Position numbers and translations under genes: made by a program | NCBI GenBank assembly: GCA_046329115.1 | Contig: JAXLVG010000006.1 | Location: 67,288 to 131,287 of the forward strand | Length of the DNA: 64,000 nt | From: Flavobacteriales bacterium | GTDB lineage: Bacteria > Bacteroidota > Bacteroidia > Flavobacteriales_F > PHOS-HE28 | Reading direction: 5' to 3' | Notes under the pieces: model-generated | What the model was told of the DNA's origin: nothing | Databases searched by the model: none | Seen by the model: only the letters and a program-made list of their open reading frames with translations | Part shown: piece after piece, positions 1-64,000 of the stretch | Position numbering within the stretch: the stretch's first letter is position 1 | Layout: every line of letters starts with the position of its first letter

Positions 1-1
1 C

Positions 2-145
2 GTGGTGATGAACGAGCGCCATGCGCTGAACGGTCGCACGCAACTGCGCCTGGCCACCGAGGCGTTGGAGCCAGGGCTTTACACACTACGCATCAACGAC
101 GGCACACGCAACCTGACAAGCCTGCGCTTCGTGCGCACCAACTGA
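2..145 (+). CDS. 3' end of a gene truncated by the window edge; C-terminus resembles a T9SS type A sorting (CTD) domain
   Basis: Frame 2 reads ...QLRLATEALEPGLYTLRINDGTRNLTSLRFVRTN* (TGA 143-145); L-x-x-G-x-Y-x-L motif plus terminal R-F-V-x pattern typical of T9SS CTDs. Confidence 0.6.
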   Translation: MVMNERHALNGRTQLRLATEALEPGLYTLRINDGTRNLTSLRFVRTN

Positions 146-209
146 TCGCACCCAACGGACGCGTGAGGGCATCCCGGGAGCGGGGTGCCCTCGCGCACAT
201 CCGGTCAAC

Positions 210-773
210 ATGGTCCCCGAAACGCTCATCAACCGTTGCGCACGGCAGGAGCCGAAGGCCCAGTACGAGCTGTACCGGGCACTTCACGGGCTCATGATGT
301 CCATCTGCACGCGGTATGAGCGCAACCGACAGGACGCGGTGGCCCGGATGAACCAGGGATTCCTGAAGGTGCTGCAGAACATCGGCGACCGCCGTCCAGG
401 GGTGCCGTTCGATGCGTGGGTGAGCCGGATCATGATCAACACCGCCATCGACGACTTCCGCAAGCAGCGCAACCGCCGCGAACAGGAGGTGGTGATGGAG
501 CCGGTGGAGGACGGCAGGGCCGCCATGGTGAACGAGTACTTGCGCGACATGGAGGCCGAGGCCTTCGCCGCACTGCTGGACCGGGTGCCACCCATGTCCC
601 GGAACGTGTTCAACCTGCATGCGATCGACGGATACGCGCATGCGGAGATCGCCGAGCTGCTCCAGATAAGCGAAGGCACATCCAAATGGCACGTGGCCAA
701 TGCGCGCGCCATACTTCAAAAGGCCATCGCCCAGCAGGCGAAGGCCGCCACCATCAAGACAGAGGTGCGATGA
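210..773 (+). CDS. ECF-type RNA polymerase sigma-70 factor
   Basis: 187 aa; region 2 (FDAWVSRIMINTAIDDFRK) and region 4 (VFNLHAIDGYAHAEIAELLQISEGTSKWHVANAR). Confidence 0.9.
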   Translation: MVPETLINRCARQEPKAQYELYRALHGLMMSICTRYERNRQDAVARMNQGFLKVLQNIGDRRPGVPFDAWVSRIMINTAIDDFRKQRNRREQEVVMEPVEDGRAAMVNEYLRDMEAEAFAALLDRVPPMSRNVFNLHAIDGYAHAEIAELLQISEGTSKWHVANARAILQKAIAQQAKAATIKTEVR

Positions 774-2377
774 ACAAGGAGAACGAATTCGACCGGATCG
801 CCCGCGAAAAGCTCGCCGAGCGCTCCTTCACCTTCCAGGAGGGTGACTGGGCCGCGATGGAACAGCTCATCACCCAGGGCCGGAAGCGCCGCGGCCTCGG
901 CTGGTGGTACACACTGGCCGCCGTGGCCCTGATCGCGCCGATCGCGTGGTACCTGCTGCAGGAGCCCGCCACCGAGGCACCGGCATTGGTGCAAGTGCCC
1001 GCCGCACAGCCGAGCGATACGGCCAACGCGCCCACACAAGCACCGGATCGGAACAACACGACCACGAGCGCGGAACGCTCCACCGACACCGGGCACATGG
1101 CGGAGAGCAGCGCGACGCCGGGATCGAGCCCGGCCTCCGCATCTGCTCAAAGCGCGGCGGTGCCCGAGCAACAAACCTCAGCGACCGGGGCTACTACAAC
1201 ACAAGCCACAACACGGCCGCGCCCTGCGAACACGCGCACAGGCAACGCCTCGCTGGGCACGAGCCCGACCATCGCACAAACCGCACCACCTTCATCCGGA
1301 GCGGTCCCTGCCGAACCCCACATTCAGGCTGCATCGCCCAATACTTCAGGAACCGCAGTGAACGTTGCGACAGCAGCCACGACCGAGGCGAACACGGCAC
1401 CGCTGGACAACCCCCCCCCCGTGGTGCAGCCGGATGTCCCGATCGCCCCGGGCTCCGAGGAACCTGCGAGCACCGTGGCACCGAGCGGAGGGACCGAAGG
1501 AACTTCCGGTGTGACACCTGTGGATGCCCAAAGTCCTCTCGCCCCCGGCAACGCACCGCTCGCGCAGGACAGCACCGCGCCCGCACCACCGACCATCGTG
1601 GCGAAGGCCGTGCGTCCGTGGGCCCTGGAGCTCACCGGCCTTGGCGGGGCCTGGGCCTCCGCACCGCGCTACAGCGGCACGGAAACGGACCCTTGGCGCA
1701 ATGATGTGCACAGCCGCCTGGCACCGGCCTGCGGGGCGGAAGTGGCGTTGCAACGGGGCTGGTTCGGTGTGGGCACGGGCGTCCATGCGACCACCTACAG
1801 CGAAGCGGTGCAGCAGGAGCGCCAGCAGACGTCCAATACCAGCGTTGACACGAGCTACGGGCTCACCCCGACGCCCGCGACCATCACGATCATCATCGAT
1901 ACCATCATCCAGGGACCGGCCACCTACTACGTCACCCAGACCATCGACACGGTGCTGAACGTTCTTACGACGGAGTACGACACCACGACCACCGTGACCG
2001 TCCTGCGCGAGGGCATCGACCGCGTGAACCGCGTGAGCTACGTGGAAGTGCCGCTCTTCCTGGACCTGCACACATCCGCAGGGCGCTGGACCTTCGGGGC
2101 GCGGGGCGGCCCCTTCGTTGGCTTCCGGACAGAGCAACGCACCGTGCTACCGGGCGCCGAAGGCGCGAACGGCAACCTGGCCGACGCCACCTTCCGCAGC
2201 ACGGTGTTCGGCTGGAGCGCCCGTGTCTACGCGCGTTACCGGCTTACCGACCGCTGGAGCCTGGGGATGGAACCGGGCATGCGCGGCAGCTTCGGCGACG
2301 TGATGGATACCCCGGGTATCGCGCGGCGGAACAGCGCCTGGGGCGCCTGGCTCAGCCTGAGCTACCGCCTGCCCTGA
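770..2377 (+). CDS. Putative anti-sigma membrane protein with long Pro/Ala/Thr linker and C-terminal outer-membrane beta-barrel
   Basis: ATG at 770 overlaps the sigma stop (ATGA). N-terminal MNKENEFDRIAREKL..W..ME, then RKRR and one TM segment (GLGWWYTLAAVALIAPIAWYLL), about 250 aa low-complexity linker, then amphipathic beta strands ending LSLSYRLP. Confidence 0.7.
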   Translation: MNKENEFDRIAREKLAERSFTFQEGDWAAMEQLITQGRKRRGLGWWYTLAAVALIAPIAWYLLQEPATEAPALVQVPAAQPSDTANAPTQAPDRNNTTTSAERSTDTGHMAESSATPGSSPASASAQSAAVPEQQTSATGATTTQATTRPRPANTRTGNASLGTSPTIAQTAPPSSGAVPAEPHIQAASPNTSGTAVNVATAATTEANTAPLDNPPPVVQPDVPIAPGSEEPASTVAPSGGTEGTSGVTPVDAQSPLAPGNAPLAQDSTAPAPPTIVAKAVRPWALELTGLGGAWASAPRYSGTETDPWRNDVHSRLAPACGAEVALQRGWFGVGTGVHATTYSEAVQQERQQTSNTSVDTSYGLTPTPATITIIIDTIIQGPATYYVTQTIDTVLNVLTTEYDTTTTVTVLREGIDRVNRVSYVEVPLFLDLHTSAGRWTFGARGGPFVGFRTEQRTVLPGAEGANGNLADATFRSTVFGWSARVYARYRLTDRWSLGMEPGMRGSFGDVMDTPGIARRNSAWGAWLSLSYRLP

Positions 2378-2401
2378 GCGAAGGAGGCCGAACTTCGCCG
2401 C

Positions 2402-2929
2402 ATGGACCTGGAGCAACTGCCCGCGTTCGTGCGCACCGATGTGGTCCGCGCGGTGATCGAGATCCCCGCCGGCACCGTGGAGAAACGGCAATACGACCCC
2501 GCACGCAGCACCTTCCCGGTGGATGAGCGGAACGGGCGGCCCCGGCGCATCGCCTTCCTCCCCTATCCGGCGAACTACGGCTTCGTGCCCGGCACACGCA
2601 TGGACAAGGCCCAGGGCGGCGATGGGGATGCGCTGGACGTGTTCGTGCTGTGCACCAGCGTGCCCAGCGGCACCGTGCTGGAAGTGGAACCCATCGGCGT
2701 GATCGAACTGCTCGACGCCGGCGAGCGCGACGACAAGGTGATCGCGCTGCCGGTCGATCCGGCCCTGCGCACGCTGGAGGCACGCGACCTGCACGACCTG
2801 CCCGCTGCGGCCCGGGAGATCCTGGTGACCTGGCTCCTCAATTACGACCCCGAGGACCGGACCCAACTGGTGGGCATCCGGGACAAGGCGGAGGCGCTGC
2901 GCATGATCGCGCGGTGGGTCGTGCGTTGA
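2402..2929 (+). CDS. ppa: Family I inorganic pyrophosphatase
   Basis: VIEIPAG..K..YD, YPANYGFVPGT, DGDALDV, DDKVIA motifs. Confidence 0.9.
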   Translation: MDLEQLPAFVRTDVVRAVIEIPAGTVEKRQYDPARSTFPVDERNGRPRRIAFLPYPANYGFVPGTRMDKAQGGDGDALDVFVLCTSVPSGTVLEVEPIGVIELLDAGERDDKVIALPVDPALRTLEARDLHDLPAAAREILVTWLLNYDPEDRTQLVGIRDKAEALRMIARWVVR

Positions 2930-2938
2930 AGGCCTGGC

Positions 2939-5368
2939 TCAGCCGCGCAGCACGGCACCGGTGGCCTGTTCGATGGCTGTGCGGATGCGCCCCATGGCCT
3001 TGTCCACCTGTTCATCGGTAAGGGTCTTCTCGCTGTCCTGCAGCACGAAGCTTAGCGCATAGCTCTTCTTGCCCGGCGGCAGCTTGTCGCCCTCGTACAC
3101 ATCGAAGAGGTCCACCTGCCGGAGCAGCTTGCGCTCGGCACCGCGTGCCGCGCGTTCGATGCCAGCGTAGGTCACTTGTGCGTCCAGGAGCAGGCTCAGG
3201 TCCCGCCGCACGCTGGGGAAACGCGGCACTTCGCGGTGGGTGATGCGCGCACGGCCCACCGCGGTCGCCAACCGTTCCACCATGAGCTCGGCGAAGCAGG
3301 CGCTCTGCCGCACATCCATGGCACGCGCGATCGCCGGCGCCACCAGGCCCACGCGGGCCACCACGCCCTCCTTGATGGAGAACCGCACACAGCCGTTCAA
3401 CAGCGGATCATCGCTCACGTCCAGGTCCGCCGGCACGCCCAGCCGTTCCAGCAGGAGCTCCAGCTCGGCCTTGGCATCCTCCACCGTGGCGGGCACCTGG
3501 GCCTTGCGCCAGCGCTCGCGCGAGGCGGCACCGGTGATCAGGAACGCAATGCGCTCCTCCTCCACCGCAGCGCCGGCATGCACGGCGTACACGCGTCCGC
3601 GCTCGAAGAGACGCAGGTCCGGCTGCTGCCGGGCGATGTTGTGCGCAGCGCTCTGCAACAGGCCGAAGAGCATCGAGGGCCGCAGCACATCGAGTTCCGC
3701 GCTCAAGGGATTGCGGACATGCACCAGCTGACCCGTCGCCGCGGCCTGGCCCTCCACCATGCGCGCCGCGCTCACCAGCGAAGGGGTCATCACCTCCTTG
3801 AAGCCGCGCGCAGCGAGGTGCGCGGCGATGCGCCGATGCAGCGTTTCCAGCGGCTCCTCCGCGCGCGGGGCCGAGGGCACGCGCAACACCTCGGGCACCG
3901 GGACGCGGTCGAAGCCCACGATGCGCAGCACTTCCTCGATGAGGTCGGCTTCGCGAAGAACGTCCACCCGATAGGGCGGCACGGCCACCACGAAACCATC
4001 GCCGCTGCGGTCGTCGATGCGGCAGCCGATCTCCACGAGCGCGCGTTCCACCTCGGCACCGGAGAGCTCCGCCCCGATGAGCGTGCGCGTGCGCGCGAGG
4101 GAAAGTCCCACCTGCCGCCATTCCAACTGCGCATGCTGCACATCGGTGATGGCAGAGGCGATCCGCGCGCCGGCCACCTCGCGCAACAGCAATGCCGCGC
4201 GCTTCAAGGCGTACACGGTGATCTCCGGATCCACGCCCCGCTCGAAGCGGAAGGAAGCATCGGTCTGCAGGCCATGCCGCCGGGCCGTCCGCCGGATGCG
4301 CGCGGGGTTGAAGCAGGCGCTCTCCAGGAACACCGTGGTGGTGGCATCGGTGACCCCGCTGTGCAGGCCCCCGAAAACGCCCGCGATGCAGGCGGGCACA
4401 TCGCCGTCGGCGATCACCAGATCGGCGGCGGCCAGCTTCCGTTCGATCCCGTCCAGGGTCACGAAGGGTTCACCCGCGGAAGCATCGCGCACCACGATCC
4501 GGCGCCCGGACAGCTTGTCCGCATCGAACGCGTGCAGCGGCTGGCCCAGCTCGTACTGTACGAAGTTGGTGACGTCCACCACGTTGTTGATCGGCTTCAG
4601 CCCGATGCTCTTCAGGCGGTCCTGCAGCCACGCGGGCGAAGGGGCCACGGCAACGTGGGTGAGCGTGAGGCCCGCATAACGCGGCGCCCCTTCGGGCGAG
4701 CGCACCTCCACCTGCACGGCCGCGCCCTGCTCCTCCTGAACGAAGGCGGACACATCGGGCCAGCGCACCTGCAACTGGGCCCCGGTGCGCGTGTTCAGCG
4801 CCGCCGCCAGGTCGCGGGCCACACCGGCATGGCCCATGGCATCGGCACGGTTCGGCGTAAGGCCGATCTCCAGCGCGAAGTCGCTCACTAGGCCGAGGTG
4901 CTCGGCGGCCGGCGTGCCCACCATGGCATCCGCTGACAACACCATGATCCCAGCGTGAGAGATACCCAAGCCCAGTTCATCCTCGGCGCAGATCATGCCC
5001 TGGCTCTCCACCCCACGGATCTTCGAGCGCTTGATGGTGAGCGGCTCCCCGCCGACCGGATGCAGGGTGCTGCCCACGGTGGCCACGAATACTTTCTGTC
5101 CGGCGGCCACGTTGGGCGCCCCGCACACGATGGTGGCCGGGGTACCGGTGCCCAGGTCCACCTGGCAAACGCTCAGGCGGTCCGCATCCGGGTGCTTGGC
5201 ACGCTCCAGCACGGCACCTACGACCACGCCCTGCAGCATGCCCGGCACAGGTTCCACTGGCGTCACGCTCTCCACCTCCAGCCCGGTGCTGGTCAGGATG
5301 GCCGCGGCCGCGTGCGGGTCCAGGTCGGTATCGATCAGGGTGCGAAGCCAGTTCCAGGAGATGCGCAT
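2939..5368 (-). CDS. pheT: Phenylalanyl-tRNA synthetase beta subunit
   Basis: Start MRISWNWLR at 5368; HPDADRL, IVCGAPNV, ITPNR-type (LTPNRADAMGH), FERGVD, RRDLSLL motifs; about 809 aa. Confidence 0.97.
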   Translation of the reverse strand: MRISWNWLRTLIDTDLDPHAAAAILTSTGLEVESVTPVEPVPGMLQGVVVGAVLERAKHPDADRLSVCQVDLGTGTPATIVCGAPNVAAGQKVFVATVGSTLHPVGGEPLTIKRSKIRGVESQGMICAEDELGLGISHAGIMVLSADAMVGTPAAEHLGLVSDFALEIGLTPNRADAMGHAGVARDLAAALNTRTGAQLQVRWPDVSAFVQEEQGAAVQVEVRSPEGAPRYAGLTLTHVAVAPSPAWLQDRLKSIGLKPINNVVDVTNFVQYELGQPLHAFDADKLSGRRIVVRDASAGEPFVTLDGIERKLAAADLVIADGDVPACIAGVFGGLHSGVTDATTTVFLESACFNPARIRRTARRHGLQTDASFRFERGVDPEITVYALKRAALLLREVAGARIASAITDVQHAQLEWRQVGLSLARTRTLIGAELSGAEVERALVEIGCRIDDRSGDGFVVAVPPYRVDVLREADLIEEVLRIVGFDRVPVPEVLRVPSAPRAEEPLETLHRRIAAHLAARGFKEVMTPSLVSAARMVEGQAAATGQLVHVRNPLSAELDVLRPSMLFGLLQSAAHNIARQQPDLRLFERGRVYAVHAGAAVEEERIAFLITGAASRERWRKAQVPATVEDAKAELELLLERLGVPADLDVSDDPLLNGCVRFSIKEGVVARVGLVAPAIARAMDVRQSACFAELMVERLATAVGRARITHREVPRFPSVRRDLSLLLDAQVTYAGIERAARGAERKLLRQVDLFDVYEGDKLPPGKKSYALSFVLQDSEKTLTDEQVDKAMGRIRTAIEQATGAVLRG

Positions 5369-5482
5369 GGTGCCTTGGGGATCCGCCGACCCCGGGGTCC
5401 ATCCGGGGCTCGGCGTAGGTGATGGTCGTTGAAAGGTCGGCGAAGGTACCAAAGGCCGTTGTGGCGATAGTTTCGTGCGGCC

Positions 5483-6694
5483 GTGGAGTACATCATCCTT
5501 TCGATCCCGCTGTTCTTCCTGCTGATGGGGGTGGAGCTGGCGTGGAGCGCCTGGACCCACCGGAAGGTCTACCGCCTGAACGACTTCATCGCCAACCTGG
5601 GCTGCGGCATCGGCTCGCAGGTGGTGGGCGCCTTCACCAAGGCCGGGATCTTCTCGATCTACCTGTGGGCCTACGACCATCTACGCCTGCTCACCCTGCC
5701 CAGCACCGCCCTCACCTGGGTGGTGGCTTTCCTGCTCGTCGACCTGCTGTACTACTGGTTCCACCGCCTCAGCCACGAGGTGAACTTCCTGTGGGCAGCG
5801 CACATCGTGCACCACCAGAGCGAGGAGTACAACCTGAGCGTGGCGCTGCGCCAGAGCTGGTGGCAGGGCCTGTTCAGCTGGTGGTTCTACCTGCCCATGG
5901 CGGTGCTCGGCATCAACCCGGTGCTCATCGTCACCGTGGGCGCCTTCAACACCCTGTACCAGTTCTGGATCCACACCAAGGCCATCGGGCGCCTGGGTCC
6001 GCTGGAGACCCTGTTCAACACACCGAGCCACCACCGCGTGCACCACGGGAGCGACCCCAAGTACATCGATCGCAACCACGCCGGCACGCTCATCGTGTGG
6101 GACCGCCTCTTCGGCACCTACCAGCGCGAGGAAGAGGAGCCCGTGTACGGCATCACAACGCCGCTCACCAGCTGGGATCCGGTGCGGGCCAACTTCCACT
6201 ACTGGGGCGAGCTGATCGACCTGGCGAAGCAGTGCCCACGGTGGAGCGACAAGGTCCGCGTGTTCCTGAAGCCGCCCGGCTGGCGGCCCGCTGCGCTCGG
6301 CGGCTTCCAGGGGCCACAGCAGAAGGACCGTACCACCTACCGCAAGTTCGATACGGCGGTGCCGAAGGAACTGCACGGCTACGTGGCCGTGCAGTTCACC
6401 TTGCTGCTGGTGGTGACCACGCTGTTCCTGTTCAAGCAGCAACAACTTCCGCCCTGGATGCAATGGGCCGCGGCCCTGCTGATCATCTGGTGGGTGATGG
6501 ACATGGGCCTCCTGATGGAACGGCATCGCCGTGCCGTGATGCTGGAGAGCGGGCGCATCATGGCCTTCGCGCTGCTGGGCATCGGGCTCGTTCCCACCCT
6601 CTTGAACGCGTGGCCCCTGATCACCATCGTCCTCGGTGGCGTCAGCCTCCTGCACCTGGCGATGCTCGCCGCCAAGGACATCCTGCCATGGTGA
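5483..6694 (+). CDS. Alkylglycerol monooxygenase (AGMO/TMEM195)-like fatty acid hydroxylase family membrane di-iron enzyme
   Basis: His boxes YYWFHRLSHEVNFLWAAHIVHHQSEEYNLSVALRQ and FNTPSHHRVHHG..IDRNHAGTLIVWDRLFGT, plus the AGMO-type C-terminal extension (YGITTP...KPPGW) and extra TM helices; 403 aa. Confidence 0.8.
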   Translation: MEYIILSIPLFFLLMGVELAWSAWTHRKVYRLNDFIANLGCGIGSQVVGAFTKAGIFSIYLWAYDHLRLLTLPSTALTWVVAFLLVDLLYYWFHRLSHEVNFLWAAHIVHHQSEEYNLSVALRQSWWQGLFSWWFYLPMAVLGINPVLIVTVGAFNTLYQFWIHTKAIGRLGPLETLFNTPSHHRVHHGSDPKYIDRNHAGTLIVWDRLFGTYQREEEEPVYGITTPLTSWDPVRANFHYWGELIDLAKQCPRWSDKVRVFLKPPGWRPAALGGFQGPQQKDRTTYRKFDTAVPKELHGYVAVQFTLLLVVTTLFLFKQQQLPPWMQWAAALLIIWWVMDMGLLMERHRRAVMLESGRIMAFALLGIGLVPTLLNAWPLITIVLGGVSLLHLAMLAAKDILPW

Positions 6695-7230
6695 AGCTGC
6701 CCGTTCCGTCCCTTGAGGGCCTGCGCACGGAGCGGCTCACCTTCCGCCGCCTTGCACCGGCCGATGTGGACTGGTGGATGGGGTACATCAACGACGCCAC
6801 CGCGATCCGCTTCATGCCCTTCACGTTGGGCAGCCGTGCGGACTGTGCGCTGATGATCCAACGCTCGCTGGACCGCTACGCGCAGGATGGCAGCGGGCTG
6901 CACGCGCTGATCACGGCCGATGGCACGGCGGTGGGCCAGTGCGGGTTGCTCACACAGGAGGTGGACGGCGCCGCTGAACTGGAAGTGGGCTACCACCTGC
7001 ACCCCGCGCATTGGGGCCGTGGCTACGCCAGCGAAGCCGCCATCGCCTGCAGGGACTTCGCCTTCGCGCGGTGCCTCGCCCCCTCGGTGATCTCGTTGAT
7101 AGACCCGGGCAACGCCCTGAGCCAGGCCGTCGCCCGCCGCAACGGCATGTCCTGCGGCAAGCGGACGGTGCACCGGGGCATCCCCGCGGATGTCTGGCGC
7201 GTGTGGGCGGACGCGCGCTCCGGCACCTGA
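6688..7230 (+). CDS. GNAT family N-acetyltransferase (RimJ/RimL type)
   Basis: ATG at 6688 overlaps the upstream gene end; LRTERLTFRR, VGQCGL, EVGYHLHPAHWGRGYASEAA, IDPGNALSQAVARRNGM. Confidence 0.85.
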   Translation: MVKLPVPSLEGLRTERLTFRRLAPADVDWWMGYINDATAIRFMPFTLGSRADCALMIQRSLDRYAQDGSGLHALITADGTAVGQCGLLTQEVDGAAELEVGYHLHPAHWGRGYASEAAIACRDFAFARCLAPSVISLIDPGNALSQAVARRNGMSCGKRTVHRGIPADVWRVWADARSGT

Positions 7231-7271
7231 GCGAAGACGGGCACGGCTAACTTCGCCCGCATCACCGCCGC

Positions 7272-7996
7272 ATGGAGATCACGAAGCACCCCTGGTTGAA
7301 CATCGGGGCGTACGCCCTGGCCACGTTGGGCTGCGCGGTGGCCGTGGGCACCGGCCGGCACGGGCTGGAGTATGTGTGCAAGCCGGCGATGATGCTGATC
7401 CTCTCCTCCTGGTTCTTCTTCAACAGCCGGCGCTACGGCGACCGGTTCACGCTGCTGATCCAGGCCGGCCTCTTCTTCTCGCTCATCGGGGACATCGCAC
7501 TGATGTTCGCCGACGTGGACCACTTCAATTTCATCATCGGCCTGGGCGCCTTCCTCATCGCGCACCTGTGCTACGCCATGGCCTTCATCAGCAACATCAC
7601 GGCCACCGAGGGCGATGGCTGGGTGCTTGGTGCGGGGGTCTCCGCGCTGATCGTGCTCTATGCGGTCTTCTTCGCGCTGGACCTGGTGCCTGTGCTGGAC
7701 GAGACCATGGTGCTCCCCGTGGTGGCCTACGTCTGCGTGATCGCCTTCATGGGCGTCACTGCGGCCTTCCGCCACACGCGCACGTTCCCGCGCAGCTTCT
7801 GGCTGGTGCTGGTGGGCGCCGCGTTGTTCATGGTGTCGGACAGCCTGCTGGCCACCAACCGGTTCGTGCGCCCGCTGTCGTGGGCGCCTGCGGTGATCAT
7901 CATCACCTATGCCGCCGCGCAGCTGCTCATCGCCTTCGGGGCGCTGGTGCATGTGCTGGACCCGGACACCATCCTCCGGCGCCGGGCCCTGGAAGC

Positions 7997-8000
<4 letters not shown>
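7272..8000 (+). CDS. YhhN/TMEM86 family lysoplasmalogenase
   Basis: Multi-TM; KPAMM, GLFFSLIGDIALM, GLGAFLIAHLCY, GAALFMVSDSLLA, TYAAAQLLI motifs. Confidence 0.85.
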
Positions 8001-10123
<2,123 letters not shown>

Positions 10124-10154
10124 GGGCTGAAAATACCGTGAGGGTTCGGTGTGC

Positions 10155-10580
10155 TCACCACAACCCCGGCACCAACCGGGCCACGCCCTTCATGCGCTCC
10201 GGATAGTCCGGATGGCGCATCGTGAGCGCACGCTCCTCGTACCGGATCTTCAGCACGAGCACCACCAGGCAGACCGGCAACGCGGCCCAGCGCCAGGTGC
10301 TCGGATCCCCGAAGGCGACCGCCGCACCGCACAAGAGCACGGCCGCATACATCGGGTGGCGAACGAAGCGGTAGATGCCGCGCTGCGAAAGTTCATTGCC
10401 TTCGCGCGGATCGGGCAGGATGGTGAAGTTCCTGCTTCCTAGAGCGGCCGTGGCCAGCACGAAGACCAGCATACCGGTGCCGAAGAGCGCCCAGGCCCAC
10501 CACGGCAGATCCCAGCCACCAGCGAAAAGCAAGATCGCGATGCAGGTGAACTGTGCGAGGACCAGTGCGAGCGAACGCAT
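10155..10580 (-). CDS. Isoprenylcysteine carboxyl methyltransferase / PEMT family membrane protein
   Basis: Small multi-TM protein with GIYRFVRHPMY and KIRYEERAL...YPE motifs. Confidence 0.8.
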   Translation of the reverse strand: MRSLALVLAQFTCIAILLFAGGWDLPWWAWALFGTGMLVFVLATAALGSRNFTILPDPREGNELSQRGIYRFVRHPMYAAVLLCGAAVAFGDPSTWRWAALPVCLVVLVLKIRYEERALTMRHPDYPERMKGVARLVPGLW

Positions 10581-10586
10581 CGGCGC

Positions 10587-11867
10587 TCAGATCGCCCCCA
10601 CACCCAGCATCAGCGCCGGCTCCTCCATCATCCCCTTGAAGGTGTTCAGGAAGGCCGCGCCGGTGGCGCCGTCCACCACGCGGTGATCGCAGCTCAGCGT
10701 CACCTTCATGGTGTGGCCGGGCACGATGGCGCCATTGCGCACCACGGGCTTCTCCACGATGCCGCCCACGGCCAGGATGCACGCGTCCGGCGGGTTGATG
10801 ATGGCCGTGAACTCCTCGATGCCGAACATGCCCAGGTTGGAGATGGTGAAGGTGTTGCCTTCCCAATCCTGCGGCTGCAGCTTCTTCTCTTTGGCCTTCT
10901 TCGCATAGTCCCGCACCTCCGCACCGATCGCGCGCAGTGCTTTGCCGTCCGCGAAGCGAACGACCGGCACGAGCAGGCCCTCCTCCACCGCTACGGCCAC
11001 GCCGATGTGCACGTGCTCGTTGAAGCGGATGCGGTCGCCGAGCCAGCTGCTGTTCACCTTGGGGTGCTGCTTCAAGGCAACGGCCACGGCCTTGATCACC
11101 ATGTCGTTGAAGCTGATCTTGTCCGGTGCGATGCTCGCATTGATCGCTTCACGGACCTGCATCGCGCGCGACATGTCAAGCTCAATGGTGAGGTAGAAGT
11201 GCGGCGCGGAGAACTTGCTTTCGGCCAGGCGCTTGGCGATGGTCTTGCGCATCTGGCTCACGGGCACCTCGGTGAAGCGCTCCACCTGCGGGCCGCTGAA
11301 GGCCATGCCGCCGCCGGTGTAGTTCTCCACGTCGGCCTTGATCACCCGGCCTTCCGGACCGCTGCCACGCACACGGCTGATGTCGATGCCTTTCTCCTCG
11401 GCGAGGTGCTTCGCCAGAGGGGATGCCTTGATGCGGCCGTTCGTTGGTGCAGCAGGGGCAGCGGCGGGAGCGCTCTTGGCCACCGGCACCGGCTCCTGTG
11501 CCTTCGGTGCCGGAGCAGGCCCGGGTGTTGGAGCTGGGGCAACGGCAGTGGTCTTTGCCTCTTGCGCCTGCGGCTGCTCCTTCGGGGCCGTACTCGCAGC
11601 TTCTGCGAGCAGCGCGGTGATGTCCTCGCCCTCCTTGCCGAAGATGGCCAGCAGGGAATCCACCGGGGCGGTCTGGCCTTGTTGCACACCGATGTGCAGC
11701 AAGGTGCCGTCCACGAAGCTCTCGAACTCCATGGTGGCCTTGTCGGTCTCGATCTCAGCGAGGATGTCGCCGCTCTTGACCTTGTCCCCCACTTTCTTGT
11801 TCCACTTCGCAACGACACCCTCGGTCATGGTGTCGCTCAACTTCGGCATGCGTACGATCTCGGCCAT
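10587..11867 (-). CDS. pdhC: Pyruvate dehydrogenase E2, dihydrolipoamide acetyltransferase (single lipoyl domain)
   Basis: MPKLSDTMTEG, ETDKATMEFE lipoyl motif, KASPLAK E3-binding, GSGPEGRVIKADV, SCDHRVVDGA. Confidence 0.95.
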   Translation of the reverse strand: MAEIVRMPKLSDTMTEGVVAKWNKKVGDKVKSGDILAEIETDKATMEFESFVDGTLLHIGVQQGQTAPVDSLLAIFGKEGEDITALLAEAASTAPKEQPQAQEAKTTAVAPAPTPGPAPAPKAQEPVPVAKSAPAAAPAAPTNGRIKASPLAKHLAEEKGIDISRVRGSGPEGRVIKADVENYTGGGMAFSGPQVERFTEVPVSQMRKTIAKRLAESKFSAPHFYLTIELDMSRAMQVREAINASIAPDKISFNDMVIKAVAVALKQHPKVNSSWLGDRIRFNEHVHIGVAVAVEEGLLVPVVRFADGKALRAIGAEVRDYAKKAKEKKLQPQDWEGNTFTISNLGMFGIEEFTAIINPPDACILAVGGIVEKPVVRNGAIVPGHTMKVTLSCDHRVVDGATGAAFLNTFKGMMEEPALMLGVGAI

Positions 11868-11882
11868 GATGGTCGGTTTGGT

Positions 11883-11951
11883 TCACCACAGAGGCAGAGC
11901 GAACACGGAGGCAACTGGCACCCCTCTGTGTCCTCCGTGCCTCTGTGGTGA
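11883..11951. repeat. REP-like inverted repeat between pdhA and pdhC
   Basis: TCACCACAGAGG...CACGGAGG (11883-11911) is complementary to CCTCCGTG-CCTCTGTGGTGA (11932-11951). Confidence 0.7.
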
Positions 11952-11959
11952 GTGCATTC

Positions 11960-12988
11960 TCAGTCCTTGATGAACGGATAATCCGGTTGCTTGTACACGT
12001 CCTCCCAAAGTTCCCCGGCCTCGGGGAGCGGGCTGCTCTCGGCGAACTTCACCGCCTCCTCCACCTCCTTCTTCACCGCCTCGTCCCACTGCTCGAGCTC
12101 GGCCTCGGTGCTCCACTTGTTCTCCAGGATCGTGGCCCGCACTCCTTCGATGGGATCCTGCTTCTTGTACTCCTCCACCTCCTCCTTGGTGCGGTACTTC
12201 TGCGGGTCGCTCATGCTGTGCCCGCGGTACCGGTAGGTCTTGATCTCCAGCAGGTAGGGGCCGTTGCCGGCGCGGCAATGGGCTGCGGCCTTGGCAATAG
12301 CCGTGTGCACATCCTCGCAGCGCATGCCATCGACCGCCTCACCGGGCATGTCGTAGCTCTCGCCCAGCGTGTACAGCTCGCGCACATTGCTGGTGCGCTC
12401 CACGCTGGTGCCCATGGCGTAGTGGTTGTTCTCGATGATGAAGATCACCGGGAGCTTCCAGGTCATGGCCATGTTGAAGGTCTCGTGCAGGATGCCCTGG
12501 CGCACGGCACCATCACCCATGGAGCAGAGCGTCACCTGATCGCCGCCGCGGTACTTGTCGGCGAAGGCGATGCCGGCGCCGAGGCCGATCTGCCCGCCCA
12601 CGATGCCGTGCCCGCCGAACAGGTTGCGCTCCTTGTCAAAGTAGTGCATGCTGCCGCCCTTGCCCTTGCTGGTGCCGGTGGTGCGGCCGTAGAGCTCGGC
12701 CATCACGTTCTTGGCCGGGGTGCCCAGTACCAGCGGATGGCAGTGGTCCCGGTAACCGGTGATCACCCGGTCATCCTTCCGGATGGCGGTGATCATGCCA
12801 GCGAGGATGGCCTCCTGGCCGATGTACAGGTGGCAGAAGCCGCCGAACTTCTGCATGGTGTACAGCTGCCCGCACTTCTCCTCGAAGCGGCGCATGAGCA
12901 GCATGTCCTTGAACCAGCGCAGGTAGGTCTCCTTGGTGAAGGCCGTGGCCTTCTCCGCGCTCTTGCGTGAAGCGGTCTTGGTCGTCAT
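11960..12988 (-). CDS. pdhA: Pyruvate dehydrogenase E1 alpha subunit
   Basis: GFCHLYIGQEA, KGKGGSMH, GDGAVRQG..HE..N TPP motif, TYRYRGHSMSDP. Confidence 0.97.
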   Translation of the reverse strand: MTTKTASRKSAEKATAFTKETYLRWFKDMLLMRRFEEKCGQLYTMQKFGGFCHLYIGQEAILAGMITAIRKDDRVITGYRDHCHPLVLGTPAKNVMAELYGRTTGTSKGKGGSMHYFDKERNLFGGHGIVGGQIGLGAGIAFADKYRGGDQVTLCSMGDGAVRQGILHETFNMAMTWKLPVIFIIENNHYAMGTSVERTSNVRELYTLGESYDMPGEAVDGMRCEDVHTAIAKAAAHCRAGNGPYLLEIKTYRYRGHSMSDPQKYRTKEEVEEYKKQDPIEGVRATILENKWSTEAELEQWDEAVKKEVEEAVKFAESSPLPEAGELWEDVYKQPDYPFIKD

Positions 12989-13017
12989 GATGGGGGGACG
13001 AAGATACCGGTGGAGGT

Positions 13018-13536
13018 TCAGCCCCGGCCCGATGTGGGCTTGCGGCGTTTGCGGCCGGGCAGCTGGCCGGCGTCGAAGGAGAGCGGCAGCAGGCTGTCCA
13101 CGCTGTACATCTCCACCACGGGGCCCTTGGTGATGCCCATCAGCACTCGGATGGGGCTCTCCTGCCGGCGTTCCTGCTCCAGCAGCGCCTGGCGGCAGAT
13201 GCCACAGGGGCTCACCGGCCGCTGGCCCCGCACCTGGGGCACCACGATGGCGATGCTCTCCACCACGGCCTTGGGGTCGGCCGCCATGGCCGCGTGCAGG
13301 GCGGTGCGCTCGGCACAGCAGCCGGCTGGGAAGCTGGCGTTCTCCTGGTTGTTGCCGCTCACCACCGGACCATCCTCGATGCGGAGGGCCGCCCCCACCT
13401 TGAAGCGCGAGTAGGGCGCGTAGGCCCCGCGGGCCGCCTTGGCCGCCGCCTCCAGCAATTGCCGGTCAGCCTTGTCCAAGGCCGACCACGAGCTGTGTTG
13501 CAGGTAGTGCGTGGCGATCTTTCGGTTCACGGACAT
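13018..13536 (-). CDS. cdd: Cytidine deaminase
   Basis: AYAPYSRFKVGAA, GNNQENAS, CCAERTAL, SPCGICRQ zinc motifs. Confidence 0.92.
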   Translation of the reverse strand: MSVNRKIATHYLQHSSWSALDKADRQLLEAAAKAARGAYAPYSRFKVGAALRIEDGPVVSGNNQENASFPAGCCAERTALHAAMAADPKAVVESIAIVVPQVRGQRPVSPCGICRQALLEQERRQESPIRVLMGITKGPVVEMYSVDSLLPLSFDAGQLPGRKRRKPTSGRG

Positions 13537-13623
13537 GGGCTTCTGCGGAAAGGGCCCCGAAGGTACTCGGCCACAACGTCCGGCGCACGGCGGTCCCCTT
13601 CCCCTAGATTTGGCCTCCTTCGC

Positions 13624-14376
13624 ATGAACGTTCCCGAAGCGCTGCTGTCACGGTTCGAGCCCATCTCCCTGGCCGAGATGGACGCGGTGGCGCTCCAATC
13701 ACGCACGGACACCAAGTACGTCTTCAGCACGGCGCTCCTTCCCGGCCTGCTGGAAGGGATGATGCGCGACTACCGCCTGCTGTACGTGAACGGCGCGCCC
13801 GGTGCCCGGTACCGTTCCCTGTACCTGGACACCCCCGACCGCCGGCACTTCCTGGACCACCACAACGGCCGGACCTTCCGCAGCAAGGTGCGTTTCCGCG
13901 AGTACCTCGGCTCGGAGCTCGCCTTCCTGGAGGTGAAGCGCAAGACGGGCCGGGGCGACACGGACAAGGTGCGCATCCGTGTGGACCGGATACCCGAGCG
14001 GCCCGACGCGGCGCAGCTGGACTTCGTACGCAAGGCCTCGGGGCGCGACGAGCGTCTGGAGCCTGTGATGTGGAACACGTTCACGCGCTACACGTTCGTG
14101 CACCGCACACGGCAGGAGCGGCTCACCATGGACCTGGACCTCGCCTTCACCACGGGCGACCGGCGCTTCAGCCTGGACGGCATCTGCGTGGCCGAGCTGA
14201 AGGAGGGCCGCGCCGACCGGGGTTCGCCGTTCAGTGCCATGATGCGCGCCCTTGGCGAACGGCCGAAGGGCATGAGCAAGTACTGCATCGGGCTGATCGA
14301 ACTGGGACTGGCCCCGCGCGCCAACAACTTCAAACCCGTGCTGCTGCGCCTGCGAAAGCTGCGCCAGGCGGCCTGA
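13624..14376 (+). CDS. VTC (polyphosphate polymerase)-domain protein, CYTH/TTM superfamily
   Basis: ATG 13624; RTDTKY, YRSLYLDT, RSKVRFREY, FLEVKRK, ERLTMD, VAELK, MSKYCIG. Confidence 0.85.
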   Translation: MNVPEALLSRFEPISLAEMDAVALQSRTDTKYVFSTALLPGLLEGMMRDYRLLYVNGAPGARYRSLYLDTPDRRHFLDHHNGRTFRSKVRFREYLGSELAFLEVKRKTGRGDTDKVRIRVDRIPERPDAAQLDFVRKASGRDERLEPVMWNTFTRYTFVHRTRQERLTMDLDLAFTTGDRRFSLDGICVAELKEGRADRGSPFSAMMRALGERPKGMSKYCIGLIELGLAPRANNFKPVLLRLRKLRQAA

Positions 14377-14395
14377 AAAACCCCCACCCGCGTTG

Positions 14396-15046
14396 ATGAT
14401 CAAGGTGTTCGGTATGCGGCTCTTCCACGAGGACCTGTGGGAGCTGCTGTTCAAGTTCGGCCTCGATGCGCTCGTGCTCTTCGTGCTCATCCGGGTCATC
14501 TATTACCCGATCCACCGCAAGAAGGAGAACCTCTTCACCTACTTCGTCTTCAACGTCCTCATCTTCTTCCTCTGCGTGCTGATGAACAACGTGAAGCTGA
14601 GCATGGGCTTCGGCTTCGGGCTCTTCGCCGTGTTCAGCATCATCCGCTACCGCACGGAGCAGCTCTCCGTGAAGGACATGACCTACCTGTTCGCAGTGAT
14701 CACCCTCGCCGTGATCAATGCGTTGGTGAGCAAGAAGGTGAGCCTGGTGGAGCTGCTCTTTACGAACGCGACCATCCTGGCCCTGGTGTACATCATGGAA
14801 CACCTCTGGCTCACGCGCCACGAGGCCATGCGCCAGCTCATCTACGAGCGCATCGACCTGATCAAGCCGCAGAACCGGGACAAGCTCTTTGCCGACCTGC
14901 AGGAGCGCCTGGGCATCAAACCCAGCCGGGTGGAGATCGGGCGCATCGACCTGCTGCGCGACACGGTACAGTTGCGCGTGTTCTTCTTCGAGGACGAGCA
15001 GACGCTTGGGACCTTCACGGAGCCTCCGCGCGACAACGACGATTGA
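14396..15046 (+). CDS. DUF4956 family membrane protein
   Basis: Multi-TM; GFGFGLFAVFSIIRYRT...KDMTYLF motif and C-terminal DLQERLG...VEIGRIDLLRD soluble domain; directly follows the VTC gene. Confidence 0.85.
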   Translation: MIKVFGMRLFHEDLWELLFKFGLDALVLFVLIRVIYYPIHRKKENLFTYFVFNVLIFFLCVLMNNVKLSMGFGFGLFAVFSIIRYRTEQLSVKDMTYLFAVITLAVINALVSKKVSLVELLFTNATILALVYIMEHLWLTRHEAMRQLIYERIDLIKPQNRDKLFADLQERLGIKPSRVEIGRIDLLRDTVQLRVFFFEDEQTLGTFTEPPRDNDD

Positions 15047-15057
15047 GCGTCCTGGGT

Positions 15058-15076
15058 CACCGGCTTCCAGCCGGTG
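15058..15076. terminator. Hairpin between convergent DUF4956 and ispF
   Basis: CACCGGCT-TCC-AGCCGGTG perfect 8-bp stem; no U-tract. Confidence 0.4.
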
Positions 15077-15110
15077 CAGGAAAGGTCGCCCGATACGGGG
15101 CGCAGTACCA

Positions 15111-15590
15111 TCATCCGCGCTGGACAAGGGCCACCGCATAGGCGCTCACGCCCTCCTCCCGGCCCACATAGCCCAGGGTCTCGTTCGTAGTGGCCTTGAT
15201 GCTCACCGCATCACGCTCCACCCCGAGCAGCGGCGCGATGGCCTCCACCATGGCGGGAATGTGCGGCTTGATCCGCGGCCGTTCCAGCAGCAGAGTGGAG
15301 TCCACGTTCACCACGCGCCAGCCCCGCTCCGCGAGCAGCTCCCGCACCTGCCGCAGCAGCACCTTGCTGTCAGCACCCTTCCAGCGCGCGTCGGTATCCG
15401 GGAAGTGATGACCGATGTCGCCGAGGGCAACGGCCCCGAGCAGGGCATCGCTGATGGCGTGGAGCAGTACATCGGCATCGCTGTGACCGAGCGCACCCAC
15501 AGAGTGCTCCAAGCGCACGCCGCCGAGCCAGAGCTCACGGCCTTCCACCAAGCGGTGCGTGTCGAAACCGAAGCCGACGCGGAAGCTCAT
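15111..15590 (-). CDS. ispF: 2-C-methyl-D-erythritol 2,4-cyclodiphosphate synthase
   Basis: RVGFGFDTHRL, GHSDADVLLHAISDALLGA, GDIGHHFPD, SIKATTNE. Confidence 0.97.
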   Translation of the reverse strand: MSFRVGFGFDTHRLVEGRELWLGGVRLEHSVGALGHSDADVLLHAISDALLGAVALGDIGHHFPDTDARWKGADSKVLLRQVRELLAERGWRVVNVDSTLLLERPRIKPHIPAMVEAIAPLLGVERDAVSIKATTNETLGYVGREEGVSAYAVALVQRG

Positions 15591-16840
15591 TCCACGTCGC
15601 CCTCCTTCTTCCGGGGCTTGCCGTCGAAGTTGAACCCGAGGGTGAACCGCAGCGTGTTGGCCAGCGGGCTGCGCTGCGTGTTGGCGATCAGGTAGCTGAA
15701 GTCGAGCGAGAAGATGCTGTACCGCACGCCAAGCCCCATGGTGAAGTACTTGCGGTTGCCCTTGGTGTAGTGCTCGTAGAAGTAGCCCGTTCGGAAGGCG
15801 AACTGCTTGGCGTACCAGTATTCCAGTCCGCCGGCGTAGTTGATCTCCCGGAGCTCCTCCTTCAACTTGCTTCCGGGGATCAGCTGGTTGTTCTGATCGA
15901 GGTAGCCCGGCGCATCGGAGAACGAACCCAGGATGCCGGCCGCCACCCCGCGGGTGGGGTCCTCACCGAACAGGATGGTGTCGCCCGTCACGCTGTAGAT
16001 CGGCGGTGTGGGCACCAGCAGCTTGTTCACGTCCACGTTGAAGGAGATGCTGTTGTACTTGTCGATGTCCACGGTGAGGCAGGGCCCGATCCGCATGTTG
16101 ATCGGCAGGAAGTCGCGCCGTGCGGCATCGCTGTAGGACATCTTGGCGCCGACGTTCGAGATGTTGAGGCCGAAGGCCAGGATCGCATCCTTGCCGCCCA
16201 CGGTCATGCGGTCCTTGCGGTAGAAGAAGGACACGTCCGCCGCCACGCTCTGGCCGGCCTTCGTGTTGGCGCCGCTCACGTTGAGCCCGCCGGTGAGGTT
16301 GCTGTTGATGTAGCGCAGGGCGATGCCGCCGCTGAACACATCGCTGAACTTCTGCGAGAAGGCCAGGTCAACGGCGAACTCGGCGGGTTTGAAGTCCCGG
16401 ATCACCTGGCCGTTCACATCCGTGAACGTGATGCTGCCCAGGTTGAAGTAACGCAGCGAACCGCCCATGGCGGCGCGCTTGTTCTTCATCTTCTTGTAGT
16501 AGGCCAGGTAGGCCAGGCTCATGTCCGGCACCAGGTTGCGGAGCCAGGGCGAAACGGACAGGCGGAACTGGCTCTCGTCCTCCGCGAACACCAGTTTGCT
16601 GGGGTTCCAATGGATGGCGTTCGCATCCGCCGGCAGGGCCACGCCCGCATCACCCATGCCGCCGGAGCGCGAATCCGGACCGATGATCAGGAACGGAACG
16701 GCCGTGGTGATGGTGTTCAGCACCTGATCGCAGGCCTGTCCGGTGAGCTCGTTCAGGCAGTCCTGTTCCACCTGGGCGAGAAGGGCCGGCGTGCTGGCGG
16801 CCAGGAGCATCGCACAGGCTAAGGGACGGATCAAGGCCAT
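15587..16840 (-). CDS. porV: Type IX secretion system outer membrane shuttle PorV
   Basis: ITTAVPFLIIGPDSRSGGMGDAGVA, WNPSKL, GGSLRYFNLG, KGNRKYFTMG, SPLANTLRFTL; directly downstream of porU. Confidence 0.95.
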   Translation of the reverse strand: MALIRPLACAMLLAASTPALLAQVEQDCLNELTGQACDQVLNTITTAVPFLIIGPDSRSGGMGDAGVALPADANAIHWNPSKLVFAEDESQFRLSVSPWLRNLVPDMSLAYLAYYKKMKNKRAAMGGSLRYFNLGSITFTDVNGQVIRDFKPAEFAVDLAFSQKFSDVFSGGIALRYINSNLTGGLNVSGANTKAGQSVAADVSFFYRKDRMTVGGKDAILAFGLNISNVGAKMSYSDAARRDFLPINMRIGPCLTVDIDKYNSISFNVDVNKLLVPTPPIYSVTGDTILFGEDPTRGVAAGILGSFSDAPGYLDQNNQLIPGSKLKEELREINYAGGLEYWYAKQFAFRTGYFYEHYTKGNRKYFTMGLGVRYSIFSLDFSYLIANTQRSPLANTLRFTLGFNFDGKPRKKEGDVE

Positions 16841-16906
16841 GAGGGGATGACGGGTTCGCTATTGAAAGGGTGGCGAATATACGCGGCCTGCAAGGGCGTT
16901 ATTGTG

Positions 16907-19900
16907 CTAGCGCAGGATGACCAGCTTCTCGATCTTATCCGCGGACTCCCCGGCATCGTTGGAGATGGACAGGCGGTACACATACACACCGCGACCGAGC
17001 TTATCCCCCTGATCATCAAGGCCATCCCAGGCCAGCGGCTCCGATCGGAAGCCCTCGCATTGCAGGCGACGTGCCAGGGTCTTCACCAAGCGCCCGGCCA
17101 CCGTGAACACCTGCAGCCGTACATCCAGTTCGCCGCAAGGGCGGTTGTGCTCAAAGTAGAACTCCGTACGCGTGGTGAACGGGTTGGGGTAGTTGAGCAC
17201 ATGCTCCAGGGCAAGTTCCGCGCTGGGCGCCACGACGAAGTCGATGCTCCGGACACTGCTGTTGTTGTGCACGTCCCAAGCCTTCAGCTCCAAGGTGTGT
17301 GCGCCTTCGGAAAGGTCGTTCAGGCGGTAGCGCACCTGGCCGCTGCGGTAGGTGTTCAGGTCCGCCTCGTACACATCGTTCAGCACGATGGCGGCTTCGG
17401 TGTTGCCATCGATCACCGCCGTAAGGTCGTGGCCGATGCTGCTGCCCAGCGTGTTGATCCCGTTGTCGTCGAAGAGCTTCGCCAGCAGCAAGGGGTCCTC
17501 GTTGGTGGTGCCGCCCGGAACGAAACGCTCATCGTTCATGAAGAGGTCGATCCGCGGGCCTGCCTCGTCCACCGGGGCATTGGGGTCGGTGGAGCCCACG
17601 TTCCGGTCGTTGTCATAGCCGCAGGCGTTCGTGGAAGCACTTTCCGCATAAACGCTGATGCGCCCCGGGCCCACCTGGTAGTTGATGTCCTTGGGAACCA
17701 CGAAGGTGAACTCGAACTGGCCGTTCGTGACCGTGGCCTTTCCACGGTGGATGATGTTCCGCCGCAGCTGGTAGTTGAAGGGCTGGCCACCATCGTTCGC
17801 CAGCGTGCTCACGTTGCTCTCCTTGTCGAACACGGTGGGCACCACCACACCATTGAAGTCCGTGAGCACCTGGCCCTGTTCATCCACCACCTCCCCCTTG
17901 ATCCGCACCGTGGCCAAAGCCTTCATCGTATCCACCGGGTTGCCCAGCGTATCGGTCACTGCGGTGATGCGCGCGTCCTTGCGGGCCATGGCCAGCCGGA
18001 TGGAGGGGTCGCCAAGGAGGCAGAAGTTGCGATAGTTGGTGCCCTGGGTGCTCACGTCCGCCTTCGTGCGGCGATAGATGTCGCCGAAACGCTCGGCACG
18101 GCCCTGCTCATCCACCGTCTCGAACACATGCTGGAAGAAGCGACGGGCAAGGGCCTGGTTGGCGCCACTGTACGCGATGCGGGTGGTGGTCATCAGGCCG
18201 ATACCACCGCCGTTGGGGTTCAGCAGGACGAACTCGCCGGCCGATGTGCGGGTGGGGTCGTCCCACCGCGTGAACTCGCATGTGGCGGTCATGAACAACG
18301 GCAGCCGCTCCAGGTTGCTCCAGCCCAGGATGGTCTGGATGTCAAGGAAGCGCTCGTGCGCCCAGCCCACCTCGCCGCCGTGGCCGATGTAGTTCACCAG
18401 CAGCAGCCCCTTCTGCACGCGATCGCGCAAGGCCACCTCCGCTTCGGGATAGCGCTGGCCGCCCGGTGTGCTCTCCTGCACGTAGGCGTCCATGTACACC
18501 TTGGCCAGGTTGAGGCAGGGCTGCTCCTGTTCCACGGTGTTGGCCAGCTCATCGCTGTACAGCATGTGGATGGTGCCTTCGAAGCCGTCACCGCTCTGGT
18601 CGTCGCTGGCGAACAGCACCCAGTTGCGCCAATCGTTCGCGCCGCCGTCCGAACCGGTCGCACAGGAACTGCCCTGCGCGCTGGTCAGCAGCAGTTGGTC
18701 GTACTTCAGGATCTTGTCCACCATTTCCCGGGCCTGCGTCACGTTGCTCACGGGTATGCGTCCCACGCCCACGTCGACGATATCGGAGAGCGCCTCGCCC
18801 TCCGCATCGTCCAGCAGGCAGTAGTAGTCGTCGCTGGTGTAGCAGGAGGAGGGCACCCACGAGTTCACCGACTGGAAACTGGGTATCCAGTTCTGGTTGC
18901 CTTCGGCCAGGTTGTAGTTGTTGAACGACCCATCGCCGAAGAGGAGGAGGTAGCGCGGGAAGAGGGTGCTGTCCGTACCGGCCCGGTCGTAAAGGAGCTT
19001 CATGTACCGCTTGATGGCGGTGGCATCACGCTGGCCGGAGGAGAACTCGTTGTAGATCTGCTGGGGGGTCACCATCACCACGGACAAGCCTTCGTCCGCA
19101 CGGCGTTCGGCCAGGCGTGCCGCCTCGCTCCAGAACTGCGGGGGGCAGACGATCACCATCTCCGTGGGGGTCGGGGTGGCGTGCAGGTCCTGCGGGGCTA
19201 CCGGTCCAACTGCCGTTGGCTGCAGGTATCCACTGTTGCGGAAGGCGATGAACTGGCGCAGTTCCTCCGTGGCCACACGGAAACGCTTTTGGGACCCGCT
19301 GGTGGTGGCGTCCACACGGCCCACATTGGTGGGGTCGGTCACCTCCCAGATGCGGGCCACGGCACCGGCCTGCTCCAGTACGAACTCCCCGATCCGTCCG
19401 GCGCCCACCGTGGTGGGGTCGCGGAACACCAACTGGTCGCCGGTCATGGTCAGGTCGCGCCGGGCGTTCAGTTCCAGGTAGTTCAGCCAGCCCAACGAAC
19501 TGATCGGGTCGGACTTGTTGAAGGTGACCGTGATCGGCAGGGAACTGCCCGAGGCGTTGAAGCAGAAGGTGCGCCGGGACGTATCGGCGTAGGTGCCCGC
19601 ATAGCTCCCGCTCACACCGGAATCGTTGAAGGTGAACCCCTGCCCCGCCACGTTCAACTGCCACTGACTGCTGTTGCCCACCCCGATGGTGCGGCTCAGC
19701 ACATCCACCACCAGGCAGGCCTGTTCGCCGGAGCGCAGGAAAGGGGTCTGGAAGCTGTAGTTGTAGGTGGTGGTCAGGTCATAGGTCTCACCGTACCACG
19801 TGCGGCCGCTCTTCAAGAGGTTCACCAGGTCCCGGTCGATGAACTGACGGTCCGTAAAGGCGGTGACCTCATCGGTGAAGGGATCGGCACTGAGCTCCAC

Positions 19901-20821
19901 GGCAGCGATCCGCTTGGCCGGCTCCACATCCAAGCCGATGAAATAGGTGGCCGAATCGGTGTAGGTGTTCTTGGTATGCACGAAGCGCTGCAGCCCGGGG
20001 CTCCATGCCCAGTCGTCCGGACCGCTGGCATAGAACAGGATGTGGTCGTTGGCATCGAACTGTCCGTCCCCGCCGTCCACCACCTCAATGGCATTGCACA
20101 GCAGGTCGGTCGGCGGCAGTTCGGCGTTCTCGGTCGGGAGCACACCGGCGTGGTTGCCGTACACGTTGATGCGGTCGGAGGCAAGGCCGGCGGTGGGTAT
20201 CCCCAACTGCTGCAGGAACGCCTGGTCAAGTTTGTACACCCCCTCCCTGGCCACCTGAAAGCGGTACCACGATCCGATGGCCAGCTTGGAGTTATCGGGA
20301 TAGTCGCCGCTCTTGGCCCCACCCGCACCCCCGCGGCGTTGCCCGGTGACCCGGAGCGTATAGTCCACCAACCGTTGCACCTGCCCGGTGGCCGCATCCT
20401 TTCTGTATGGGTAGATGTCCACCAACGCCATCGGCCGCTTCCGCGCGTAGCCGACGGACGTGCGCACCTCGGGCTCCGCTCCGGGAACACCAAGACCGGG
20501 CAGGCTTGCAAGCTCCGCGGCCGGAATGTCCGCAAAGCGGGTGTTCACGAGTTCCACCGTGCAGGCATCCGAGCCCATCGGAAGCGCCACCTGCTCGTGG
20601 TAGTAAGGCAGGTCCTGGCGCTCGGTGTCCAAAAAGAGTTTGTCGGCCTTGGAAGCCATCTGCGGGTCGCGCGGGACGGAAGGCTTGCTCCGGACCGTCC
20701 CTAGGGCGCCCCCAACTGCCGATCGGGATGGATCGTTCAGCTGCTGGGCGTTCGCGAGGAAACCCGCTACCAGAGCGGAGATCAGCAGGACCGGGCGCTT
20801 GACGTGCATGGACGCTTTCAA
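16907..20821 (-). CDS. porU: Type IX secretion system sortase PorU (C25 peptidase)
   Basis: 1304 aa; YLLLFGDGSF, VGVGRIPV, NYIGHGGE (His), TATCEF (Cys), LLGDP, CTD VLNYPNPF...KLVILR. Confidence 0.95.
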   Translation of the reverse strand: MKASMHVKRPVLLISALVAGFLANAQQLNDPSRSAVGGALGTVRSKPSVPRDPQMASKADKLFLDTERQDLPYYHEQVALPMGSDACTVELVNTRFADIPAAELASLPGLGVPGAEPEVRTSVGYARKRPMALVDIYPYRKDAATGQVQRLVDYTLRVTGQRRGGAGGAKSGDYPDNSKLAIGSWYRFQVAREGVYKLDQAFLQQLGIPTAGLASDRINVYGNHAGVLPTENAELPPTDLLCNAIEVVDGGDGQFDANDHILFYASGPDDWAWSPGLQRFVHTKNTYTDSATYFIGLDVEPAKRIAAVELSADPFTDEVTAFTDRQFIDRDLVNLLKSGRTWYGETYDLTTTYNYSFQTPFLRSGEQACLVVDVLSRTIGVGNSSQWQLNVAGQGFTFNDSGVSGSYAGTYADTSRRTFCFNASGSSLPITVTFNKSDPISSLGWLNYLELNARRDLTMTGDQLVFRDPTTVGAGRIGEFVLEQAGAVARIWEVTDPTNVGRVDATTSGSQKRFRVATEELRQFIAFRNSGYLQPTAVGPVAPQDLHATPTPTEMVIVCPPQFWSEAARLAERRADEGLSVVMVTPQQIYNEFSSGQRDATAIKRYMKLLYDRAGTDSTLFPRYLLLFGDGSFNNYNLAEGNQNWIPSFQSVNSWVPSSCYTSDDYYCLLDDAEGEALSDIVDVGVGRIPVSNVTQAREMVDKILKYDQLLLTSAQGSSCATGSDGGANDWRNWVLFASDDQSGDGFEGTIHMLYSDELANTVEQEQPCLNLAKVYMDAYVQESTPGGQRYPEAEVALRDRVQKGLLLVNYIGHGGEVGWAHERFLDIQTILGWSNLERLPLFMTATCEFTRWDDPTRTSAGEFVLLNPNGGGIGLMTTTRIAYSGANQALARRFFQHVFETVDEQGRAERFGDIYRRTKADVSTQGTNYRNFCLLGDPSIRLAMARKDARITAVTDTLGNPVDTMKALATVRIKGEVVDEQGQVLTDFNGVVVPTVFDKESNVSTLANDGGQPFNYQLRRNIIHRGKATVTNGQFEFTFVVPKDINYQVGPGRISVYAESASTNACGYDNDRNVGSTDPNAPVDEAGPRIDLFMNDERFVPGGTTNEDPLLLAKLFDDNGINTLGSSIGHDLTAVIDGNTEAAIVLNDVYEADLNTYRSGQVRYRLNDLSEGAHTLELKAWDVHNNSSVRSIDFVVAPSAELALEHVLNYPNPFTTRTEFYFEHNRPCGELDVRLQVFTVAGRLVKTLARRLQCEGFRSEPLAWDGLDDQGDKLGRGVYVYRLSISNDAGESADKIEKLVILR

Positions 20822-20843
20822 CAGGTTATCAACAATGAAGGAA

Positions 20844-20860
20844 CGAAAGTATTACCTTCG
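20844..20860. promoter_or_regulatory. Back-to-back Bacteroidota -7 promoter boxes for porU (minus) and porP-family/gldJ (plus)
   Basis: CGAAAGTA (20844-51; TACTTTCG on minus) T TACCTTCG (20853-60). Confidence 0.55.
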
Positions 20861-20989
20861 ACCCTCGTGTTTCAGAACACACGACCAACGGCTCGGGTTC
20901 TCGCTTATTGCGGGAGCCAAGGAACGAACCCGAAGCCGGGGCGATCCGTATACTTGGCGCTCGCCGAGGGCGTTGAACGAACCGAGAGC

Positions 20990-21967
20990 ATGAAGAGAAG
21001 GACCTTCAAGCGTGCGGCCGCGTGGTGCGTACTGGGGTTGCTGGCGCCATTCATGGCCGCCGCGCAGGACCCGCAGTTCACGCAGTTCTATGCCAATCCG
21101 CTTTACCTGAACCCGGCCTTCGCCGGCACGGCCCGCTGCCCCCGGGTGGTCCTCAATTACCGCAACCAATGGCCCGCCCTTTCGGGCACCTTTGTCACCA
21201 CCAGCGCCAGCTACGACCAGGACGTGCGCGGCATCATGGGGGGACTGGGCCTGCTGGTCACCAATGACCAGGCCGGCAAGGGCACGCTGACCACCTCCAC
21301 GGTGAGCGGCATCTATTCGTATACCCAGGCCATCAACCGCAAGTTCAGCGTGAAGGTGGGTTTCCAAGCCACCTACTTCCAGAAGCGGCTTGATTGGAAC
21401 AAGCTGACCTTCGGCGACATGATCGACCCTCAGCGTGGGTTCATCTATCAGACCAACGATGTGCCCCGGGGGGGTGGGGCCAGCGGGGCCGACTTCTCGG
21501 CCGGCGTGCTGGGCTACACGGACATCTTCTTCTTCGGCTTCGCAGCGCATCACCTCACGGAGCCCAATGAATCGCTGATCGTGGGCACCAGCAAGATGCC
21601 GATGAAGTTGACCGGACATGCCGGTGCGGCCATTCCCTTGGGCATGAAAGGCAAGTACGGTGTGGCCAAGACGAAGCTCTCTCCCAACGTCCTGTACATG
21701 CAGCAGGCGGAGTTCCGCCAGTTGAACTTGGGTCTGTACGTGGACCACGGGCCCATCATCGCAGGTGTGTGGTACCGCTCGCGCGATGCCTTCATCGCCC
21801 TGATCGGCTTCCATGCGGACAAGTGGAAGTTCGGCTACAGCTATGATGTGACCACCAGCCGACTGACCACGGCCACGGCGGGCTCGCACGAGATAAGCCT
21901 CACCATGCAGTTCAACTGCAAAAAGAAGCGCCGCCGGGTACGCACCGTGCCCTGCCCCACGTTCTGA
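20990..21967 (+). CDS. PorP/SprF family T9SS membrane protein
   Basis: ATG 20990; AQDPQFTQFYANPLYLNPAFAG, YRNQWP, FGYSYD, GSHEISL. Confidence 0.92.
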   Translation: MKRRTFKRAAAWCVLGLLAPFMAAAQDPQFTQFYANPLYLNPAFAGTARCPRVVLNYRNQWPALSGTFVTTSASYDQDVRGIMGGLGLLVTNDQAGKGTLTTSTVSGIYSYTQAINRKFSVKVGFQATYFQKRLDWNKLTFGDMIDPQRGFIYQTNDVPRGGGASGADFSAGVLGYTDIFFFGFAAHHLTEPNESLIVGTSKMPMKLTGHAGAAIPLGMKGKYGVAKTKLSPNVLYMQQAEFRQLNLGLYVDHGPIIAGVWYRSRDAFIALIGFHADKWKFGYSYDVTTSRLTTATAGSHEISLTMQFNCKKKRRRVRTVPCPTF

Positions 21968-22019
21968 ACAAGTGACCCGACCGGCCGCGCTGCAAGGCGG
22001 CCGCCCAACAAGGAAGACC

Positions 22020-23792
22020 ATGAACCAGTTGCGGAACACGAGCCTGATCATCGCCGGAGCGGCACTCCTTACCGGGTGCCAGTTCGAAAAGAGCGGTGCC
22101 ACCGGCTGGAACTACAACGACTCCAAGAACGGCGGCTTCGAGAAGGCCCCCTTCGAGGAGCAGGAGAACGGACCCGGACTGGTGCTCATCGAGGGCGGCC
22201 AGTTCACCATGGGCCGGGTCACCGACGACCTGAACCATGAGTGGGACCACATCCCGCGCACCGTCACCGTGTCCTCCTTCTATATGGACGAGGTGGAGGT
22301 GACCAACTTCTACTGGCTGGAGTACCTCTACTGGTTGGACCGTGTTTACGGGGCCGACTTCCCCGAAGTGTACAAGAAGGCCCTCCCGGACACCTTGGTG
22401 TGGCGCAGCAAGCTGGCCTTCACCGAGCCTTACGTGGAATACTACCTGCGGCACCCGGCCTACCGGGACTACCCCGTCGTAGGCGTTAACTGGCTACAGG
22501 CCAACGATTACTGCGCCTGGCGCACCGACCGGGTGAACGAGGTGATCCTCATCCGCGAGGGGCTTTTCGAGCACTATCCGAACCAGATCAACGAGGACCA
22601 CTTCACCACGGACAGCTACCTGGCCGGCCAGTACGAGAGCGGCAAGAAGGTGGATGGCGTGCAGGACTTCAACCCGAACAAGGACACGCGCAACGTGCGC
22701 ATGGAGGATGGCATCCTGCTGCCGCGCTACCGGCTGCCGACGGAGGCCGAATGGGAGTACGCCTCCTATGGTCTGGTGGGCAACACCGTGGACGAGCGCA
22801 TCGTGGAGCGCCGGATCTATCCGTGGAACGGTCACTGGGTGCGTTACGACAGCCGCAAGAAAGGCGGTGCCTTCTACGGCGACTTCCGGGGCAACTTCAT
22901 GCGCGGCCGTGGCGACTACATGGGCGTTGCCGGCAGCCTGAACGACAATGCGGACGTGACCGCTCCGGTGTTCAGCTACTGGCCGAACGACTACGGCCTG
23001 TACAACATGGCCGGCAACGTGAGCGAGTGGGTGATGGACGTGTACCGTCCCCTCAGCCCCGAGGACAAGGATGACTTCCGTCCCTTCCGCGGCAACGTGT
23101 TCAAGACGAAGGTGCTGAACAGCGACGGTGGCATCCACGACAAGTACGACAAGGTGATCTACGACATCGACGGCATCAAGACCTACCTCACCGAGTTCCA
23201 GAAGCGCATGGGCGGCAAGGCCACCGAGGAGGAGGCCAAGCTGATCGATGATCTGCTCACCAAGGTGGACCAGGCCATTGAGATGCAGAACACCCGCAAG
23301 AGCGACCCTGCCCAGCAGACCGTGCAGGACATGGTGGACATGATCAAGGGGCAGGACCTGGAGATCTGTCCGAAGCTGCTCTCTGCTATCAGCGACTACC
23401 AGAGCGACCAGCCCGGCGAGGTGCAGATGCGCAAGGTGACGGTGGAGGAGAACATCGATCGCCGCAACTACCAGCAGTCGGACAACATCAACTTCCGCGA
23501 TGGCGACCTGGAGAGCAGCGTCTATTTCTCGGAGCCGGACCGCGAAGGCAACATCATGTACAACGGCGCCGGCGACTTCCCCAGCGGCTACCTGACCTTG
23601 ATCAACGACCACGCCCGCGTGTACAAGGGTGCCAGCTGGGCCGACCGCATCTACTGGGCCAACCCCGGCACCCGCCGTTACCTGGACGAGCGCCAGAGCA
23701 CAGCAACACTGGGCTTCCGCTGCGCCATGACGCGCGTGGGCAGCCCCGTGGGCCTGGGCGACGACAAGCGCCGCAAGAGCCTGAAGAAGTAA
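22020..23792 (+). CDS. gldJ: Gliding motility lipoprotein GldJ (FGE-sulfatase domain)
   Basis: Lipobox LLTGC; SGATGWNYND, YPVVGVNWLQANDYCAWRTDRVNE, YRLPTEAEWEYA, NDYGLYNMAGNVSEW; position between porU and murF. Confidence 0.9.
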   Translation: MNQLRNTSLIIAGAALLTGCQFEKSGATGWNYNDSKNGGFEKAPFEEQENGPGLVLIEGGQFTMGRVTDDLNHEWDHIPRTVTVSSFYMDEVEVTNFYWLEYLYWLDRVYGADFPEVYKKALPDTLVWRSKLAFTEPYVEYYLRHPAYRDYPVVGVNWLQANDYCAWRTDRVNEVILIREGLFEHYPNQINEDHFTTDSYLAGQYESGKKVDGVQDFNPNKDTRNVRMEDGILLPRYRLPTEAEWEYASYGLVGNTVDERIVERRIYPWNGHWVRYDSRKKGGAFYGDFRGNFMRGRGDYMGVAGSLNDNADVTAPVFSYWPNDYGLYNMAGNVSEWVMDVYRPLSPEDKDDFRPFRGNVFKTKVLNSDGGIHDKYDKVIYDIDGIKTYLTEFQKRMGGKATEEEAKLIDDLLTKVDQAIEMQNTRKSDPAQQTVQDMVDMIKGQDLEICPKLLSAISDYQSDQPGEVQMRKVTVEENIDRRNYQQSDNINFRDGDLESSVYFSEPDREGNIMYNGAGDFPSGYLTLINDHARVYKGASWADRIYWANPGTRRYLDERQSTATLGFRCAMTRVGSPVGLGDDKRRKSLKK

Positions 23793-23818
23793 CGGGCGAT
23801 CGTTCAACGAAGCCTTGG

Positions 23819-23848
23819 AACGCCCCTCCGCAGCCGCGGAGGGGCGTT
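23819..23848 (+). terminator. Intrinsic terminator-like hairpin after gldJ
   Basis: AACGCCCCTCCGC-AGCC-GCGGAGGGGCGTT followed by TCCTTTG. Confidence 0.7.
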
Positions 23849-23859
23849 TCCTTTGTGGC

Positions 23860-25158
23860 ATGGTCGGGATCGAAGCACTGCACACGGCCTTTTTGCACAG
23901 TACCGGGGCCTGCACCGATACCCGGAAGCTCTTACCGGGGGGCATGTTCTTCGCCCTGAAGGGACCGAACTTCAACGCCAACGCCTTCGCATCACAAGCG
24001 CTGGAGGCAGGTTGCCGGTACGCCGTGGTGGACGACCCTGCCGTGGCCGCGGACGACCGCTACCTGGTGGTACCTGATGTGCTTCGGGCCCTGCAAGAGC
24101 TTGCCCGGCACCACCGCCGCACCTTCAACATACCCGTGGTGGCCATCACCGGCACCAACGGCAAGACCACGACGAAGGAGTTGGTGCACGCCGTGCTCAG
24201 CGCCGACCGGCCCACGCTGGCCACCGAAGGCAACCTCAACAACCACATCGGGGTACCCCTCACCCTTCTGCGGCTGAAGCCTGAGCACCGCATCGCCATC
24301 ATCGAGATGGGCGCCAACCACGTGGGCGACATCCGGGACCTGGTGGAGATCGCGGAGCCGACCCACGGCCTCATCACCAACATCGGCCGCGCGCACCTGG
24401 AGGGCTTCGGCAGCTACGAGGGAGTGGTGAAGGCGAAGACCGAGATGTACGACTTCCTCGGTGCGCACAAGGGCATCCTGTTCGTGCATGGCGACGATCC
24501 GTTGCTGATGGCGAAGAGCGAAGGCCTGCAGCGCGTGACCTACGGCAAGGACGAACAGTTCGACGCGAGCGGCGAGGCCCTCGAAAGCGAGGAGCCCTGC
24601 ATGGAATTCGTGTTCGAGGACACCCGATGGCACGGGCATTACCACATCGTCACCAAGCTCATCGGCAGCTACAACGCCCCGAACGCACTGGCCGCCGTGT
24701 GCATCGGGCAGCATTTCGGCGTGCCGGATGAGGTGATCGCCGCGGCTCTGCACGCATACACACCCTCCAACAACCGCAGCCAGTTCACGGACACGGGGCG
24801 CAATCAACTGGTGCTCGACGCCTACAACGCGAACCCCAGCAGCATGAAGGTGGCGCTGGAGAACTTCGCGGCCATGCGCAGCGATCGGCCGAAGCTGGCG
24901 GTTCTGGGCGGCATGAAGGAGCTGGGGAGCGACAGCCGGGCCGAGCACGAAGCCATCGTGCGCACCGTGCAGCGGATCGGACTGAACACCGTGTTCGTTG
25001 GGCCCGAATTCGAGGAACTGCGCGGTATGGGCATCACCACGTTCGCTGACGCGGGCGCCGCGCTGGAGACCTTCAAGCAGAAGCCCCTCACCGGACACTT
25101 GATCCTGGTGAAGGGCTCCCGCGGTACGAAGCTGGAAACGCTGGTGCCCGCGCTTTAG
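23860..25158 (+). CDS. murF: UDP-N-acetylmuramoyl-tripeptide--D-Ala-D-Ala ligase
   Basis: ATG 23860; DTRK, ITGTNGKTTTKEL, GNLNNHIGVPLTL, EMGANH, DAYNANPSSM, VKGSRG. Confidence 0.95.
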   Translation: MVGIEALHTAFLHSTGACTDTRKLLPGGMFFALKGPNFNANAFASQALEAGCRYAVVDDPAVAADDRYLVVPDVLRALQELARHHRRTFNIPVVAITGTNGKTTTKELVHAVLSADRPTLATEGNLNNHIGVPLTLLRLKPEHRIAIIEMGANHVGDIRDLVEIAEPTHGLITNIGRAHLEGFGSYEGVVKAKTEMYDFLGAHKGILFVHGDDPLLMAKSEGLQRVTYGKDEQFDASGEALESEEPCMEFVFEDTRWHGHYHIVTKLIGSYNAPNALAAVCIGQHFGVPDEVIAAALHAYTPSNNRSQFTDTGRNQLVLDAYNANPSSMKVALENFAAMRSDRPKLAVLGGMKELGSDSRAEHEAIVRTVQRIGLNTVFVGPEFEELRGMGITTFADAGAALETFKQKPLTGHLILVKGSRGTKLETLVPAL

Positions 25159-26321
25159 CGGGTGACGCCGCGGCCGATCACGATGCGTTGCACCTCGCTG
25201 GTGCCCTCGTAGATCTGCGTGATCTTGGCGTCGCGCATCAGGCGTTCCACGTGGTACTCCTTCACGTACCCGTAGCCGCCGTGCACCTGCACCGCCTCCA
25301 CCGTGGTCTTCATGGCCACTTCGCTTGCGAAGAGCTTCGCCATGGAACCGGCCATGTCGTAGTCCATGTGCTGATCCTTCAACCAGGCCGCCTTCAGGCA
25401 AAGCAGGCGTGCGGCCTCGATCTCCGTGGCCATGTCGGCCAGCTTGAACTGGATGGCCTGGTGGTCGCAGATGGCCTTGCCGAAGGCCTTGCGCTCCTTG
25501 CTGTACGCCACGGCCAGTTCAAAGGCACCGCTGGCGATGCCCAGGGCCTGCGAGGCGATGCCGATGCGTCCACCGCTAAGCGTCTTCATCGCGAACTTGA
25601 AGCCGAAGCCGTCCTCGCCGATGCGGTTGGCCTTGGGCACCTTCACATCCTGGAACATCAGCGTGTGCGTATCGCTGCCGCGGATGCCGAGCTTGTCCTC
25701 CTTGGCGCCCACCACGAAGCCGGGCATGCCCTTCTCCACGATGAGGCAGTTGATGCCCTTGTGGCCCTTGGCCGCGTCCGTCTGCGCCATCACCAGGTAG
25801 GTGCTGGCCGAGCCGCCGTTGGTGATCCAGTTCTTGGTACCGTTCAACAGGTAGTGGTCGCCCATGTCGATGGCGGTGGTGCGCTGACTGGTGGCATCAC
25901 TACCCGCCTCGGGCTCGCTCAGGCAGAAGGCGCCGATCTTCTCGCCCTTCGCGAGGGGCACCAGGTACTTCTGCTTCTGCTCCTCGGTGCCGAAGGTCTC
26001 CAGGCCCCAGCACACCAGGCTGTTGTTCACGCTCATCACCACGGAGCAGCTCGCGTCGACCTTGCTGATCTCCTCCATGGCCAGTACGTAGCTCACGGTG
26101 TCCATGCCGCCGCCGCCATACTTGGGGTCCACCATCATGCCCATGAAGCCGAGCTCGCCGAGCTGCTTGATCTCCGCCGCCGGGAACTTCTGATCGCGGT
26201 CGCGCTCGATCACCCCGGGCTTCAACACGTTCTGGGCGAAGTCGCGTGCCGCGTCGCGCACGGCTTTCTGTTCCTCGGTGAGCTCGAAGCTGAATCCCGT
26301 TTGAGTGGCGGTGTCCTGCAT
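25155..26321 (-). CDS. Acyl-CoA dehydrogenase (short-chain type)
   Basis: FCLSEPEAGSD, LNGTKNWITNG, KLGIRGS, GRIGIASQALG, QVHGGYGY, ITQIYEGTSEVQR. Confidence 0.93.
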   Translation of the reverse strand: MQDTATQTGFSFELTEEQKAVRDAARDFAQNVLKPGVIERDRDQKFPAAEIKQLGELGFMGMMVDPKYGGGGMDTVSYVLAMEEISKVDASCSVVMSVNNSLVCWGLETFGTEEQKQKYLVPLAKGEKIGAFCLSEPEAGSDATSQRTTAIDMGDHYLLNGTKNWITNGGSASTYLVMAQTDAAKGHKGINCLIVEKGMPGFVVGAKEDKLGIRGSDTHTLMFQDVKVPKANRIGEDGFGFKFAMKTLSGGRIGIASQALGIASGAFELAVAYSKERKAFGKAICDHQAIQFKLADMATEIEAARLLCLKAAWLKDQHMDYDMAGSMAKLFASEVAMKTTVEAVQVHGGYGYVKEYHVERLMRDAKITQIYEGTSEVQRIVIGRGVTR

Positions 26322-26416
26322 GGTGGTCCGTGTTTGCGAAAGGGTCCCAAAAGTAGGGCGCGGACCGGTGCCCCGGGCGGTGGCGATCGGCCCGGAAGGT
26401 GCACCTTCGCACCACC

Positions 26417-27463
26417 ATGCGCGTGATCGGGGCGATGAGCGGAAGCTCGCTGGACGGCATCGATGTGGCCTGCTGCACCTTCGAACGCACGCCGACCGGC
26501 TGGAAGGGCCGCGTGGAGGCCGCCCGCACCGTTCCGTTCACCGCTGAACTGCGCGACCGGCTGGAGTCGGCCTCGAGCACCACCGGCCTGGAGCTGGCGC
26601 GGCTGCACGCGGATATGGGCCGGACCATCGGCGAGGCCTGCCGCGCTCTGCTGGCCGACGCACCGGCGGAGCTCATCGCCTCCCATGGCCATACGGTCTT
26701 CCATCAGCCCGGTGCCGGATTCACCCTGCAGGTGGGCTGTGGCGCCACCATAGCGGCCCTCACCGGACTGCCGGTGGTGTGCGACCTGCGTACGAAGGAC
26801 GTGGCCTTGGGTGGCCAGGGGGCACCGCTGGTGCCGCTGGGTGAGAAACACCTGTTCCCGGAGCACCGGACCTTTCTGAACCTGGGCGGCATCAGCAACA
26901 TCGCGCACCACAGCGCCGATCGGGTGGTGGGCTACGACGTGGGCCCGTGCAACCAGGCCTTGAACGGCCTGGCCGCGGAGGCCGGCGCAGCCTACGATGC
27001 GGGCGGTGCGATGGCCCGACAAGGTCGTGTGCTCCCGGAACTGCTTGCGCAGCTCGATGCCCTGCCGTTCTACCACCAGGCGCCGCCCCGTTCGCTGGGC
27101 CGCGAATGGTACGAGGTGCACATGCGGCCGCTCCTCTCGGACCGGAGCATCGCCCTTAGCGACAGGCTCCGCACCGCTGTGGAGCACTGCGCCGGCATGA
27201 TCGCTCGAGAGCTTCGGAACGTGGGTGCGCAGGCCTGCCTGGTCACCGGTGGCGGGGCCCACAACACCCTGCTGGTCGAGCGGCTCCGGGAACTGAGCGG
27301 CCTGGCCATCGAACTGCCATCCACCGCGCTCATCGACCACAAGGAGGCGTACATCTTCGCCTTCCTGGGCATGCTGCGGTCGCTGGGCGAGCCCACGGCG
27401 CTGGCCTCCGTCACCGGCGCACGGCGGGACAGCGTGGGCGGCGCGCTGTATCTGCCCAATTAA
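26417..27463 (+). CDS. anmK: Anhydro-N-acetylmuramic acid kinase
   Basis: ATG 26417; GAMSGSSLDGID, SHGHTVFHQP, GGQGAPLVP, NLGGISNI, GGGAHN, KEAYIFA. Confidence 0.93.
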   Translation: MRVIGAMSGSSLDGIDVACCTFERTPTGWKGRVEAARTVPFTAELRDRLESASSTTGLELARLHADMGRTIGEACRALLADAPAELIASHGHTVFHQPGAGFTLQVGCGATIAALTGLPVVCDLRTKDVALGGQGAPLVPLGEKHLFPEHRTFLNLGGISNIAHHSADRVVGYDVGPCNQALNGLAAEAGAAYDAGGAMARQGRVLPELLAQLDALPFYHQAPPRSLGREWYEVHMRPLLSDRSIALSDRLRTAVEHCAGMIARELRNVGAQACLVTGGGAHNTLLVERLRELSGLAIELPSTALIDHKEAYIFAFLGMLRSLGEPTALASVTGARRDSVGGALYLPN

Positions 27464-27534
27464 CAGCGTCGGACGGAAAAGAGACCGGATCCCGGGCGCC
27501 CCCCCACCCTGCCCCGGGTACCTTTGATCCCATC

Positions 27535-28785
27535 ATGGAGGTGAAGGAGTCCGGCGCGGACATGCGAGCCGCTTTGCGTCGCTTCGAGGAGCGCGCACCC
27601 GAGATCGTGTTCGAATGGCACGACGTCCCCACCGGTGCACGCGGCTGGGTGGTGATCAACAGCCTGCGCGGTGGCGCGGCCGGCGGGGGCACCCGCATGC
27701 GCAAGGGCCTCGACCGCCGCGAGGTGGAGAGCCTCGCAAAGACCATGGAGGTGAAGTTCAGCGTGTGCGGTCCGCCCATCGGCGGGGCCAAGAGCGGCAT
27801 CGACTTCGACCCGGCCGACCCGCGCAAGCATGCGGTGCTGGACCGCTGGTACAAGGCCGTGATGCCGTTGCTGAAGACCTACTACGGCACCGGTGGCGAC
27901 CTGAACGTGGATGAACTGCACGACGTGATCCCGATCACCGAGCGCTACGGCCTGCGCCACCCGCAGGAAGGCGTGGTGAACGGGCACATCGGCAGCCAGG
28001 AAGCGGTGAAATTGCAGGCCATCCAGCAACTGCGCACCGGGGTGAGCAAACTGGTCGACGACCTGGAATACGTGCCGGTGGCAGGCCGCTACGCCGTGGC
28101 CGACATGATCACCGGCTGGGGCGTGGCCGAGAGCGTCCGGCACTTCTACCGGGTGCACAAGGGCAACGTGGACGGCAAGCGCGTGATCGTGCAGGGGTGG
28201 GGCAACGTGGCCGCGGCCGCGGGCTACTACCTGGCCCAGCAGGGCGCACGCATCGTGGGCATCATCGACCGGCATGGGGGCGCCCTGCGGCCCGAGGGCT
28301 TCAGCGCGGATGAAGTGCGCGGCCTGTTCATGGACAAGGAGGGCAACAAGCTGCGCCTGCAGGACATGGTCCCCTTCGAGGAGGTGAACGCCCGCGTGTG
28401 GGACCTCGGTGCCGAAGTGTTCCTGCCCTGCGCCGCAAGCCGGCTGGTGACACGCGACCAGGTGGACCGCCTGTGCGCGGCGGGTCTGGAGACCATCGCC
28501 AGCGGGGCGAACGTGCCCTTCGCCGATCCGGAGATCTTCTATGGTCCCATCGCCGAGCATGCGGACGGACGGGTGAGCGTGATCCCCGATTTCATCGCCA
28601 ACTGCGGCATGGCGCGGGTGTTCGCCTACTGCATGCGGCCCGGCGCTGACCTCAGCGACCGCGGCATCTTCGAGGACGTGAGCACCACCATCGGCAACGC
28701 CCTCGAGAAGGTGCACGCCCGGGACGGTGCCCGCACGCACATCACGCGCACGGCCTTCGCCATCGCGCTCGAACAGCTCAGCTAA
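27535..28785 (+). CDS. Glu/Leu/Phe/Val dehydrogenase family protein
   Basis: GGAAGGGTRMRKG, GGAKSGI, Rossmann QGWGNVA, FLPCAA, GANVPF, IPDFIANCG. Confidence 0.85.
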   Translation: MEVKESGADMRAALRRFEERAPEIVFEWHDVPTGARGWVVINSLRGGAAGGGTRMRKGLDRREVESLAKTMEVKFSVCGPPIGGAKSGIDFDPADPRKHAVLDRWYKAVMPLLKTYYGTGGDLNVDELHDVIPITERYGLRHPQEGVVNGHIGSQEAVKLQAIQQLRTGVSKLVDDLEYVPVAGRYAVADMITGWGVAESVRHFYRVHKGNVDGKRVIVQGWGNVAAAAGYYLAQQGARIVGIIDRHGGALRPEGFSADEVRGLFMDKEGNKLRLQDMVPFEEVNARVWDLGAEVFLPCAASRLVTRDQVDRLCAAGLETIASGANVPFADPEIFYGPIAEHADGRVSVIPDFIANCGMARVFAYCMRPGADLSDRGIFEDVSTTIGNALEKVHARDGARTHITRTAFAIALEQLS

Positions 28786-28832
28786 GCAATCAACTCCGGG
28801 GCCTCCCCGTTCAACAGTAACAGCACGCACCG

Positions 28833-29558
28833 ATGCACTTCCCGATCCTTGCCCAGATCACCGGGCCCTCCACCGATCAGATCCGCGACTCCCTGGCACG
28901 GGCCGCCAGCACGGCGGCTGCCGCGCCCGTTCAGGACCAGCTGTCCGTGTGGGACCTGATCAGCCTGGGCAGCTGGTTCATCATGGGGCCGCTCGCGCTC
29001 ATGAGCCTGGTGACCATCTATGTGGTGATCGAGCGCGTGATGGCCTTGAGCAAGGCCGGCCGCGAGGACAAGGACTTCATGAACAAGGTGCGCGACTACG
29101 TGCACGAGGGGAAACTGGACAGCGCCCGCAACCTGTGCGCACAGAGCGCAAGCCCCTCCGCCCGGATGGTGGAGAAAGGGCTGCAGCGCATGGGCAAGCC
29201 CGTGAAGGAGATCGAGAGCGCCATGGAGAGCGCGGGCCGCATCGAGCTCACGCGCCTCGAGAAGGGCGTCGGCCTGCTCCGGCTCACCGCCCGCCTTGCA
29301 CCGATGTTCGGATTCATCGGTACGATCATCGGGGTGATCAAGATCTTCTACGACATCTCGCTCACGGACAACATCAGCATCGCCGTCATCAGCACGGGCC
29401 TCTACCAGAAAATGGTGACCAGCGCCGGCGGACTGATCGTGGGCATCGTGGCCTTCGCGGGCTACCACCTGGTGACCAGCATGGTGGAGGGTGTGACGGA
29501 CAAGATGGAGCGCACCAGCCTGGCCTTCCTGGACCTGTTGCAGGAGCCCACCAAGTAA
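28833..29558 (+). CDS. exbB: MotA/TolQ/ExbB proton channel protein
   Basis: Three TM segments; LAPMFGFIGTIIG, TSAGGLIVGI. Confidence 0.9.
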   Translation: MHFPILAQITGPSTDQIRDSLARAASTAAAAPVQDQLSVWDLISLGSWFIMGPLALMSLVTIYVVIERVMALSKAGREDKDFMNKVRDYVHEGKLDSARNLCAQSASPSARMVEKGLQRMGKPVKEIESAMESAGRIELTRLEKGVGLLRLTARLAPMFGFIGTIIGVIKIFYDISLTDNISIAVISTGLYQKMVTSAGGLIVGIVAFAGYHLVTSMVEGVTDKMERTSLAFLDLLQEPTK

Positions 29559-29591
29559 CCGCCACACCGCGCCCACCGTACGCCGAACGCC

Positions 29592-29990
29592 ATGAACCTG
29601 CGCCGCAAACACCAGGAGGATGCCGAGGTCAGCACCGAGTCGCTGAACGACATCATGTTCTTCCTGCTGCTGTTCTTCCTCATCATCAGCACGCTGGCCA
29701 ACCCGAACGTGATCAAGCTGATGCTCCCCAAGAGCGCCAACAACGAACAGCTCGCCAAACAGCAGGTGAACCTGGCCGTCACCAAGGACAAGCAGTACAG
29801 CATCAACAAGCGACCCGTGCCCTTCGACCAGCTGGAGGCCGCCATCACCGCGGAGATCGCCGGCCTTGACCAGCCCACGGTCGTATTGAACTTCGACCGG
29901 GAGCTGAGTGTACAGGACCTCGTGGACGTGATGCAGATCGGCACGAAGATCAAGGTGAAGATGGTGCTCGCGACCCAGAAACAGAGCTGA
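29592..29990 (+). CDS. exbD: Biopolymer transport protein ExbD
   Basis: SLNDIMFFLLLFFLI (catalytic Asp in TM), VDVMQIG. Confidence 0.9.
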   Translation: MNLRRKHQEDAEVSTESLNDIMFFLLLFFLIISTLANPNVIKLMLPKSANNEQLAKQQVNLAVTKDKQYSINKRPVPFDQLEAAITAEIAGLDQPTVVLNFDRELSVQDLVDVMQIGTKIKVKMVLATQKQS

Positions 29991-29993
29991 GCC

Positions 29994-30809
29994 ATGACCG
30001 CGATCGCACGGGAGAATGAAGGACAGCGCCGGGGCATCGCCATGGGCGTGTCATTCGCGCTCCATGCCCTGCTGATCCTCTTCTTCGTGCTGTACAAGAT
30101 CATCACGCCCATCCCCCCGTTCCCCGAGAAGGAAGGTGGTGGGGCTGGTTATGAGCTGGCGCTCGGCTTCAGCGAACTGGGCATGGGCGACAACCCGGAG
30201 GTGACCGACCCGAGCACGCCCGCCGCCCAGCAAGAGAGCACGCCACCGCCTGCCGAGGAGGCCGAGGTGCTCACCAGCGATGTCGACGAGAACGACGTGG
30301 CCACCCCGCCGAAGAAGGACGACAAGCCGAAGACCGACAAGCCCCGGACCAAGCCGAAGCCCACGGCGGAGGAGATCGCGCGCGAGAAGCAGCGGAGGAT
30401 CGACGAACTGATGGGCAACAAGGGCAGCGGCTCCGGCGGGCAGGGTGCCAACGACCAGCCTGGCGATGCGGGCGGTGCCAATGGCAGTCCCACGGGCACC
30501 GGCATCGGCAACGGCACCGGTTCCTACAAGGGCGATGGCTGGAGCGTGGACCTGGCCGGCCGCACCATCAAGCGCAAGCCAGTGATCGACGACAAGCCGA
30601 GCAAGGCCGGCAAGGTGGTGATGAACATCTGGGTGGACCCGGGCGGCAAGGTGGTGCGCGCTGAACAGAACCAGGGCCTGAGCACCACGCTGGATGGCTC
30701 GCTGGTGAGCATCGCCAAGCGGGCTGCGCTGGAAAGCACCTTTTACCCCGACCCGAAGGCGAGCGGCGAGAAGAAGGGCACGATGACCTTCATCTTCGTA
30801 CTGGATTGA
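29994..30809 (+). CDS. TonB/TolA-like energy transducer
   Basis: N-terminal TM with S..LH motif, Pro/Lys/Gly-rich linker, C-terminal G.VVMNIWVDPGGKVV...G.MTFIF domain; follows exbBD. Confidence 0.8.
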   Translation: MTAIARENEGQRRGIAMGVSFALHALLILFFVLYKIITPIPPFPEKEGGGAGYELALGFSELGMGDNPEVTDPSTPAAQQESTPPPAEEAEVLTSDVDENDVATPPKKDDKPKTDKPRTKPKPTAEEIAREKQRRIDELMGNKGSGSGGQGANDQPGDAGGANGSPTGTGIGNGTGSYKGDGWSVDLAGRTIKRKPVIDDKPSKAGKVVMNIWVDPGGKVVRAEQNQGLSTTLDGSLVSIAKRAALESTFYPDPKASGEKKGTMTFIFVLD

Positions 30810-30836
30810 TCCGGCGCGCCCTGCGCGCGGCACGCT

Positions 30837-32054
30837 ATGGACTACCCGGCCACGCTGGAATACCTCTTCGCCCGGCTGCCGATGTTCTCCCGGATCGGCA
30901 AGGCGGCCTACAAGGCGGACCTGGACAACACGCACGCGCTGATGGCCATGCTGGACCATCCGGAGCGCGGGCTGCGCTGCGTGCACGTCGCCGGCACCAA
31001 CGGCAAGGGCAGTACCAGCCACTTGCTCGCCAGCATCCTCCAGGAAGCGGGCCTGCGCACCGGGCTCTACACCTCACCGCACCTGAAGGACTTCCGCGAA
31101 CGGATCCGCGTGAACGGGGCGATGATCCCGGAGGCGGCCGTCACGGTGTTCGTTGAACTCTATCGGGACCGGTTCGAACCCATCACACCCTCCTTCTTCG
31201 AATGGACCGTGGCACTGGCGTTCGATCACTTCCGCACAGTAGGAACGGACATCGCGGTGATCGAAACGGGCTTGGGCGGCCGTCTGGACAGCACGAACGT
31301 GGTGACACCCGAGGTGAGCGTGATCACCAACATCGGCTGGGACCATGCGGACCTGCTCGGTGGAAGCCTGCAGGCCATCGCACGGGAGAAGGCCGGCATC
31401 ATCAAGCGCGGCGTACCGGTGGTGGTGGGTGAAGCGGAAGGTTCGATCGCGGACGTGCTGCGCGCGAAGGCGGAGGCGGAGAAGGCGCCATGGACGCTTG
31501 TGGACCGAACGGCGGTGCAGCCCTACACCCTCGACCTGGCCGGTCCCCATCAGCAGCAGAACGCCCGCACGGTGCTGGCCACGGTGGAGCTGCTGCGCCG
31601 GCAGGGTTGGTCCATCCCCGATGCGGCGGTCGCCCGCGGGCTGGCACGCACCTGCACCAACACGGGCTTCGCCGGGCGGTGGCAGGTGATCGGTCGTGAG
31701 CCGTTGACCGTCGTGGACGTGGGCCACAACGAGGACGGCCTCCGCGTGGTGCGCACCATGCTGGCCGCCACCCCGCACCAACGCCTGCACGTGGTGCTGG
31801 GGACCGTGAACGACAAGGACCTGGGCCGCATGCTCGGCCAACTGCCCACCACGGCCACCTACTACTTCTGCAAGGCCGACATCCCCAGGGGCCTGGATGC
31901 TTCCATCCTGCGGACCCAGGCGGGCGAGCGGGGCCTTCGGGGGGATGCCTATCCTTCCGTACCCGCTGCGGTCCAGGCCGCCCGCACGGCCGCCGGTCCG
32001 GAGGACCTTGTGCTGGTGACCGGCAGCGTGTTCGTGGTGGCGGAAGCGCTCTAG
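30837..32054 (+). CDS. folC: Folylpolyglutamate synthase / dihydrofolate synthase
   Basis: HVAGTNGKGST, GLYTSPHL, IETGLGGRLDSTN, DVGHN, GSVFVVAE. Confidence 0.95.
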   Translation: MDYPATLEYLFARLPMFSRIGKAAYKADLDNTHALMAMLDHPERGLRCVHVAGTNGKGSTSHLLASILQEAGLRTGLYTSPHLKDFRERIRVNGAMIPEAAVTVFVELYRDRFEPITPSFFEWTVALAFDHFRTVGTDIAVIETGLGGRLDSTNVVTPEVSVITNIGWDHADLLGGSLQAIAREKAGIIKRGVPVVVGEAEGSIADVLRAKAEAEKAPWTLVDRTAVQPYTLDLAGPHQQQNARTVLATVELLRRQGWSIPDAAVARGLARTCTNTGFAGRWQVIGREPLTVVDVGHNEDGLRVVRTMLAATPHQRLHVVLGTVNDKDLGRMLGQLPTTATYYFCKADIPRGLDASILRTQAGERGLRGDAYPSVPAAVQAARTAAGPEDLVLVTGSVFVVAEAL

Positions 32055-32138
32055 CCGGCTTACGGGCCGGAAGCATCCGGCACTCGGATGAAGTTCTATA
32101 TTCGCGGCCCGTTCGCTCGAACGGTCGTTCTTTCCGTC

Positions 32139-32214
32139 GGAGGCCTGGCTAAGCTGGTTCAGGGCATCCCGCCCCACGGGCGGGAGGGTCGCTGGTCCGT
32201 TGTCGGTTCCTCCA
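32139..32214 (+). pseudogene. Degenerate tRNA-Val-like element
   Basis: GGAGGCCTGGCTAAGCTGGTTCAGGGCATCCCGCCCCACGGGCGGGAGGGTCGCTGGTCCGTTGTCGGTTCCTCCA aligns with the tRNA-Val(TAC) downstream; T-loop and acceptor stem are damaged. Confidence 0.7.
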
Positions 32215-32229
32215 TCGCACAATGTAGAT

Positions 32230-32304
32230 GGAGGCATAGCTCAGCTGGTTCAGAGCATCTGCCTTACAAGCAGAGGGTCGCTGGTTCGAATCCGGCTGCC
32301 TCCA
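32230..32304 (+). tRNA. tRNA-Val (TAC)
   Basis: Acceptor GGAGGCA/TGCCTCC, anticodon arm TCTGC-CTTACAA-GCAGA, T-loop TTCGAAT; CCA not encoded. Confidence 0.97.
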
Positions 32305-32325
32305 CCCCGCCGACATTGACATTCT

Positions 32326-32400
32326 GGGATCTTAGCTCAGCTGGTTCAGAGCGCATGCTTCACACGCATGAGGTCACTGGTTCGAATCCAGTAGGTCCCA
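32326..32400 (+). tRNA. tRNA-Val (CAC)
   Basis: Acceptor GGGATCT/AGGTCCC, anticodon arm CATGC-TTCACAC-GCATG, T-loop TTCGAAT. Confidence 0.95.
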
Positions 32401-32411
32401 CTCCTTAGAGC

Positions 32412-32444
32412 AGCAAGCCCTCCGAGCACATCGGGGGGCTTGCT
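32412..32444 (+). terminator. Hairpin after the tRNA-Val pair
   Basis: AGCAAGCCCTCCGA-GCACA-TCGGGGGGCTTGCT. Confidence 0.65.
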
Positions 32445-32477
32445 CGTTCGGGGGCCATCCGTACCATCTTCGTAGCC

Positions 32478-33635
32478 ATGCCCCGCGAACTGCGCCCCCT
32501 GCCCTGGATCGTGGTGGGGCTGACCGTGGCCGCCATCCTGTTGGACCTGGTGAACGGCCGGTTCTGGGCGAGCGACTTCCGTGTCTACTGGAGCGCGGCC
32601 CGCGGCCTGCTGGAGCACGGCCCGGTGTACGGCGTGGCCTTCGGGGAGAACACCGGCTTCTACAAGTACGCTCCAGTGGTGGCGATGGGCTTCGTTCCGG
32701 CGGCACTGCTCCCGTACAGCCTGGCTGCGGTGCTCCATGTATTGCTCTCCGGGCTGCTCCTGATCCCCATCCTGTTCACCCTGGAGCGCATCCTGATGCG
32801 GCACATCCTGGGGATGCACGCACCACGCATGTTGCTGCGGCAGGTGCTGGTGCTGATGTGCTGTGCCGTGCTCATCGCACGCGAGCTCCACTTGGGGAAC
32901 GTGAACCTATGGTTGGTATTGGGCGTGGTGGTGGCCACCGAAGCGCTGCTCGACGGGAGTGATGGGTTGGCCGGCGTGCTCTTCGGCGCCCTGTGGCTGC
33001 TGAAGCCGTACCTGGCCTTCATGGCGATCCCCCTGGTCGTCGGGGGACACTGGCGACCGCTGCAACGCGCCGCGCTAACGGTCGCACTGGCGTTGGTACT
33101 ACCGCTGCCGTTCCTAGGACCGCAGCGGTGGTTCGAGCTTCACCGTGAATGGCTGGGGGCCATGGCGACGCACAGCAGCTACCTTACCAGTCCCGACACC
33201 TTTCAGTCCATGCTCGGCGCCGTGGTCCGGGAACGGACGCTGGTGCATCCGGGCCTGATCATCGCGGTGGCCGCCCTCCTGCTCGCCGGATATGGCTGGT
33301 ACCAACTGCGCAGCACGCGTGTCCAGGAGCGTTCACTGGTGCTTCCGCTGTGGCTCGCCTTCGCTGCCATACCACACCTCGTGATCACCGACCAGGAGCA
33401 TTTCCTCTACAGCCTTCCGTTGATCGCTTTCGTGCTCGCGCGCGCGTTCATGCAAGGGGCGATCCCGTCCACCTGGTTGTTCGTGTCGGCCATGGCCCTG
33501 TACGCAACCCGGAGCTCCGATCTCTGGGGCGGTGCGGTAGAGGCCCAACTGGTGGCCGCAGGCGCCTTGGGGCTGGGTAACCTGCTCCTGATGGTCACGG
33601 CGCTGTGGAGCGCGAAGGCTGAGCGTCACCCCTGA
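32478..33635 (+). CDS. Glycosyltransferase family 87 (DUF2029) membrane protein
   Basis: SDFRVYWSAARGL, FYKYAP, ELHLGNVN, LLKPYL motifs in a multi-TM protein. Confidence 0.75.
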   Translation: MPRELRPLPWIVVGLTVAAILLDLVNGRFWASDFRVYWSAARGLLEHGPVYGVAFGENTGFYKYAPVVAMGFVPAALLPYSLAAVLHVLLSGLLLIPILFTLERILMRHILGMHAPRMLLRQVLVLMCCAVLIARELHLGNVNLWLVLGVVVATEALLDGSDGLAGVLFGALWLLKPYLAFMAIPLVVGGHWRPLQRAALTVALALVLPLPFLGPQRWFELHREWLGAMATHSSYLTSPDTFQSMLGAVVRERTLVHPGLIIAVAALLLAGYGWYQLRSTRVQERSLVLPLWLAFAAIPHLVITDQEHFLYSLPLIAFVLARAFMQGAIPSTWLFVSAMALYATRSSDLWGGAVEAQLVAAGALGLGNLLLMVTALWSAKAERHP

Positions 33636-33696
33636 GCCTTTCCAAGGCCGAATACGGCATCTTGATAACCAAGGACTTACGGCGTTGAGAAGTTTT

Positions 33697-33741
33697 TGTT
33701 CATGTTTTTGATCACTTTGATTGAACATTGTTCTACTTTTG
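33697..33741 (+). promoter_or_regulatory. AT-rich promoter of the sigma-crt operon with repeat/palindromic candidate operator and -7 box
   Basis: TGTTCA(33697) TGATCA(33709) TGAACA(33722); GAACA-T-TGTTC palindrome; TACTTTTG at 33734-33741. Confidence 0.5.
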
Positions 33742-33773
33742 GCGTCGTTCTGCTGAACATCACCATCACATCC

Positions 33774-34280
33774 ATGTCCACGATCGAATTCAACCAACAG
33801 CTCCTCGGCCTGCGCCAGCAACTGTACTACTTCGCGCTGAGCCTCACCCGCGACCGTGACAACGCACAGGACCTCCTTCAGGAGAGCATACTGCGCGCGC
33901 TGTCGAACCGGGACAAGTTCGCGGACAACACCAACTTCAAGGCGTGGATCTGCACGATCATGCGCAACACGTTCATCAACGACCACCGTCGTGGCAAGCG
34001 CACGAGCGCGATCATGGACCGCGTTGAGCGTGCGCAGGAGCAGGTGCGTCGGGTGGAAACGCCGGCGACCACCGAGGCGACCCTGAAAATGCGCGAGATC
34101 ACCAACAGCCTGGACCGTCTGGAGGATACCTTCCGGCAGCCGTTCCAAATGCACCACGCCGGTTACAAGTACCACGAGATCGCCGATCACCTGTCCATCC
34201 CCATCGGCACGGTGAAGAGCCGGATCCACCAGGCGCGTCAGCGGCTGATGTTCATGTTGAGCGACAAGCACATCCAATGA
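33774..34280 (+). CDS. ECF-type RNA polymerase sigma factor (carotenoid-cluster associated)
   Basis: ATG 33774; AQDLLQESILRA, NFKAWICTIMRNTFIN, YHEIADHLSIPIGTVKSRIHQAR; stop overlaps crtI start (ATGA). Confidence 0.9.
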   Translation: MSTIEFNQQLLGLRQQLYYFALSLTRDRDNAQDLLQESILRALSNRDKFADNTNFKAWICTIMRNTFINDHRRGKRTSAIMDRVERAQEQVRRVETPATTEATLKMREITNSLDRLEDTFRQPFQMHHAGYKYHEIADHLSIPIGTVKSRIHQARQRLMFMLSDKHIQ

Positions 34281-35776
34281 GCCGTTCCGCGATCGTCATC
34301 GGTTCCGGCTTTGCCGGGCTGTCTGCGGCCACTGCGCTCGCAGCGAAGGGCTTTGCCGTGACGGTCGTTGAGAAGAACGACACCCCGGGTGGGCGCGCGC
34401 GCGTGTGGCGCAAGGATGGCTTCGTCTTCGACATGGGCCCCAGCTGGTATTGGATGCCCGATGTGTTCGAACAGTGGTTCGCCAGCTTCGGCAGCTCGGT
34501 GAAGGCGCACTACGACCTGGTGCGGCTGGATCCCTCCTACCGGGTGTTCTTCGGCGATGCGGACACCTGGGACATTCCGGCCGGCACGGCCGAACTGCTG
34601 GCCCTGTTCGATCGTGTTGAGCCCGGTGCCGGCGCCCGGCTGAAGGACTTCCTGCAGGAAGCGGGCATGAAGTACCGCCTGGGCATGAACGACCTGGTCC
34701 ACCGCCCCGCCCTGCGTTGGAGCGAATTCGTGAACGCCCGCGTGGTATCCGGGATGATGCGTTCCACGGTGTTCACCTCGCTGCGCAAGCATGTGCGGTC
34801 GCGGTTCAGCGATCCCCGCCTGCAGCAGTTGTTGGAGTTCCCGGTGCTCTTCCTGGGCGCCACACCCGAGCGCACCCCGGCGCTGTACAGCCTGATGAAC
34901 TACGCCGACATGATGCTCGGCACCTGGTACCCGATGGGGGGCATGGGGCGCATTGTGGACGGCATGGTGGCCGTGGCACGGGACCACGGCGTGCACTTCC
35001 GGACGAACACACCGGTGACCCGGATCCTGGTGGAACAAGGCCGTGCACGCGGGGTGGAGACCACCGCTGGCGTGCTCCGCGCGGACCTGGTGGTGGCCGG
35101 GGCGGATTACCACCACGTGGAGACCTCGCTCCTGGATCCGGAGTTCCGCTCCTACAGCGAAGCCTATTGGGAAAGCCGCGTGATGGCGCCGAGCTCGCTG
35201 TTGTTCTACCTCGGCTTCGACCGGCGCCTGGAAGGCCTGCGCCATCACAACCTCTTCTTCGATCGGTCGCTGGACGTGCATGCGCGGGAGATCTACGATG
35301 CCCCCGCCTGGCCGAGCGACCCGCTGATGTACGTGTGCGTGCCCTCCATCACGGACCCGTCCGTGGCTCCGGCAGGCCACGAGAACGTGTTCGCCCTGAT
35401 CCCCATCGCACCCGGACTGGAGGACACGCCGGCCATCCGCGAGCGCTACCTGCGCCAGGTGCTCGACCGGATCGGTCAGCGCACCGGCATCGACGTCCGT
35501 CCCCACATGGTGCTTCAGCGCAGTTACTGCATCAACGATTTCCAAGCTGACCATAACGCTTTCCGGGGCAACGCCTACGGTCTGGCGAACACGCTACGCC
35601 AGACGGCCGTGCTCAAGCCGCGCATGAAAAGCAGACGTGTGCAGGGTCTCTACTTCACCGGTCAATTGACCGTTCCCGGTCCGGGCGTTCCGCCCTCGCT
35701 CATCAGCGGTCAGGTGGTGGCCGACCTGATCGCCAAGGAATTCCCGCAACGCGCCACTTCACCCCTACCCGCATGA
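34277..35776 (+). CDS. crtI: Phytoene desaturase
   Basis: IVIGSGFAGLSAA, GGRAR, FDMGPSWYWMPD, YPMGGM, GNAYGLANTL, PGPGVPPSLISG. Confidence 0.9.
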   Translation: MSRSAIVIGSGFAGLSAATALAAKGFAVTVVEKNDTPGGRARVWRKDGFVFDMGPSWYWMPDVFEQWFASFGSSVKAHYDLVRLDPSYRVFFGDADTWDIPAGTAELLALFDRVEPGAGARLKDFLQEAGMKYRLGMNDLVHRPALRWSEFVNARVVSGMMRSTVFTSLRKHVRSRFSDPRLQQLLEFPVLFLGATPERTPALYSLMNYADMMLGTWYPMGGMGRIVDGMVAVARDHGVHFRTNTPVTRILVEQGRARGVETTAGVLRADLVVAGADYHHVETSLLDPEFRSYSEAYWESRVMAPSSLLFYLGFDRRLEGLRHHNLFFDRSLDVHAREIYDAPAWPSDPLMYVCVPSITDPSVAPAGHENVFALIPIAPGLEDTPAIRERYLRQVLDRIGQRTGIDVRPHMVLQRSYCINDFQADHNAFRGNAYGLANTLRQTAVLKPRMKSRRVQGLYFTGQLTVPGPGVPPSLISGQVVADLIAKEFPQRATSPLPA

Positions 35777-36615
35777 ACACGATCGAGCTCTACAACAGCG
35801 TGTGCCTTGCGGCCAGTCGCACCACCACGCGCCGCTACAGCACCTCGTTCTCGCTGGGGGTGCTCTCGCTGCACGAACGGTTCCGTGACCCGATCCACGC
35901 CATCTATGGCTTCGTGCGCTTTGCGGACGAGATCGTGGACACCTTCCACGCACATGACAAGCCAGCGCTGCTGCGCCGGTTCTGGGACGACACGCACCGG
36001 GCCGTGGCGGAAGGCATCAGCCTGAACCCGATCCTGCACAGTTACCAAGCGGTGGTGAACCGCTACGGCATCGAGGCCGAGCTGTACGACACCTTCCTGC
36101 GCAGCATGGAGATGGACCTGTCGGACAGCGTGCACGACCAGCGCTCCTACGAGACCTACATCCTGGGCAGTGCCGAGGTCGTGGGACTGATGTGCCTCCG
36201 CGTGTTCTGCGAAGGCGACGATGCGCTGTACCATCGCCTGCGGCCGGCGGCCATGAAGCTTGGGGCCGCGTTCCAGAAAGTGAACTTCCTGCGCGACCTC
36301 AAGGACGATCACATGAACCTGGGACGCACCTACTTCCCCGGTATCGACATGCGCAACCTCTCCGCGGCGGACAAACGTGCCATCGAGGCCGACATCGAAG
36401 CCGACTTCGAGGCCGCCTTGGTGGGCATACGGGAGCTTCCGAAAGGGGCCCGGCTGGGCGTGTACGTGGCCTACATCTACTACCTCAACCTGTTCCGCAA
36501 GATCAAGGCCCTCCCCTTCGATCGCATCCTGCGCGAACGGATCCGTGTACGCAACCGCCGCAAGCTGGCCCTGCTCACCACGAGCTACCTGCGGCACAGC
36601 TTCGGCATGCTATGA
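35773..36615 (+). CDS. crtB: Phytoene synthase
   Basis: YSTSFSLG, IYGFVRFADEIVD, YILGSAEVVGLMC, FQKVNFLRDLKDD. Confidence 0.93.
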   Translation: MNTIELYNSVCLAASRTTTRRYSTSFSLGVLSLHERFRDPIHAIYGFVRFADEIVDTFHAHDKPALLRRFWDDTHRAVAEGISLNPILHSYQAVVNRYGIEAELYDTFLRSMEMDLSDSVHDQRSYETYILGSAEVVGLMCLRVFCEGDDALYHRLRPAAMKLGAAFQKVNFLRDLKDDHMNLGRTYFPGIDMRNLSAADKRAIEADIEADFEAALVGIRELPKGARLGVYVAYIYYLNLFRKIKALPFDRILRERIRVRNRRKLALLTTSYLRHSFGML

Positions 36616-37157
36616 ACGCCCACGATACGCACGTTGAACAGGTCACCCTCGTGAACGAGCGGGACGAGGCCATCGGCCGGATGGAGAAGCTGGAGGCCCA
36701 TCGCGTGGGTGCCCTGCACCGGGCCTTCTCCATCTTCATCTTCAACCGCGAGGGCCGCCTGTTGCTGCAGCAGCGTGCCGATGGCAAATACCACAGTCCA
36801 GGATTGTGGACCAACAGCTGTTGCGGTCACCCGCGGCCCGGCGAGCCCACGATGAAAGCCGCCCAACGCAGGCTGCACGAGGAGCTCGGCATCCGCTGCG
36901 AACTGACCGAGGAGTTCACCTTCAGCTACCGGGCGGAGTTCGGCAACGGGCTCATCGAGCACGAGCTCGACCATGTGTTCTTCGGCCGGCATGACGGTCC
37001 CTTCTTCCCCGCCAAGGAGGAGGTGAAGGACCTGCGCTGGATGCGCATGAACGACCTCGCCGATGACCTGCGGACCTCCCCGGGCATGTACACGGCGTGG
37101 CTCGCGGTATGCTGGCCCAAGGTGCTCGACCGCTTCTCGCTACGCCTACGGGCATGA
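36612..37157 (+). CDS. idi: Isopentenyl-diphosphate delta-isomerase type 1 (Nudix fold)
   Basis: ATG 36612; LHRAFSIFIFN, LLLQQRA..KY, WTNSCCGHP, RRLHEELG, EHELDHVF. Confidence 0.95.
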   Translation: MNAHDTHVEQVTLVNERDEAIGRMEKLEAHRVGALHRAFSIFIFNREGRLLLQQRADGKYHSPGLWTNSCCGHPRPGEPTMKAAQRRLHEELGIRCELTEEFTFSYRAEFGNGLIEHELDHVFFGRHDGPFFPAKEEVKDLRWMRMNDLADDLRTSPGMYTAWLAVCWPKVLDRFSLRLRA

Positions 37158-38494
37158 ACGGGGCACGCGGCATCACAGTGCACTGGTTCCGGCGCGACCT
37201 GCGGCTGGAGGACAATCACGGCCTGTTCCGGGCCCTCAGCGAGCATGGCAACGTTCAGCCGCTCTTCATCTTCGATACCGGGATCCTGGACAAGCTGGAG
37301 GACCGGGCCGACCGGCGCGTGGACCTGATCCACCGCACGCTCGAGGACCTGCAACGCCGCCTTGTGGAGCGTGGATCCACGCTGCTCGTGGCGCACGGCA
37401 GCCCCGTGGAGGTGTGGAAGACGCTCCTGGACCGGTACCCGATCACCGCTGTCACCGCCAACCACGACCACGAGCCCTATGCGCAGGCACGGGACAAAGC
37501 CGTGGGTGAACTGCTTGCAGGACGCGGCATCCCGTTCCGCACCTTCAAGGACATCAGCATCTTCGAACGCAACGAAGTGGTGAAGGACGATGGCGGCCCG
37601 TACACCGTGTACACGCCATACATGCGCAAGTGGAAGAGCCTCTTCCATCCGTCCATGGCGCAAGCGTACCCGAGCGAAAAGCATGCGGAGGCCTTCCGGC
37701 GATCGGATCCGGAGCCAATGCCCTCCCTGCAGCAGATCGGCTTCCAGCCCACGGACCTGGTGGTCCCACCCATGGAGGTGAGCGACGAACTGTTGCGCCA
37801 CTATGAACGCACGCGGGACCTGCCCGCCGTGGCCGGGACGAGCCGCATGAGCACGCACCTGCGCTTCGGCACGGTGAGCGTGCGCGCGCTGGTGCGCCGG
37901 TCGCTCGAACTGAGCCCGAAGTACCTGAACGAGCTCATCTGGCGCGAGTTCTTCATGCAGGTGCTGTGGCACTTCCCCCATCCGGAGAAGGCCTTCAAGC
38001 CCGCCTACGACCGCATCGCCTGGCGCCATGACGAACAGGACCTCGCCCGATGGACCGCGGGCCTGACCGGCTATCCGCTGGTGGACGCGGGCATGCGCGA
38101 ACTGAGCGCCACCGGCCTCATGCACAACCGGGTGCGCATGGTGGTGGCCAGCTTCCTCACCAAGCACCTGCTCATCGACTGGCGCATGGGCGAAGCCTGG
38201 TTCGCAGCGAAGCTGCTGGACTTCGAGCTCAGCAGCAACAACGGTGGCTGGCAGTGGGCGTCCGGTTCAGGCTGCGACGCCGCACCGTACTTCCGCGTGT
38301 TCAACCCGACGCTGCAGCTCCAGCGGTTCGACCCTGCGTTAACGTATGTGAAACGTTGGGTGCCCGAGCATGGAACGGTGAACTATCCGCGTCCGATGGT
38401 CGTTCATGAAACGGCCCGTGCACGTGCGCTCGCCACCTTCAAGGAAGGCCTGGAGCGATCGACCGTCACAGCCGCACAACAACGCATGTTCTGA
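37154..38494 (+). CDS. phrB: Deoxyribodipyrimidine (CPD class I) photolyase
   Basis: ATG 37154; WFRRDLRLEDN, TSRMSTHLRFG, ELIWREFF, TGYPLVDAGMREL, MHNRVRM, NNGGWQWASGSGCDAAPYFRVFNP. Confidence 0.93.
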   Translation: MNGARGITVHWFRRDLRLEDNHGLFRALSEHGNVQPLFIFDTGILDKLEDRADRRVDLIHRTLEDLQRRLVERGSTLLVAHGSPVEVWKTLLDRYPITAVTANHDHEPYAQARDKAVGELLAGRGIPFRTFKDISIFERNEVVKDDGGPYTVYTPYMRKWKSLFHPSMAQAYPSEKHAEAFRRSDPEPMPSLQQIGFQPTDLVVPPMEVSDELLRHYERTRDLPAVAGTSRMSTHLRFGTVSVRALVRRSLELSPKYLNELIWREFFMQVLWHFPHPEKAFKPAYDRIAWRHDEQDLARWTAGLTGYPLVDAGMRELSATGLMHNRVRMVVASFLTKHLLIDWRMGEAWFAAKLLDFELSSNNGGWQWASGSGCDAAPYFRVFNPTLQLQRFDPALTYVKRWVPEHGTVNYPRPMVVHETARARALATFKEGLERSTVTAAQQRMF

Positions 38495-38497
38495 ACC

Positions 38498-38656
38498 ATG
38501 GCACGCAGGAAAAAACTCATCCTCTCCCGCCCCGAACGTCCGGGAGTGACCGCCATCAAGGTGCGGCTTGACGCGCGCACCATCATCACGCTGGCCAGCA
38601 TGAAAGCGCTGGAGTTCTGGCGGCAGCGTTATCCGAACCTGCAAGTGATCGGTTGA
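38498..38656 (+). CDS. Small hypothetical protein, 52 aa (not in supplied ORF track)
   Basis: ATG 3 nt after the phrB stop; MARRKKLILSRPERPGVTAIKVRLDARTIITLASMKALEFWRQRYPNLQVIG*; fills the gap before SRPBCC exactly. Confidence 0.6.
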   Translation: MARRKKLILSRPERPGVTAIKVRLDARTIITLASMKALEFWRQRYPNLQVIG

Positions 38657-38661
38657 AAGCG

Positions 38662-39144
38662 ATGCGCGTCCTGGAACGTGAACAATGGCTGCCCATCTCC
38701 CTCAAGGAGGCGTGGGACTTCTTCGGCTCGCCGCACAACCTGTCGCGCATCACACCGGAGGACATGGGGTTCTCCATCCGTGGCGAAGTACCCGACGCGC
38801 CCGTGTTCCCCGGCCAGCGCATCACATATTCCGTCCGACCGCTCTTCGGCATCCCGCTCACCTGGGTCACCTGCATCGCCGTGGCAGAGGCACCCCACCG
38901 CTTCGTGGATGTTCAATTGCGCGGTCCCTACAAGCGCTGGTGGCACGAGCACACCTTCGTACCGAAGGACGGCGGAGTGCTGATGAAGGACCGCGTGGAG
39001 TATGAGCTGCCGCTCGGTCCGCTGGGCGACCTGATGCACCGCTGGGTGGTCAGGGAGCGGCTCCGGCGCATCTTCGATCACCGCCGCCGCGCGCTGGAGC
39101 GCATCTTCCGCCGTTCCAGCGGCGACAACGCACATGTAGCTTAG
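38662..39144 (+). CDS. SRPBCC (START-like/polyketide cyclase) family protein
   Basis: WDFFGSPHNLSRITP, FVDVQLRGPYKRWWHEHTF, MKDRVEYELPLG; start at ATG 38662 (TTG 38653 is an alternative). Confidence 0.85.
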   Translation: MRVLEREQWLPISLKEAWDFFGSPHNLSRITPEDMGFSIRGEVPDAPVFPGQRITYSVRPLFGIPLTWVTCIAVAEAPHRFVDVQLRGPYKRWWHEHTFVPKDGGVLMKDRVEYELPLGPLGDLMHRWVVRERLRRIFDHRRRALERIFRRSSGDNAHVA

Positions 39145-39151
39145 CCGCACC

Positions 39152-39628
39152 ATGTCCACCCTGGCCATCATCGGCGTCGTGCTCGGCACCTTCTTTTTCA
39201 TGGAGTTCGTGGCCTGGTTCACGCACAAGTACGTGATGCACGGTTTCCTGTGGTACCTGCACAGCGATCACCACAAGAAGGACCACTACGGCTTCCTGGA
39301 GCGCAACGACGCCTTCTTCCTCATCTTCGCCATACCGAGCATGGGCCTGTTCATCCTCGGGGCCACGCTGGGCACGCATACCCCCTGGTTGTGGATGGGG
39401 CTAGGCATCCTCCTGTACGGCATCGCCTATTTCATCGTGCACGAGGTCTTCATCCACCAGCGGATCAAGTGGCTCCGTACCAGCAACAACGCCTACTTCC
39501 TCGGGCTTCGCAGGGCGCACAAAGTGCACCACAAGCGGCTCACCAAGGAGGATGGGGAGTGCTTCGGCATGTTGTGGGTACCCTTGAAGTACTTCGCCGA
39601 GGCCCGCAAGCAGCTGCAGAAAGCGTGA
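39152..39628 (+). CDS. crtZ: Beta-carotene hydroxylase
   Basis: MEFVAWFTHKYVMHG, HSDHH, ERND, VHEVFIHQR, AHKVHH, GECFG. Confidence 0.9.
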   Translation: MSTLAIIGVVLGTFFFMEFVAWFTHKYVMHGFLWYLHSDHHKKDHYGFLERNDAFFLIFAIPSMGLFILGATLGTHTPWLWMGLGILLYGIAYFIVHEVFIHQRIKWLRTSNNAYFLGLRRAHKVHHKRLTKEDGECFGMLWVPLKYFAEARKQLQKA

Positions 39629-39727
39629 CCGCGGCCGCTGTTCGCAGGGCTGTTACTTCTTTGTGAACGGCACAGCACGCGGTCGGCGGATGGTCCCGGT
39701 ATTTTCGCCCCGCGAGGAACGGGCGCC

Positions 39728-40516
39728 ATGGAGGACCAACTTCAACGCATCAGCAGCTGGGTGAGCCACCTGGTGAAGGCCCGCACGCGGCACGGTGTGC
39801 ATTCACCGTTCATCTACACCCTTGCCACGGACGTGCTCCGCGCGGACCAGGAGCTGGAACTCTTCGCCCCGATCGAGCGCCTGCGGGAGGAACTGTTCGC
39901 CAGCGACCAGGTGATCCGGGTGAACGACCTGGGCGCCGGTAGCCGACGGCTGGACATGGACCTGCGGGCGGTGAGCGACATCGCCCATACAAGCCTGAAG
40001 CCACCGCGGCAGGCGCGGCTGTTGCACCGGCTTGTCCGCCATTTCGCCCCCGGGACTGTGCTGGAGCTCGGCACCAGCTTCGGCCTCACCACCCTCTACC
40101 TGGCCCACGGCATGGAGCATGGCCGGGTGATCACCGTGGAAGGCTGCCCGCAGATCCACCGCATCGCACGGCACCATTTCGAACAGCTCGGCCGGCGCGA
40201 CATCGAAGCGGTGCTCGGAGGCTTCCGCACCGCCCTGCCGGACATCCTCCGCCGGACGGAGCGCCTGGACATGGTGTTCATGGACGGACACCATGCCGAG
40301 GCCCCCACCCTGGATTACTTCGAGCAATGCCTGACGCGCGCGCACAACGACACGGTCTTCATCGTGGACGACATCCACTGGAGCCGCGGCATGGAGAGCG
40401 CCTGGGAACGGATCAAAGCGCATGAGCGCGTGCGCGTGACCGTGGACCTGTATGACCTCGGGCTCGTTTTCCTGCGTCGCGAGCAGGAACCACAGCACTT
40501 CCGGCTGCGTTACTGA
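39728..40516 (+). CDS. Class I SAM-dependent methyltransferase
   Basis: HGVHSPFIY, LELGTSFG, DMVFMDGHH, VDDIHWS. Confidence 0.85.
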   Translation: MEDQLQRISSWVSHLVKARTRHGVHSPFIYTLATDVLRADQELELFAPIERLREELFASDQVIRVNDLGAGSRRLDMDLRAVSDIAHTSLKPPRQARLLHRLVRHFAPGTVLELGTSFGLTTLYLAHGMEHGRVITVEGCPQIHRIARHHFEQLGRRDIEAVLGGFRTALPDILRRTERLDMVFMDGHHAEAPTLDYFEQCLTRAHNDTVFIVDDIHWSRGMESAWERIKAHERVRVTVDLYDLGLVFLRREQEPQHFRLRY

Positions 40517-40523
40517 CAGCACC

Positions 40524-41075
40524 ATGAAGATCTACACCCGCACAGGGGACCAGGGGGACACCGGCCTGCTCGGCGGGTCCCGCCTGCCAAAGGACCACCT
40601 GCGGCTGGAGGCTTACGGCACGGTGGACGAGCTCAACAGCCATGTGGGCATGCTGCGCGACCTTGCCGGGGAGCACCAGCGGGAACTGCTGCTCCGCATA
40701 CAGCGCACCCTGTTCGACCTGGGATCGCGCCTGGCCGCGGTGGATGACGCCGAGGCCGCCCGGTTCAAGGTGCCGCAGGTCGGCGAGGCCGAAGTGCTGA
40801 GCCTGGAGGAGGCCATGGATACCATGGACAAGGAATTGCCGCCGCTGCGGAACTTCATCCTGCCGGGCGGACATCCCGCCATCTCCCAGGCACATGTCTG
40901 CCGCACGGTGTGCAGGCGGGCGGAGCGCTGCACGGTGGCGCTGGCCCGCACCGCACCACTGCCCCCGGAGGTTGTGCGGTACCTGAACCGACTGAGCGAC
41001 CTGTTCTTCGTGCTCGCGCGCTGGCTCGGCCAACGGCTCGGCGTTGCCGACACGCCGTGGACGCCCCGGGGCTGA
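40524..41075 (+). CDS. PduO-type cob(I)alamin adenosyltransferase
   Basis: ATG 40524; MKIYTRTGDQGDT, YGTVDELNS, FILPGG, RTVCRRAER, YLNRLSDLFF. Confidence 0.93.
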   Translation: MKIYTRTGDQGDTGLLGGSRLPKDHLRLEAYGTVDELNSHVGMLRDLAGEHQRELLLRIQRTLFDLGSRLAAVDDAEAARFKVPQVGEAEVLSLEEAMDTMDKELPPLRNFILPGGHPAISQAHVCRTVCRRAERCTVALARTAPLPPEVVRYLNRLSDLFFVLARWLGQRLGVADTPWTPRG

Positions 41076-41200
41076 GCGGCTGAAGTGCTCGTGGCCGTAG
41101 GGCCGGGCTGCCGCCAACAGCGGTTGATAAGTGGGCCTTGACGGGATCGTTGCCGGTCTATATTTGCGCCCTTGTAAAAAAACCCTCAGCCCTCGGCACC

Positions 41201-41422
41201 ATGTATTGGACGCTCGAACTGGCCTCTTACCTGGAGGACGCACCATGGCCGGCCACAAAGGACGAGCTGATCGACTTCGCCATGCGCACGGGCGCTCCGC
41301 TGGAGGTGGTGGAGAACCTGCAGGCGATCGAGGACGATGAGGAGATCTTCGAGAGCATCGAGGAGATCTGGCCGGACTATCCGAGCAAGGAGGATTTCTT
41401 CTTCAACGAAGACGAGTACTGA
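41201..41422 (+). CDS. DUF2795 family protein
   Basis: MYWTLELASYLEDAPWPATKDELIDFAMRTGAPLEVVENLQ...IWPDYP..EDFFFNEDEY; TATATTTG -7 box at 41159-41166. Confidence 0.9.
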   Translation: MYWTLELASYLEDAPWPATKDELIDFAMRTGAPLEVVENLQAIEDDEEIFESIEEIWPDYPSKEDFFFNEDEY

Positions 41423-41440
41423 AGCGGTCGGACCCGTACG

Positions 41441-41465
41441 AAAGCCCCGCACTGGCGGGGCTTTT
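41441..41465 (+). terminator. Intrinsic terminator after DUF2795
   Basis: AAAGCCCCGC-ACTG-GCGGGGCTTTT. Confidence 0.85.
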
Positions 41466-41608
41466 TCGTTCGGAGCGGACGGATCGTCAGGCGGCCGGTC
41501 CGGGCAGGGTGCTTGCTGGGCGGGTGCGGCTACCTTTGCCGGCCTTGACCAGAACCGCGGGGCAACTTCGGTCGCAAGGCCGCACACGCACCCGCCAGCA
41601 CCGCACCC

Positions 41609-44989
<3,381 letters not shown>

Positions 44990-45012
44990 GGCACCCACCG
45001 CCTGAACGCGCC

Positions 45013-45040
45013 GAGCGCCAGCCTTACGGGGCTGGCGCTC
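45013..45040. terminator. Hairpin between convergent secA and TonB_C gene
   Basis: GAGCGCCAGCC-TTACGG-GGCTGGCGCTC. Confidence 0.7.
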
Positions 45041-45065
45041 TTGCTATGTGTATGGAACGTGGTTC

Positions 45066-45722
45066 TTACTTGATGGGCACGCGCATCACCACGCGTACGG
45101 GCAGGCCGTCCTTCATGCCGGACTCGAACCGGGGAGCCCGATCCAACGCATCCACCAGCTGGTCCGCCGCACTGGAGTCCGCGTTCAGCACCTTGATCCC
45201 GGAGAGGTCGCCGTCCTTCTCCACCACGAAAACCGCCGTGGCGCCGACGCTCGCGGGAGCGCTGCTGCGCAGGTAGGTGATCATGGCCTGCTCGCCACCG
45301 GGATACGATGGCATGGTGGGGGCCATGGTGTAGAGGATGTTCTCCAGCGGTTCGGGGTCGTAGACCTTCTCGGCGAGCGCCTGACCCCAGGTGTCGAAGC
45401 GCTGCCAGATGCCGCTCTTGTTGCCCATGGCATACTCCCCTTCGCTCTCGAGCTTGCCGTTCGGGTGGTAGAAGCGCCAGTGGCCATGCTCCACCTCGAG
45501 CGCCGGATCGGCGCAGGTGCCTTCGGCCTTGAGCGTACCGTCCAGGGTACGGACCACCACCTTGTACAGGTTGCCATCCTGTCCCGCGGCCTCCTTGTAG
45601 AAGGCGGCCTTCCCCTTGCCGCAGGGTTCCATGAACTTGTCCAGGTAGATGCGCTGCCGCTTATCGCCCTGGAAGGCGAAGGCGCTCGCGGCGAGCAGGA
45701 GGATGATCAAGGACCGGCGCAT
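45066..45722 (-). CDS. Exported protein with MORN/YwqK-like repeats and a TonB C-terminal-like domain
   Basis: Signal-peptide-like N-terminus; HGHWRFYHPNGKLESEGEY..G.K.G.W repeat; MPSYPGG...FVVEKDG...PVRVVMRVPI. Confidence 0.7.
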   Translation of the reverse strand: MRRSLIILLLAASAFAFQGDKRQRIYLDKFMEPCGKGKAAFYKEAAGQDGNLYKVVVRTLDGTLKAEGTCADPALEVEHGHWRFYHPNGKLESEGEYAMGNKSGIWQRFDTWGQALAEKVYDPEPLENILYTMAPTMPSYPGGEQAMITYLRSSAPASVGATAVFVVEKDGDLSGIKVLNADSSAADQLVDALDRAPRFESGMKDGLPVRVVMRVPIK

Positions 45723-45778
45723 GGAGCAAGGTGCTGCATGCTTGTAACGGCGGCTGCCGCAACAGGGTTACAACCTGC

Positions 45779-47317
45779 TCAAGCGGCCCAGCCCTCGCGG
45801 TCCAGACTGCGGTACTGGATGGCCTCGGCCAGGTGCTCCGTACGGATGTCCGGACTGTCGGCCAGGTCAGCGATCGTGCGCGCGACCTTGAGTATGCGGT
45901 CGTAGGCCCGGGCACTGAGCCCAAGGCGCTCCATCGCCTTCTGCAGCAAGGCCTGTCCGGAGGCGTCGATGCGGCAGATGGCCCGCAGCTGCTGACTGCT
46001 CATCTGGGCATTGCAGTGGAGCCGCTCGGTCCGGAAGCGGGCCTGTTGTACGGCCCGCGCCTGCACCACGCGCTGGCGCACTGCGGCGCTGTCCTCCGAG
46101 CGTCGCTCACTGCTCAGTTCGCTGAAGGCCACAGGCGTCACTTCGATGTGGATGTCGATGCGGTCCAGCAACGGGCCGCTGATGCGGTTCAGGTACTTCT
46201 GCACCACGCCGGGGGCGCACACGCACTCCTTCTCCGGATGATTGTGGTACCCGCACGGGCAGGGGTTCATCGCCGCCACGAGCATGAAGCTGGCCGGGTA
46301 CTCTACCGTGAACTTCGCCCGGCTGATGGTGACCACGCGGTCCTCCAGGGGCTGGCGCATCACTTCGAGCACGGTGCGCTTGAACTCCGGCAGCTCGTCC
46401 AGGAAGAGCACCCCGTTGTGGGCCAGGCTGATCTCGCCGGGCTGGGGGAACGAACCGCCGCCCACCAGGGCCACATCGCTGATGGTGTGGTGCGGACTGC
46501 GGAACGGCCGCACGCTCAGGAGCCCGTCCTCGCGACGCAGCTTGCCGGCCACGCTGTGGATCTTGGTGGTCTCCAACGCCTCCTCCACGCTCAACGGCGG
46601 CAGGATCGTGGGCAGTCGTTTGGCGATCATCGTCTTCCCCGCGCCGGGCGGTCCGATCAGGATGATGTTGTGACCACCTGCGGCGGCGATCTCGAAGGCC
46701 CGCTTGATGTGCTCCTGCCCCTTCACGTCGCTGAGGTCCACCGGATAACTGCGGCTACGCTGATCGAACTCGCCGAGGATGTCCACTTCGGTGGGGGGAA
46801 TGATCACGCGGCCCTCCAGGTGGTCGATCACCTCCCGGAGATGGTCCACCCCGATCACCGCCAGGCCGTGCACGATGGCGGCTTCGCGCGCATTGGCCGA
46901 AGGCACCACCACACCCTTGAAGCCCTGCTTCTTCGCCTCCAGCGCGATGGGCAGTGCACCCTTGATCGGGCGCACCTCACCGTCCAGCGAGAGCTCGCCC
47001 ATGAACACCAGCTCCCCGAAACGCTCGTGCGCCACCTGGCCACTGGCGCCCAGGATGCCGAGCGCGATGGGCAGGTCGTACGCCGTGCCCTCCTTGCGGA
47101 TGTCCGCCGGGGCCAGGTTCACCGTGATCTCCCGGCCGCGCGGCATGTGGTAGCCGATGTTCTTGATGGCCGCGCTGACCCGCTGATGGCTCTCCTTCAC
47201 CGCGCTGTCCGGCAGGCCCACCATGAAGAAGTTGGTGCCCTTGCTGATGTCCGTCTCCACCGTCACCACGGTGGCGTTCACGCCGAACACGGCGCAGCCG
47301 TAGTTCTTGACGATCAT
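45779..47317 (-). CDS. comM: YifB/ComM family Mg-chelatase-like AAA+ ATPase
   Basis: [74 protein letters not shown]. Confidence 0.92.
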
Positions 47318-47320
47318 CGC

Positions 47321-47893
47321 TCAGACCTGGTGCTCGATGTGGTCGATGAGCGCGTGGATCACCTTGATGTGCACCTCCTGCACACGGTCCGCATACCCGT
47401 TGTGCGGTACGCGCACCTCCACATCGCACAAGGGGGCCAGGCGGCCGCCGTCCTTGCCGGTGAGCCCGACCACGCGCATGCCCGCGGCCTTCGCCGCCTC
47501 GGCGGCGCGCAGCACGTTGGGGCTGTTGCCGCTGGTGCTGATGGCCAGCAGCACATCCCCGGGCCGGCCATGCGCCTGCACATAGCGCGCGAAGACCTGC
47601 TCGAAGCCGTGATCATTGCCCACGCAGGTGAGGTGCGAGGGGTCGCTGATGCTCAGGGCCGCGATGGGTGCGCGATCGTCCCGGTACCGACCGGTGAGCT
47701 CCTCGGCGAAGTGCATCGCATCGCACATGCTGCCGCCGTTGCCGCAGCTGATCAGCCGGCCGCCGGCGCGCAGCGCGGTCACCATCAAACCGCCCGCCAG
47801 TTCAACGGCCTTCAGGTTGGCCGGATCGGCGAGGAAACGCTCCAGCACGGAGGCGGCTTCGGTGAAATGGGAACGGATGCGCTCGCTGCTCAT
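47321..47893 (-). CDS. gmhA: D-sedoheptulose 7-phosphate isomerase (SIS domain)
   Basis: [48 protein letters not shown]. Confidence 0.92.
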
Positions 47894-47929
47894 GCACGGC
47901 GAAGATGCGAACGATCGACCGGCCGGTGA

Positions 47930-50005
47930 TCAGTTGCCCCCGGCCTTCAGCGTTTCCATGGCCTGCAGCCCGCATTCCAGGAAGGCCTTGAACTCGGGCA
48001 CGGAGAACTGGTCCTCACCGGTGCCCATGGCGGGGTTCAACAGGCGGCCATCGGGGCTGAGGAGCACGTACCAGGGCTGCGATACCTGGCCGAAGGTCTC
48101 GGACTCCAGGGTGGCATAACGGTCGCCCACGGTGATGATCTGCTTCTTCGTGCCGCTCTTGTTGGTGTAGATGTGCTGCAGCTCCTTGGGCAGCTTCTCG
48201 CGGTCATCCACGTAAAGGGACACCAGCACGTACTTGTCCCGGATCAGCTCCAGCACACCGTCCGCGCTCCAGACGTACTCTTCCATCTTCCGGCAGTTCA
48301 CACAGCCGTGCCCGGTGAAGTCGATCATCAGGGGCTTGCCCGTGCGCTGCGACTCCTCCATGGCCCCGCAGAGGTCGTTGTGGTAGCAGGCCAGGGCATG
48401 GGGGCAGTCGCTCGGGTGGATCCAGCTGTAGCCGGCCGGTGGTGCCAGACCGCTGAGCAGCTTTGGCGAGCGGAAGGTGCCGGCATGCTCATCGTAGCGG
48501 AAGCCCAAGGCCAGGTACACCGTGGTGGCGGCGAAAAGGGCGATGAAGCCCCAGCGCACAGCAGAGCGCTGCTTCACCGGGCTGTCGTGCGGGAACCGGA
48601 TGAGGCCGAACAGGTAGAGCACGATGCCGAGCGCGCAGAGCACCCACACCACCAGGAAGAGCTCATAGGGCAGGATGCCCCAGTGGGAGACGAGATCGGC
48701 CGTGCTGAGGAACTTGAACGCCAGCGCGACCTCGGCGAAGCCGAGCACCACCTTCACGCTGGTGAGCCAGCTGCCGCTGCGGGGCAATGAGTTCAGCCAA
48801 CCGGGGAAGAGCGCGAAAAGGGCGAAGGGCAGCGCCAGCGCCACACCGAAGCCGGCCATGCCCATGGTGAGCTGGAGGGCGCCGTCCGCGCCGGAAATGG
48901 CACCAGCGAGCAACGAACCCAGGATGGGGCCCGTGCAGGAGAAGCTCACCAGCGCCAGGGTGAAGGCCATGAAGAAGATACCCACCACCCCGCCGAAGCG
49001 GCTGGCGTTCTGATCCATCTTGTTCACCCAGCTGGCCGGCAGCGTGATCTCGAAGTAGCCGAAGAAGGAGATCGCGAAGACGATGAAGATGACGAAGAAG
49101 AAGATGTTCAGCACCGGGTGCGTACTGAGCACGTTGAAGATCTCCGGATCCACACCGCCCAGGATGTGGAAGGGCAGGCTGAAGAGCAGGTAGATCCCCA
49201 GGATGAAGCCGCCGTACGTGAGCGCGTTGCGGATGCCCTTGGCCCGGTCGCCGCTACCCTTGGTGAAGAAGCTCACCGTGAGCGGGATCATCGGGAACAC
49301 ACAAGGAGTGAGCAGGGCCAGAAGGCCGCCGAGGAAGCCCAGGACGAAGATGCCCCAGAGCGACTTGCGCTCCTCCTGTACCGCGGGCTTGCCGCAGGTC
49401 ATCACCGGTGCGTTCAGGTCCACGGATGAGAGCACGTAGGCCTCGCAGGGGCGGTCCGAAGCGGGTCGCACTGCCGTGGAGTCCTCTTTCAGTCCCCCCA
49501 CGAACGGAACCGTGCCCAGTTCATGGGTGTTGGCTGCCAGGTCGATGCGCCAGTACACGTACTCCGGCATCAGGCAGCTGCTTTCGTTGCACGTCTGATA
49601 GTACACGTAGCCGCTGGCCACGGGCGGTGTGTTCGTGCAGCGCACATTGGCGCTGTAGGCCACCCAGCCCTTGAACTTCTTGATGATGGCGTTATCCCAA
49701 AGCGGGTCCGCGTGCTCGATGGTCTCCTTGGCCGTCTCCTCGAAACCGCGGGCCAGCTCCACACCCGGCACCGAGTCCAGACGCAGCTCGGTGGGTATCG
49801 GCCCGGCCATGGGATCCACATCCTTCGAATACACGAAGCATCCCGCGGCGATCTCACCCTTCACCAGGATGTTCCAGACCCCATCACCTGCCGGGGCGGC
49901 GCTCACGGTCCATTTCGGGTAGGCCAGTTCACCGGGGGCCTCGCCTTGGGCGCGCAGGAGGAACGGCGCAAGCAGGAACAGGAACGAAAGGGGACGCAGC
50001 TTCAT
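47930..50005 (-). CDS. dsbD: Thiol:disulfide interchange protein DsbD (alpha domain + TM + thioredoxin)
   Basis: YQTCNESSCLMP alpha domain, LLTPCVFPMIP and FSCTGP TM cysteines, IDFTGHGCVNCRKMEE thioredoxin motif. Confidence 0.9.
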   Translation of the reverse strand: MKLRPLSFLFLLAPFLLRAQGEAPGELAYPKWTVSAAPAGDGVWNILVKGEIAAGCFVYSKDVDPMAGPIPTELRLDSVPGVELARGFEETAKETIEHADPLWDNAIIKKFKGWVAYSANVRCTNTPPVASGYVYYQTCNESSCLMPEYVYWRIDLAANTHELGTVPFVGGLKEDSTAVRPASDRPCEAYVLSSVDLNAPVMTCGKPAVQEERKSLWGIFVLGFLGGLLALLTPCVFPMIPLTVSFFTKGSGDRAKGIRNALTYGGFILGIYLLFSLPFHILGGVDPEIFNVLSTHPVLNIFFFVIFIVFAISFFGYFEITLPASWVNKMDQNASRFGGVVGIFFMAFTLALVSFSCTGPILGSLLAGAISGADGALQLTMGMAGFGVALALPFALFALFPGWLNSLPRSGSWLTSVKVVLGFAEVALAFKFLSTADLVSHWGILPYELFLVVWVLCALGIVLYLFGLIRFPHDSPVKQRSAVRWGFIALFAATTVYLALGFRYDEHAGTFRSPKLLSGLAPPAGYSWIHPSDCPHALACYHNDLCGAMEESQRTGKPLMIDFTGHGCVNCRKMEEYVWSADGVLELIRDKYVLVSLYVDDREKLPKELQHIYTNKSGTKKQIITVGDRYATLESETFGQVSQPWYVLLSPDGRLLNPAMGTGEDQFSVPEFKAFLECGLQAMETLKAGGN

Positions 50006-50461
50006 CTACTTCACCGCGGGGAATGGGACGCTGAACTTCACCCCGACCGGGGGAAGGCACATGCGATCGTTGCAACACATGAACTCCACACCGCCGGTGG
50101 CGGTGAACGCCTCCTTGGTCAGGCGCTTCAGTGGGAGGCGGAACACGCTGTCGTCGCCGTGGTAGCGCACCAGCATCATGAAGTTGGGGTCCTCGACCTC
50201 CACCGGCACCGGCTCAACAGCAGGGCCGGCCGCTTCGTACGCTGTTGAGGGATCCAAGCTCACCACCGTCGGGAAGGGTCCGTCGTCGCGGGGCAGGGTG
50301 AGGGCGTAATAGTGCCAGCCCTCATCACAATCCGCCCGCAAGGCCACGAACGGCGCACCGGCCGGGTCCTCTTCCGCGGAAAAGGACCACCGCACGGGAT
50401 GGTCCTGCCCGAGGACCATCAAGGCCGGGAGGAGGCTCAGGATCACGAGCAGGATACGCAT
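50006..50461 (-). CDS. Stand-alone DsbD N-terminal (alpha)-like domain protein
   Basis: Start MRILLVILSLL at 50461; PVRWSF, GWHYYA, FMCCNDRMCLPP. Confidence 0.8.
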   Translation of the reverse strand: MRILLVILSLLPALMVLGQDHPVRWSFSAEEDPAGAPFVALRADCDEGWHYYALTLPRDDGPFPTVVSLDPSTAYEAAGPAVEPVPVEVEDPNFMMLVRYHGDDSVFRLPLKRLTKEAFTATGGVEFMCCNDRMCLPPVGVKFSVPFPAVK

Positions 50462-50548
50462 GGCTTGGGACCGCAAGGTCGGCGAAGATACCCGCACCAT
50501 CCGAGCGGAGGCCTGAGCCGATCACCGGAAGACTGGGATCCTGCGGGG

Positions 50549-50839
50549 TCAGAGCAGGTCCACCTCCACCACCCGACCCAGGGGAATGGTGATCCCGCGC
50601 TTCAGTACCAAGCGGTCCGGATCGAAGGCCCACACCGTGGTCTCCACCACCTTCAGCCCGACATTGTCCCGGAAGACGATGCGGCATTTGGTGTGGTCCG
50701 TGTTGCCGAGCAGCATGGCGCGCTGGATGTTGGCGTCGCGAAGCCGCTGGTGCTCATCAGAGAGCTTCACCGGCTCCGGCGGGAACACAAGCCCGGGCAC
50801 ATCTTCCTTGTCCACACGGACGATCGCGGAGGGGATCAT
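50549..50839 (-). CDS. Hypothetical protein, 96 aa
   Basis: MIPSAIVRVDKEDVPGLVFP...RAMLLGN...KCRIVFRD...VETTVWA...KRGITIPLGRVVEV; normal codon pattern, co-oriented after tilS. Confidence 0.7.
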   Translation of the reverse strand: MIPSAIVRVDKEDVPGLVFPPEPVKLSDEHQRLRDANIQRAMLLGNTDHTKCRIVFRDNVGLKVVETTVWAFDPDRLVLKRGITIPLGRVVEVDLL

Positions 50840-50859
50840 GCAACAACGGTTTAGGAGGC

Positions 50860-52182
50860 TTAAGGTAATCCTTGTTCCGTTCGGGCGATCGCGAAGCGCA
50901 CGGTACGCGCCGTATCCGGTCCGGCTTGGAAGCCTTCGGCCAGACGGCGCCCCACCAGCCAAACGATGCGATCACCGCAACAGAGCACATAACAACGGGC
51001 CTTCAGGTTGCTGGGTACACGTGCCTCGGTGAGCAGGTCACTGATGAGCTTGGATCCACCCAGGCCGGCCGGCCGCATGCGGTCTCCGCGACGCCATGGT
51101 CGAAGCAACAGCGGCGCGTCCAAGGCATCCAAGGACACGATGACCTCCTGCGGCCCTGTAGGCCTGGCGTGGACTTGTTCCTCGATCGTCCACCGCATCG
51201 GACCGACCTCACCGGCAGGTCCATCGAGCGTGAAGGTGAAAGCCGGCGGTTCAACCCGCTCAGCAATGACCAGCCGGTCGCGGTCGACCGCGAGGGAATG
51301 GGGCCCCATCTGAAATGTGCGGCCCACACGCTTCTGCAACACGGCATCAAGCACCTGCTCCACCACGTCCGGATGCGGCGCGAAGGGCGACAGGATCCGG
51401 GCCAGTTCGGCCAAGGGCGCCGGGGATGCCAGGATGGGAGCCACCGGCCAGCTCCTTACTCCCCCTGAGAAGGTCGGCTCCTCTTTGGGCCGGACCGGAT
51501 CATCGGCCAGGGCGACCAAACGGCGCAGGTCGGCCACGGAACGGGCCAAGGTGCGGGAAGCGCCGGGGCGAAGATCCTCCAACAGGGGCAGCAGCTCGTG
51601 CCGGATGCGGTTGCGCAGGTAGTGCGGATCCCGGTTGGACGGATCCTCGCGGAACGGGACCGCATGGCGTTCGGCATAGGCCACGATCGCTGCACGGCCC
51701 ACGCCGAGCAACGGGCGCACGAAGCGGCCGGCACGCACCGGGATGGCGCCCCAGCCCCGGAGGCCCGTGCCGCGCAGCAGGTGGATGAAAAGGGTCTCGA
51801 CGGCATCATCCGCATGGTGGGCCAGGGCGCAGGGATGCGGCGCATCCGCCATCATGTCCTCCAGGGCCGCGTAGCGCTCGGTGCGTGCGGCCATCTGCAC
51901 CGATGCGTCCGTGGACCGCGCGCGTTCGGCCACCGCCACGTGCCGCATGCGGAACGGCAGGCCCAGGCGCGCCGCCTGCTCGCGCACGAACGCCGCATCC
52001 GCTTCGCTTTGGGCGCCGCGCAGGCCGTGGTCCACGTGAAGCACCGTGCACGGATGCCCCAGTGCATGCAGCACATGGAGAAGCACCATGCTGTCGACCC
52101 CGCCGCTCACGGCCACGTACAGCGGTGCGCGCTTCGGGAAAAGCCCTTCGCGCCGGATGAACTTCCGCACCTCAGCGCGCAT
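50860..52182 (-). CDS. tilS: tRNA(Ile)-lysidine synthetase
   Basis: VAVSGGVDSMVL, HVDHGLR, AHHADDAVET, DPSN, RNRIRH, C-terminal RPWRRGDRM. Confidence 0.93.
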   Translation of the reverse strand: MRAEVRKFIRREGLFPKRAPLYVAVSGGVDSMVLLHVLHALGHPCTVLHVDHGLRGAQSEADAAFVREQAARLGLPFRMRHVAVAERARSTDASVQMAARTERYAALEDMMADAPHPCALAHHADDAVETLFIHLLRGTGLRGWGAIPVRAGRFVRPLLGVGRAAIVAYAERHAVPFREDPSNRDPHYLRNRIRHELLPLLEDLRPGASRTLARSVADLRRLVALADDPVRPKEEPTFSGGVRSWPVAPILASPAPLAELARILSPFAPHPDVVEQVLDAVLQKRVGRTFQMGPHSLAVDRDRLVIAERVEPPAFTFTLDGPAGEVGPMRWTIEEQVHARPTGPQEVIVSLDALDAPLLLRPWRRGDRMRPAGLGGSKLISDLLTEARVPSNLKARCYVLCCGDRIVWLVGRRLAEGFQAGPDTARTVRFAIARTEQGLP

Positions 52183-53437
52183 CGTTCAGGGCATCCAGGA
52201 TGCTGCGGGCCTTCACCTCGCACTCGGCCCATTCGGCCTCCGGGTCGCTCTGGGCCGTGATGGCCCCGCCGGTGAACAGGGACGCACGTCCTGATCGCGC
52301 GTCGTAGGTGATGGTGCGGATCACCACGTTCAGGTCCAGGGTCCCGTCGGGCAGTTGGAAGCCCAGGGCACCGCTGTACAGCCCCCGGGGCGCATCCTCC
52401 ATGGCGTGGATGATCCGCATGGCGCTGGGCTTGGGCGCCCCGGTCATGCTGGCCATGGGGAAGGCTGCCCGCACGGCGTCCCAAGGGGTAAGTTCCGGAC
52501 GCAGTTGGGCCTCCACGGTGCTGACCAATTGATGCACGTTCGGAAAGGTGCGCACTGTACAAAGCTCCGGCACGGTGACGGAGCCCGGCACCGCCACACG
52601 CCCCAGGTCGTTGCGGGCCACGTCCACGGCCATGATGTTCTCGGCCCGGTCCTTCGCGTCGGCGGCCAGTTCGGCACGCATTCGATCATCGGCGGCCGGG
52701 TCGCCATGGCGCGGGCGCGTGCCCTTGATCGGTTGGGTGCGCATCCGGCCGGCCTCCACCCGCAGGAAACGCTCCGGGCTCATGCATACGGCATGGAAGT
52801 ACCCCCTCCGGAAATAGGCCGCATGGGCGGCCCCGGTGCGCTGCAGCAGCCGCGCAAAGAGGGCGAGTGGATCCAGCCCCGGTGCGTTGCACCACCGCTC
52901 CACACAGTAGTTGAGCTCATAGATGTCGCCGCGCTGGATACGCTCAAGGATGGCGCGTACCTGTTGCAAGTAGCGATCCGGCGAGGTGCGCGGTGTCCAC
53001 GCTTCGGGCAAGCGGATCGGTGCGGGCTCGGGGGCCGGACCGGTCAGTGCGTTCAGCACGTCCCGAACATCCGGGTCCAGGTCGGCGTGGCCCGCAGAGC
53101 GGGCTTGAGCCTTATCCACCAGGAACAGGTTCCTGGGCTCCCAGATGGTGGTGGAGCCATGGCCATGGTCCACCGGATGTGGGGGTGGATCCACGGCTAA
53201 CGGCCAGTGATAGTCCAAGGCGACCATGCGACCCGTGGGCCCCACGGGCGCGTCCAGCTCCGAAGCGGCGAGTTGCCGGGAAAGGCCAGCACCAACAACC
53301 CATGCATCCTGGTCTCCGTGGCGGCAGACCATCAGCGGGTCCAAGGCCTTCAATGCCGCCCAATTGATGGTCCTCTCAACGAACAAACGATCGGCGCTCA
53401 CGTGTTCATAAATAACGATGGCCCAAGGTATCCGCAT
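52172..53437 (-). CDS. pabB: Aminodeoxychorismate synthase component I / chorismate-binding protein (start uncertain: ATG 53437 or GTG 53401)
   Basis: GDIYELNY, SPERFL, TQPIKGTRPR, KDRAENIMAVDVARNDL, FPMASMTGAPK, RGLYSGALG, NVVIRT, GGAIT. Confidence 0.85.
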   Translation of the reverse strand: MRIPWAIVIYEHVSADRLFVERTINWAALKALDPLMVCRHGDQDAWVVGAGLSRQLAASELDAPVGPTGRMVALDYHWPLAVDPPPHPVDHGHGSTTIWEPRNLFLVDKAQARSAGHADLDPDVRDVLNALTGPAPEPAPIRLPEAWTPRTSPDRYLQQVRAILERIQRGDIYELNYCVERWCNAPGLDPLALFARLLQRTGAAHAAYFRRGYFHAVCMSPERFLRVEAGRMRTQPIKGTRPRHGDPAADDRMRAELAADAKDRAENIMAVDVARNDLGRVAVPGSVTVPELCTVRTFPNVHQLVSTVEAQLRPELTPWDAVRAAFPMASMTGAPKPSAMRIIHAMEDAPRGLYSGALGFQLPDGTLDLNVVIRTITYDARSGRASLFTGGAITAQSDPEAEWAECEVKARSILDALNDAR

Positions 53438-53645
53438 CGGCAACCCAACGGGAAAGATCCCGTCATCAGGGCGAAGCGGAACCGGGCACAGGACCTGCCT
53501 GAACACCGAACAGCCCTCACAATCACCTATCCGTCAATGCCTTGCAATATTCCCGGAAGCTGCTCGCACAGCTTCACGAGCTTGGGGCGGAACGTGCCCG
53601 GGGGGCTTGGCAAGAGATCCCGGTTCAACTACATTTGACGCTGCC

Positions 53646-54977
53646 ATGAAGAAACCCGTACTCCTTTTACTTGCCGGAATGAGTGCCTCGATGGCCTTCG
53701 GTCAGGCGGCGCGGCTCATCTTCAACACCGGTCTGAGCGACCCGTTCATGGTGTTCTCGCCGACGGGGACCACCACCACCTACCTGGTGGTGGACAACGC
53801 GGCGACCAACGCGATCACGCAGATCCCGGCGGGTTCAGGCAATATCAAGAGCGAGCACGAGAACAACCGCGTGCGCTGGACGAACTTTGGGGGTACAGGT
53901 GCTTATGTGGTACCCTTCACCACCGCGTCCAACGTGAAGATGCCGCTGACGGTGAACAAGACCACGGCCGGTGCTGGTCCTGCTGGTCATGACTCCCTGT
54001 CCTTCGTTTTCGCTACGTACAACCACAGCGTTGCCGCTCTCCCCCCGGCGACCCAGTGGTACAACTACAGCTACATGCCGACCGGCGTTACCCACATGGG
54101 TGACCTGTCCACGGGAACCGTGGACAACTCGGAGAACGCGATCGATCGCTTCTGGATCATCGACCCGCAGCAGGTCAACTACGCGTACACCACCAAGCCG
54201 GATGTGAGCATCACGTTCGCCTATGACATCACGGAGGTTACTGCAGGCAATGGTTTGAACGCGGGTATCACCAATGCTACGCCCATCGGCGCGCAGCGCT
54301 GGAACTCCGCCCTGAACAAGTGGGGGGACATGGTGCCGCAAGGTGTATGGGCCGCCAGCCTCGTTTCCAACGCGGCGATCCCCGGCGCGAACTTCTTCCG
54401 TTCCTGGACCCTGTCGAACATCGCGAGCCCGCTGCCGGTGGAGCTGACGTCTTGGACGGGTGCCTGCGACGGTAAGGATGTGGTGCTGAAGTGGACCACC
54501 GCATCGGAGAACGACAACGCCTTCTTCACCATTGAGAAGAGCAGCGATGGTCAGGCGTGGGTGGAGATCGGCCGCGTGGAGGCCGTGGGCAACAGCAGCA
54601 CCACCACCGAGTACAGCTTCGTGGACGCCAACGCCGGTGGCCTGGCCTACTACCGCCTGTCGCAGACGGACATCAGCGACCGCCGCGAGACCTTCCAGAC
54701 CGTTGCTGCGGGCTGCGAGGCCAACAGCACGGAGATCGTGAACGCGTGGGATGACGGCCAGGTGCTCAACCTGATGGTGAGCTCCACCGAGCCCGGCATC
54801 TACGACCTGACCATGAGCGACGCCCAAGGCAAGGCCATGGTGACCCGTGGCAGCGTGGTGATCAACCAGGGCTTCACACCGCTGGTGATCGCCAAGGAAG
54901 GCATCGCCTCCGGCGCCTACATGGTGACCCTGCAGAACGCGAGCGACGTGATGGTGCGCCGGGTGTTCCTGCACTGA
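53646..54977 (+). CDS. Secreted T9SS cargo: unknown N-terminal domain + PLPVEL Ig-like module + CTD
   Basis: ATG 53646, signal peptide; PLPVELTSWTG..LKWTTASENDNAFFTIEKS.DG..W module; CTD IASGAYMVTL...RRVFLH; TACATTTG box at 53630-53637. Confidence 0.8.
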   Translation: MKKPVLLLLAGMSASMAFGQAARLIFNTGLSDPFMVFSPTGTTTTYLVVDNAATNAITQIPAGSGNIKSEHENNRVRWTNFGGTGAYVVPFTTASNVKMPLTVNKTTAGAGPAGHDSLSFVFATYNHSVAALPPATQWYNYSYMPTGVTHMGDLSTGTVDNSENAIDRFWIIDPQQVNYAYTTKPDVSITFAYDITEVTAGNGLNAGITNATPIGAQRWNSALNKWGDMVPQGVWAASLVSNAAIPGANFFRSWTLSNIASPLPVELTSWTGACDGKDVVLKWTTASENDNAFFTIEKSSDGQAWVEIGRVEAVGNSSTTTEYSFVDANAGGLAYYRLSQTDISDRRETFQTVAAGCEANSTEIVNAWDDGQVLNLMVSSTEPGIYDLTMSDAQGKAMVTRGSVVINQGFTPLVIAKEGIASGAYMVTLQNASDVMVRRVFLH

Positions 54978-54998
54978 ACGCTGATCCACTGAAATGAC

Positions 54999-55022
54999 GA
55001 GGGGCGCTTGCGGGCGCCCCTC
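54999..55022. terminator. Intrinsic terminator between convergent T9SS cargo gene and hemH
   Basis: GAGGGGCGCT-TGCG-GGCGCCCCTC followed by TCCTTTT. Confidence 0.75.
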
Positions 55023-55045
55023 TCCTTTTCACTGCGTTCGCATGG

Positions 55046-56086
55046 TCACCGTTGGATTATGCGCGCGAACGCTTCCACCCAGGCCGGCTCGGCGTTCAAG
55101 CTGGGCACCAGGGTGAGTTGGTCACCGCCGTGCTCCTGGAACAGCTCCGCATACTCCTCACCGATCTCGATCACCGTTTCCAGGCAGTCCGCCACGAAGG
55201 CCGGGCTCACCACCAGCATGCGCTTGATGCCCTTGGCAGGCGCTTCCTTCACGATGGCATCGCTGAACGGCCGAAGCCATCGCTGGTCCAGGCGTGACTG
55301 GAACCCGACTGACCACTGGCCGGACGGAAGACCGACACGCGCGGCGAGGGCCCGTGCAGTAGCGTGGCACTGCATCTTATAGCAGGTGGGGAACGCATCA
55401 TAGGGACCTCGCTCGCACGCACAACCGGTCACAGGTGACTTGTCGAGACGGGTGTCCAGGCTTTTCGCACAAGCGGTGTGCGCACGTTGCACATGCCGGT
55501 CCGGAAGACCGTGGAAGCTGAAGAGCACGTGATCGTAGGTGGACGGTGCACAGGAATGGATGCGCCGGGCAAAGGCATCAAGGAAGCCGGGATCGTCGTG
55601 GAAGGCGGGCACCGTGCGCACGGCGGGAACCACGGCATAGCCGCCGATGATCCGGAAGGCCTCCTGCAGGGCGGTGCCGGTGGCCGCGCTCGAATACTGG
55701 GGGAACATCGGTACGATGACGATCTCCTTCACCCGTTCCTTCATGAGGCGATCGATGGCCCCGGACAGGGAGGGGCTTTGATAGCGCATGGCGAGGAGCA
55801 CCAGGTGATCGTCCCCCAGTCTAGCCTGCAGCGCCCGGGCCAGGGCCTCGCCGTGCACGATGAGCGGGGAACCGGCCGGTGTCCACAGCTTGCGGTAGGC
55901 CTTGGCGCTTTTAGGCGCACGGAACGGTGCGATGATGCCGTTGACCAGGAGCTTTCGCGCGGCCCAGGGCAGGTCGATCACCCGGCCATCACCCAGGAAC
56001 TCGCGGAGGTACTTGCGGACATCACCGACGGACGTGCTGTCCGGCGTTCCAACGTTGATGAGCAGGACCCCGGTGCGTGGCTTCAT
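55046..56086 (-). CDS. hemH: Ferrochelatase
   Basis: LLINVGTPD, YLREFLGD, PMFPQYS, FSFHGLP, FQSRL, AFVADCLETVIEI. Confidence 0.95.
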   Translation of the reverse strand: MKPRTGVLLINVGTPDSTSVGDVRKYLREFLGDGRVIDLPWAARKLLVNGIIAPFRAPKSAKAYRKLWTPAGSPLIVHGEALARALQARLGDDHLVLLAMRYQSPSLSGAIDRLMKERVKEIVIVPMFPQYSSAATGTALQEAFRIIGGYAVVPAVRTVPAFHDDPGFLDAFARRIHSCAPSTYDHVLFSFHGLPDRHVQRAHTACAKSLDTRLDKSPVTGCACERGPYDAFPTCYKMQCHATARALAARVGLPSGQWSVGFQSRLDQRWLRPFSDAIVKEAPAKGIKRMLVVSPAFVADCLETVIEIGEEYAELFQEHGGDQLTLVPSLNAEPAWVEAFARIIQR

Positions 56087-56134
56087 GCGGATGGCTTTGT
56101 TGCCGGCGCGCGACCGGCGGAAAGGGCGGCAAAA

Positions 56135-57826
56135 CTACCCGGGGGTGGGCTTGGCGGACCGCCGGATGAACGGGAAGAACACGCGCGCGAACAAGAGCAG
56201 GACCCCGAGCCAGGCGCAGCAGCGGCCGAGCAGGTCGCCATGCCGAAGGAAAAAGGTCTGTTCATCGCTCGGATGGATGGTGCCCCGGAGGGCGGTACGC
56301 TGCCACCACCCGGTGGCCTGCGTGATGCGTCCCTCGGCATCAACGAAGCAACTGATGCCCGTGTTCGCTGCGCGGGCGATCGGCCGGCGCGTCTCGATGG
56401 CACGCAGCCTTCCCAACGCCAGGTGCTGCCGATAGCCGGGCGAAGTGCCCCACCAACCATCGTTGGTGATCACCACGAGCAGGTTGGCTCCCCGCCGCAC
56501 GTGATCGGCGATGTGATCGCCGAACACGCTCTCATAGCAGATCGCAGGGACGGCACGCACCCTTCCGTCGTCCGTGGTGAACACCGGGCGGTCCGGGCCG
56601 TGGCCCAGCGTGCCGCTCGTGCCTCCCAGATCGATACTGATGCCCCCCAGCGGTGCCAGAAGCCATTGGAAGGGCATGAGCTCCACCCCGACCACGAGCT
56701 TCGATTTGTGGTAGGATGCCCAGTCGCCATCGGCCTGCACATGCATGGCCGCATTGAAGAAGTCGTAGGCCCCACCGCCATCCTCAAGGGGACGTGCGGT
56801 GGCGGAGGCCGGAGTGCCGGGCGGGTAGTACAGTGCGGACGACATGCCGGCGATCACATCCGCCGGATGCGCGGCCTGGAACCGCCGGATGGCCCGGTAA
56901 CTCGCGGAACGCGTCATGTCGTTCTCCCACAATCCGAACAGTTCGGTGGGGCCGTTACGGCGATCGAGGTAGGTGGATTCCTGGAGCGCCGTTTCCGGGA
57001 TCACCACCAATGCCGTGGTATCCGTGGCCGCATCCGCTGCCAGGTCCAACATCACGCGCAGCTGCTCCAAGGGGTCCGTGCCACCGAATTTCTCCGTGTA
57101 CGGATCGATGTTGGGCTGCACCAGCACCACTTCCACACCCCTGCCCGCAGTGCGCGCGTCGCGCTGGTGCAGGATGCGTTGCGAGAACAGCAGGGGCAGC
57201 GCCAGCAAGGCGCCGACCGCAAGCACCCACGGCAGCGCCGCACGTCCACCTTGCGCACGTACGGACCGGACAGCGCGCTCCGCGAAGAGGTTCACCACCC
57301 AGACCCACAGCGTACCGCCTGCCACACCGGTCCATTCATACCACTGCACCCAACCGGTGCGCGTGGCGAACACATTGCCCAAGCTCAACCAGGGCCACTG
57401 CAGATCCCAGTCGTAGTGCAGATGCTCGAACCCAAGCCAGGCCACCACCAGCGCCGTTCTTCCTGCGTTGGCTCCGAAGGTGCGCCATGCCCACCGTGCG
57501 ATCCACCAGGGGATCACCATGAGCGCGGCGTTAGCCGTCATGGGAAAGCCGCCGGACAGGAGCCGGGTGGACCAGGACTCCTGCACCAGGCCCAGCCAGT
57601 AAGTGGTGGCCGCGTTCCAGATGAACATGCCCAGGTAGACGCGCCACAGCAGTGCACGGGCCGGACGCTCGGCGGATGGGCCTTCGCAGGCCGCGCGCAA
57701 GAGCCACAACAGCGGAACAAAGCCGATGAACACCAGCGGCGTCAGGGAGCCCGTTGCCGTCCACGCAAGCGTGAGCAATGCACCGGTGAGCGCTGCAAGG
57801 AGCGAATCGCGTGCGGCAGGAGGCAT
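56135..57826 (-). CDS. lnt: Apolipoprotein N-acyltransferase
   Basis: TM N-terminus, VQPNI, IPETA (Glu), YHKSKLV (Lys), AICYESVF (Cys), TNDGWWG, RAIETRR, ANTGIS. Confidence 0.9.
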   Translation of the reverse strand: MPPAARDSLLAALTGALLTLAWTATGSLTPLVFIGFVPLLWLLRAACEGPSAERPARALLWRVYLGMFIWNAATTYWLGLVQESWSTRLLSGGFPMTANAALMVIPWWIARWAWRTFGANAGRTALVVAWLGFEHLHYDWDLQWPWLSLGNVFATRTGWVQWYEWTGVAGGTLWVWVVNLFAERAVRSVRAQGGRAALPWVLAVGALLALPLLFSQRILHQRDARTAGRGVEVVLVQPNIDPYTEKFGGTDPLEQLRVMLDLAADAATDTTALVVIPETALQESTYLDRRNGPTELFGLWENDMTRSASYRAIRRFQAAHPADVIAGMSSALYYPPGTPASATARPLEDGGGAYDFFNAAMHVQADGDWASYHKSKLVVGVELMPFQWLLAPLGGISIDLGGTSGTLGHGPDRPVFTTDDGRVRAVPAICYESVFGDHIADHVRRGANLLVVITNDGWWGTSPGYRQHLALGRLRAIETRRPIARAANTGISCFVDAEGRITQATGWWQRTALRGTIHPSDEQTFFLRHGDLLGRCCAWLGVLLLFARVFFPFIRRSAKPTPG

Positions 57827-57886
57827 GCGGGCGAATGTAGGATCCCCGGCGCGGGTGAAAGGGCCGCATCCAGGCGGCGCGCGGCT

Positions 57887-58984
57887 TCAGCGTGTGCCGA
57901 TCCGCTGCCACCGGCCCGCCAGCCCGGCCAAGGGCCCGGCTGCGAGCACGCACAGCAGCGGCCACAGCGGCACGAAGAACCGGCCGCTCCACTCATCGTG
58001 CGTGAGGCCGACGAGCAGCACATGGAGCATCATGCCAAGGAGCATCGGTGGGGCATTCGGCGCATACCTGGAACGCCAGCCACCGACGATGGCCAGAACC
58101 AGCAACGGATAATGCACGGCCAGGAACAGGTTGTGCGGCCATGAGAAGTACGGGCGTGGCCAGGTGAACAGGGACAATACGCGTTCACCGAAAGTGAGGA
58201 GCGCGGCCACAGGGTCGTGCGTGAAGAGCACCTGCTGGGCCGAAAGCACACTGCTGCCGCCGAGCTTCGCTGCGAGACCAGGATGGCGCGGGAAGCCGCA
58301 GATCACATCGCCCTCTGCGATGGGCCGCAGCTGGGCCTCCGGGATGCCGGGCACCAACAGGGCCGCAAGCAGCGCGCAGAGGGAGGCGGCCAGCACGATC
58401 GGCAGTGCGTACCGTGCCGAGCGATCGACGACCAAATGCCACAGGACCACGGGAACCACGAAACAGAACCCGACGGGCCGCGTGAACAACAGCACCACCC
58501 CCAATGCGATGCTCCAGCGGTCGAGGGCCCCTTTGGAGAAGGCGCGTTCCAGGTACAGGAGCAGGACGCTGGCGAAGAAGGACTCGGTGTACAGGGCCGG
58601 CACCCATTGCTGCAGCGGCAGGCACAGGAGCACGAGCACAGTGGTGATGGGAGCAGCGCGTTCAGTCGCGAAGAACACCGCCGACAGCCGACCCGCCGCG
58701 AATGCCGCGAGCACGGCGATCACCGCCTGCACCAAGGCCGCAGCGGCAGGCAGCCCCACCGCCATGAAGGGCACGAGGAAGAGCACATAGGATGCGAACT
58801 TCAGGTAGTTCCCGACGAGGTCGGCCAGGTCGCCGCTCAGCACAGCGTTCGCACACCCGATGTACTTCGCGGCCTCCTTGTCCAGCAGCAGATGGCCCGA
58901 GAGGATCCATCCGGACATGATGAGCAGGAAGGCGGCCGCCACGCCATGGGACAACGCACGGAGGTTCAAGGAGGGCCGCGCCAT
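57887..58984 (-). CDS. Polytopic membrane protein, possibly GT-C fold glycosyltransferase
   Basis: About 10 hydrophobic segments; early acidic DKEAAKY loop, LYTESFF, LLFTRP, and a late HDEWSGRFFVP segment reminiscent of ArnT/PMT-like enzymes. Confidence 0.55.
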   Translation of the reverse strand: MARPSLNLRALSHGVAAAFLLIMSGWILSGHLLLDKEAAKYIGCANAVLSGDLADLVGNYLKFASYVLFLVPFMAVGLPAAAALVQAVIAVLAAFAAGRLSAVFFATERAAPITTVLVLLCLPLQQWVPALYTESFFASVLLLYLERAFSKGALDRWSIALGVVLLFTRPVGFCFVVPVVLWHLVVDRSARYALPIVLAASLCALLAALLVPGIPEAQLRPIAEGDVICGFPRHPGLAAKLGGSSVLSAQQVLFTHDPVAALLTFGERVLSLFTWPRPYFSWPHNLFLAVHYPLLVLAIVGGWRSRYAPNAPPMLLGMMLHVLLVGLTHDEWSGRFFVPLWPLLCVLAAGPLAGLAGRWQRIGTR

Positions 58985-58990
58985 CCAGGC

Positions 58991-61900
58991 TCAGCGCAAC
59001 AGGTACATCTTGCCGAAGCCCTTTGTGAACAGGCCGCCTGCGCTGGTCTCCCGGTACTCGATGTCCTGGCCGTTCAACTGCGCGGTCACCTGGTACAGGT
59101 ATACGCCTTGGGCCAGCCGGTCACCGAAATCATCGGTGCCGTCCCAGGCGAACTCGGTGATGTTCCGACCGATGTGCAACGGCCCGAGGTCGTTGAGCAT
59201 CACCTCCCGGACCACGCGTCCGGTCACGGTCATGATCCGGATGCGCATGGCCGTGGGCGTCTCACTGCCGGTGAGCGTGAACACGAAACGCGTGCTGGTG
59301 GTGAACGGATTGGGGTAGTTGAGCACCTCGGTGATGGTGGGTTTGTTCACCACCTCGAAGCGCACGAACATGTCGCGGTCACCGCTGGAGTTCCCACTGA
59401 TGTCCGATGCCTGCACTTGAAGTGTGTAGATCCCATCCTGCGCGAGAACGGGCCGCCAGAGCGCATGGCAGACGTTCTCGCTGCCCTGGGTGGGGATGAA
59501 CTGGAGCTGCTCCTCGCCGCCCAGGCGGAACCAGACGCGTTCGGGCGTGTTCATGCCCGGGCGGGTCAGGAAGACCTTGATGCGCGTGGTGTCGGTGATG
59601 TCGTCGAACAGCAGGGTGGGGTTCTCATCATCCAGCGTGATCCGGATCTCCGGCCGGGCGCTCACGATGTCGCCGTCCAGGATGTGGATGCCATCGAAGG
59701 TGGCGTCCAGCACGGGGTTCTCCCGGTCGCGGAAGGTCTCGAAGCGCAGCGTGGCGATGTTGTTGAAGTGGTACATCTCCCGCTGGTCATATACCTGGGT
59801 GATGGTATCGCGCGGGTTCGCCTCGATCACCAGCGTGTTCGCGCCGGCCAACCCGGCCAGGTTGAAGCTCACCGTATCCAGCACCACACCGTTGACGGGC
59901 AGCGGTGCGTTGCGCCGCCAGTGCACGGTCTGCCGCTGGTTCTGAGCGTTGGTCACCCAGGCGCCGATCAGCAGGCTGTCCATGGGCGCATCGCTGATGT
60001 TGTGCACCGCCACCATCACGCGCCCCGTCTGCCCCTCGAAGAGACTGTCCACCGAGGAGTAGAACCCGAGCGGTGGATCGATCGCGCACTCCGGGGCCGG
60101 TGAGCCGACCAATTGCCAACGCACCGGTTGCGCCGGTCGGGGATCCGTGAACAGCGTATCGCTGAAGAGCTTCGCCTCCAACTGCAGTCGCTCCAGATCC
60201 AACTGGCTGATGCCGGCGGCCACGAGGTCGAGCGAATCGGTGGAGCTGGCGGACAGCTCGAGCAACGAAGTGGTCTGACCGAAGTCGTCCACCGCATTGA
60301 TGGTGATCCGGGCACTGTCCGAGGGCACGTTGGGGTCGATGCTCCAGTGCAGGGCATCCCAACCGAGGAACGGACCTGCCGGGGGAGCATCCATGAAGCC
60401 AATGTCGCCGGTCACAGGGAGATAGAGGGACGTATCGATCTGCTCGGTCGGGCCACCGAAGATCTCGAACCGCAGCGCGGGATTACCCTTCTGGCAGAAG
60501 AAGATGTAGGGAACCCCGTCCGGCACGGTGCCGGCCGCATACTGTTCGGCACCGAGCGTGGCCAGGGTCGCCGCCAACGGCGAGGCATCGATCGCCGGCC
60601 GGTTCAACCGCACGTAGGTGTACAGCAGCACGTAGCTTCCGTCCGGGATGGAATCACTCAGCGCGTTCGCCAACGCCACCAACCGGCTGGGTTGGTTCTG
60701 TTTGAACATGAAGCGCTTCTGTGATCGGTAGTTGATCACACATCCATTGTCACCACCACCTTCGTCGTTGTTCGCATTGAGAAAGTGCCCGGTGCCCTGC
60801 CAATACGTCGTCCAAGGGATGAAGGTCAGGGGGTCCACCACGGCCAGGTGCAGAGCCGGTTCGCTCGTGCAGCCTCCACCCTCCTGCACCACCAGGTCCT
60901 TGGTCCACTTGCAATTGGCCACACTGCCCCCCTGGGTGATGCAGGCCAGGTTGCGTTCTCCGGTATAGAAGTCCCATTCGCGCTGGGGCCGGTCGTAGAT
61001 TAGGTTGTTGTAGACGTTGTTCTTGAACTGGAAGTAGTGCGCCTGGCCCCAGCCCTTGCGGCCGTTGATGTGCTGGAAGGAGAACTCGCGCCATTCATAC
61101 CCGCCGTTCCCGACGCTGTCGATGGAACAGCGCCAGTAGAACACCAGGCTGTCCTGCAACTGGTTCAGGGAATAGATGGATCCGGGTGTCCAGGAGACCA
61201 CGCCGCCGGGGGCCTGGATGGTGGTCTGCTCCATCACGGGACTGTTGTACAGGTCCGTGGTGTCGATCTGGATCACGTAGGTGCGCACCGGGGCGAAGGG
61301 ATCGCCGGTACTGGCCTGCAGCGTGGGGGCCGGATCGGAGGTGATGGCGAAGTTGAAGGGATCCACCGGCAGCAGGTCACCGGTGGTGATCAGCAAGGGT
61401 TGCGAGGCGCGGTTGTTGGTCTGGTCATCATACTCCGCGATGGCGTCCGGATCGAGGTCCGCGCGCACCTCCACCTGGTTGAGCCCCACCCCGCCGCTGT
61501 CCTGCAGCACAGGCAGGGTGAAGGTGACGGTGTCCTCCCACTGCTGCATCACGTGCTGCTGCAGCACCGGTTGCAGTTCGATGTTCTCCTCGAGCATCCA
61601 GCGCTGTGCGGCCATGCTGAAGGGCGCGCCCGTCCCCTTGCCGATGTTCCGCACGCGGGCCACCACCTTGAAGCTGTCCACGTCGGCCGTCACCGGGTCC
61701 GGCTGGAAGCGCACATCCAAGGGGGTGATCTCCAGTTCAGGCTTGTCCGGTGAGTTCAGGATCACCGTGGGATCACCATGCAAGGTGAACTGCTCCACGC
61801 CGGAGGTCACCGATATGCCGGGGTCCGCCACAAAGAGCGCAGCGGAATCGAGGTAGTGCATGTGCTCACCGATGCTTCCACCATAGTTCACCTCCGTGAA

Positions 61901-64000
61901 GCTCTGGTAGAAGTTGCTCGTCATGTTGTACAGGTAGCCCGTCACCCCCAGGTCGATGGAGGCCAGGAAGGCGATGGCACCGGCACCGGGGGCCAGCACG
62001 AACTGCTCGCTTGCGCTGGCGTTGCTGGGCAGGTGCAGGTTGCCGGTGTAGCACGAGTTGCCGATCACCAGCGGATGCCGTCCGTTCCACTGGTAGTTGC
62101 CGGGCTGGTCGATGGTGATGTCGAACCCACCACCGCTGGCGTGGGCATAGAAGGTCATCAAGGTGACCCCCTCCTCGATCAGGTTGTACACGCTGTCCGC
62201 TGCGGCCTGCGAGATGATCTGGTCCGGGTTCTTCACGAAGTTGGTCACCTTGCCGCTGAAGTAGGTGGTGTCCTCCACGATGTCCTCGTAGGCCTGGAGG
62301 TAGCTGCCGAAGAGGATGTTCTCCTGCGGCGTGAAGCCGCCGCGGAAGTGGAGCACGTTCTTCATCCAGGCGGCGGGCTGCTCCTGCTGTTGCTCCAACG
62401 CACGCACCTTGTCCAGGTAGTCGAGCACCTGATCGTTGGTGATGGCCGCCAAACGGCCCACGGGGACGGAGAGGTCCCATGGGTCGCCCGATAGGCCGAG
62501 CGTCAGCCGCGCATCGCTGGGCGGGAAGCCGAAGGAGGGCACCAGGCAGAGCCTGCGCACGAGCGAATCCTGCACCGTGTGGCTGCGGTACCCGGTGTTG
62601 TCGCCGCCACCGAGCTTTGGAGCCTGTGTGGCCTTGCCGATCAGGAAGAGGGCCTGCGGATCATGCTCGTAGCTGGCCAGCAGATGGCCCATGAACCGCC
62701 GGATGCCTAGCGGATGGCGCAGCACCCCGCCGCCGAACTGCTGGTACAGCTCGGTGACATCGGCCACCAAGGTGTTGCACTGGTTCGCGCTCTCGTTGCT
62801 GCGGTAAGCCGCGTACTCCATGGCGCCGCTCATCAGCTTCGGGTGGGTCACGATCACCAGCGCACTGTCCACCGGGTTGGCGGCAAAATCGGTGAAGTAG
62901 CCGGTACCCCGCACGGGGTAGAGGGCTGACACCTGCCGGATGTTGCTGGGCCTGCTGACGTAGATGTGGGTGCGCTCGGCCCCGGTCCGCAGCGGCACCA
63001 GGGTGTTCCAGGTGGGCGCGCTGTACACGGGCGTGATCCGGTAGACCGAGTCGGCGTACACGTACATCAACGGCCCCCAGTTGCTCGTCATGCGAAGGGC
63101 CGTAAGCGTCTCCCCATTGTTCGGCACCTCCATGTGGATGTCCTCGCTCTCGAAGCCGCTGAACTGATGCTGATAGTCCACCTGGATGTAGGCCAGCGCC
63201 TGGCGGTCCGGATAGTCCACCTGCATGCCGCAGTTCAGCGGTAGATCGTGCACCAGGCTGAAGCGGAAGTTGGTGGTCGGGTTATCGAGCTGGTTGAGGG
63301 ATTGCAGCAGGTTGAAGTTGAACTTCATCGTCCGCTCCCCGATCCACGCCGTGTCCACCTGCGGCAAGGCGCTCAGGCCCGCACGGATGGTCAGGTGGTG
63401 GTCCAGGCCGCATTGGTTGCTCGCGGAGTTGGTACCGGCCACCACCACGGTCACTGGACATGGCGGCATCTGCACGTTGTCCAGGATGAACGGCGTGGGC
63501 ATGGCGATGTCGAACGGACCATCGTTGCTGTTGCTACCAGGGCCGTCGTTCAGCCAGTCCAGTTGGAAGTACCCCTCGCCATCGCCGGTCATGGAGGTGG
63601 TCACGCCGTTCACATCGCGCCTGCCCTTGCGGTAGAGCTGCGGGTTCATGTACACGGAGCTCGACCAGTACCAAGGGCGGTGCGGGAGGCTCTGCCAGTT
63701 GCCGGGAGACCTGTCGTAGACGCGCAGGCTGGTGGGCGCCGCATCCCAGGTGATGAAGAACTGGATGCTGTCCCCGACGATGGAGTAGTACGGATTGTTG
63801 ATGTGGTCCGGGTCGTCCCAGAGGGCGCTGTCCAGCCAGGCATCGTTCTTCGGCACGTAGAACTCGATGAAGTCGGTGCCATTGAACACCTGGTCGGAGT
63901 CGCCCGGGAAGTAGATCGGCACCTGCTTTTCGCGGCCGAAGACCTGGATCTTGGACGCATCCACCGAACCCACGGGAAAGCCGGCATTGGCGAGGGTGAG
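58991..64000 (-). CDS. Large PorU-like C25 family cysteine peptidase with T9SS CTD (5' end beyond window)
   Basis: Over 1660 aa, open to the window edge; LFLIGKA, VPVGRLAA, TFYAHAS (His), GNSCYTG (Cys), LHGDP; CTD VLNYPNPFTTST...WDGTDDFGDRLAQGVYLY...KMYLLR. Confidence 0.85.
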   Translation of the reverse strand, partial: LTLANAGFPVGSVDASKIQVFGREKQVPIYFPGDSDQVFNGTDFIEFYVPKNDAWLDSALWDDPDHINNPYYSIVGDSIQFFITWDAAPTSLRVYDRSPGNWQSLPHRPWYWSSSVYMNPQLYRKGRRDVNGVTTSMTGDGEGYFQLDWLNDGPGSNSNDGPFDIAMPTPFILDNVQMPPCPVTVVVAGTNSASNQCGLDHHLTIRAGLSALPQVDTAWIGERTMKFNFNLLQSLNQLDNPTTNFRFSLVHDLPLNCGMQVDYPDRQALAYIQVDYQHQFSGFESEDIHMEVPNNGETLTALRMTSNWGPLMYVYADSVYRITPVYSAPTWNTLVPLRTGAERTHIYVSRPSNIRQVSALYPVRGTGYFTDFAANPVDSALVIVTHPKLMSGAMEYAAYRSNESANQCNTLVADVTELYQQFGGGVLRHPLGIRRFMGHLLASYEHDPQALFLIGKATQAPKLGGGDNTGYRSHTVQDSLVRRLCLVPSFGFPPSDARLTLGLSGDPWDLSVPVGRLAAITNDQVLDYLDKVRALEQQQEQPAAWMKNVLHFRGGFTPQENILFGSYLQAYEDIVEDTTYFSGKVTNFVKNPDQIISQAAADSVYNLIEEGVTLMTFYAHASGGGFDITIDQPGNYQWNGRHPLVIGNSCYTGNLHLPSNASASEQFVLAPGAGAIAFLASIDLGVTGYLYNMTSNFYQSFTEVNYGGSIGEHMHYLDSAALFVADPGISVTSGVEQFTLHGDPTVILNSPDKPELEITPLDVRFQPDPVTADVDSFKVVARVRNIGKGTGAPFSMAAQRWMLEENIELQPVLQQHVMQQWEDTVTFTLPVLQDSGGVGLNQVEVRADLDPDAIAEYDDQTNNRASQPLLITTGDLLPVDPFNFAITSDPAPTLQASTGDPFAPVRTYVIQIDTTDLYNSPVMEQTTIQAPGGVVSWTPGSIYSLNQLQDSLVFYWRCSIDSVGNGGYEWREFSFQHINGRKGWGQAHYFQFKNNVYNNLIYDRPQREWDFYTGERNLACITQGGSVANCKWTKDLVVQEGGGCTSEPALHLAVVDPLTFIPWTTYWQGTGHFLNANNDEGGGDNGCVINYRSQKRFMFKQNQPSRLVALANALSDSIPDGSYVLLYTYVRLNRPAIDASPLAATLATLGAEQYAAGTVPDGVPYIFFCQKGNPALRFEIFGGPTEQIDTSLYLPVTGDIGFMDAPPAGPFLGWDALHWSIDPNVPSDSARITINAVDDFGQTTSLLELSASSTDSLDLVAAGISQLDLERLQLEAKLFSDTLFTDPRPAQPVRWQLVGSPAPECAIDPPLGFYSSVDSLFEGQTGRVMVAVHNISDAPMDSLLIGAWVTNAQNQRQTVHWRRNAPLPVNGVVLDTVSFNLAGLAGANTLVIEANPRDTITQVYDQREMYHFNNIATLRFETFRDRENPVLDATFDGIHILDGDIVSARPEIRITLDDENPTLLFDDITDTTRIKVFLTRPGMNTPERVWFRLGGEEQLQFIPTQGSENVCHALWRPVLAQDGIYTLQVQASDISGNSSGDRDMFVRFEVVNKPTITEVLNYPNPFTTSTRFVFTLTGSETPTAMRIRIMTVTGRVVREVMLNDLGPLHIGRNITEFAWDGTDDFGDRLAQGVYLYQVTAQLNGQDIEYRETSAGGLFTKGFGKMYLLR

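Follow-up and report, generated by a model that had tools for sequence, protein, structure and literature searches.

A conserved bacterial gene pair of AGMO-like and YhhN membrane proteins points to a candidate ether-lipid-cleaving module

Introduction

Animals cut ether-linked lipids with two enzymes, AGMO and the lysoplasmalogenase of the YhhN family. To our knowledge, AGMO, a labile protein, has not yet been obtained in pure form, and a sequence search of the PDB found no solved AGMO structure. In the human enzyme, Q162, D233, N235, W243, D244 and Tyr236 are essential, and Glu137, located beside the second histidine, has been tied to the affinity for tetrahydrobiopterin (PMC3304488). The only bacterial protein of the AGMO clade with activity data is PRUB680, which is AGMO-like and cyclises prodigiosin (PMC6667630, PMC7911779). 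Within the YhhN family, rat TMEM86B was shown to hydrolyse the vinyl ether in lysoplasmalogens (PMC3137066), lysoplasmalogenase activity was measured for the Legionella and Mycobacterium tuberculosis proteins (PMC9052158, PMC11994398), and the proposed catalytic positions of TMEM86A are K43, G81, D82, H104, G182, S189, D190 and Y213 (PMC11994398). Why plasmalogen-free aerobes keep YhhN has been raised as a puzzle (PMC9052158). Here we describe a locus in which an AGMO-like gene and a yhhN gene occur together, a coupling for which we found no description in any paper. The locus lies in a 64-kb stretch of DNA from a Flavobacteriales bacterium, which is termed the window in the following.

Results

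Three genes on the + strand are bracketed by pheT and recG, and the relevant features of the window are:

5468..5475, + strand: Bacteroidota −7-box-like element TAGTTTCG, found by pattern scan, 8 nt upstream of the GTG of the AGMO-like gene
5483..6694, + strand: AGMO-like integral-membrane di-iron oxygenase, GTG start, TGA stop, 403 aa
6688..7230, + strand: GNAT N-acetyltransferase (Acetyltransf_3), ATG start, TGA stop, 180 aa
7248..7255, + strand: −7-box-like element TAACTTCG, found by pattern scan, 17 nt upstream of the yhhN ATG
7272..8000, + strand: yhhN, YhhN/TMEM86-family membrane protein, putative lysoplasmalogenase (vinyl-ether hydrolase), ATG to TAA, 242 aa

A sequence-only reading of this DNA had described three co-oriented, adjacent genes, and we could confirm their coordinates, starts, stops and common strand. 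The start of the GNAT gene overlaps the end of the AGMO-like gene by 7 nt, and the GNAT gene is thus translationally coupled to it, while the yhhN stop shares 4 nt with the stop of the convergent recG.

The product of the first gene combines an FA_hydroxylase core (Pfam, 104 bits) with a probable AGMO-type C-terminal four-helix region. In BLAST comparisons it matched human AGMO with 37% identity over 389 aa (245 bits, E 1e-81), whereas the human paralogues CH25H, MSMO1, SC5D and FA2H reached 34.7, 33.1, 28.5 and 22.3 bits, with alignments that span about 135 residues (145 aa for SC5D). With the same four human paralogues included, a neighbour-joining tree placed all bacterial AGMO-like proteins with human AGMO and apart from SC5D, MSMO1, CH25H and FA2H. 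Judged by its sequence, the first gene is of the AGMO type and no sterol desaturase: the sequence-only reading had set these two families against each other, and the grouping with human AGMO was borne out by the scores (245 vs 28.5 bits) as well as by the tree. An SC5D/ERG3 identity was rejected on the low score over only 145 aa and on the approximately 190 residues that follow the third His box. The best NCBIfam match was the ornithine-lipid hydroxylase OlsE (NF052566), and this identity was also rejected, as the 56.4 bits are far under the equivalog cut-off of 475. The bacterial AGMO-like branch comprises 1,898 representatives at E ≤ 1e-30 (one per 50%-identity cluster), and its proteins show full-length identities of 36–45% to human AGMO.

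All nine essential histidines are in place, namely the eight of the FA_hydroxylase motif and the equivalent of human His201: H94, H98, H107, H110 and H111 align with human H132, 136, 145, 148 and 149, and H164, H184, H187 and H188 with human H201, 221, 224 and 225. Human Q162, D233, N235, W243 and D244 are likewise present as Q124, D196, N198, W206 and D207, and across 160 bacterial homologues the nine histidines, Q162, D233, N235 and D244 (human numbering) are invariant. The motif HRLSHEVN comprises residues 94–101, and its Glu99 aligns with human Glu137, whose equivalent is retained in 137 of the 160 homologues, the window protein among them; the segment HEVNFLWAAH agrees with the animal consensus H-E-[ILV]-N-I-[FILM]-W-A-[AG]-H at 9 of 10 positions, with Phe for Ile. 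The alignment thus upheld the full His-box pattern, including HRLSHEVN with its Glu, that had been read from the sequence. The essential Tyr236 is replaced by His199, and His is found at this position in 131 of the 160 homologues, with Tyr retained in Burkholderiales fusions (see below). The proposed C-terminal extension is also present and probably of the AGMO type, as the BLAST alignment reaches window residue 380 (human 423). The Pfam domain AGMP_C (PF24858) scored 24.2 bits (E 3.5e-5), under its gathering score of 28.3, and was matched by 21 of 43 diverse family members (E ≤ 0.001). In the AlphaFold2 model (pLDDT 75.4), the predicted helices fit a layout of 5+4 transmembrane helices with four C-terminal helices. 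A Foldseek search of the PDB with this model gave nothing significant (best E 0.87), and a PDB sequence search gave no match at E ≤ 1.

The third gene had been assigned to the YhhN/TMEM86 family, which Pfam supports with 148.1 bits for PF07947 (cut-off 25.6). All eight catalytic positions of TMEM86 are occupied in the window protein (K37, G73, D74, H98, G182, S189, D190, Y213), and YhhN thus looks intact from its sequence. The TMEM86A and TMEM86B sequences used for residue numbering (with TMEM86A as reference) and for BLAST comparison have no exact database match, but at each of the eight numbered positions the TMEM86A reference shows the residue given in the literature. A PDB sequence search with YhhN gave no match at E ≤ 1.

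The AGMO-like and yhhN genes are neighbours far more often than expected by chance. In 41 of 43 close relatives, and in 33 of 67 other Bacteroidota loci that have different flanks, the AGMO-like gene is immediately followed by yhhN, and the reading frames usually overlap. Among Burkholderiales, each of the 80 genome loci examined, as well as two additional contigs, encodes both in a single open reading frame. The number of fusions is a lower bound, corresponding to at least 80 Comamonadaceae/Burkholderiales genomes. AGMO-like always comes first and YhhN second in these fusions, and the catalytic residues of both halves are all kept. The conserved linkage to be expected from the sequence-only reading was therefore found across Bacteroidota orders with different flanks, and as fusions in Burkholderiales. 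There is no YhhN in the vicinity of the AGMO-like genes of Pseudomonas, Acidobacteriota, Leptospira and Myxococcota.

That reading had grouped the three genes in one candidate locus, of which the pairing of AGMO-like and YhhN stood, whereas the membership of GNAT did not: no more than about 19 of the 43 close relatives have the GNAT gene, and all distant loci lack it. The conserved unit consists of two genes, and GNAT is a lineage-specific insert or accessory gene outside of it. Its product is an Acetyltransf_3 protein (PF13302, 89.7 bits vs a gathering score of 25.4), with PA3944 as the closest solved structure (E 4e-16). GNAT is probably a later arrival in the lineage of the window, upon which yhhN would have acquired its own −7-type promoter. 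Such a promoter had been noted as a caveat, and the caveat gained support from the positional conservation of the element and from the placement of similar elements before most genes of the window. L009, L011 and L020 have TAAATTCG at the position of TAACTTCG, and the TAnnTTCG box is kept there in relatives; TAnnTT[TC]G matched 20 times in the window, mostly 6–80 nt upstream of gene starts on the same strand. Judged by these patterns, TAGTTTCG is a probable promoter of the unit and TAACTTCG a probable internal promoter of yhhN. A sigma-70 promoter scan yielded no promoter, and a scan for intrinsic terminators yielded one terminator-like site inside yhhN, which is at chance level.

The pair is flanked by core or housekeeping genes in both Flavobacteriales and Comamonadaceae. 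The Comamonadaceae loci have ruvAB, phoH and a histidine phosphatase gene as neighbours, while the Pseudomonas AGMO-like genes are accompanied by ppk, hemB, a DJ-1 family gene and dedA; among recurring partners in these neighbourhoods besides YhhN, there were no catabolic or pterin genes. Neither uptake/transporter, regulator or beta-oxidation genes accompany the pair, nor does a pigment or other biosynthetic cluster adjoin it. Within the 64-kb window, we found no gene for pterin synthesis or recycling, no aldehyde dehydrogenase (ALDH) and no GDPD, and tblastn with neighbouring ALDH, GDPD and HADH proteins from other loci gave no match in the window. In single loci, GDPD immediately follows yhhN (L057, L058, L061, L063), ALDH adjoins the pair (L050, L075, L140, L141), and lipase/phospholipase-type alpha/beta hydrolases are adjacent (L050, L075, L140) or fused (P0234, P0237). 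These neighbours agree with the products expected from ether glycerolipids, but this is anecdotal, as GDPD, ALDH and hydrolases were each seen in no more than one or two lineages, and the presence of GDPD and ALDH, in one or two independent lineages each, could be due to chance.

Discussion

Our preferred reading, to which we give a probability of roughly 0.55, is that the locus codes for two inner-membrane enzymes that work as a module and take the ether-linked chain off the sn-1 position of ether glycerolipids whose sn-2 hydroxyl is free. With O2 and an external reductant, the AGMO-like di-iron enzyme would introduce a hydroxyl group at C1 of a 1-O-alkyl chain, and the resulting hemiacetal would collapse to a fatty aldehyde and glycerol or a glycerophospho-headgroup. 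For YhhN, the expected reaction is hydrolysis of the 1-O-alk-1'-enyl (vinyl ether) bond in lysoplasmalogens, with products of the same kinds, and jointly the two enzymes would dispose of, or salvage, ether lysolipids of both classes that may reach the cell membrane from the biomass of other organisms. The hosts of the pair are aerobes, and we know of no plasmalogen synthesis in them; the substrates must therefore be exogenous, or something else. A reduced pterin as reductant is suggested by the conserved Glu99, the equivalent of Glu137, which is the sole hint in this direction. Because of the housekeeping flanks and the absence of transporter and regulator genes, nutrient scavenging fits no better than membrane clearance or detoxification, and we do not specially favour the idea that lipids are scavenged as food. 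The replacement of Tyr236 by His, the sub-threshold AGMP_C score and the lack of pterin, ALDH and GDPD genes in the window count against an ether cleavage module of the AGMO type, and so do the AGMO-like genes of other bacteria that have no YhhN close by.

It is unlikely, though worth weighing, that the target which the pair modifies or turns over is a membrane lipid of the bacterium itself without an ether bond, or another hydrophobic metabolite. The AGMO-like protein would then be a generic oxygenase of lipid C-H bonds, and YhhN would have some other bacterial function. Homology does not fix the substrate, as PRUB680, the one AGMO-like enzyme characterised from bacteria, has prodigiosin as its substrate (PMC6667630), and it has been asked by others whether YhhN of plasmalogen-free organisms targets other molecules (PMC9052158). 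The core genomic context in Flavobacteriales and Comamonadaceae is what would be expected for a role in the cell's own lipid metabolism, and the exchange of Tyr236 and the OlsE match, the latter in spite of its 56 vs 475 bits, point in the same direction. However, the similarity to human AGMO extends over the full length, including the probable C-terminal domain and Glu137, and the YhhN catalytic residues are all retained; moreover, the occasional GDPD, ALDH and lipase neighbours match ether glycerolipid products, and the pair is not part of a pigment or biosynthetic cluster.

In another, rather improbable scenario, the two enzymes act successively on one 1-O-alkyl lipid and not in parallel on two lipid classes, so that bacterial YhhN would be the second component of a system for cleaving O-alkyl ethers. 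The FA_hydroxylase superfamily includes hydroxylases as well as desaturases, with SC5D as an example of the latter, and the hemiacetal formed by vinyl-ether hydrolysis is the same as that produced by AGMO. The di-iron enzyme could either desaturate the alkyl ether, giving a vinyl ether for YhhN to hydrolyse, or hydroxylate it to a hemiacetal whose breakdown YhhN accelerates. The one-polypeptide fusions with AGMO-like in first position, together with the overlapping reading frames in Bacteroidota, form a pattern characteristic of obligate partners or of enzymes in successive steps, and the scenario would account for YhhN in plasmalogen-free aerobes (PMC9052158). Yet Legionella and M. tuberculosis YhhN cleave lysoplasmalogen without an AGMO partner (PMC9052158), and many AGMO-like genes, as in Pseudomonas and Acidobacteriota, have no yhhN nearby, and each enzyme can therefore stand alone; in addition, the hemiacetal collapse in animal AGMO requires no helper (PMC7911779). 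We consequently regard an obligate two-step machine for saturated O-alkyl ethers, in which the YhhN half resolves the vinyl ether or hemiacetal made by the di-iron half, as doubtful. An accidental neighbourhood due to pheT–recG synteny, for which the conserved flanks in the lineage of the window (shared ancestry could suffice among close relatives) and the apparent own promoter of yhhN might speak, is very improbable and was rejected, as it is contradicted by the Burkholderiales fusions and by an adjacency that persists across orders and phyla with unrelated flanks.

The gene pair thus points, by its sequence features, to a bacterial ether-lipid-cleaving module. The AGMO-like gene is coupled to YhhN in an operon in Bacteroidota and in a natural fusion in Comamonadaceae; this coupling gives independent evidence from genomes that both ether-cleaving activities belong together, and it offers a testable answer to the YhhN puzzle (PMC9052158). 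The bacterial AGMO-like branch provides tractable material for biochemistry and structure, and the natural fusion is carried by culturable Variovorax and Polaromonas strains. The question of the cofactor is sharpened to which reductant serves an AGMO-like enzyme in bacteria. In ecological terms, the pair would mark bacteria that are able to degrade ether lipids in habitats such as sludge and freshwater. A two-step machine, if true, would reveal a plasmalogen-independent role for bacterial YhhN and the first bacterial, possibly non-biopterin, AGMO system.

Comparison with known systems

With animal AGMO (TMEM195, EC 1.14.16.5), the window protein shares the 37% identity over 389 aa, the eight-His motif with His201, the positions Q162, D233, N235, W243 and D244, Glu137 and, probably, the C-terminal four-helix region in a predicted 5+4 helix layout (PMC3304488, PMC7911779). 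It differs in being bacterial, in its His in place of Tyr236, in an N-terminus that is shorter by about 40 residues, and in an AGMP_C score under the cut-off; the bacterial genes are coupled to YhhN in operons or fusions, which is unreported for animals, and genes for tetrahydrobiopterin are absent from the window. SC5D/ERG3, MSMO1, CH25H, FA2H and OlsE share the His-box di-iron core, but not the AGMO C-terminal domain or the Glu by the second His (PMC3304488). PRUB680 belongs, by its published description, to the same bacterial AGMO-like FA_hydroxylase branch (PMC6667630, PMC7911779), yet it serves a pigment pathway, whereas the gene of the window has no prodiginine genes nearby and YhhN as its partner. 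The window YhhN resembles TMEM86A/TMEM86B, Legionella LpYhhN and M. tuberculosis Rv1401 in its YhhN domain (148 bits), its length and its eight catalytic positions (PMC11994398, PMC9052158). Unlike LpYhhN and Rv1401, it has a putative activity, is paired with an AGMO-like oxygenase to which it is fused in other bacteria, and belongs to a free-living Flavobacteriales host of the sludge/freshwater type and not to an intracellular pathogen.

Layout of the locus

Three co-oriented genes had been read from the sequence alone, an AGMO-like gene (alkylglycerol monooxygenase, which cleaves O-alkyl ethers), a GNAT gene and yhhN (the YhhN/TMEM86 lysoplasmalogenase cleaves vinyl ethers), and this observation is correct at its coordinates, because gene calls and Pfam matches agree.

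2939-5368, minus strand: pheT, flank of the three-gene set
5468-5475, plus strand: TAGTTTCG motif before gene 1
5483 (GTG) to 6694 (TGA), plus strand: gene 1, AGMO-like, 403 aa
6688 (ATG) to 7230 (TGA), plus strand: GNAT gene, 180 aa, its first 7 nt lying within gene 1
7248-7255, plus strand: TAACTTCG motif before yhhN, conserved in relatives as TAAATTCG
7272 (ATG) to 8000 (TAA), plus strand: yhhN, 242 aa, stop overlapping the convergent recG stop
7997-10123, minus strand: recG, flank of the three-gene set

In Pfam, gene 1 matches FA_hydroxylase (104 bits) and, short of the gathering score of 28.3, AGMP_C, the C-terminal domain of AGMO (24.2 bits, E 3.5e-5), the GNAT protein matches Acetyltransf_3 (89.7 bits; closest solved relative the broad-specificity PA3944), and the third protein matches the YhhN family (148 bits). 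The window has a G+C content of 65%, and its nearest relatives are MAGs of Flavobacteriales recovered from lakes and activated sludge.

The motif TAnnTT[TC]G occurs 20 times in the window, mostly 6-80 nt 5' of same-strand gene starts (other examples: 12999-13006 (-), 13558-13565 (-), 27519-27526, 39700-39707 and 57832-57839 (-)). The canonical Bacteroidota form TAnnTTTG was found 8 times against 3.6 expected, and TAnnTTCG 12 times against 6.2 expected with equally good placement relative to genes; this suggests that C is accepted at position 7 of the -7 box in the high-GC window lineage. It is thus plausible for the window lineage that yhhN is transcribed from a promoter of its own, as the sequence-only reading had cautioned, since a conserved motif of a class that precedes gene starts lies before this gene.

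Other features of the window

210-773, plus strand: ECF sigma factor, then a long ORF to 2377 (+) whose middle is of low complexity and rich in Pro/Ala/Thr/Ser and whose C-terminal region is beta-barrel-like; its product is possibly an anti-sigma or outer-membrane protein
10155-10580, minus strand: small lipid-related PEMT/ICMT-family membrane methyltransferase, 141 aa, just past recG and about 2 kb from yhhN
13294-15046, plus strand: genes for a VTC-domain and then a DUF4956 protein, together possibly polyphosphate-related; judging by the TAGATTTG box at 13605-13612, the true start of the VTC-domain gene probably lies well inside the listed ORF
15587-23792: type IX secretion cluster with PorV (15587-16840, -), a PorU-like C25 peptidase of 1304 aa (16907-20821, -), PorP/SprF (20804-21967, +) and an FGE-sulfatase-domain protein (21972-23792, +)
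32229-32401, plus strand: two tandem tRNA-Val (anticodons TAC, CAC), 125 nt 3' of a TATATTCG box
33696-34280: ECF sigma factor, near phytoene/squalene synthase (35773-36615, +) and DNA photolyase (37097-38494, +); 35773-38494 is a possible region for carotenoids or light response
58991-63973: second very large C25-domain protein, 1660 aa, at the window end

Gene 1 and YhhN as putative enzymes

Gene 1 and human AGMO (NP_001004320.1 / Q6ZNB7) share 37% identity across 389 aligned residues (E 1e-81), C-terminal region included; against the human paralogues SC5D, CH25H, MSMO1 and FA2H, gene 1 scores 28.5, 34.7, 33.1 and 22.3 bits in alignments of at most about 135 residues. These five human sequences were exact database matches. 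A neighbour-joining tree agrees, as the window protein and 31 diverse bacterial homologues group with human AGMO, apart from the four paralogues, and the assignment as AGMO-type rather than sterol desaturase is upheld. OlsE, an ornithine-lipid hydroxylase, was the sole NCBIfam match and was rejected with a score far under the cut-off.

We checked the residues with a mutagenesis effect in human AGMO (PMC3304488, PMC7911779). Nine histidines, Q162, D233, N235 and D244 (human numbering) are invariant in 160 bacterial homologues, and the window protein carries W243 as W206 and Glu137, whose loss in the human enzyme raises the Km for tetrahydrobiopterin 18-fold (PMC3304488, PMC7911779), as E99. Its motif HEVNFLWAAH compares with the animal consensus H-E-[ILV]-N-I-[FILM]-W-A-[AG]-H, and among the checked residues only Tyr236 departs, being replaced by His in the window protein (His199) and in 131 of the 160 homologues. 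The helices of an AlphaFold model (pLDDT 75.4) are predicted to fit a 5+4 transmembrane layout; PDB searches returned no structural neighbour for this model and no relative for the sequence. The bacterial family comprises 1,898 representatives (one per 50%-identity cluster, E <= 1e-30) in Bacteroidota, Pseudomonas, Acidobacteriota, Leptospira, Myxococcota and others, with 36-45% identity to human AGMO, and AGMP_C was found in 21 of 43 diverse members.

The window YhhN has all eight TMEM86A/B positions proposed and tested as catalytic (K37, G73, D74, H98, G182, S189, D190 and Y213; PMC11994398), numbered on a TMEM86A sequence that is not an exact database match but has each published residue under its published number.

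Linkage and fusion

For the linkage analysis, 160 loci were collected by means of the window protein and a human-led alignment and then de-duplicated, those with at least 900 nt downstream being kept, and YhhN was counted as adjacent when directly downstream on the same strand. The neighbourhood is conserved across Bacteroidota, with adjacent YhhN in 41 of 43 close Flavobacteriales relatives (pheT/recG context) and in 33 of 67 other Bacteroidota with unrelated flanks (Chitinophagales, Saprospiraceae, Cytophagales, Sphingobacteriales), where the two frames mostly overlap; two further loci of the latter group have YhhN within 3.4 kb. Outside Bacteroidota, one locus in 33 has the pair. About 19 of the 43 close relatives have the GNAT gene, which invariably sits immediately next to the AGMO-like gene, and the distant loci all lack it; it is an insert specific to the window lineage.

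Two close relatives (loci L017 and L019; AGMO-like 6001-7215, GNAT 7212-7727) keep pheT, AGMO-like gene and GNAT, with a rearrangement breakpoint directly after GNAT and no YhhN or recG within about 5 kb downstream. In a Chitinophagales MAG (L064), the AGMO-like gene (6001-7278) is followed by a tandem shorter FA_hydroxylase paralogue (7308-8288, 326 aa), and by YhhN 3.4 kb further along on the same strand.

An exhaustive protein search identified a protein of 595 aa with AGMO-like and YhhN domains (P0322), encoded on two independent contigs (L161 4001-5788, L162 1705-3492), and a genome scan with it gave at least 80 fusion loci (L163-L242; e.g. L166 3001-4767, L231 3001-4758). Nearly all hosts are labelled Comamonadaceae or other Burkholderiales, and the genera are Variovorax, Polaromonas, Ramlibacter and Hydrogenophaga, each with cultured carriers, Curvibacter and Hylemonella. 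The fusions are about 560-595 aa long; all 80 scanned loci give one in-frame alignment across both domains without internal stop, and no catalytic residue of either half is lost in any of the 82 fusions. This Rosetta-stone fusion, together with the cross-order adjacency, is the strongest evidence that the AGMO-like and YhhN proteins would function jointly. Further AGMO-like domain fusion proteins were seen (P0234, P0237, P0311, P0287), the partners being Abhydrolase_2 (phospholipase/carboxylesterase), an Abhydrolase_1/TAP-like hydrolase, an SRPBCC (Polyketide_cyc2) lipid-binding domain, and Beta-lactamase2 with Golvesin_C.

Function and biological role

We favor, with a probability of roughly 0.55, a two-enzyme module for ether-lysolipid cleavage that would handle alkyl and alkenyl ethers in parallel. 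A non-ether substrate of the pair is a tentative and rather doubtful option, for which the Tyr236His exchange, the core-gene context and the precedent of PRUB680, the AGMO-like prodigiosin cyclase of Pseudoalteromonas rubra, can be cited. A sequential mechanism, in which YhhN would act after the AGMO-like enzyme, is suggested by the fusion and appears unlikely to us. Accidental synteny is very improbable.

As to the ether-lysolipid module, four Chitinophagales-type loci have GDPD directly after yhhN, four loci carry an aldehyde dehydrogenase beside the pair, and lipase/phospholipase-type hydrolases are adjacent in three loci (L050, L075, L140) and fused in P0234 and P0237. These neighbours would fit glycerophosphodiester and fatty aldehyde as expected products and the requirement for a free sn-2 hydroxyl, a fit that is anecdotal because none of them goes back to more than one or two lineages. 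Housekeeping genes neighbour the AGMO-like gene in the window lineage, Pseudomonas and Comamonadaceae (ruvAB and phoH at the fusions), and the 64-kb window contains no pterin, ALDH3-type or GDPD gene; the context therefore favours constitutive membrane maintenance or detoxification at least as much as nutrient scavenging. Of the sequence-only reading, the AGMO-like/YhhN pair stands, and the scavenging role proposed there is not specially favoured by the housekeeping context.

In the literature collection searched, no paper tied AGMO to YhhN in bacteria and none was on a bacterial alkylglycerol-cleaving AGMO. Reviews place AGMO in animals and, of bacterial relatives, cite only PRUB680 (PMC3617469, PMC7911779), and some automated annotations already name bacterial AGMO-like proteins "alkylglycerol monooxygenase". 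The kinds of enzymes are themselves known, and the new element is their conserved coupling, fusion included.

Follow-up and report, generated by a model that had tools for sequence, protein, structure and literature searches.

The stretch of Flavobacteriales DNA analysed here (64,000 nucleotides in full, referred to below as the window) contains a canonical cluster of type IX secretion system (T9SS) genes and, at its far end, a second porU-like gene, porU2, followed by g3, lnt and hemH. The features to which the text refers are given below in window coordinates, and residues are numbered from the first codon of the window copy unless the full-length protein is named.

58991–64000, minus strand: porU2, 3′ part of 5010 nt, encoding aa 59–1727 of 1727; stop codon at 58991–58993
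62858–64000, minus strand: PorU-like N-terminal beta-rich region of PorU2, encoded upstream of C25 (aa 1–381)
61763–62857, minus strand: peptidase C25 catalytic domain of PorU2, Pfam PF01364 (aa 382–746)
62141–62143, minus strand: codon of putative catalytic His620 (His678 in the full-length protein), aligned to the His of PorU
62051–62053, minus strand: codon of putative catalytic Cys650 (Cys708 in the full-length protein), aligned to the Cys of PorU
59441–61420, minus strand: family-specific middle module of PorU2 (aa 861–1520), as seen in the AlphaFold2 model
58994–59365, minus strand: T9SS C-terminal domain (CTD) of PorU2, long PorU type (aa 1546–1669)
57887–58984, minus strand: g3, a polytopic membrane protein of 365 aa, starting 7 nt past the porU2 stop
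56135–57826, minus strand: lnt, apolipoprotein N-acyltransferase (TIGR00546, 214 bits)
55046–56086, minus strand: hemH, downstream of lnt
16907–20821, minus strand: canonical porU (NF033707, 1250 bits)
15587–16840, minus strand: porV, following porU
20804–21967, plus strand: PorP/SprF-family gene on the other side of porU
21972–23792, plus strand: gldJ, beyond the PorP/SprF-family gene

The position assigned to canonical porU by the initial annotation is borne out by its high score with the PorU model and by the presence of porV beside it, and the whole region 15587–23792 represents a canonical T9SS cluster. The porV2-porU2 pair thus coexists with canonical porU-porV in the same genome. Elsewhere in the window a gene for SecA was registered at 41609–44989, as well as a carotenoid desaturase of CrtI/CrtD type (34277–35776) and a photolyase (37097–38494), the last two of which suggest a pigmented organism meeting light or oxidants.

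The open frame of porU2 comprises 1669 codons on the minus strand and runs off the end of the window, thus confirming the C25 protein of >1660 aa reported initially. As to the extent of the gene, this frame stands, but the complete gene is longer (1727 aa), since its start codon lies 174 nt outside the window and the first 58 codons are missing from the window copy. The full-length sequence, retrieval of which had been recommended, was taken from the closest database protein (P0001, 99% identical, 1727 aa) together with contig L003, which shares 97.4% nucleotide identity with the window over 14.7 kb. The 58 residues supplied by this contig correspond to a signal peptide (MKRLLPLLFLLLSAVSAQA followed by QQVYGNEW), so that the full-length PorU2 begins with MKRLL...AQA before QQ. 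Third-position GC of porU2 (0.88) is typical for genes of this genome with its 65% GC.

The catalytic domain matches Pfam PF01364 with 155 bits against a gathering score of 23 (E 4e-45), and in a BLASTP alignment of the two window proteins FYAHAS of PorU2 pairs with YIGHGG of PorU, while GNSCY pairs with TATCE, in full agreement with the earlier statement that the C25 domain keeps both His and Cys. The dyad was then surveyed in 121 database homologues and in another 81 genes of the porU2 loci, covering four orders. Both residues turned out to be invariant in the 121 homologues and equally in the 81 locus genes, down to approximately 25% identity and with tandem paralogues included. Among proteins of known structure, a single PorU2 sequence found nothing in the PDB by phmmer, and no gingipain was found by any of the PDB sequence searches; the family profile, however, matched entry 6ZA2 at E 1.5e-16, and in this alignment the His and Cys of the two proteins fall into the same columns. 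This entry is PorU of P. gingivalis, the C-terminal signal peptidase and sortase of T9SS.

Structural modelling, which had also been proposed at the outset, predicted a gingipain-like fold. Gingipains RgpB and Kgp belong to MEROPS family C25 of clan CD, and it is these proteins, RgpB (1cvr, E 1e-16) and Kgp, that were returned by Foldseek as the best PDB matches of the AlphaFold2 model built for aa 1–870 (pLDDT 85.3, pTM 0.84), with target TM of about 0.6. In the model His620 follows strand 614–618 and Cys650 follows strand 644–647, so that each of the dyad residues is placed two positions past a beta-strand, while the loop directly after the His (aa 621–629) is poorly modelled (pLDDT <50).

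Upstream of the catalytic domain the protein is folded, according to the same model, into beta domains with pLDDT of about 80–93. This region lies inside the match to NCBIfam model NF052324, which also matches canonical PorU over its aa 185–948, and its likeness to the N-terminal region of PorU, claimed earlier, is supported by matches to both PorU and PorU2 models. The C-terminal half was modelled separately (aa 861–1669, pLDDT 79.7) and appeared as a chain of beta-sandwiches with one alpha/beta domain. Fold search with this half gave generic multi-Ig matches and PorU, and no second catalytic domain was found in it. The additional domains had been described as Ig/CARDB-like. The first part of this label is consistent with the predicted beta-sandwiches, while the second one is unsupported, because neither CARDB nor any other Pfam family matched the extra domains.

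A search with the 660-aa middle module through 1.84 billion representatives gave 1722 matches at E<=1e-3, of which 676 remained at the stricter limit of E<=1e-30. Among the matches listed, the module always occupies approximately residues 870–1560 of proteins with ~1650–1740 aa, apart from shorter ones, which are probably fragments. Since both position of the module and length of the protein are constant, this architecture can be regarded as fixed and family-specific. Clustered at 50% identity, the module is represented by at least ~700–1700 clusters from four orders. It also harbours a patch that is near-invariant across orders (window ~61030–61144, minus strand; full-length residues 1011–1049) and has the pattern W-R...SF...G..Q.H..Q, with V1011, W1014, R1015, W1028, S1032, F1033, G1041, Q1044, H1046 and Q1049 as its constituents. 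No fold or family match accounted for this patch, which might be a candidate ligand or cargo site.

The likeness of the C-terminal domain to that of PorU, noticed at the first inspection, was reproduced by BLASTP, in which the last 119 aa of PorU2 showed 37% identity to the CTD of the window PorU (E 1e-15). The same part of the protein corresponds to positions 963–1079 of the NF033707 profile, has a FlgD_ig match in Pfam and gives 22.3 bits with TIGR04183 at a cutoff of 23. Its length in PorU2 proteins is about 114–124 aa, which recalls PorU and PorZ, whose CTDs of 96–108 aa are not cleaved, while the CTDs removed from cargo proteins measure 67–88 aa (PMC11285876). In the 86 loci searched, the profile of this domain matched PorU2 and canonical PorU only, and nearby CTD-bearing cargo was not matched by it. 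A comparison between four orders shows that conservation within PorU2 is highest in the CTD (mean column identity of ~0.75 against ~0.5 in the catalytic domain), and such conservation fits a tightly constrained contact with PorV2 or with the translocon.

The family to which the gene belongs already has a name. Window PorU2 gives 509.9 bits with NF052324 (cutoff 450) over profile positions 49–879 of 879, and the unmatched positions are those removed by the window end. Its score with NF033707, the PorU model, is 156.5 bits in two stretches, below the cutoff of 420, while canonical PorU shows the opposite score pattern. NF052324 is entitled "putative type IX secretion system sortase PorU2" in NCBIfam, and NF052325 "putative type IX sorting system protein PorV2". 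Searches of the literature found no paper using either of these names; all text matches to "PorU2" or "PorV2" proved to be false and consisted of "PorU" or "PorV" with a superscript reference number. The name was given by the NCBI curators as a prediction, and the putative reading as a second sortase was reached by them independently. Thus, by its profile scores the open frame encodes PorU2, a paralogue of the T9SS sortase PorU, and window porU2 extends a family already named by NCBI by one more, divergent member rather than being the first example of a new kind of system. The divergence follows from the scores: members from Chitinophagales, Fluviicola and Bacteroidales (loci L020, L035, L070 and L081) give 708–915 bits with NF052324 compared with 510 bits for the window protein, and the Flavobacteriales clade from sludge should therefore be considered a divergent branch of the PorU2 family. 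Proteins of this clade are close to the edge of the model, and fragmentary copies could be missed.

A search for a porV paralogue upstream had been suggested, and such a gene was found directly in front of porU2 in contig L003, beyond the end of the window. It scores 500 bits with NF052325 (cutoff 325) and shares its last 4 nt (ATGA) with the start of porU2. The gene upstream of porU2 in contig L001 (85% amino acid identity) is also PorV2, with scores in L003 and L001 ranging within 500–504 bits. With the PorQ model PorV2 gives 61–74 bits and with the PorV model 29–42 bits, so that on these scores the designation PorV/PorQ-family barrel suits it best; being closer to PorQ than to PorV, it indicates that the complex may depart from the PorU-PorV arrangement. 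Within the window itself g3 was considered as a PorV paralogue and rejected, as it has no PorV or PorQ match and is a polytopic protein of inner-membrane type.

The pair porV2-porU2 was registered in ~72 of 80 loci from Flavobacteriales, Chitinophagales, Saprospiraceae and Bacteroidales, these being essentially all loci with an intact upstream flank, and the length of porU2 in the paired loci is about 5.1 kb. For four distant pairs both partners were confirmed with NCBIfam (708–915 bits for PorU2 and 475–556 bits for PorV2). Some loci of Chitinophagales and Saprospiraceae contain two porU2 genes, either in direct tandem (L030, L045) or with porV2 between them (L039, L082), and every copy there keeps His and Cys; in locus L034 two PorV2 genes precede a single porU2. 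No PorZ/PorQ-like partner for acceptor delivery was seen encoded near the porU2 loci.

A one-genome-per-species scan revealed 226 relatives of PorU2. The best 80 of these 226 belong to uncultured Flavobacteriales, Crocinitomicaceae, Fluviicola, Vicingaceae, Chitinophagales, Saprospiraceae and rumen Bacteroidales; many of the 80 are Chitinophagales, among which Terrimonas ginsenosidimutans and Thermoflavifilum thermophilum are cultured. Sequences near-identical to porU2 are present in many metagenomes of activated sludge and wastewater. Contigs from a biofilm metatranscriptome cover the gene at low and even depth, cross its junction with g3 and extend past the window end over the porV2/porU2 junction. 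This fits co-transcription of porV2-porU2-g3, to which signal DNA carry-over could contribute.

PorU2 resembles PorU in its homologous N-terminal region, in the C25 domain, where His and Cys align and which is followed by an Ig-like domain, in the long CTD of uncleaved type and in its pairing with a PorV/PorQ-family barrel (PMC11285876). The differences are also considerable. The C25 regions are only ~22% identical and PorU2 fails the NF033707 model; an extra module of ~650 aa is inserted ahead of the CTD; the barrel precedes the peptidase (porV2-porU2), while the canonical order is porU-porV; the His of PorU2 is followed by A or S (HA or HS), whereas PorU has HG; and PorZ/PorQ equivalents were not seen near porU2. 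With gingipains PorU2 shares the closest fold of its catalytic and Ig-like domains, but sequence identity is as low as ~12–14%, the N-terminal region is PorU-like without a gingipain prodomain, haemagglutinin/adhesin domains are absent and the CTD is of PorU type. In relation to the NF052324 family, the window protein passes the cutoff despite its missing first 58 aa.

We consider it rather probable that a second surface processing complex of the PorU/PorV kind exists, with PorU2 as its catalytic subunit. The protein would be exported by Sec by means of its signal peptide and then taken through the outer membrane by T9SS due to its own C-terminal domain. By analogy with PorU, it would keep this CTD uncleaved and stay at the cell surface docked to PorV2, where the clan-CD dyad Cys708/His678 would cut the CTD off a subset of T9SS cargo, and the C-terminus thus freed would possibly be handed by PorU2 to an acceptor at the surface. 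The 650-aa beta-sandwich module, having no counterpart in canonical PorU, may provide reach or bind cargo or acceptor. Surface location of PorU2, its interaction with PorV2, catalysis, substrates and preference for transpeptidation over hydrolysis are what we infer from this combination of features. Two roles were proposed at the first inspection, that of a second sortase or transpeptidase and that of a surface protease; the PorV/PorQ-type barrel encoded upstream and the PorU-type CTD argue for the sortase-like one, which is also the reading behind NF052324.

The protease half of that proposal deserves separate attention. If PorU2 were ordinary T9SS cargo, that is, a gingipain-like surface or secreted protease engaged in nutrition or remodelling and playing no role in cargo processing, then its nearest solved folds (RgpB and Kgp), the presence of a T9SS CTD and the string of beta-sandwiches, which recalls the stalks of surface enzymes, would all find a natural explanation. 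We regard this as unlikely, since in its N-terminal region as well as in its CTD the protein resembles PorU and not the gingipains, an obligate, translationally coupled barrel of the PorV/PorQ family preserved in four orders is unexpected for a cargo protease, and the fixed layout of ~1650–1740 aa contrasts with the variability of degradative enzymes.

The genes downstream of porU2 may bear on the nature of the acceptor. For the window g3 protein no match was found in Pfam or NCBIfam, and the g3 profile had no match in the PDB. Among its 29 homologues, six weakly match Glyco_transf_22 and one PMT_2, both being GT-C families, so that g3 is possibly a glycosyltransferase of GT-C type. A g3-like gene is found beside porU2 in 14 of 86 loci belonging to two orders. 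In six of them, from Flavobacteriales, it adjoins porU2 on the same strand, and in eight loci of Chitinophagales it lies 0–3 kb downstream, four times beside an acyltransferase-3-like gene. Its membership of the PorU2 system is tentative. In Flavobacteriales porU2 is also followed by lnt, but in that clade alone, and the entire 25 kb are syntenic there; the adjacency is probably merely syntenic, and for this reason lnt was set aside as a functional partner. Clustering of open reading frames from 84 loci otherwise revealed only housekeeping synteny (tyrS, hscA, ribE, xerC), the non-housekeeping genes being PorV2, some g3-like genes and some acyltransferase-3-like ones. Within the Flavobacteriales clade a gene at 53418–54977 (plus strand) is syntenic with porU2-lnt-hemH as well. 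It encodes a conserved protein of ~430–520 aa, the window copy of which has no family match, while the orthologue in contig L003 weakly matches the T9SS type A CTD (19.7 bits, cutoff 23), and this protein may be T9SS cargo.

A variant can be derived from this neighbourhood, in which PorV2-PorU2 anchors its cargo elsewhere than PorU does, onto a glycolipid or lipid in whose synthesis g3 and, within this clade, also lnt would assist. Close spacing of g3 and porU2, crossing of their junction by RNA-derived contigs, recurrence of the g3-like gene within 0–3 kb in two orders and GT-C matches of some homologues are in line with such a role. Nevertheless, we find this variant improbable, as most loci are devoid of g3, the assignment to glycosyltransferases is weak (6 of 29 homologues, window g3 itself being unmatched) and adjacency of lnt is limited to a single syntenic clade.

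Even less credible, and in our opinion very unlikely, is a role of PorU2 as a non-catalytic scaffold or adaptor of the PorV2 barrel, for instance an adhesin-like one, with C25 serving as a binding module. Conservation of the CTD and the middle module, which is at least as high as that of the catalytic domain, and the poorly modelled loop beside the His are compatible with this idea, but a protein without catalysis would hardly have kept His and Cys in every one of ~200 sequences, some with as little as 25% identity and tandem paralogues among them. A dead paralogue, finally, is rejected on account of the same invariant dyad, and the modelled fold, being like that of active gingipains, agrees with the initial opinion on this point.

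Returning to PorU2 as the catalytic subunit of a processing complex, one may go a step further and imagine PorV2-PorU2 as an independent second attachment complex with its own subset of T9SS cargo, possibly using a different anchor made with the aid of g3. This extension is doubtful but worth stating, since if it is true, many environmental Bacteroidota would have two parallel branches of T9SS sorting.

To our knowledge, everything understood mechanistically about T9SS cargo processing has been learned from one complex, PorU/PorV/PorQ/PorZ, in P. gingivalis and a few flavobacteria. The idea of a second sortase is already present in the annotation rules of NCBI, and the present analysis contributes anatomical support for it and names cultured carriers. 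Being named but seemingly missing from the literature searched, the PorU2 family therefore remains a worthwhile target. A widespread putative second sortase with its own barrel would mean that many environmental Bacteroidota sort their surface proteins by two routes, and this would bear on the display of enzymes and adhesins in sludge, soil and rumen.
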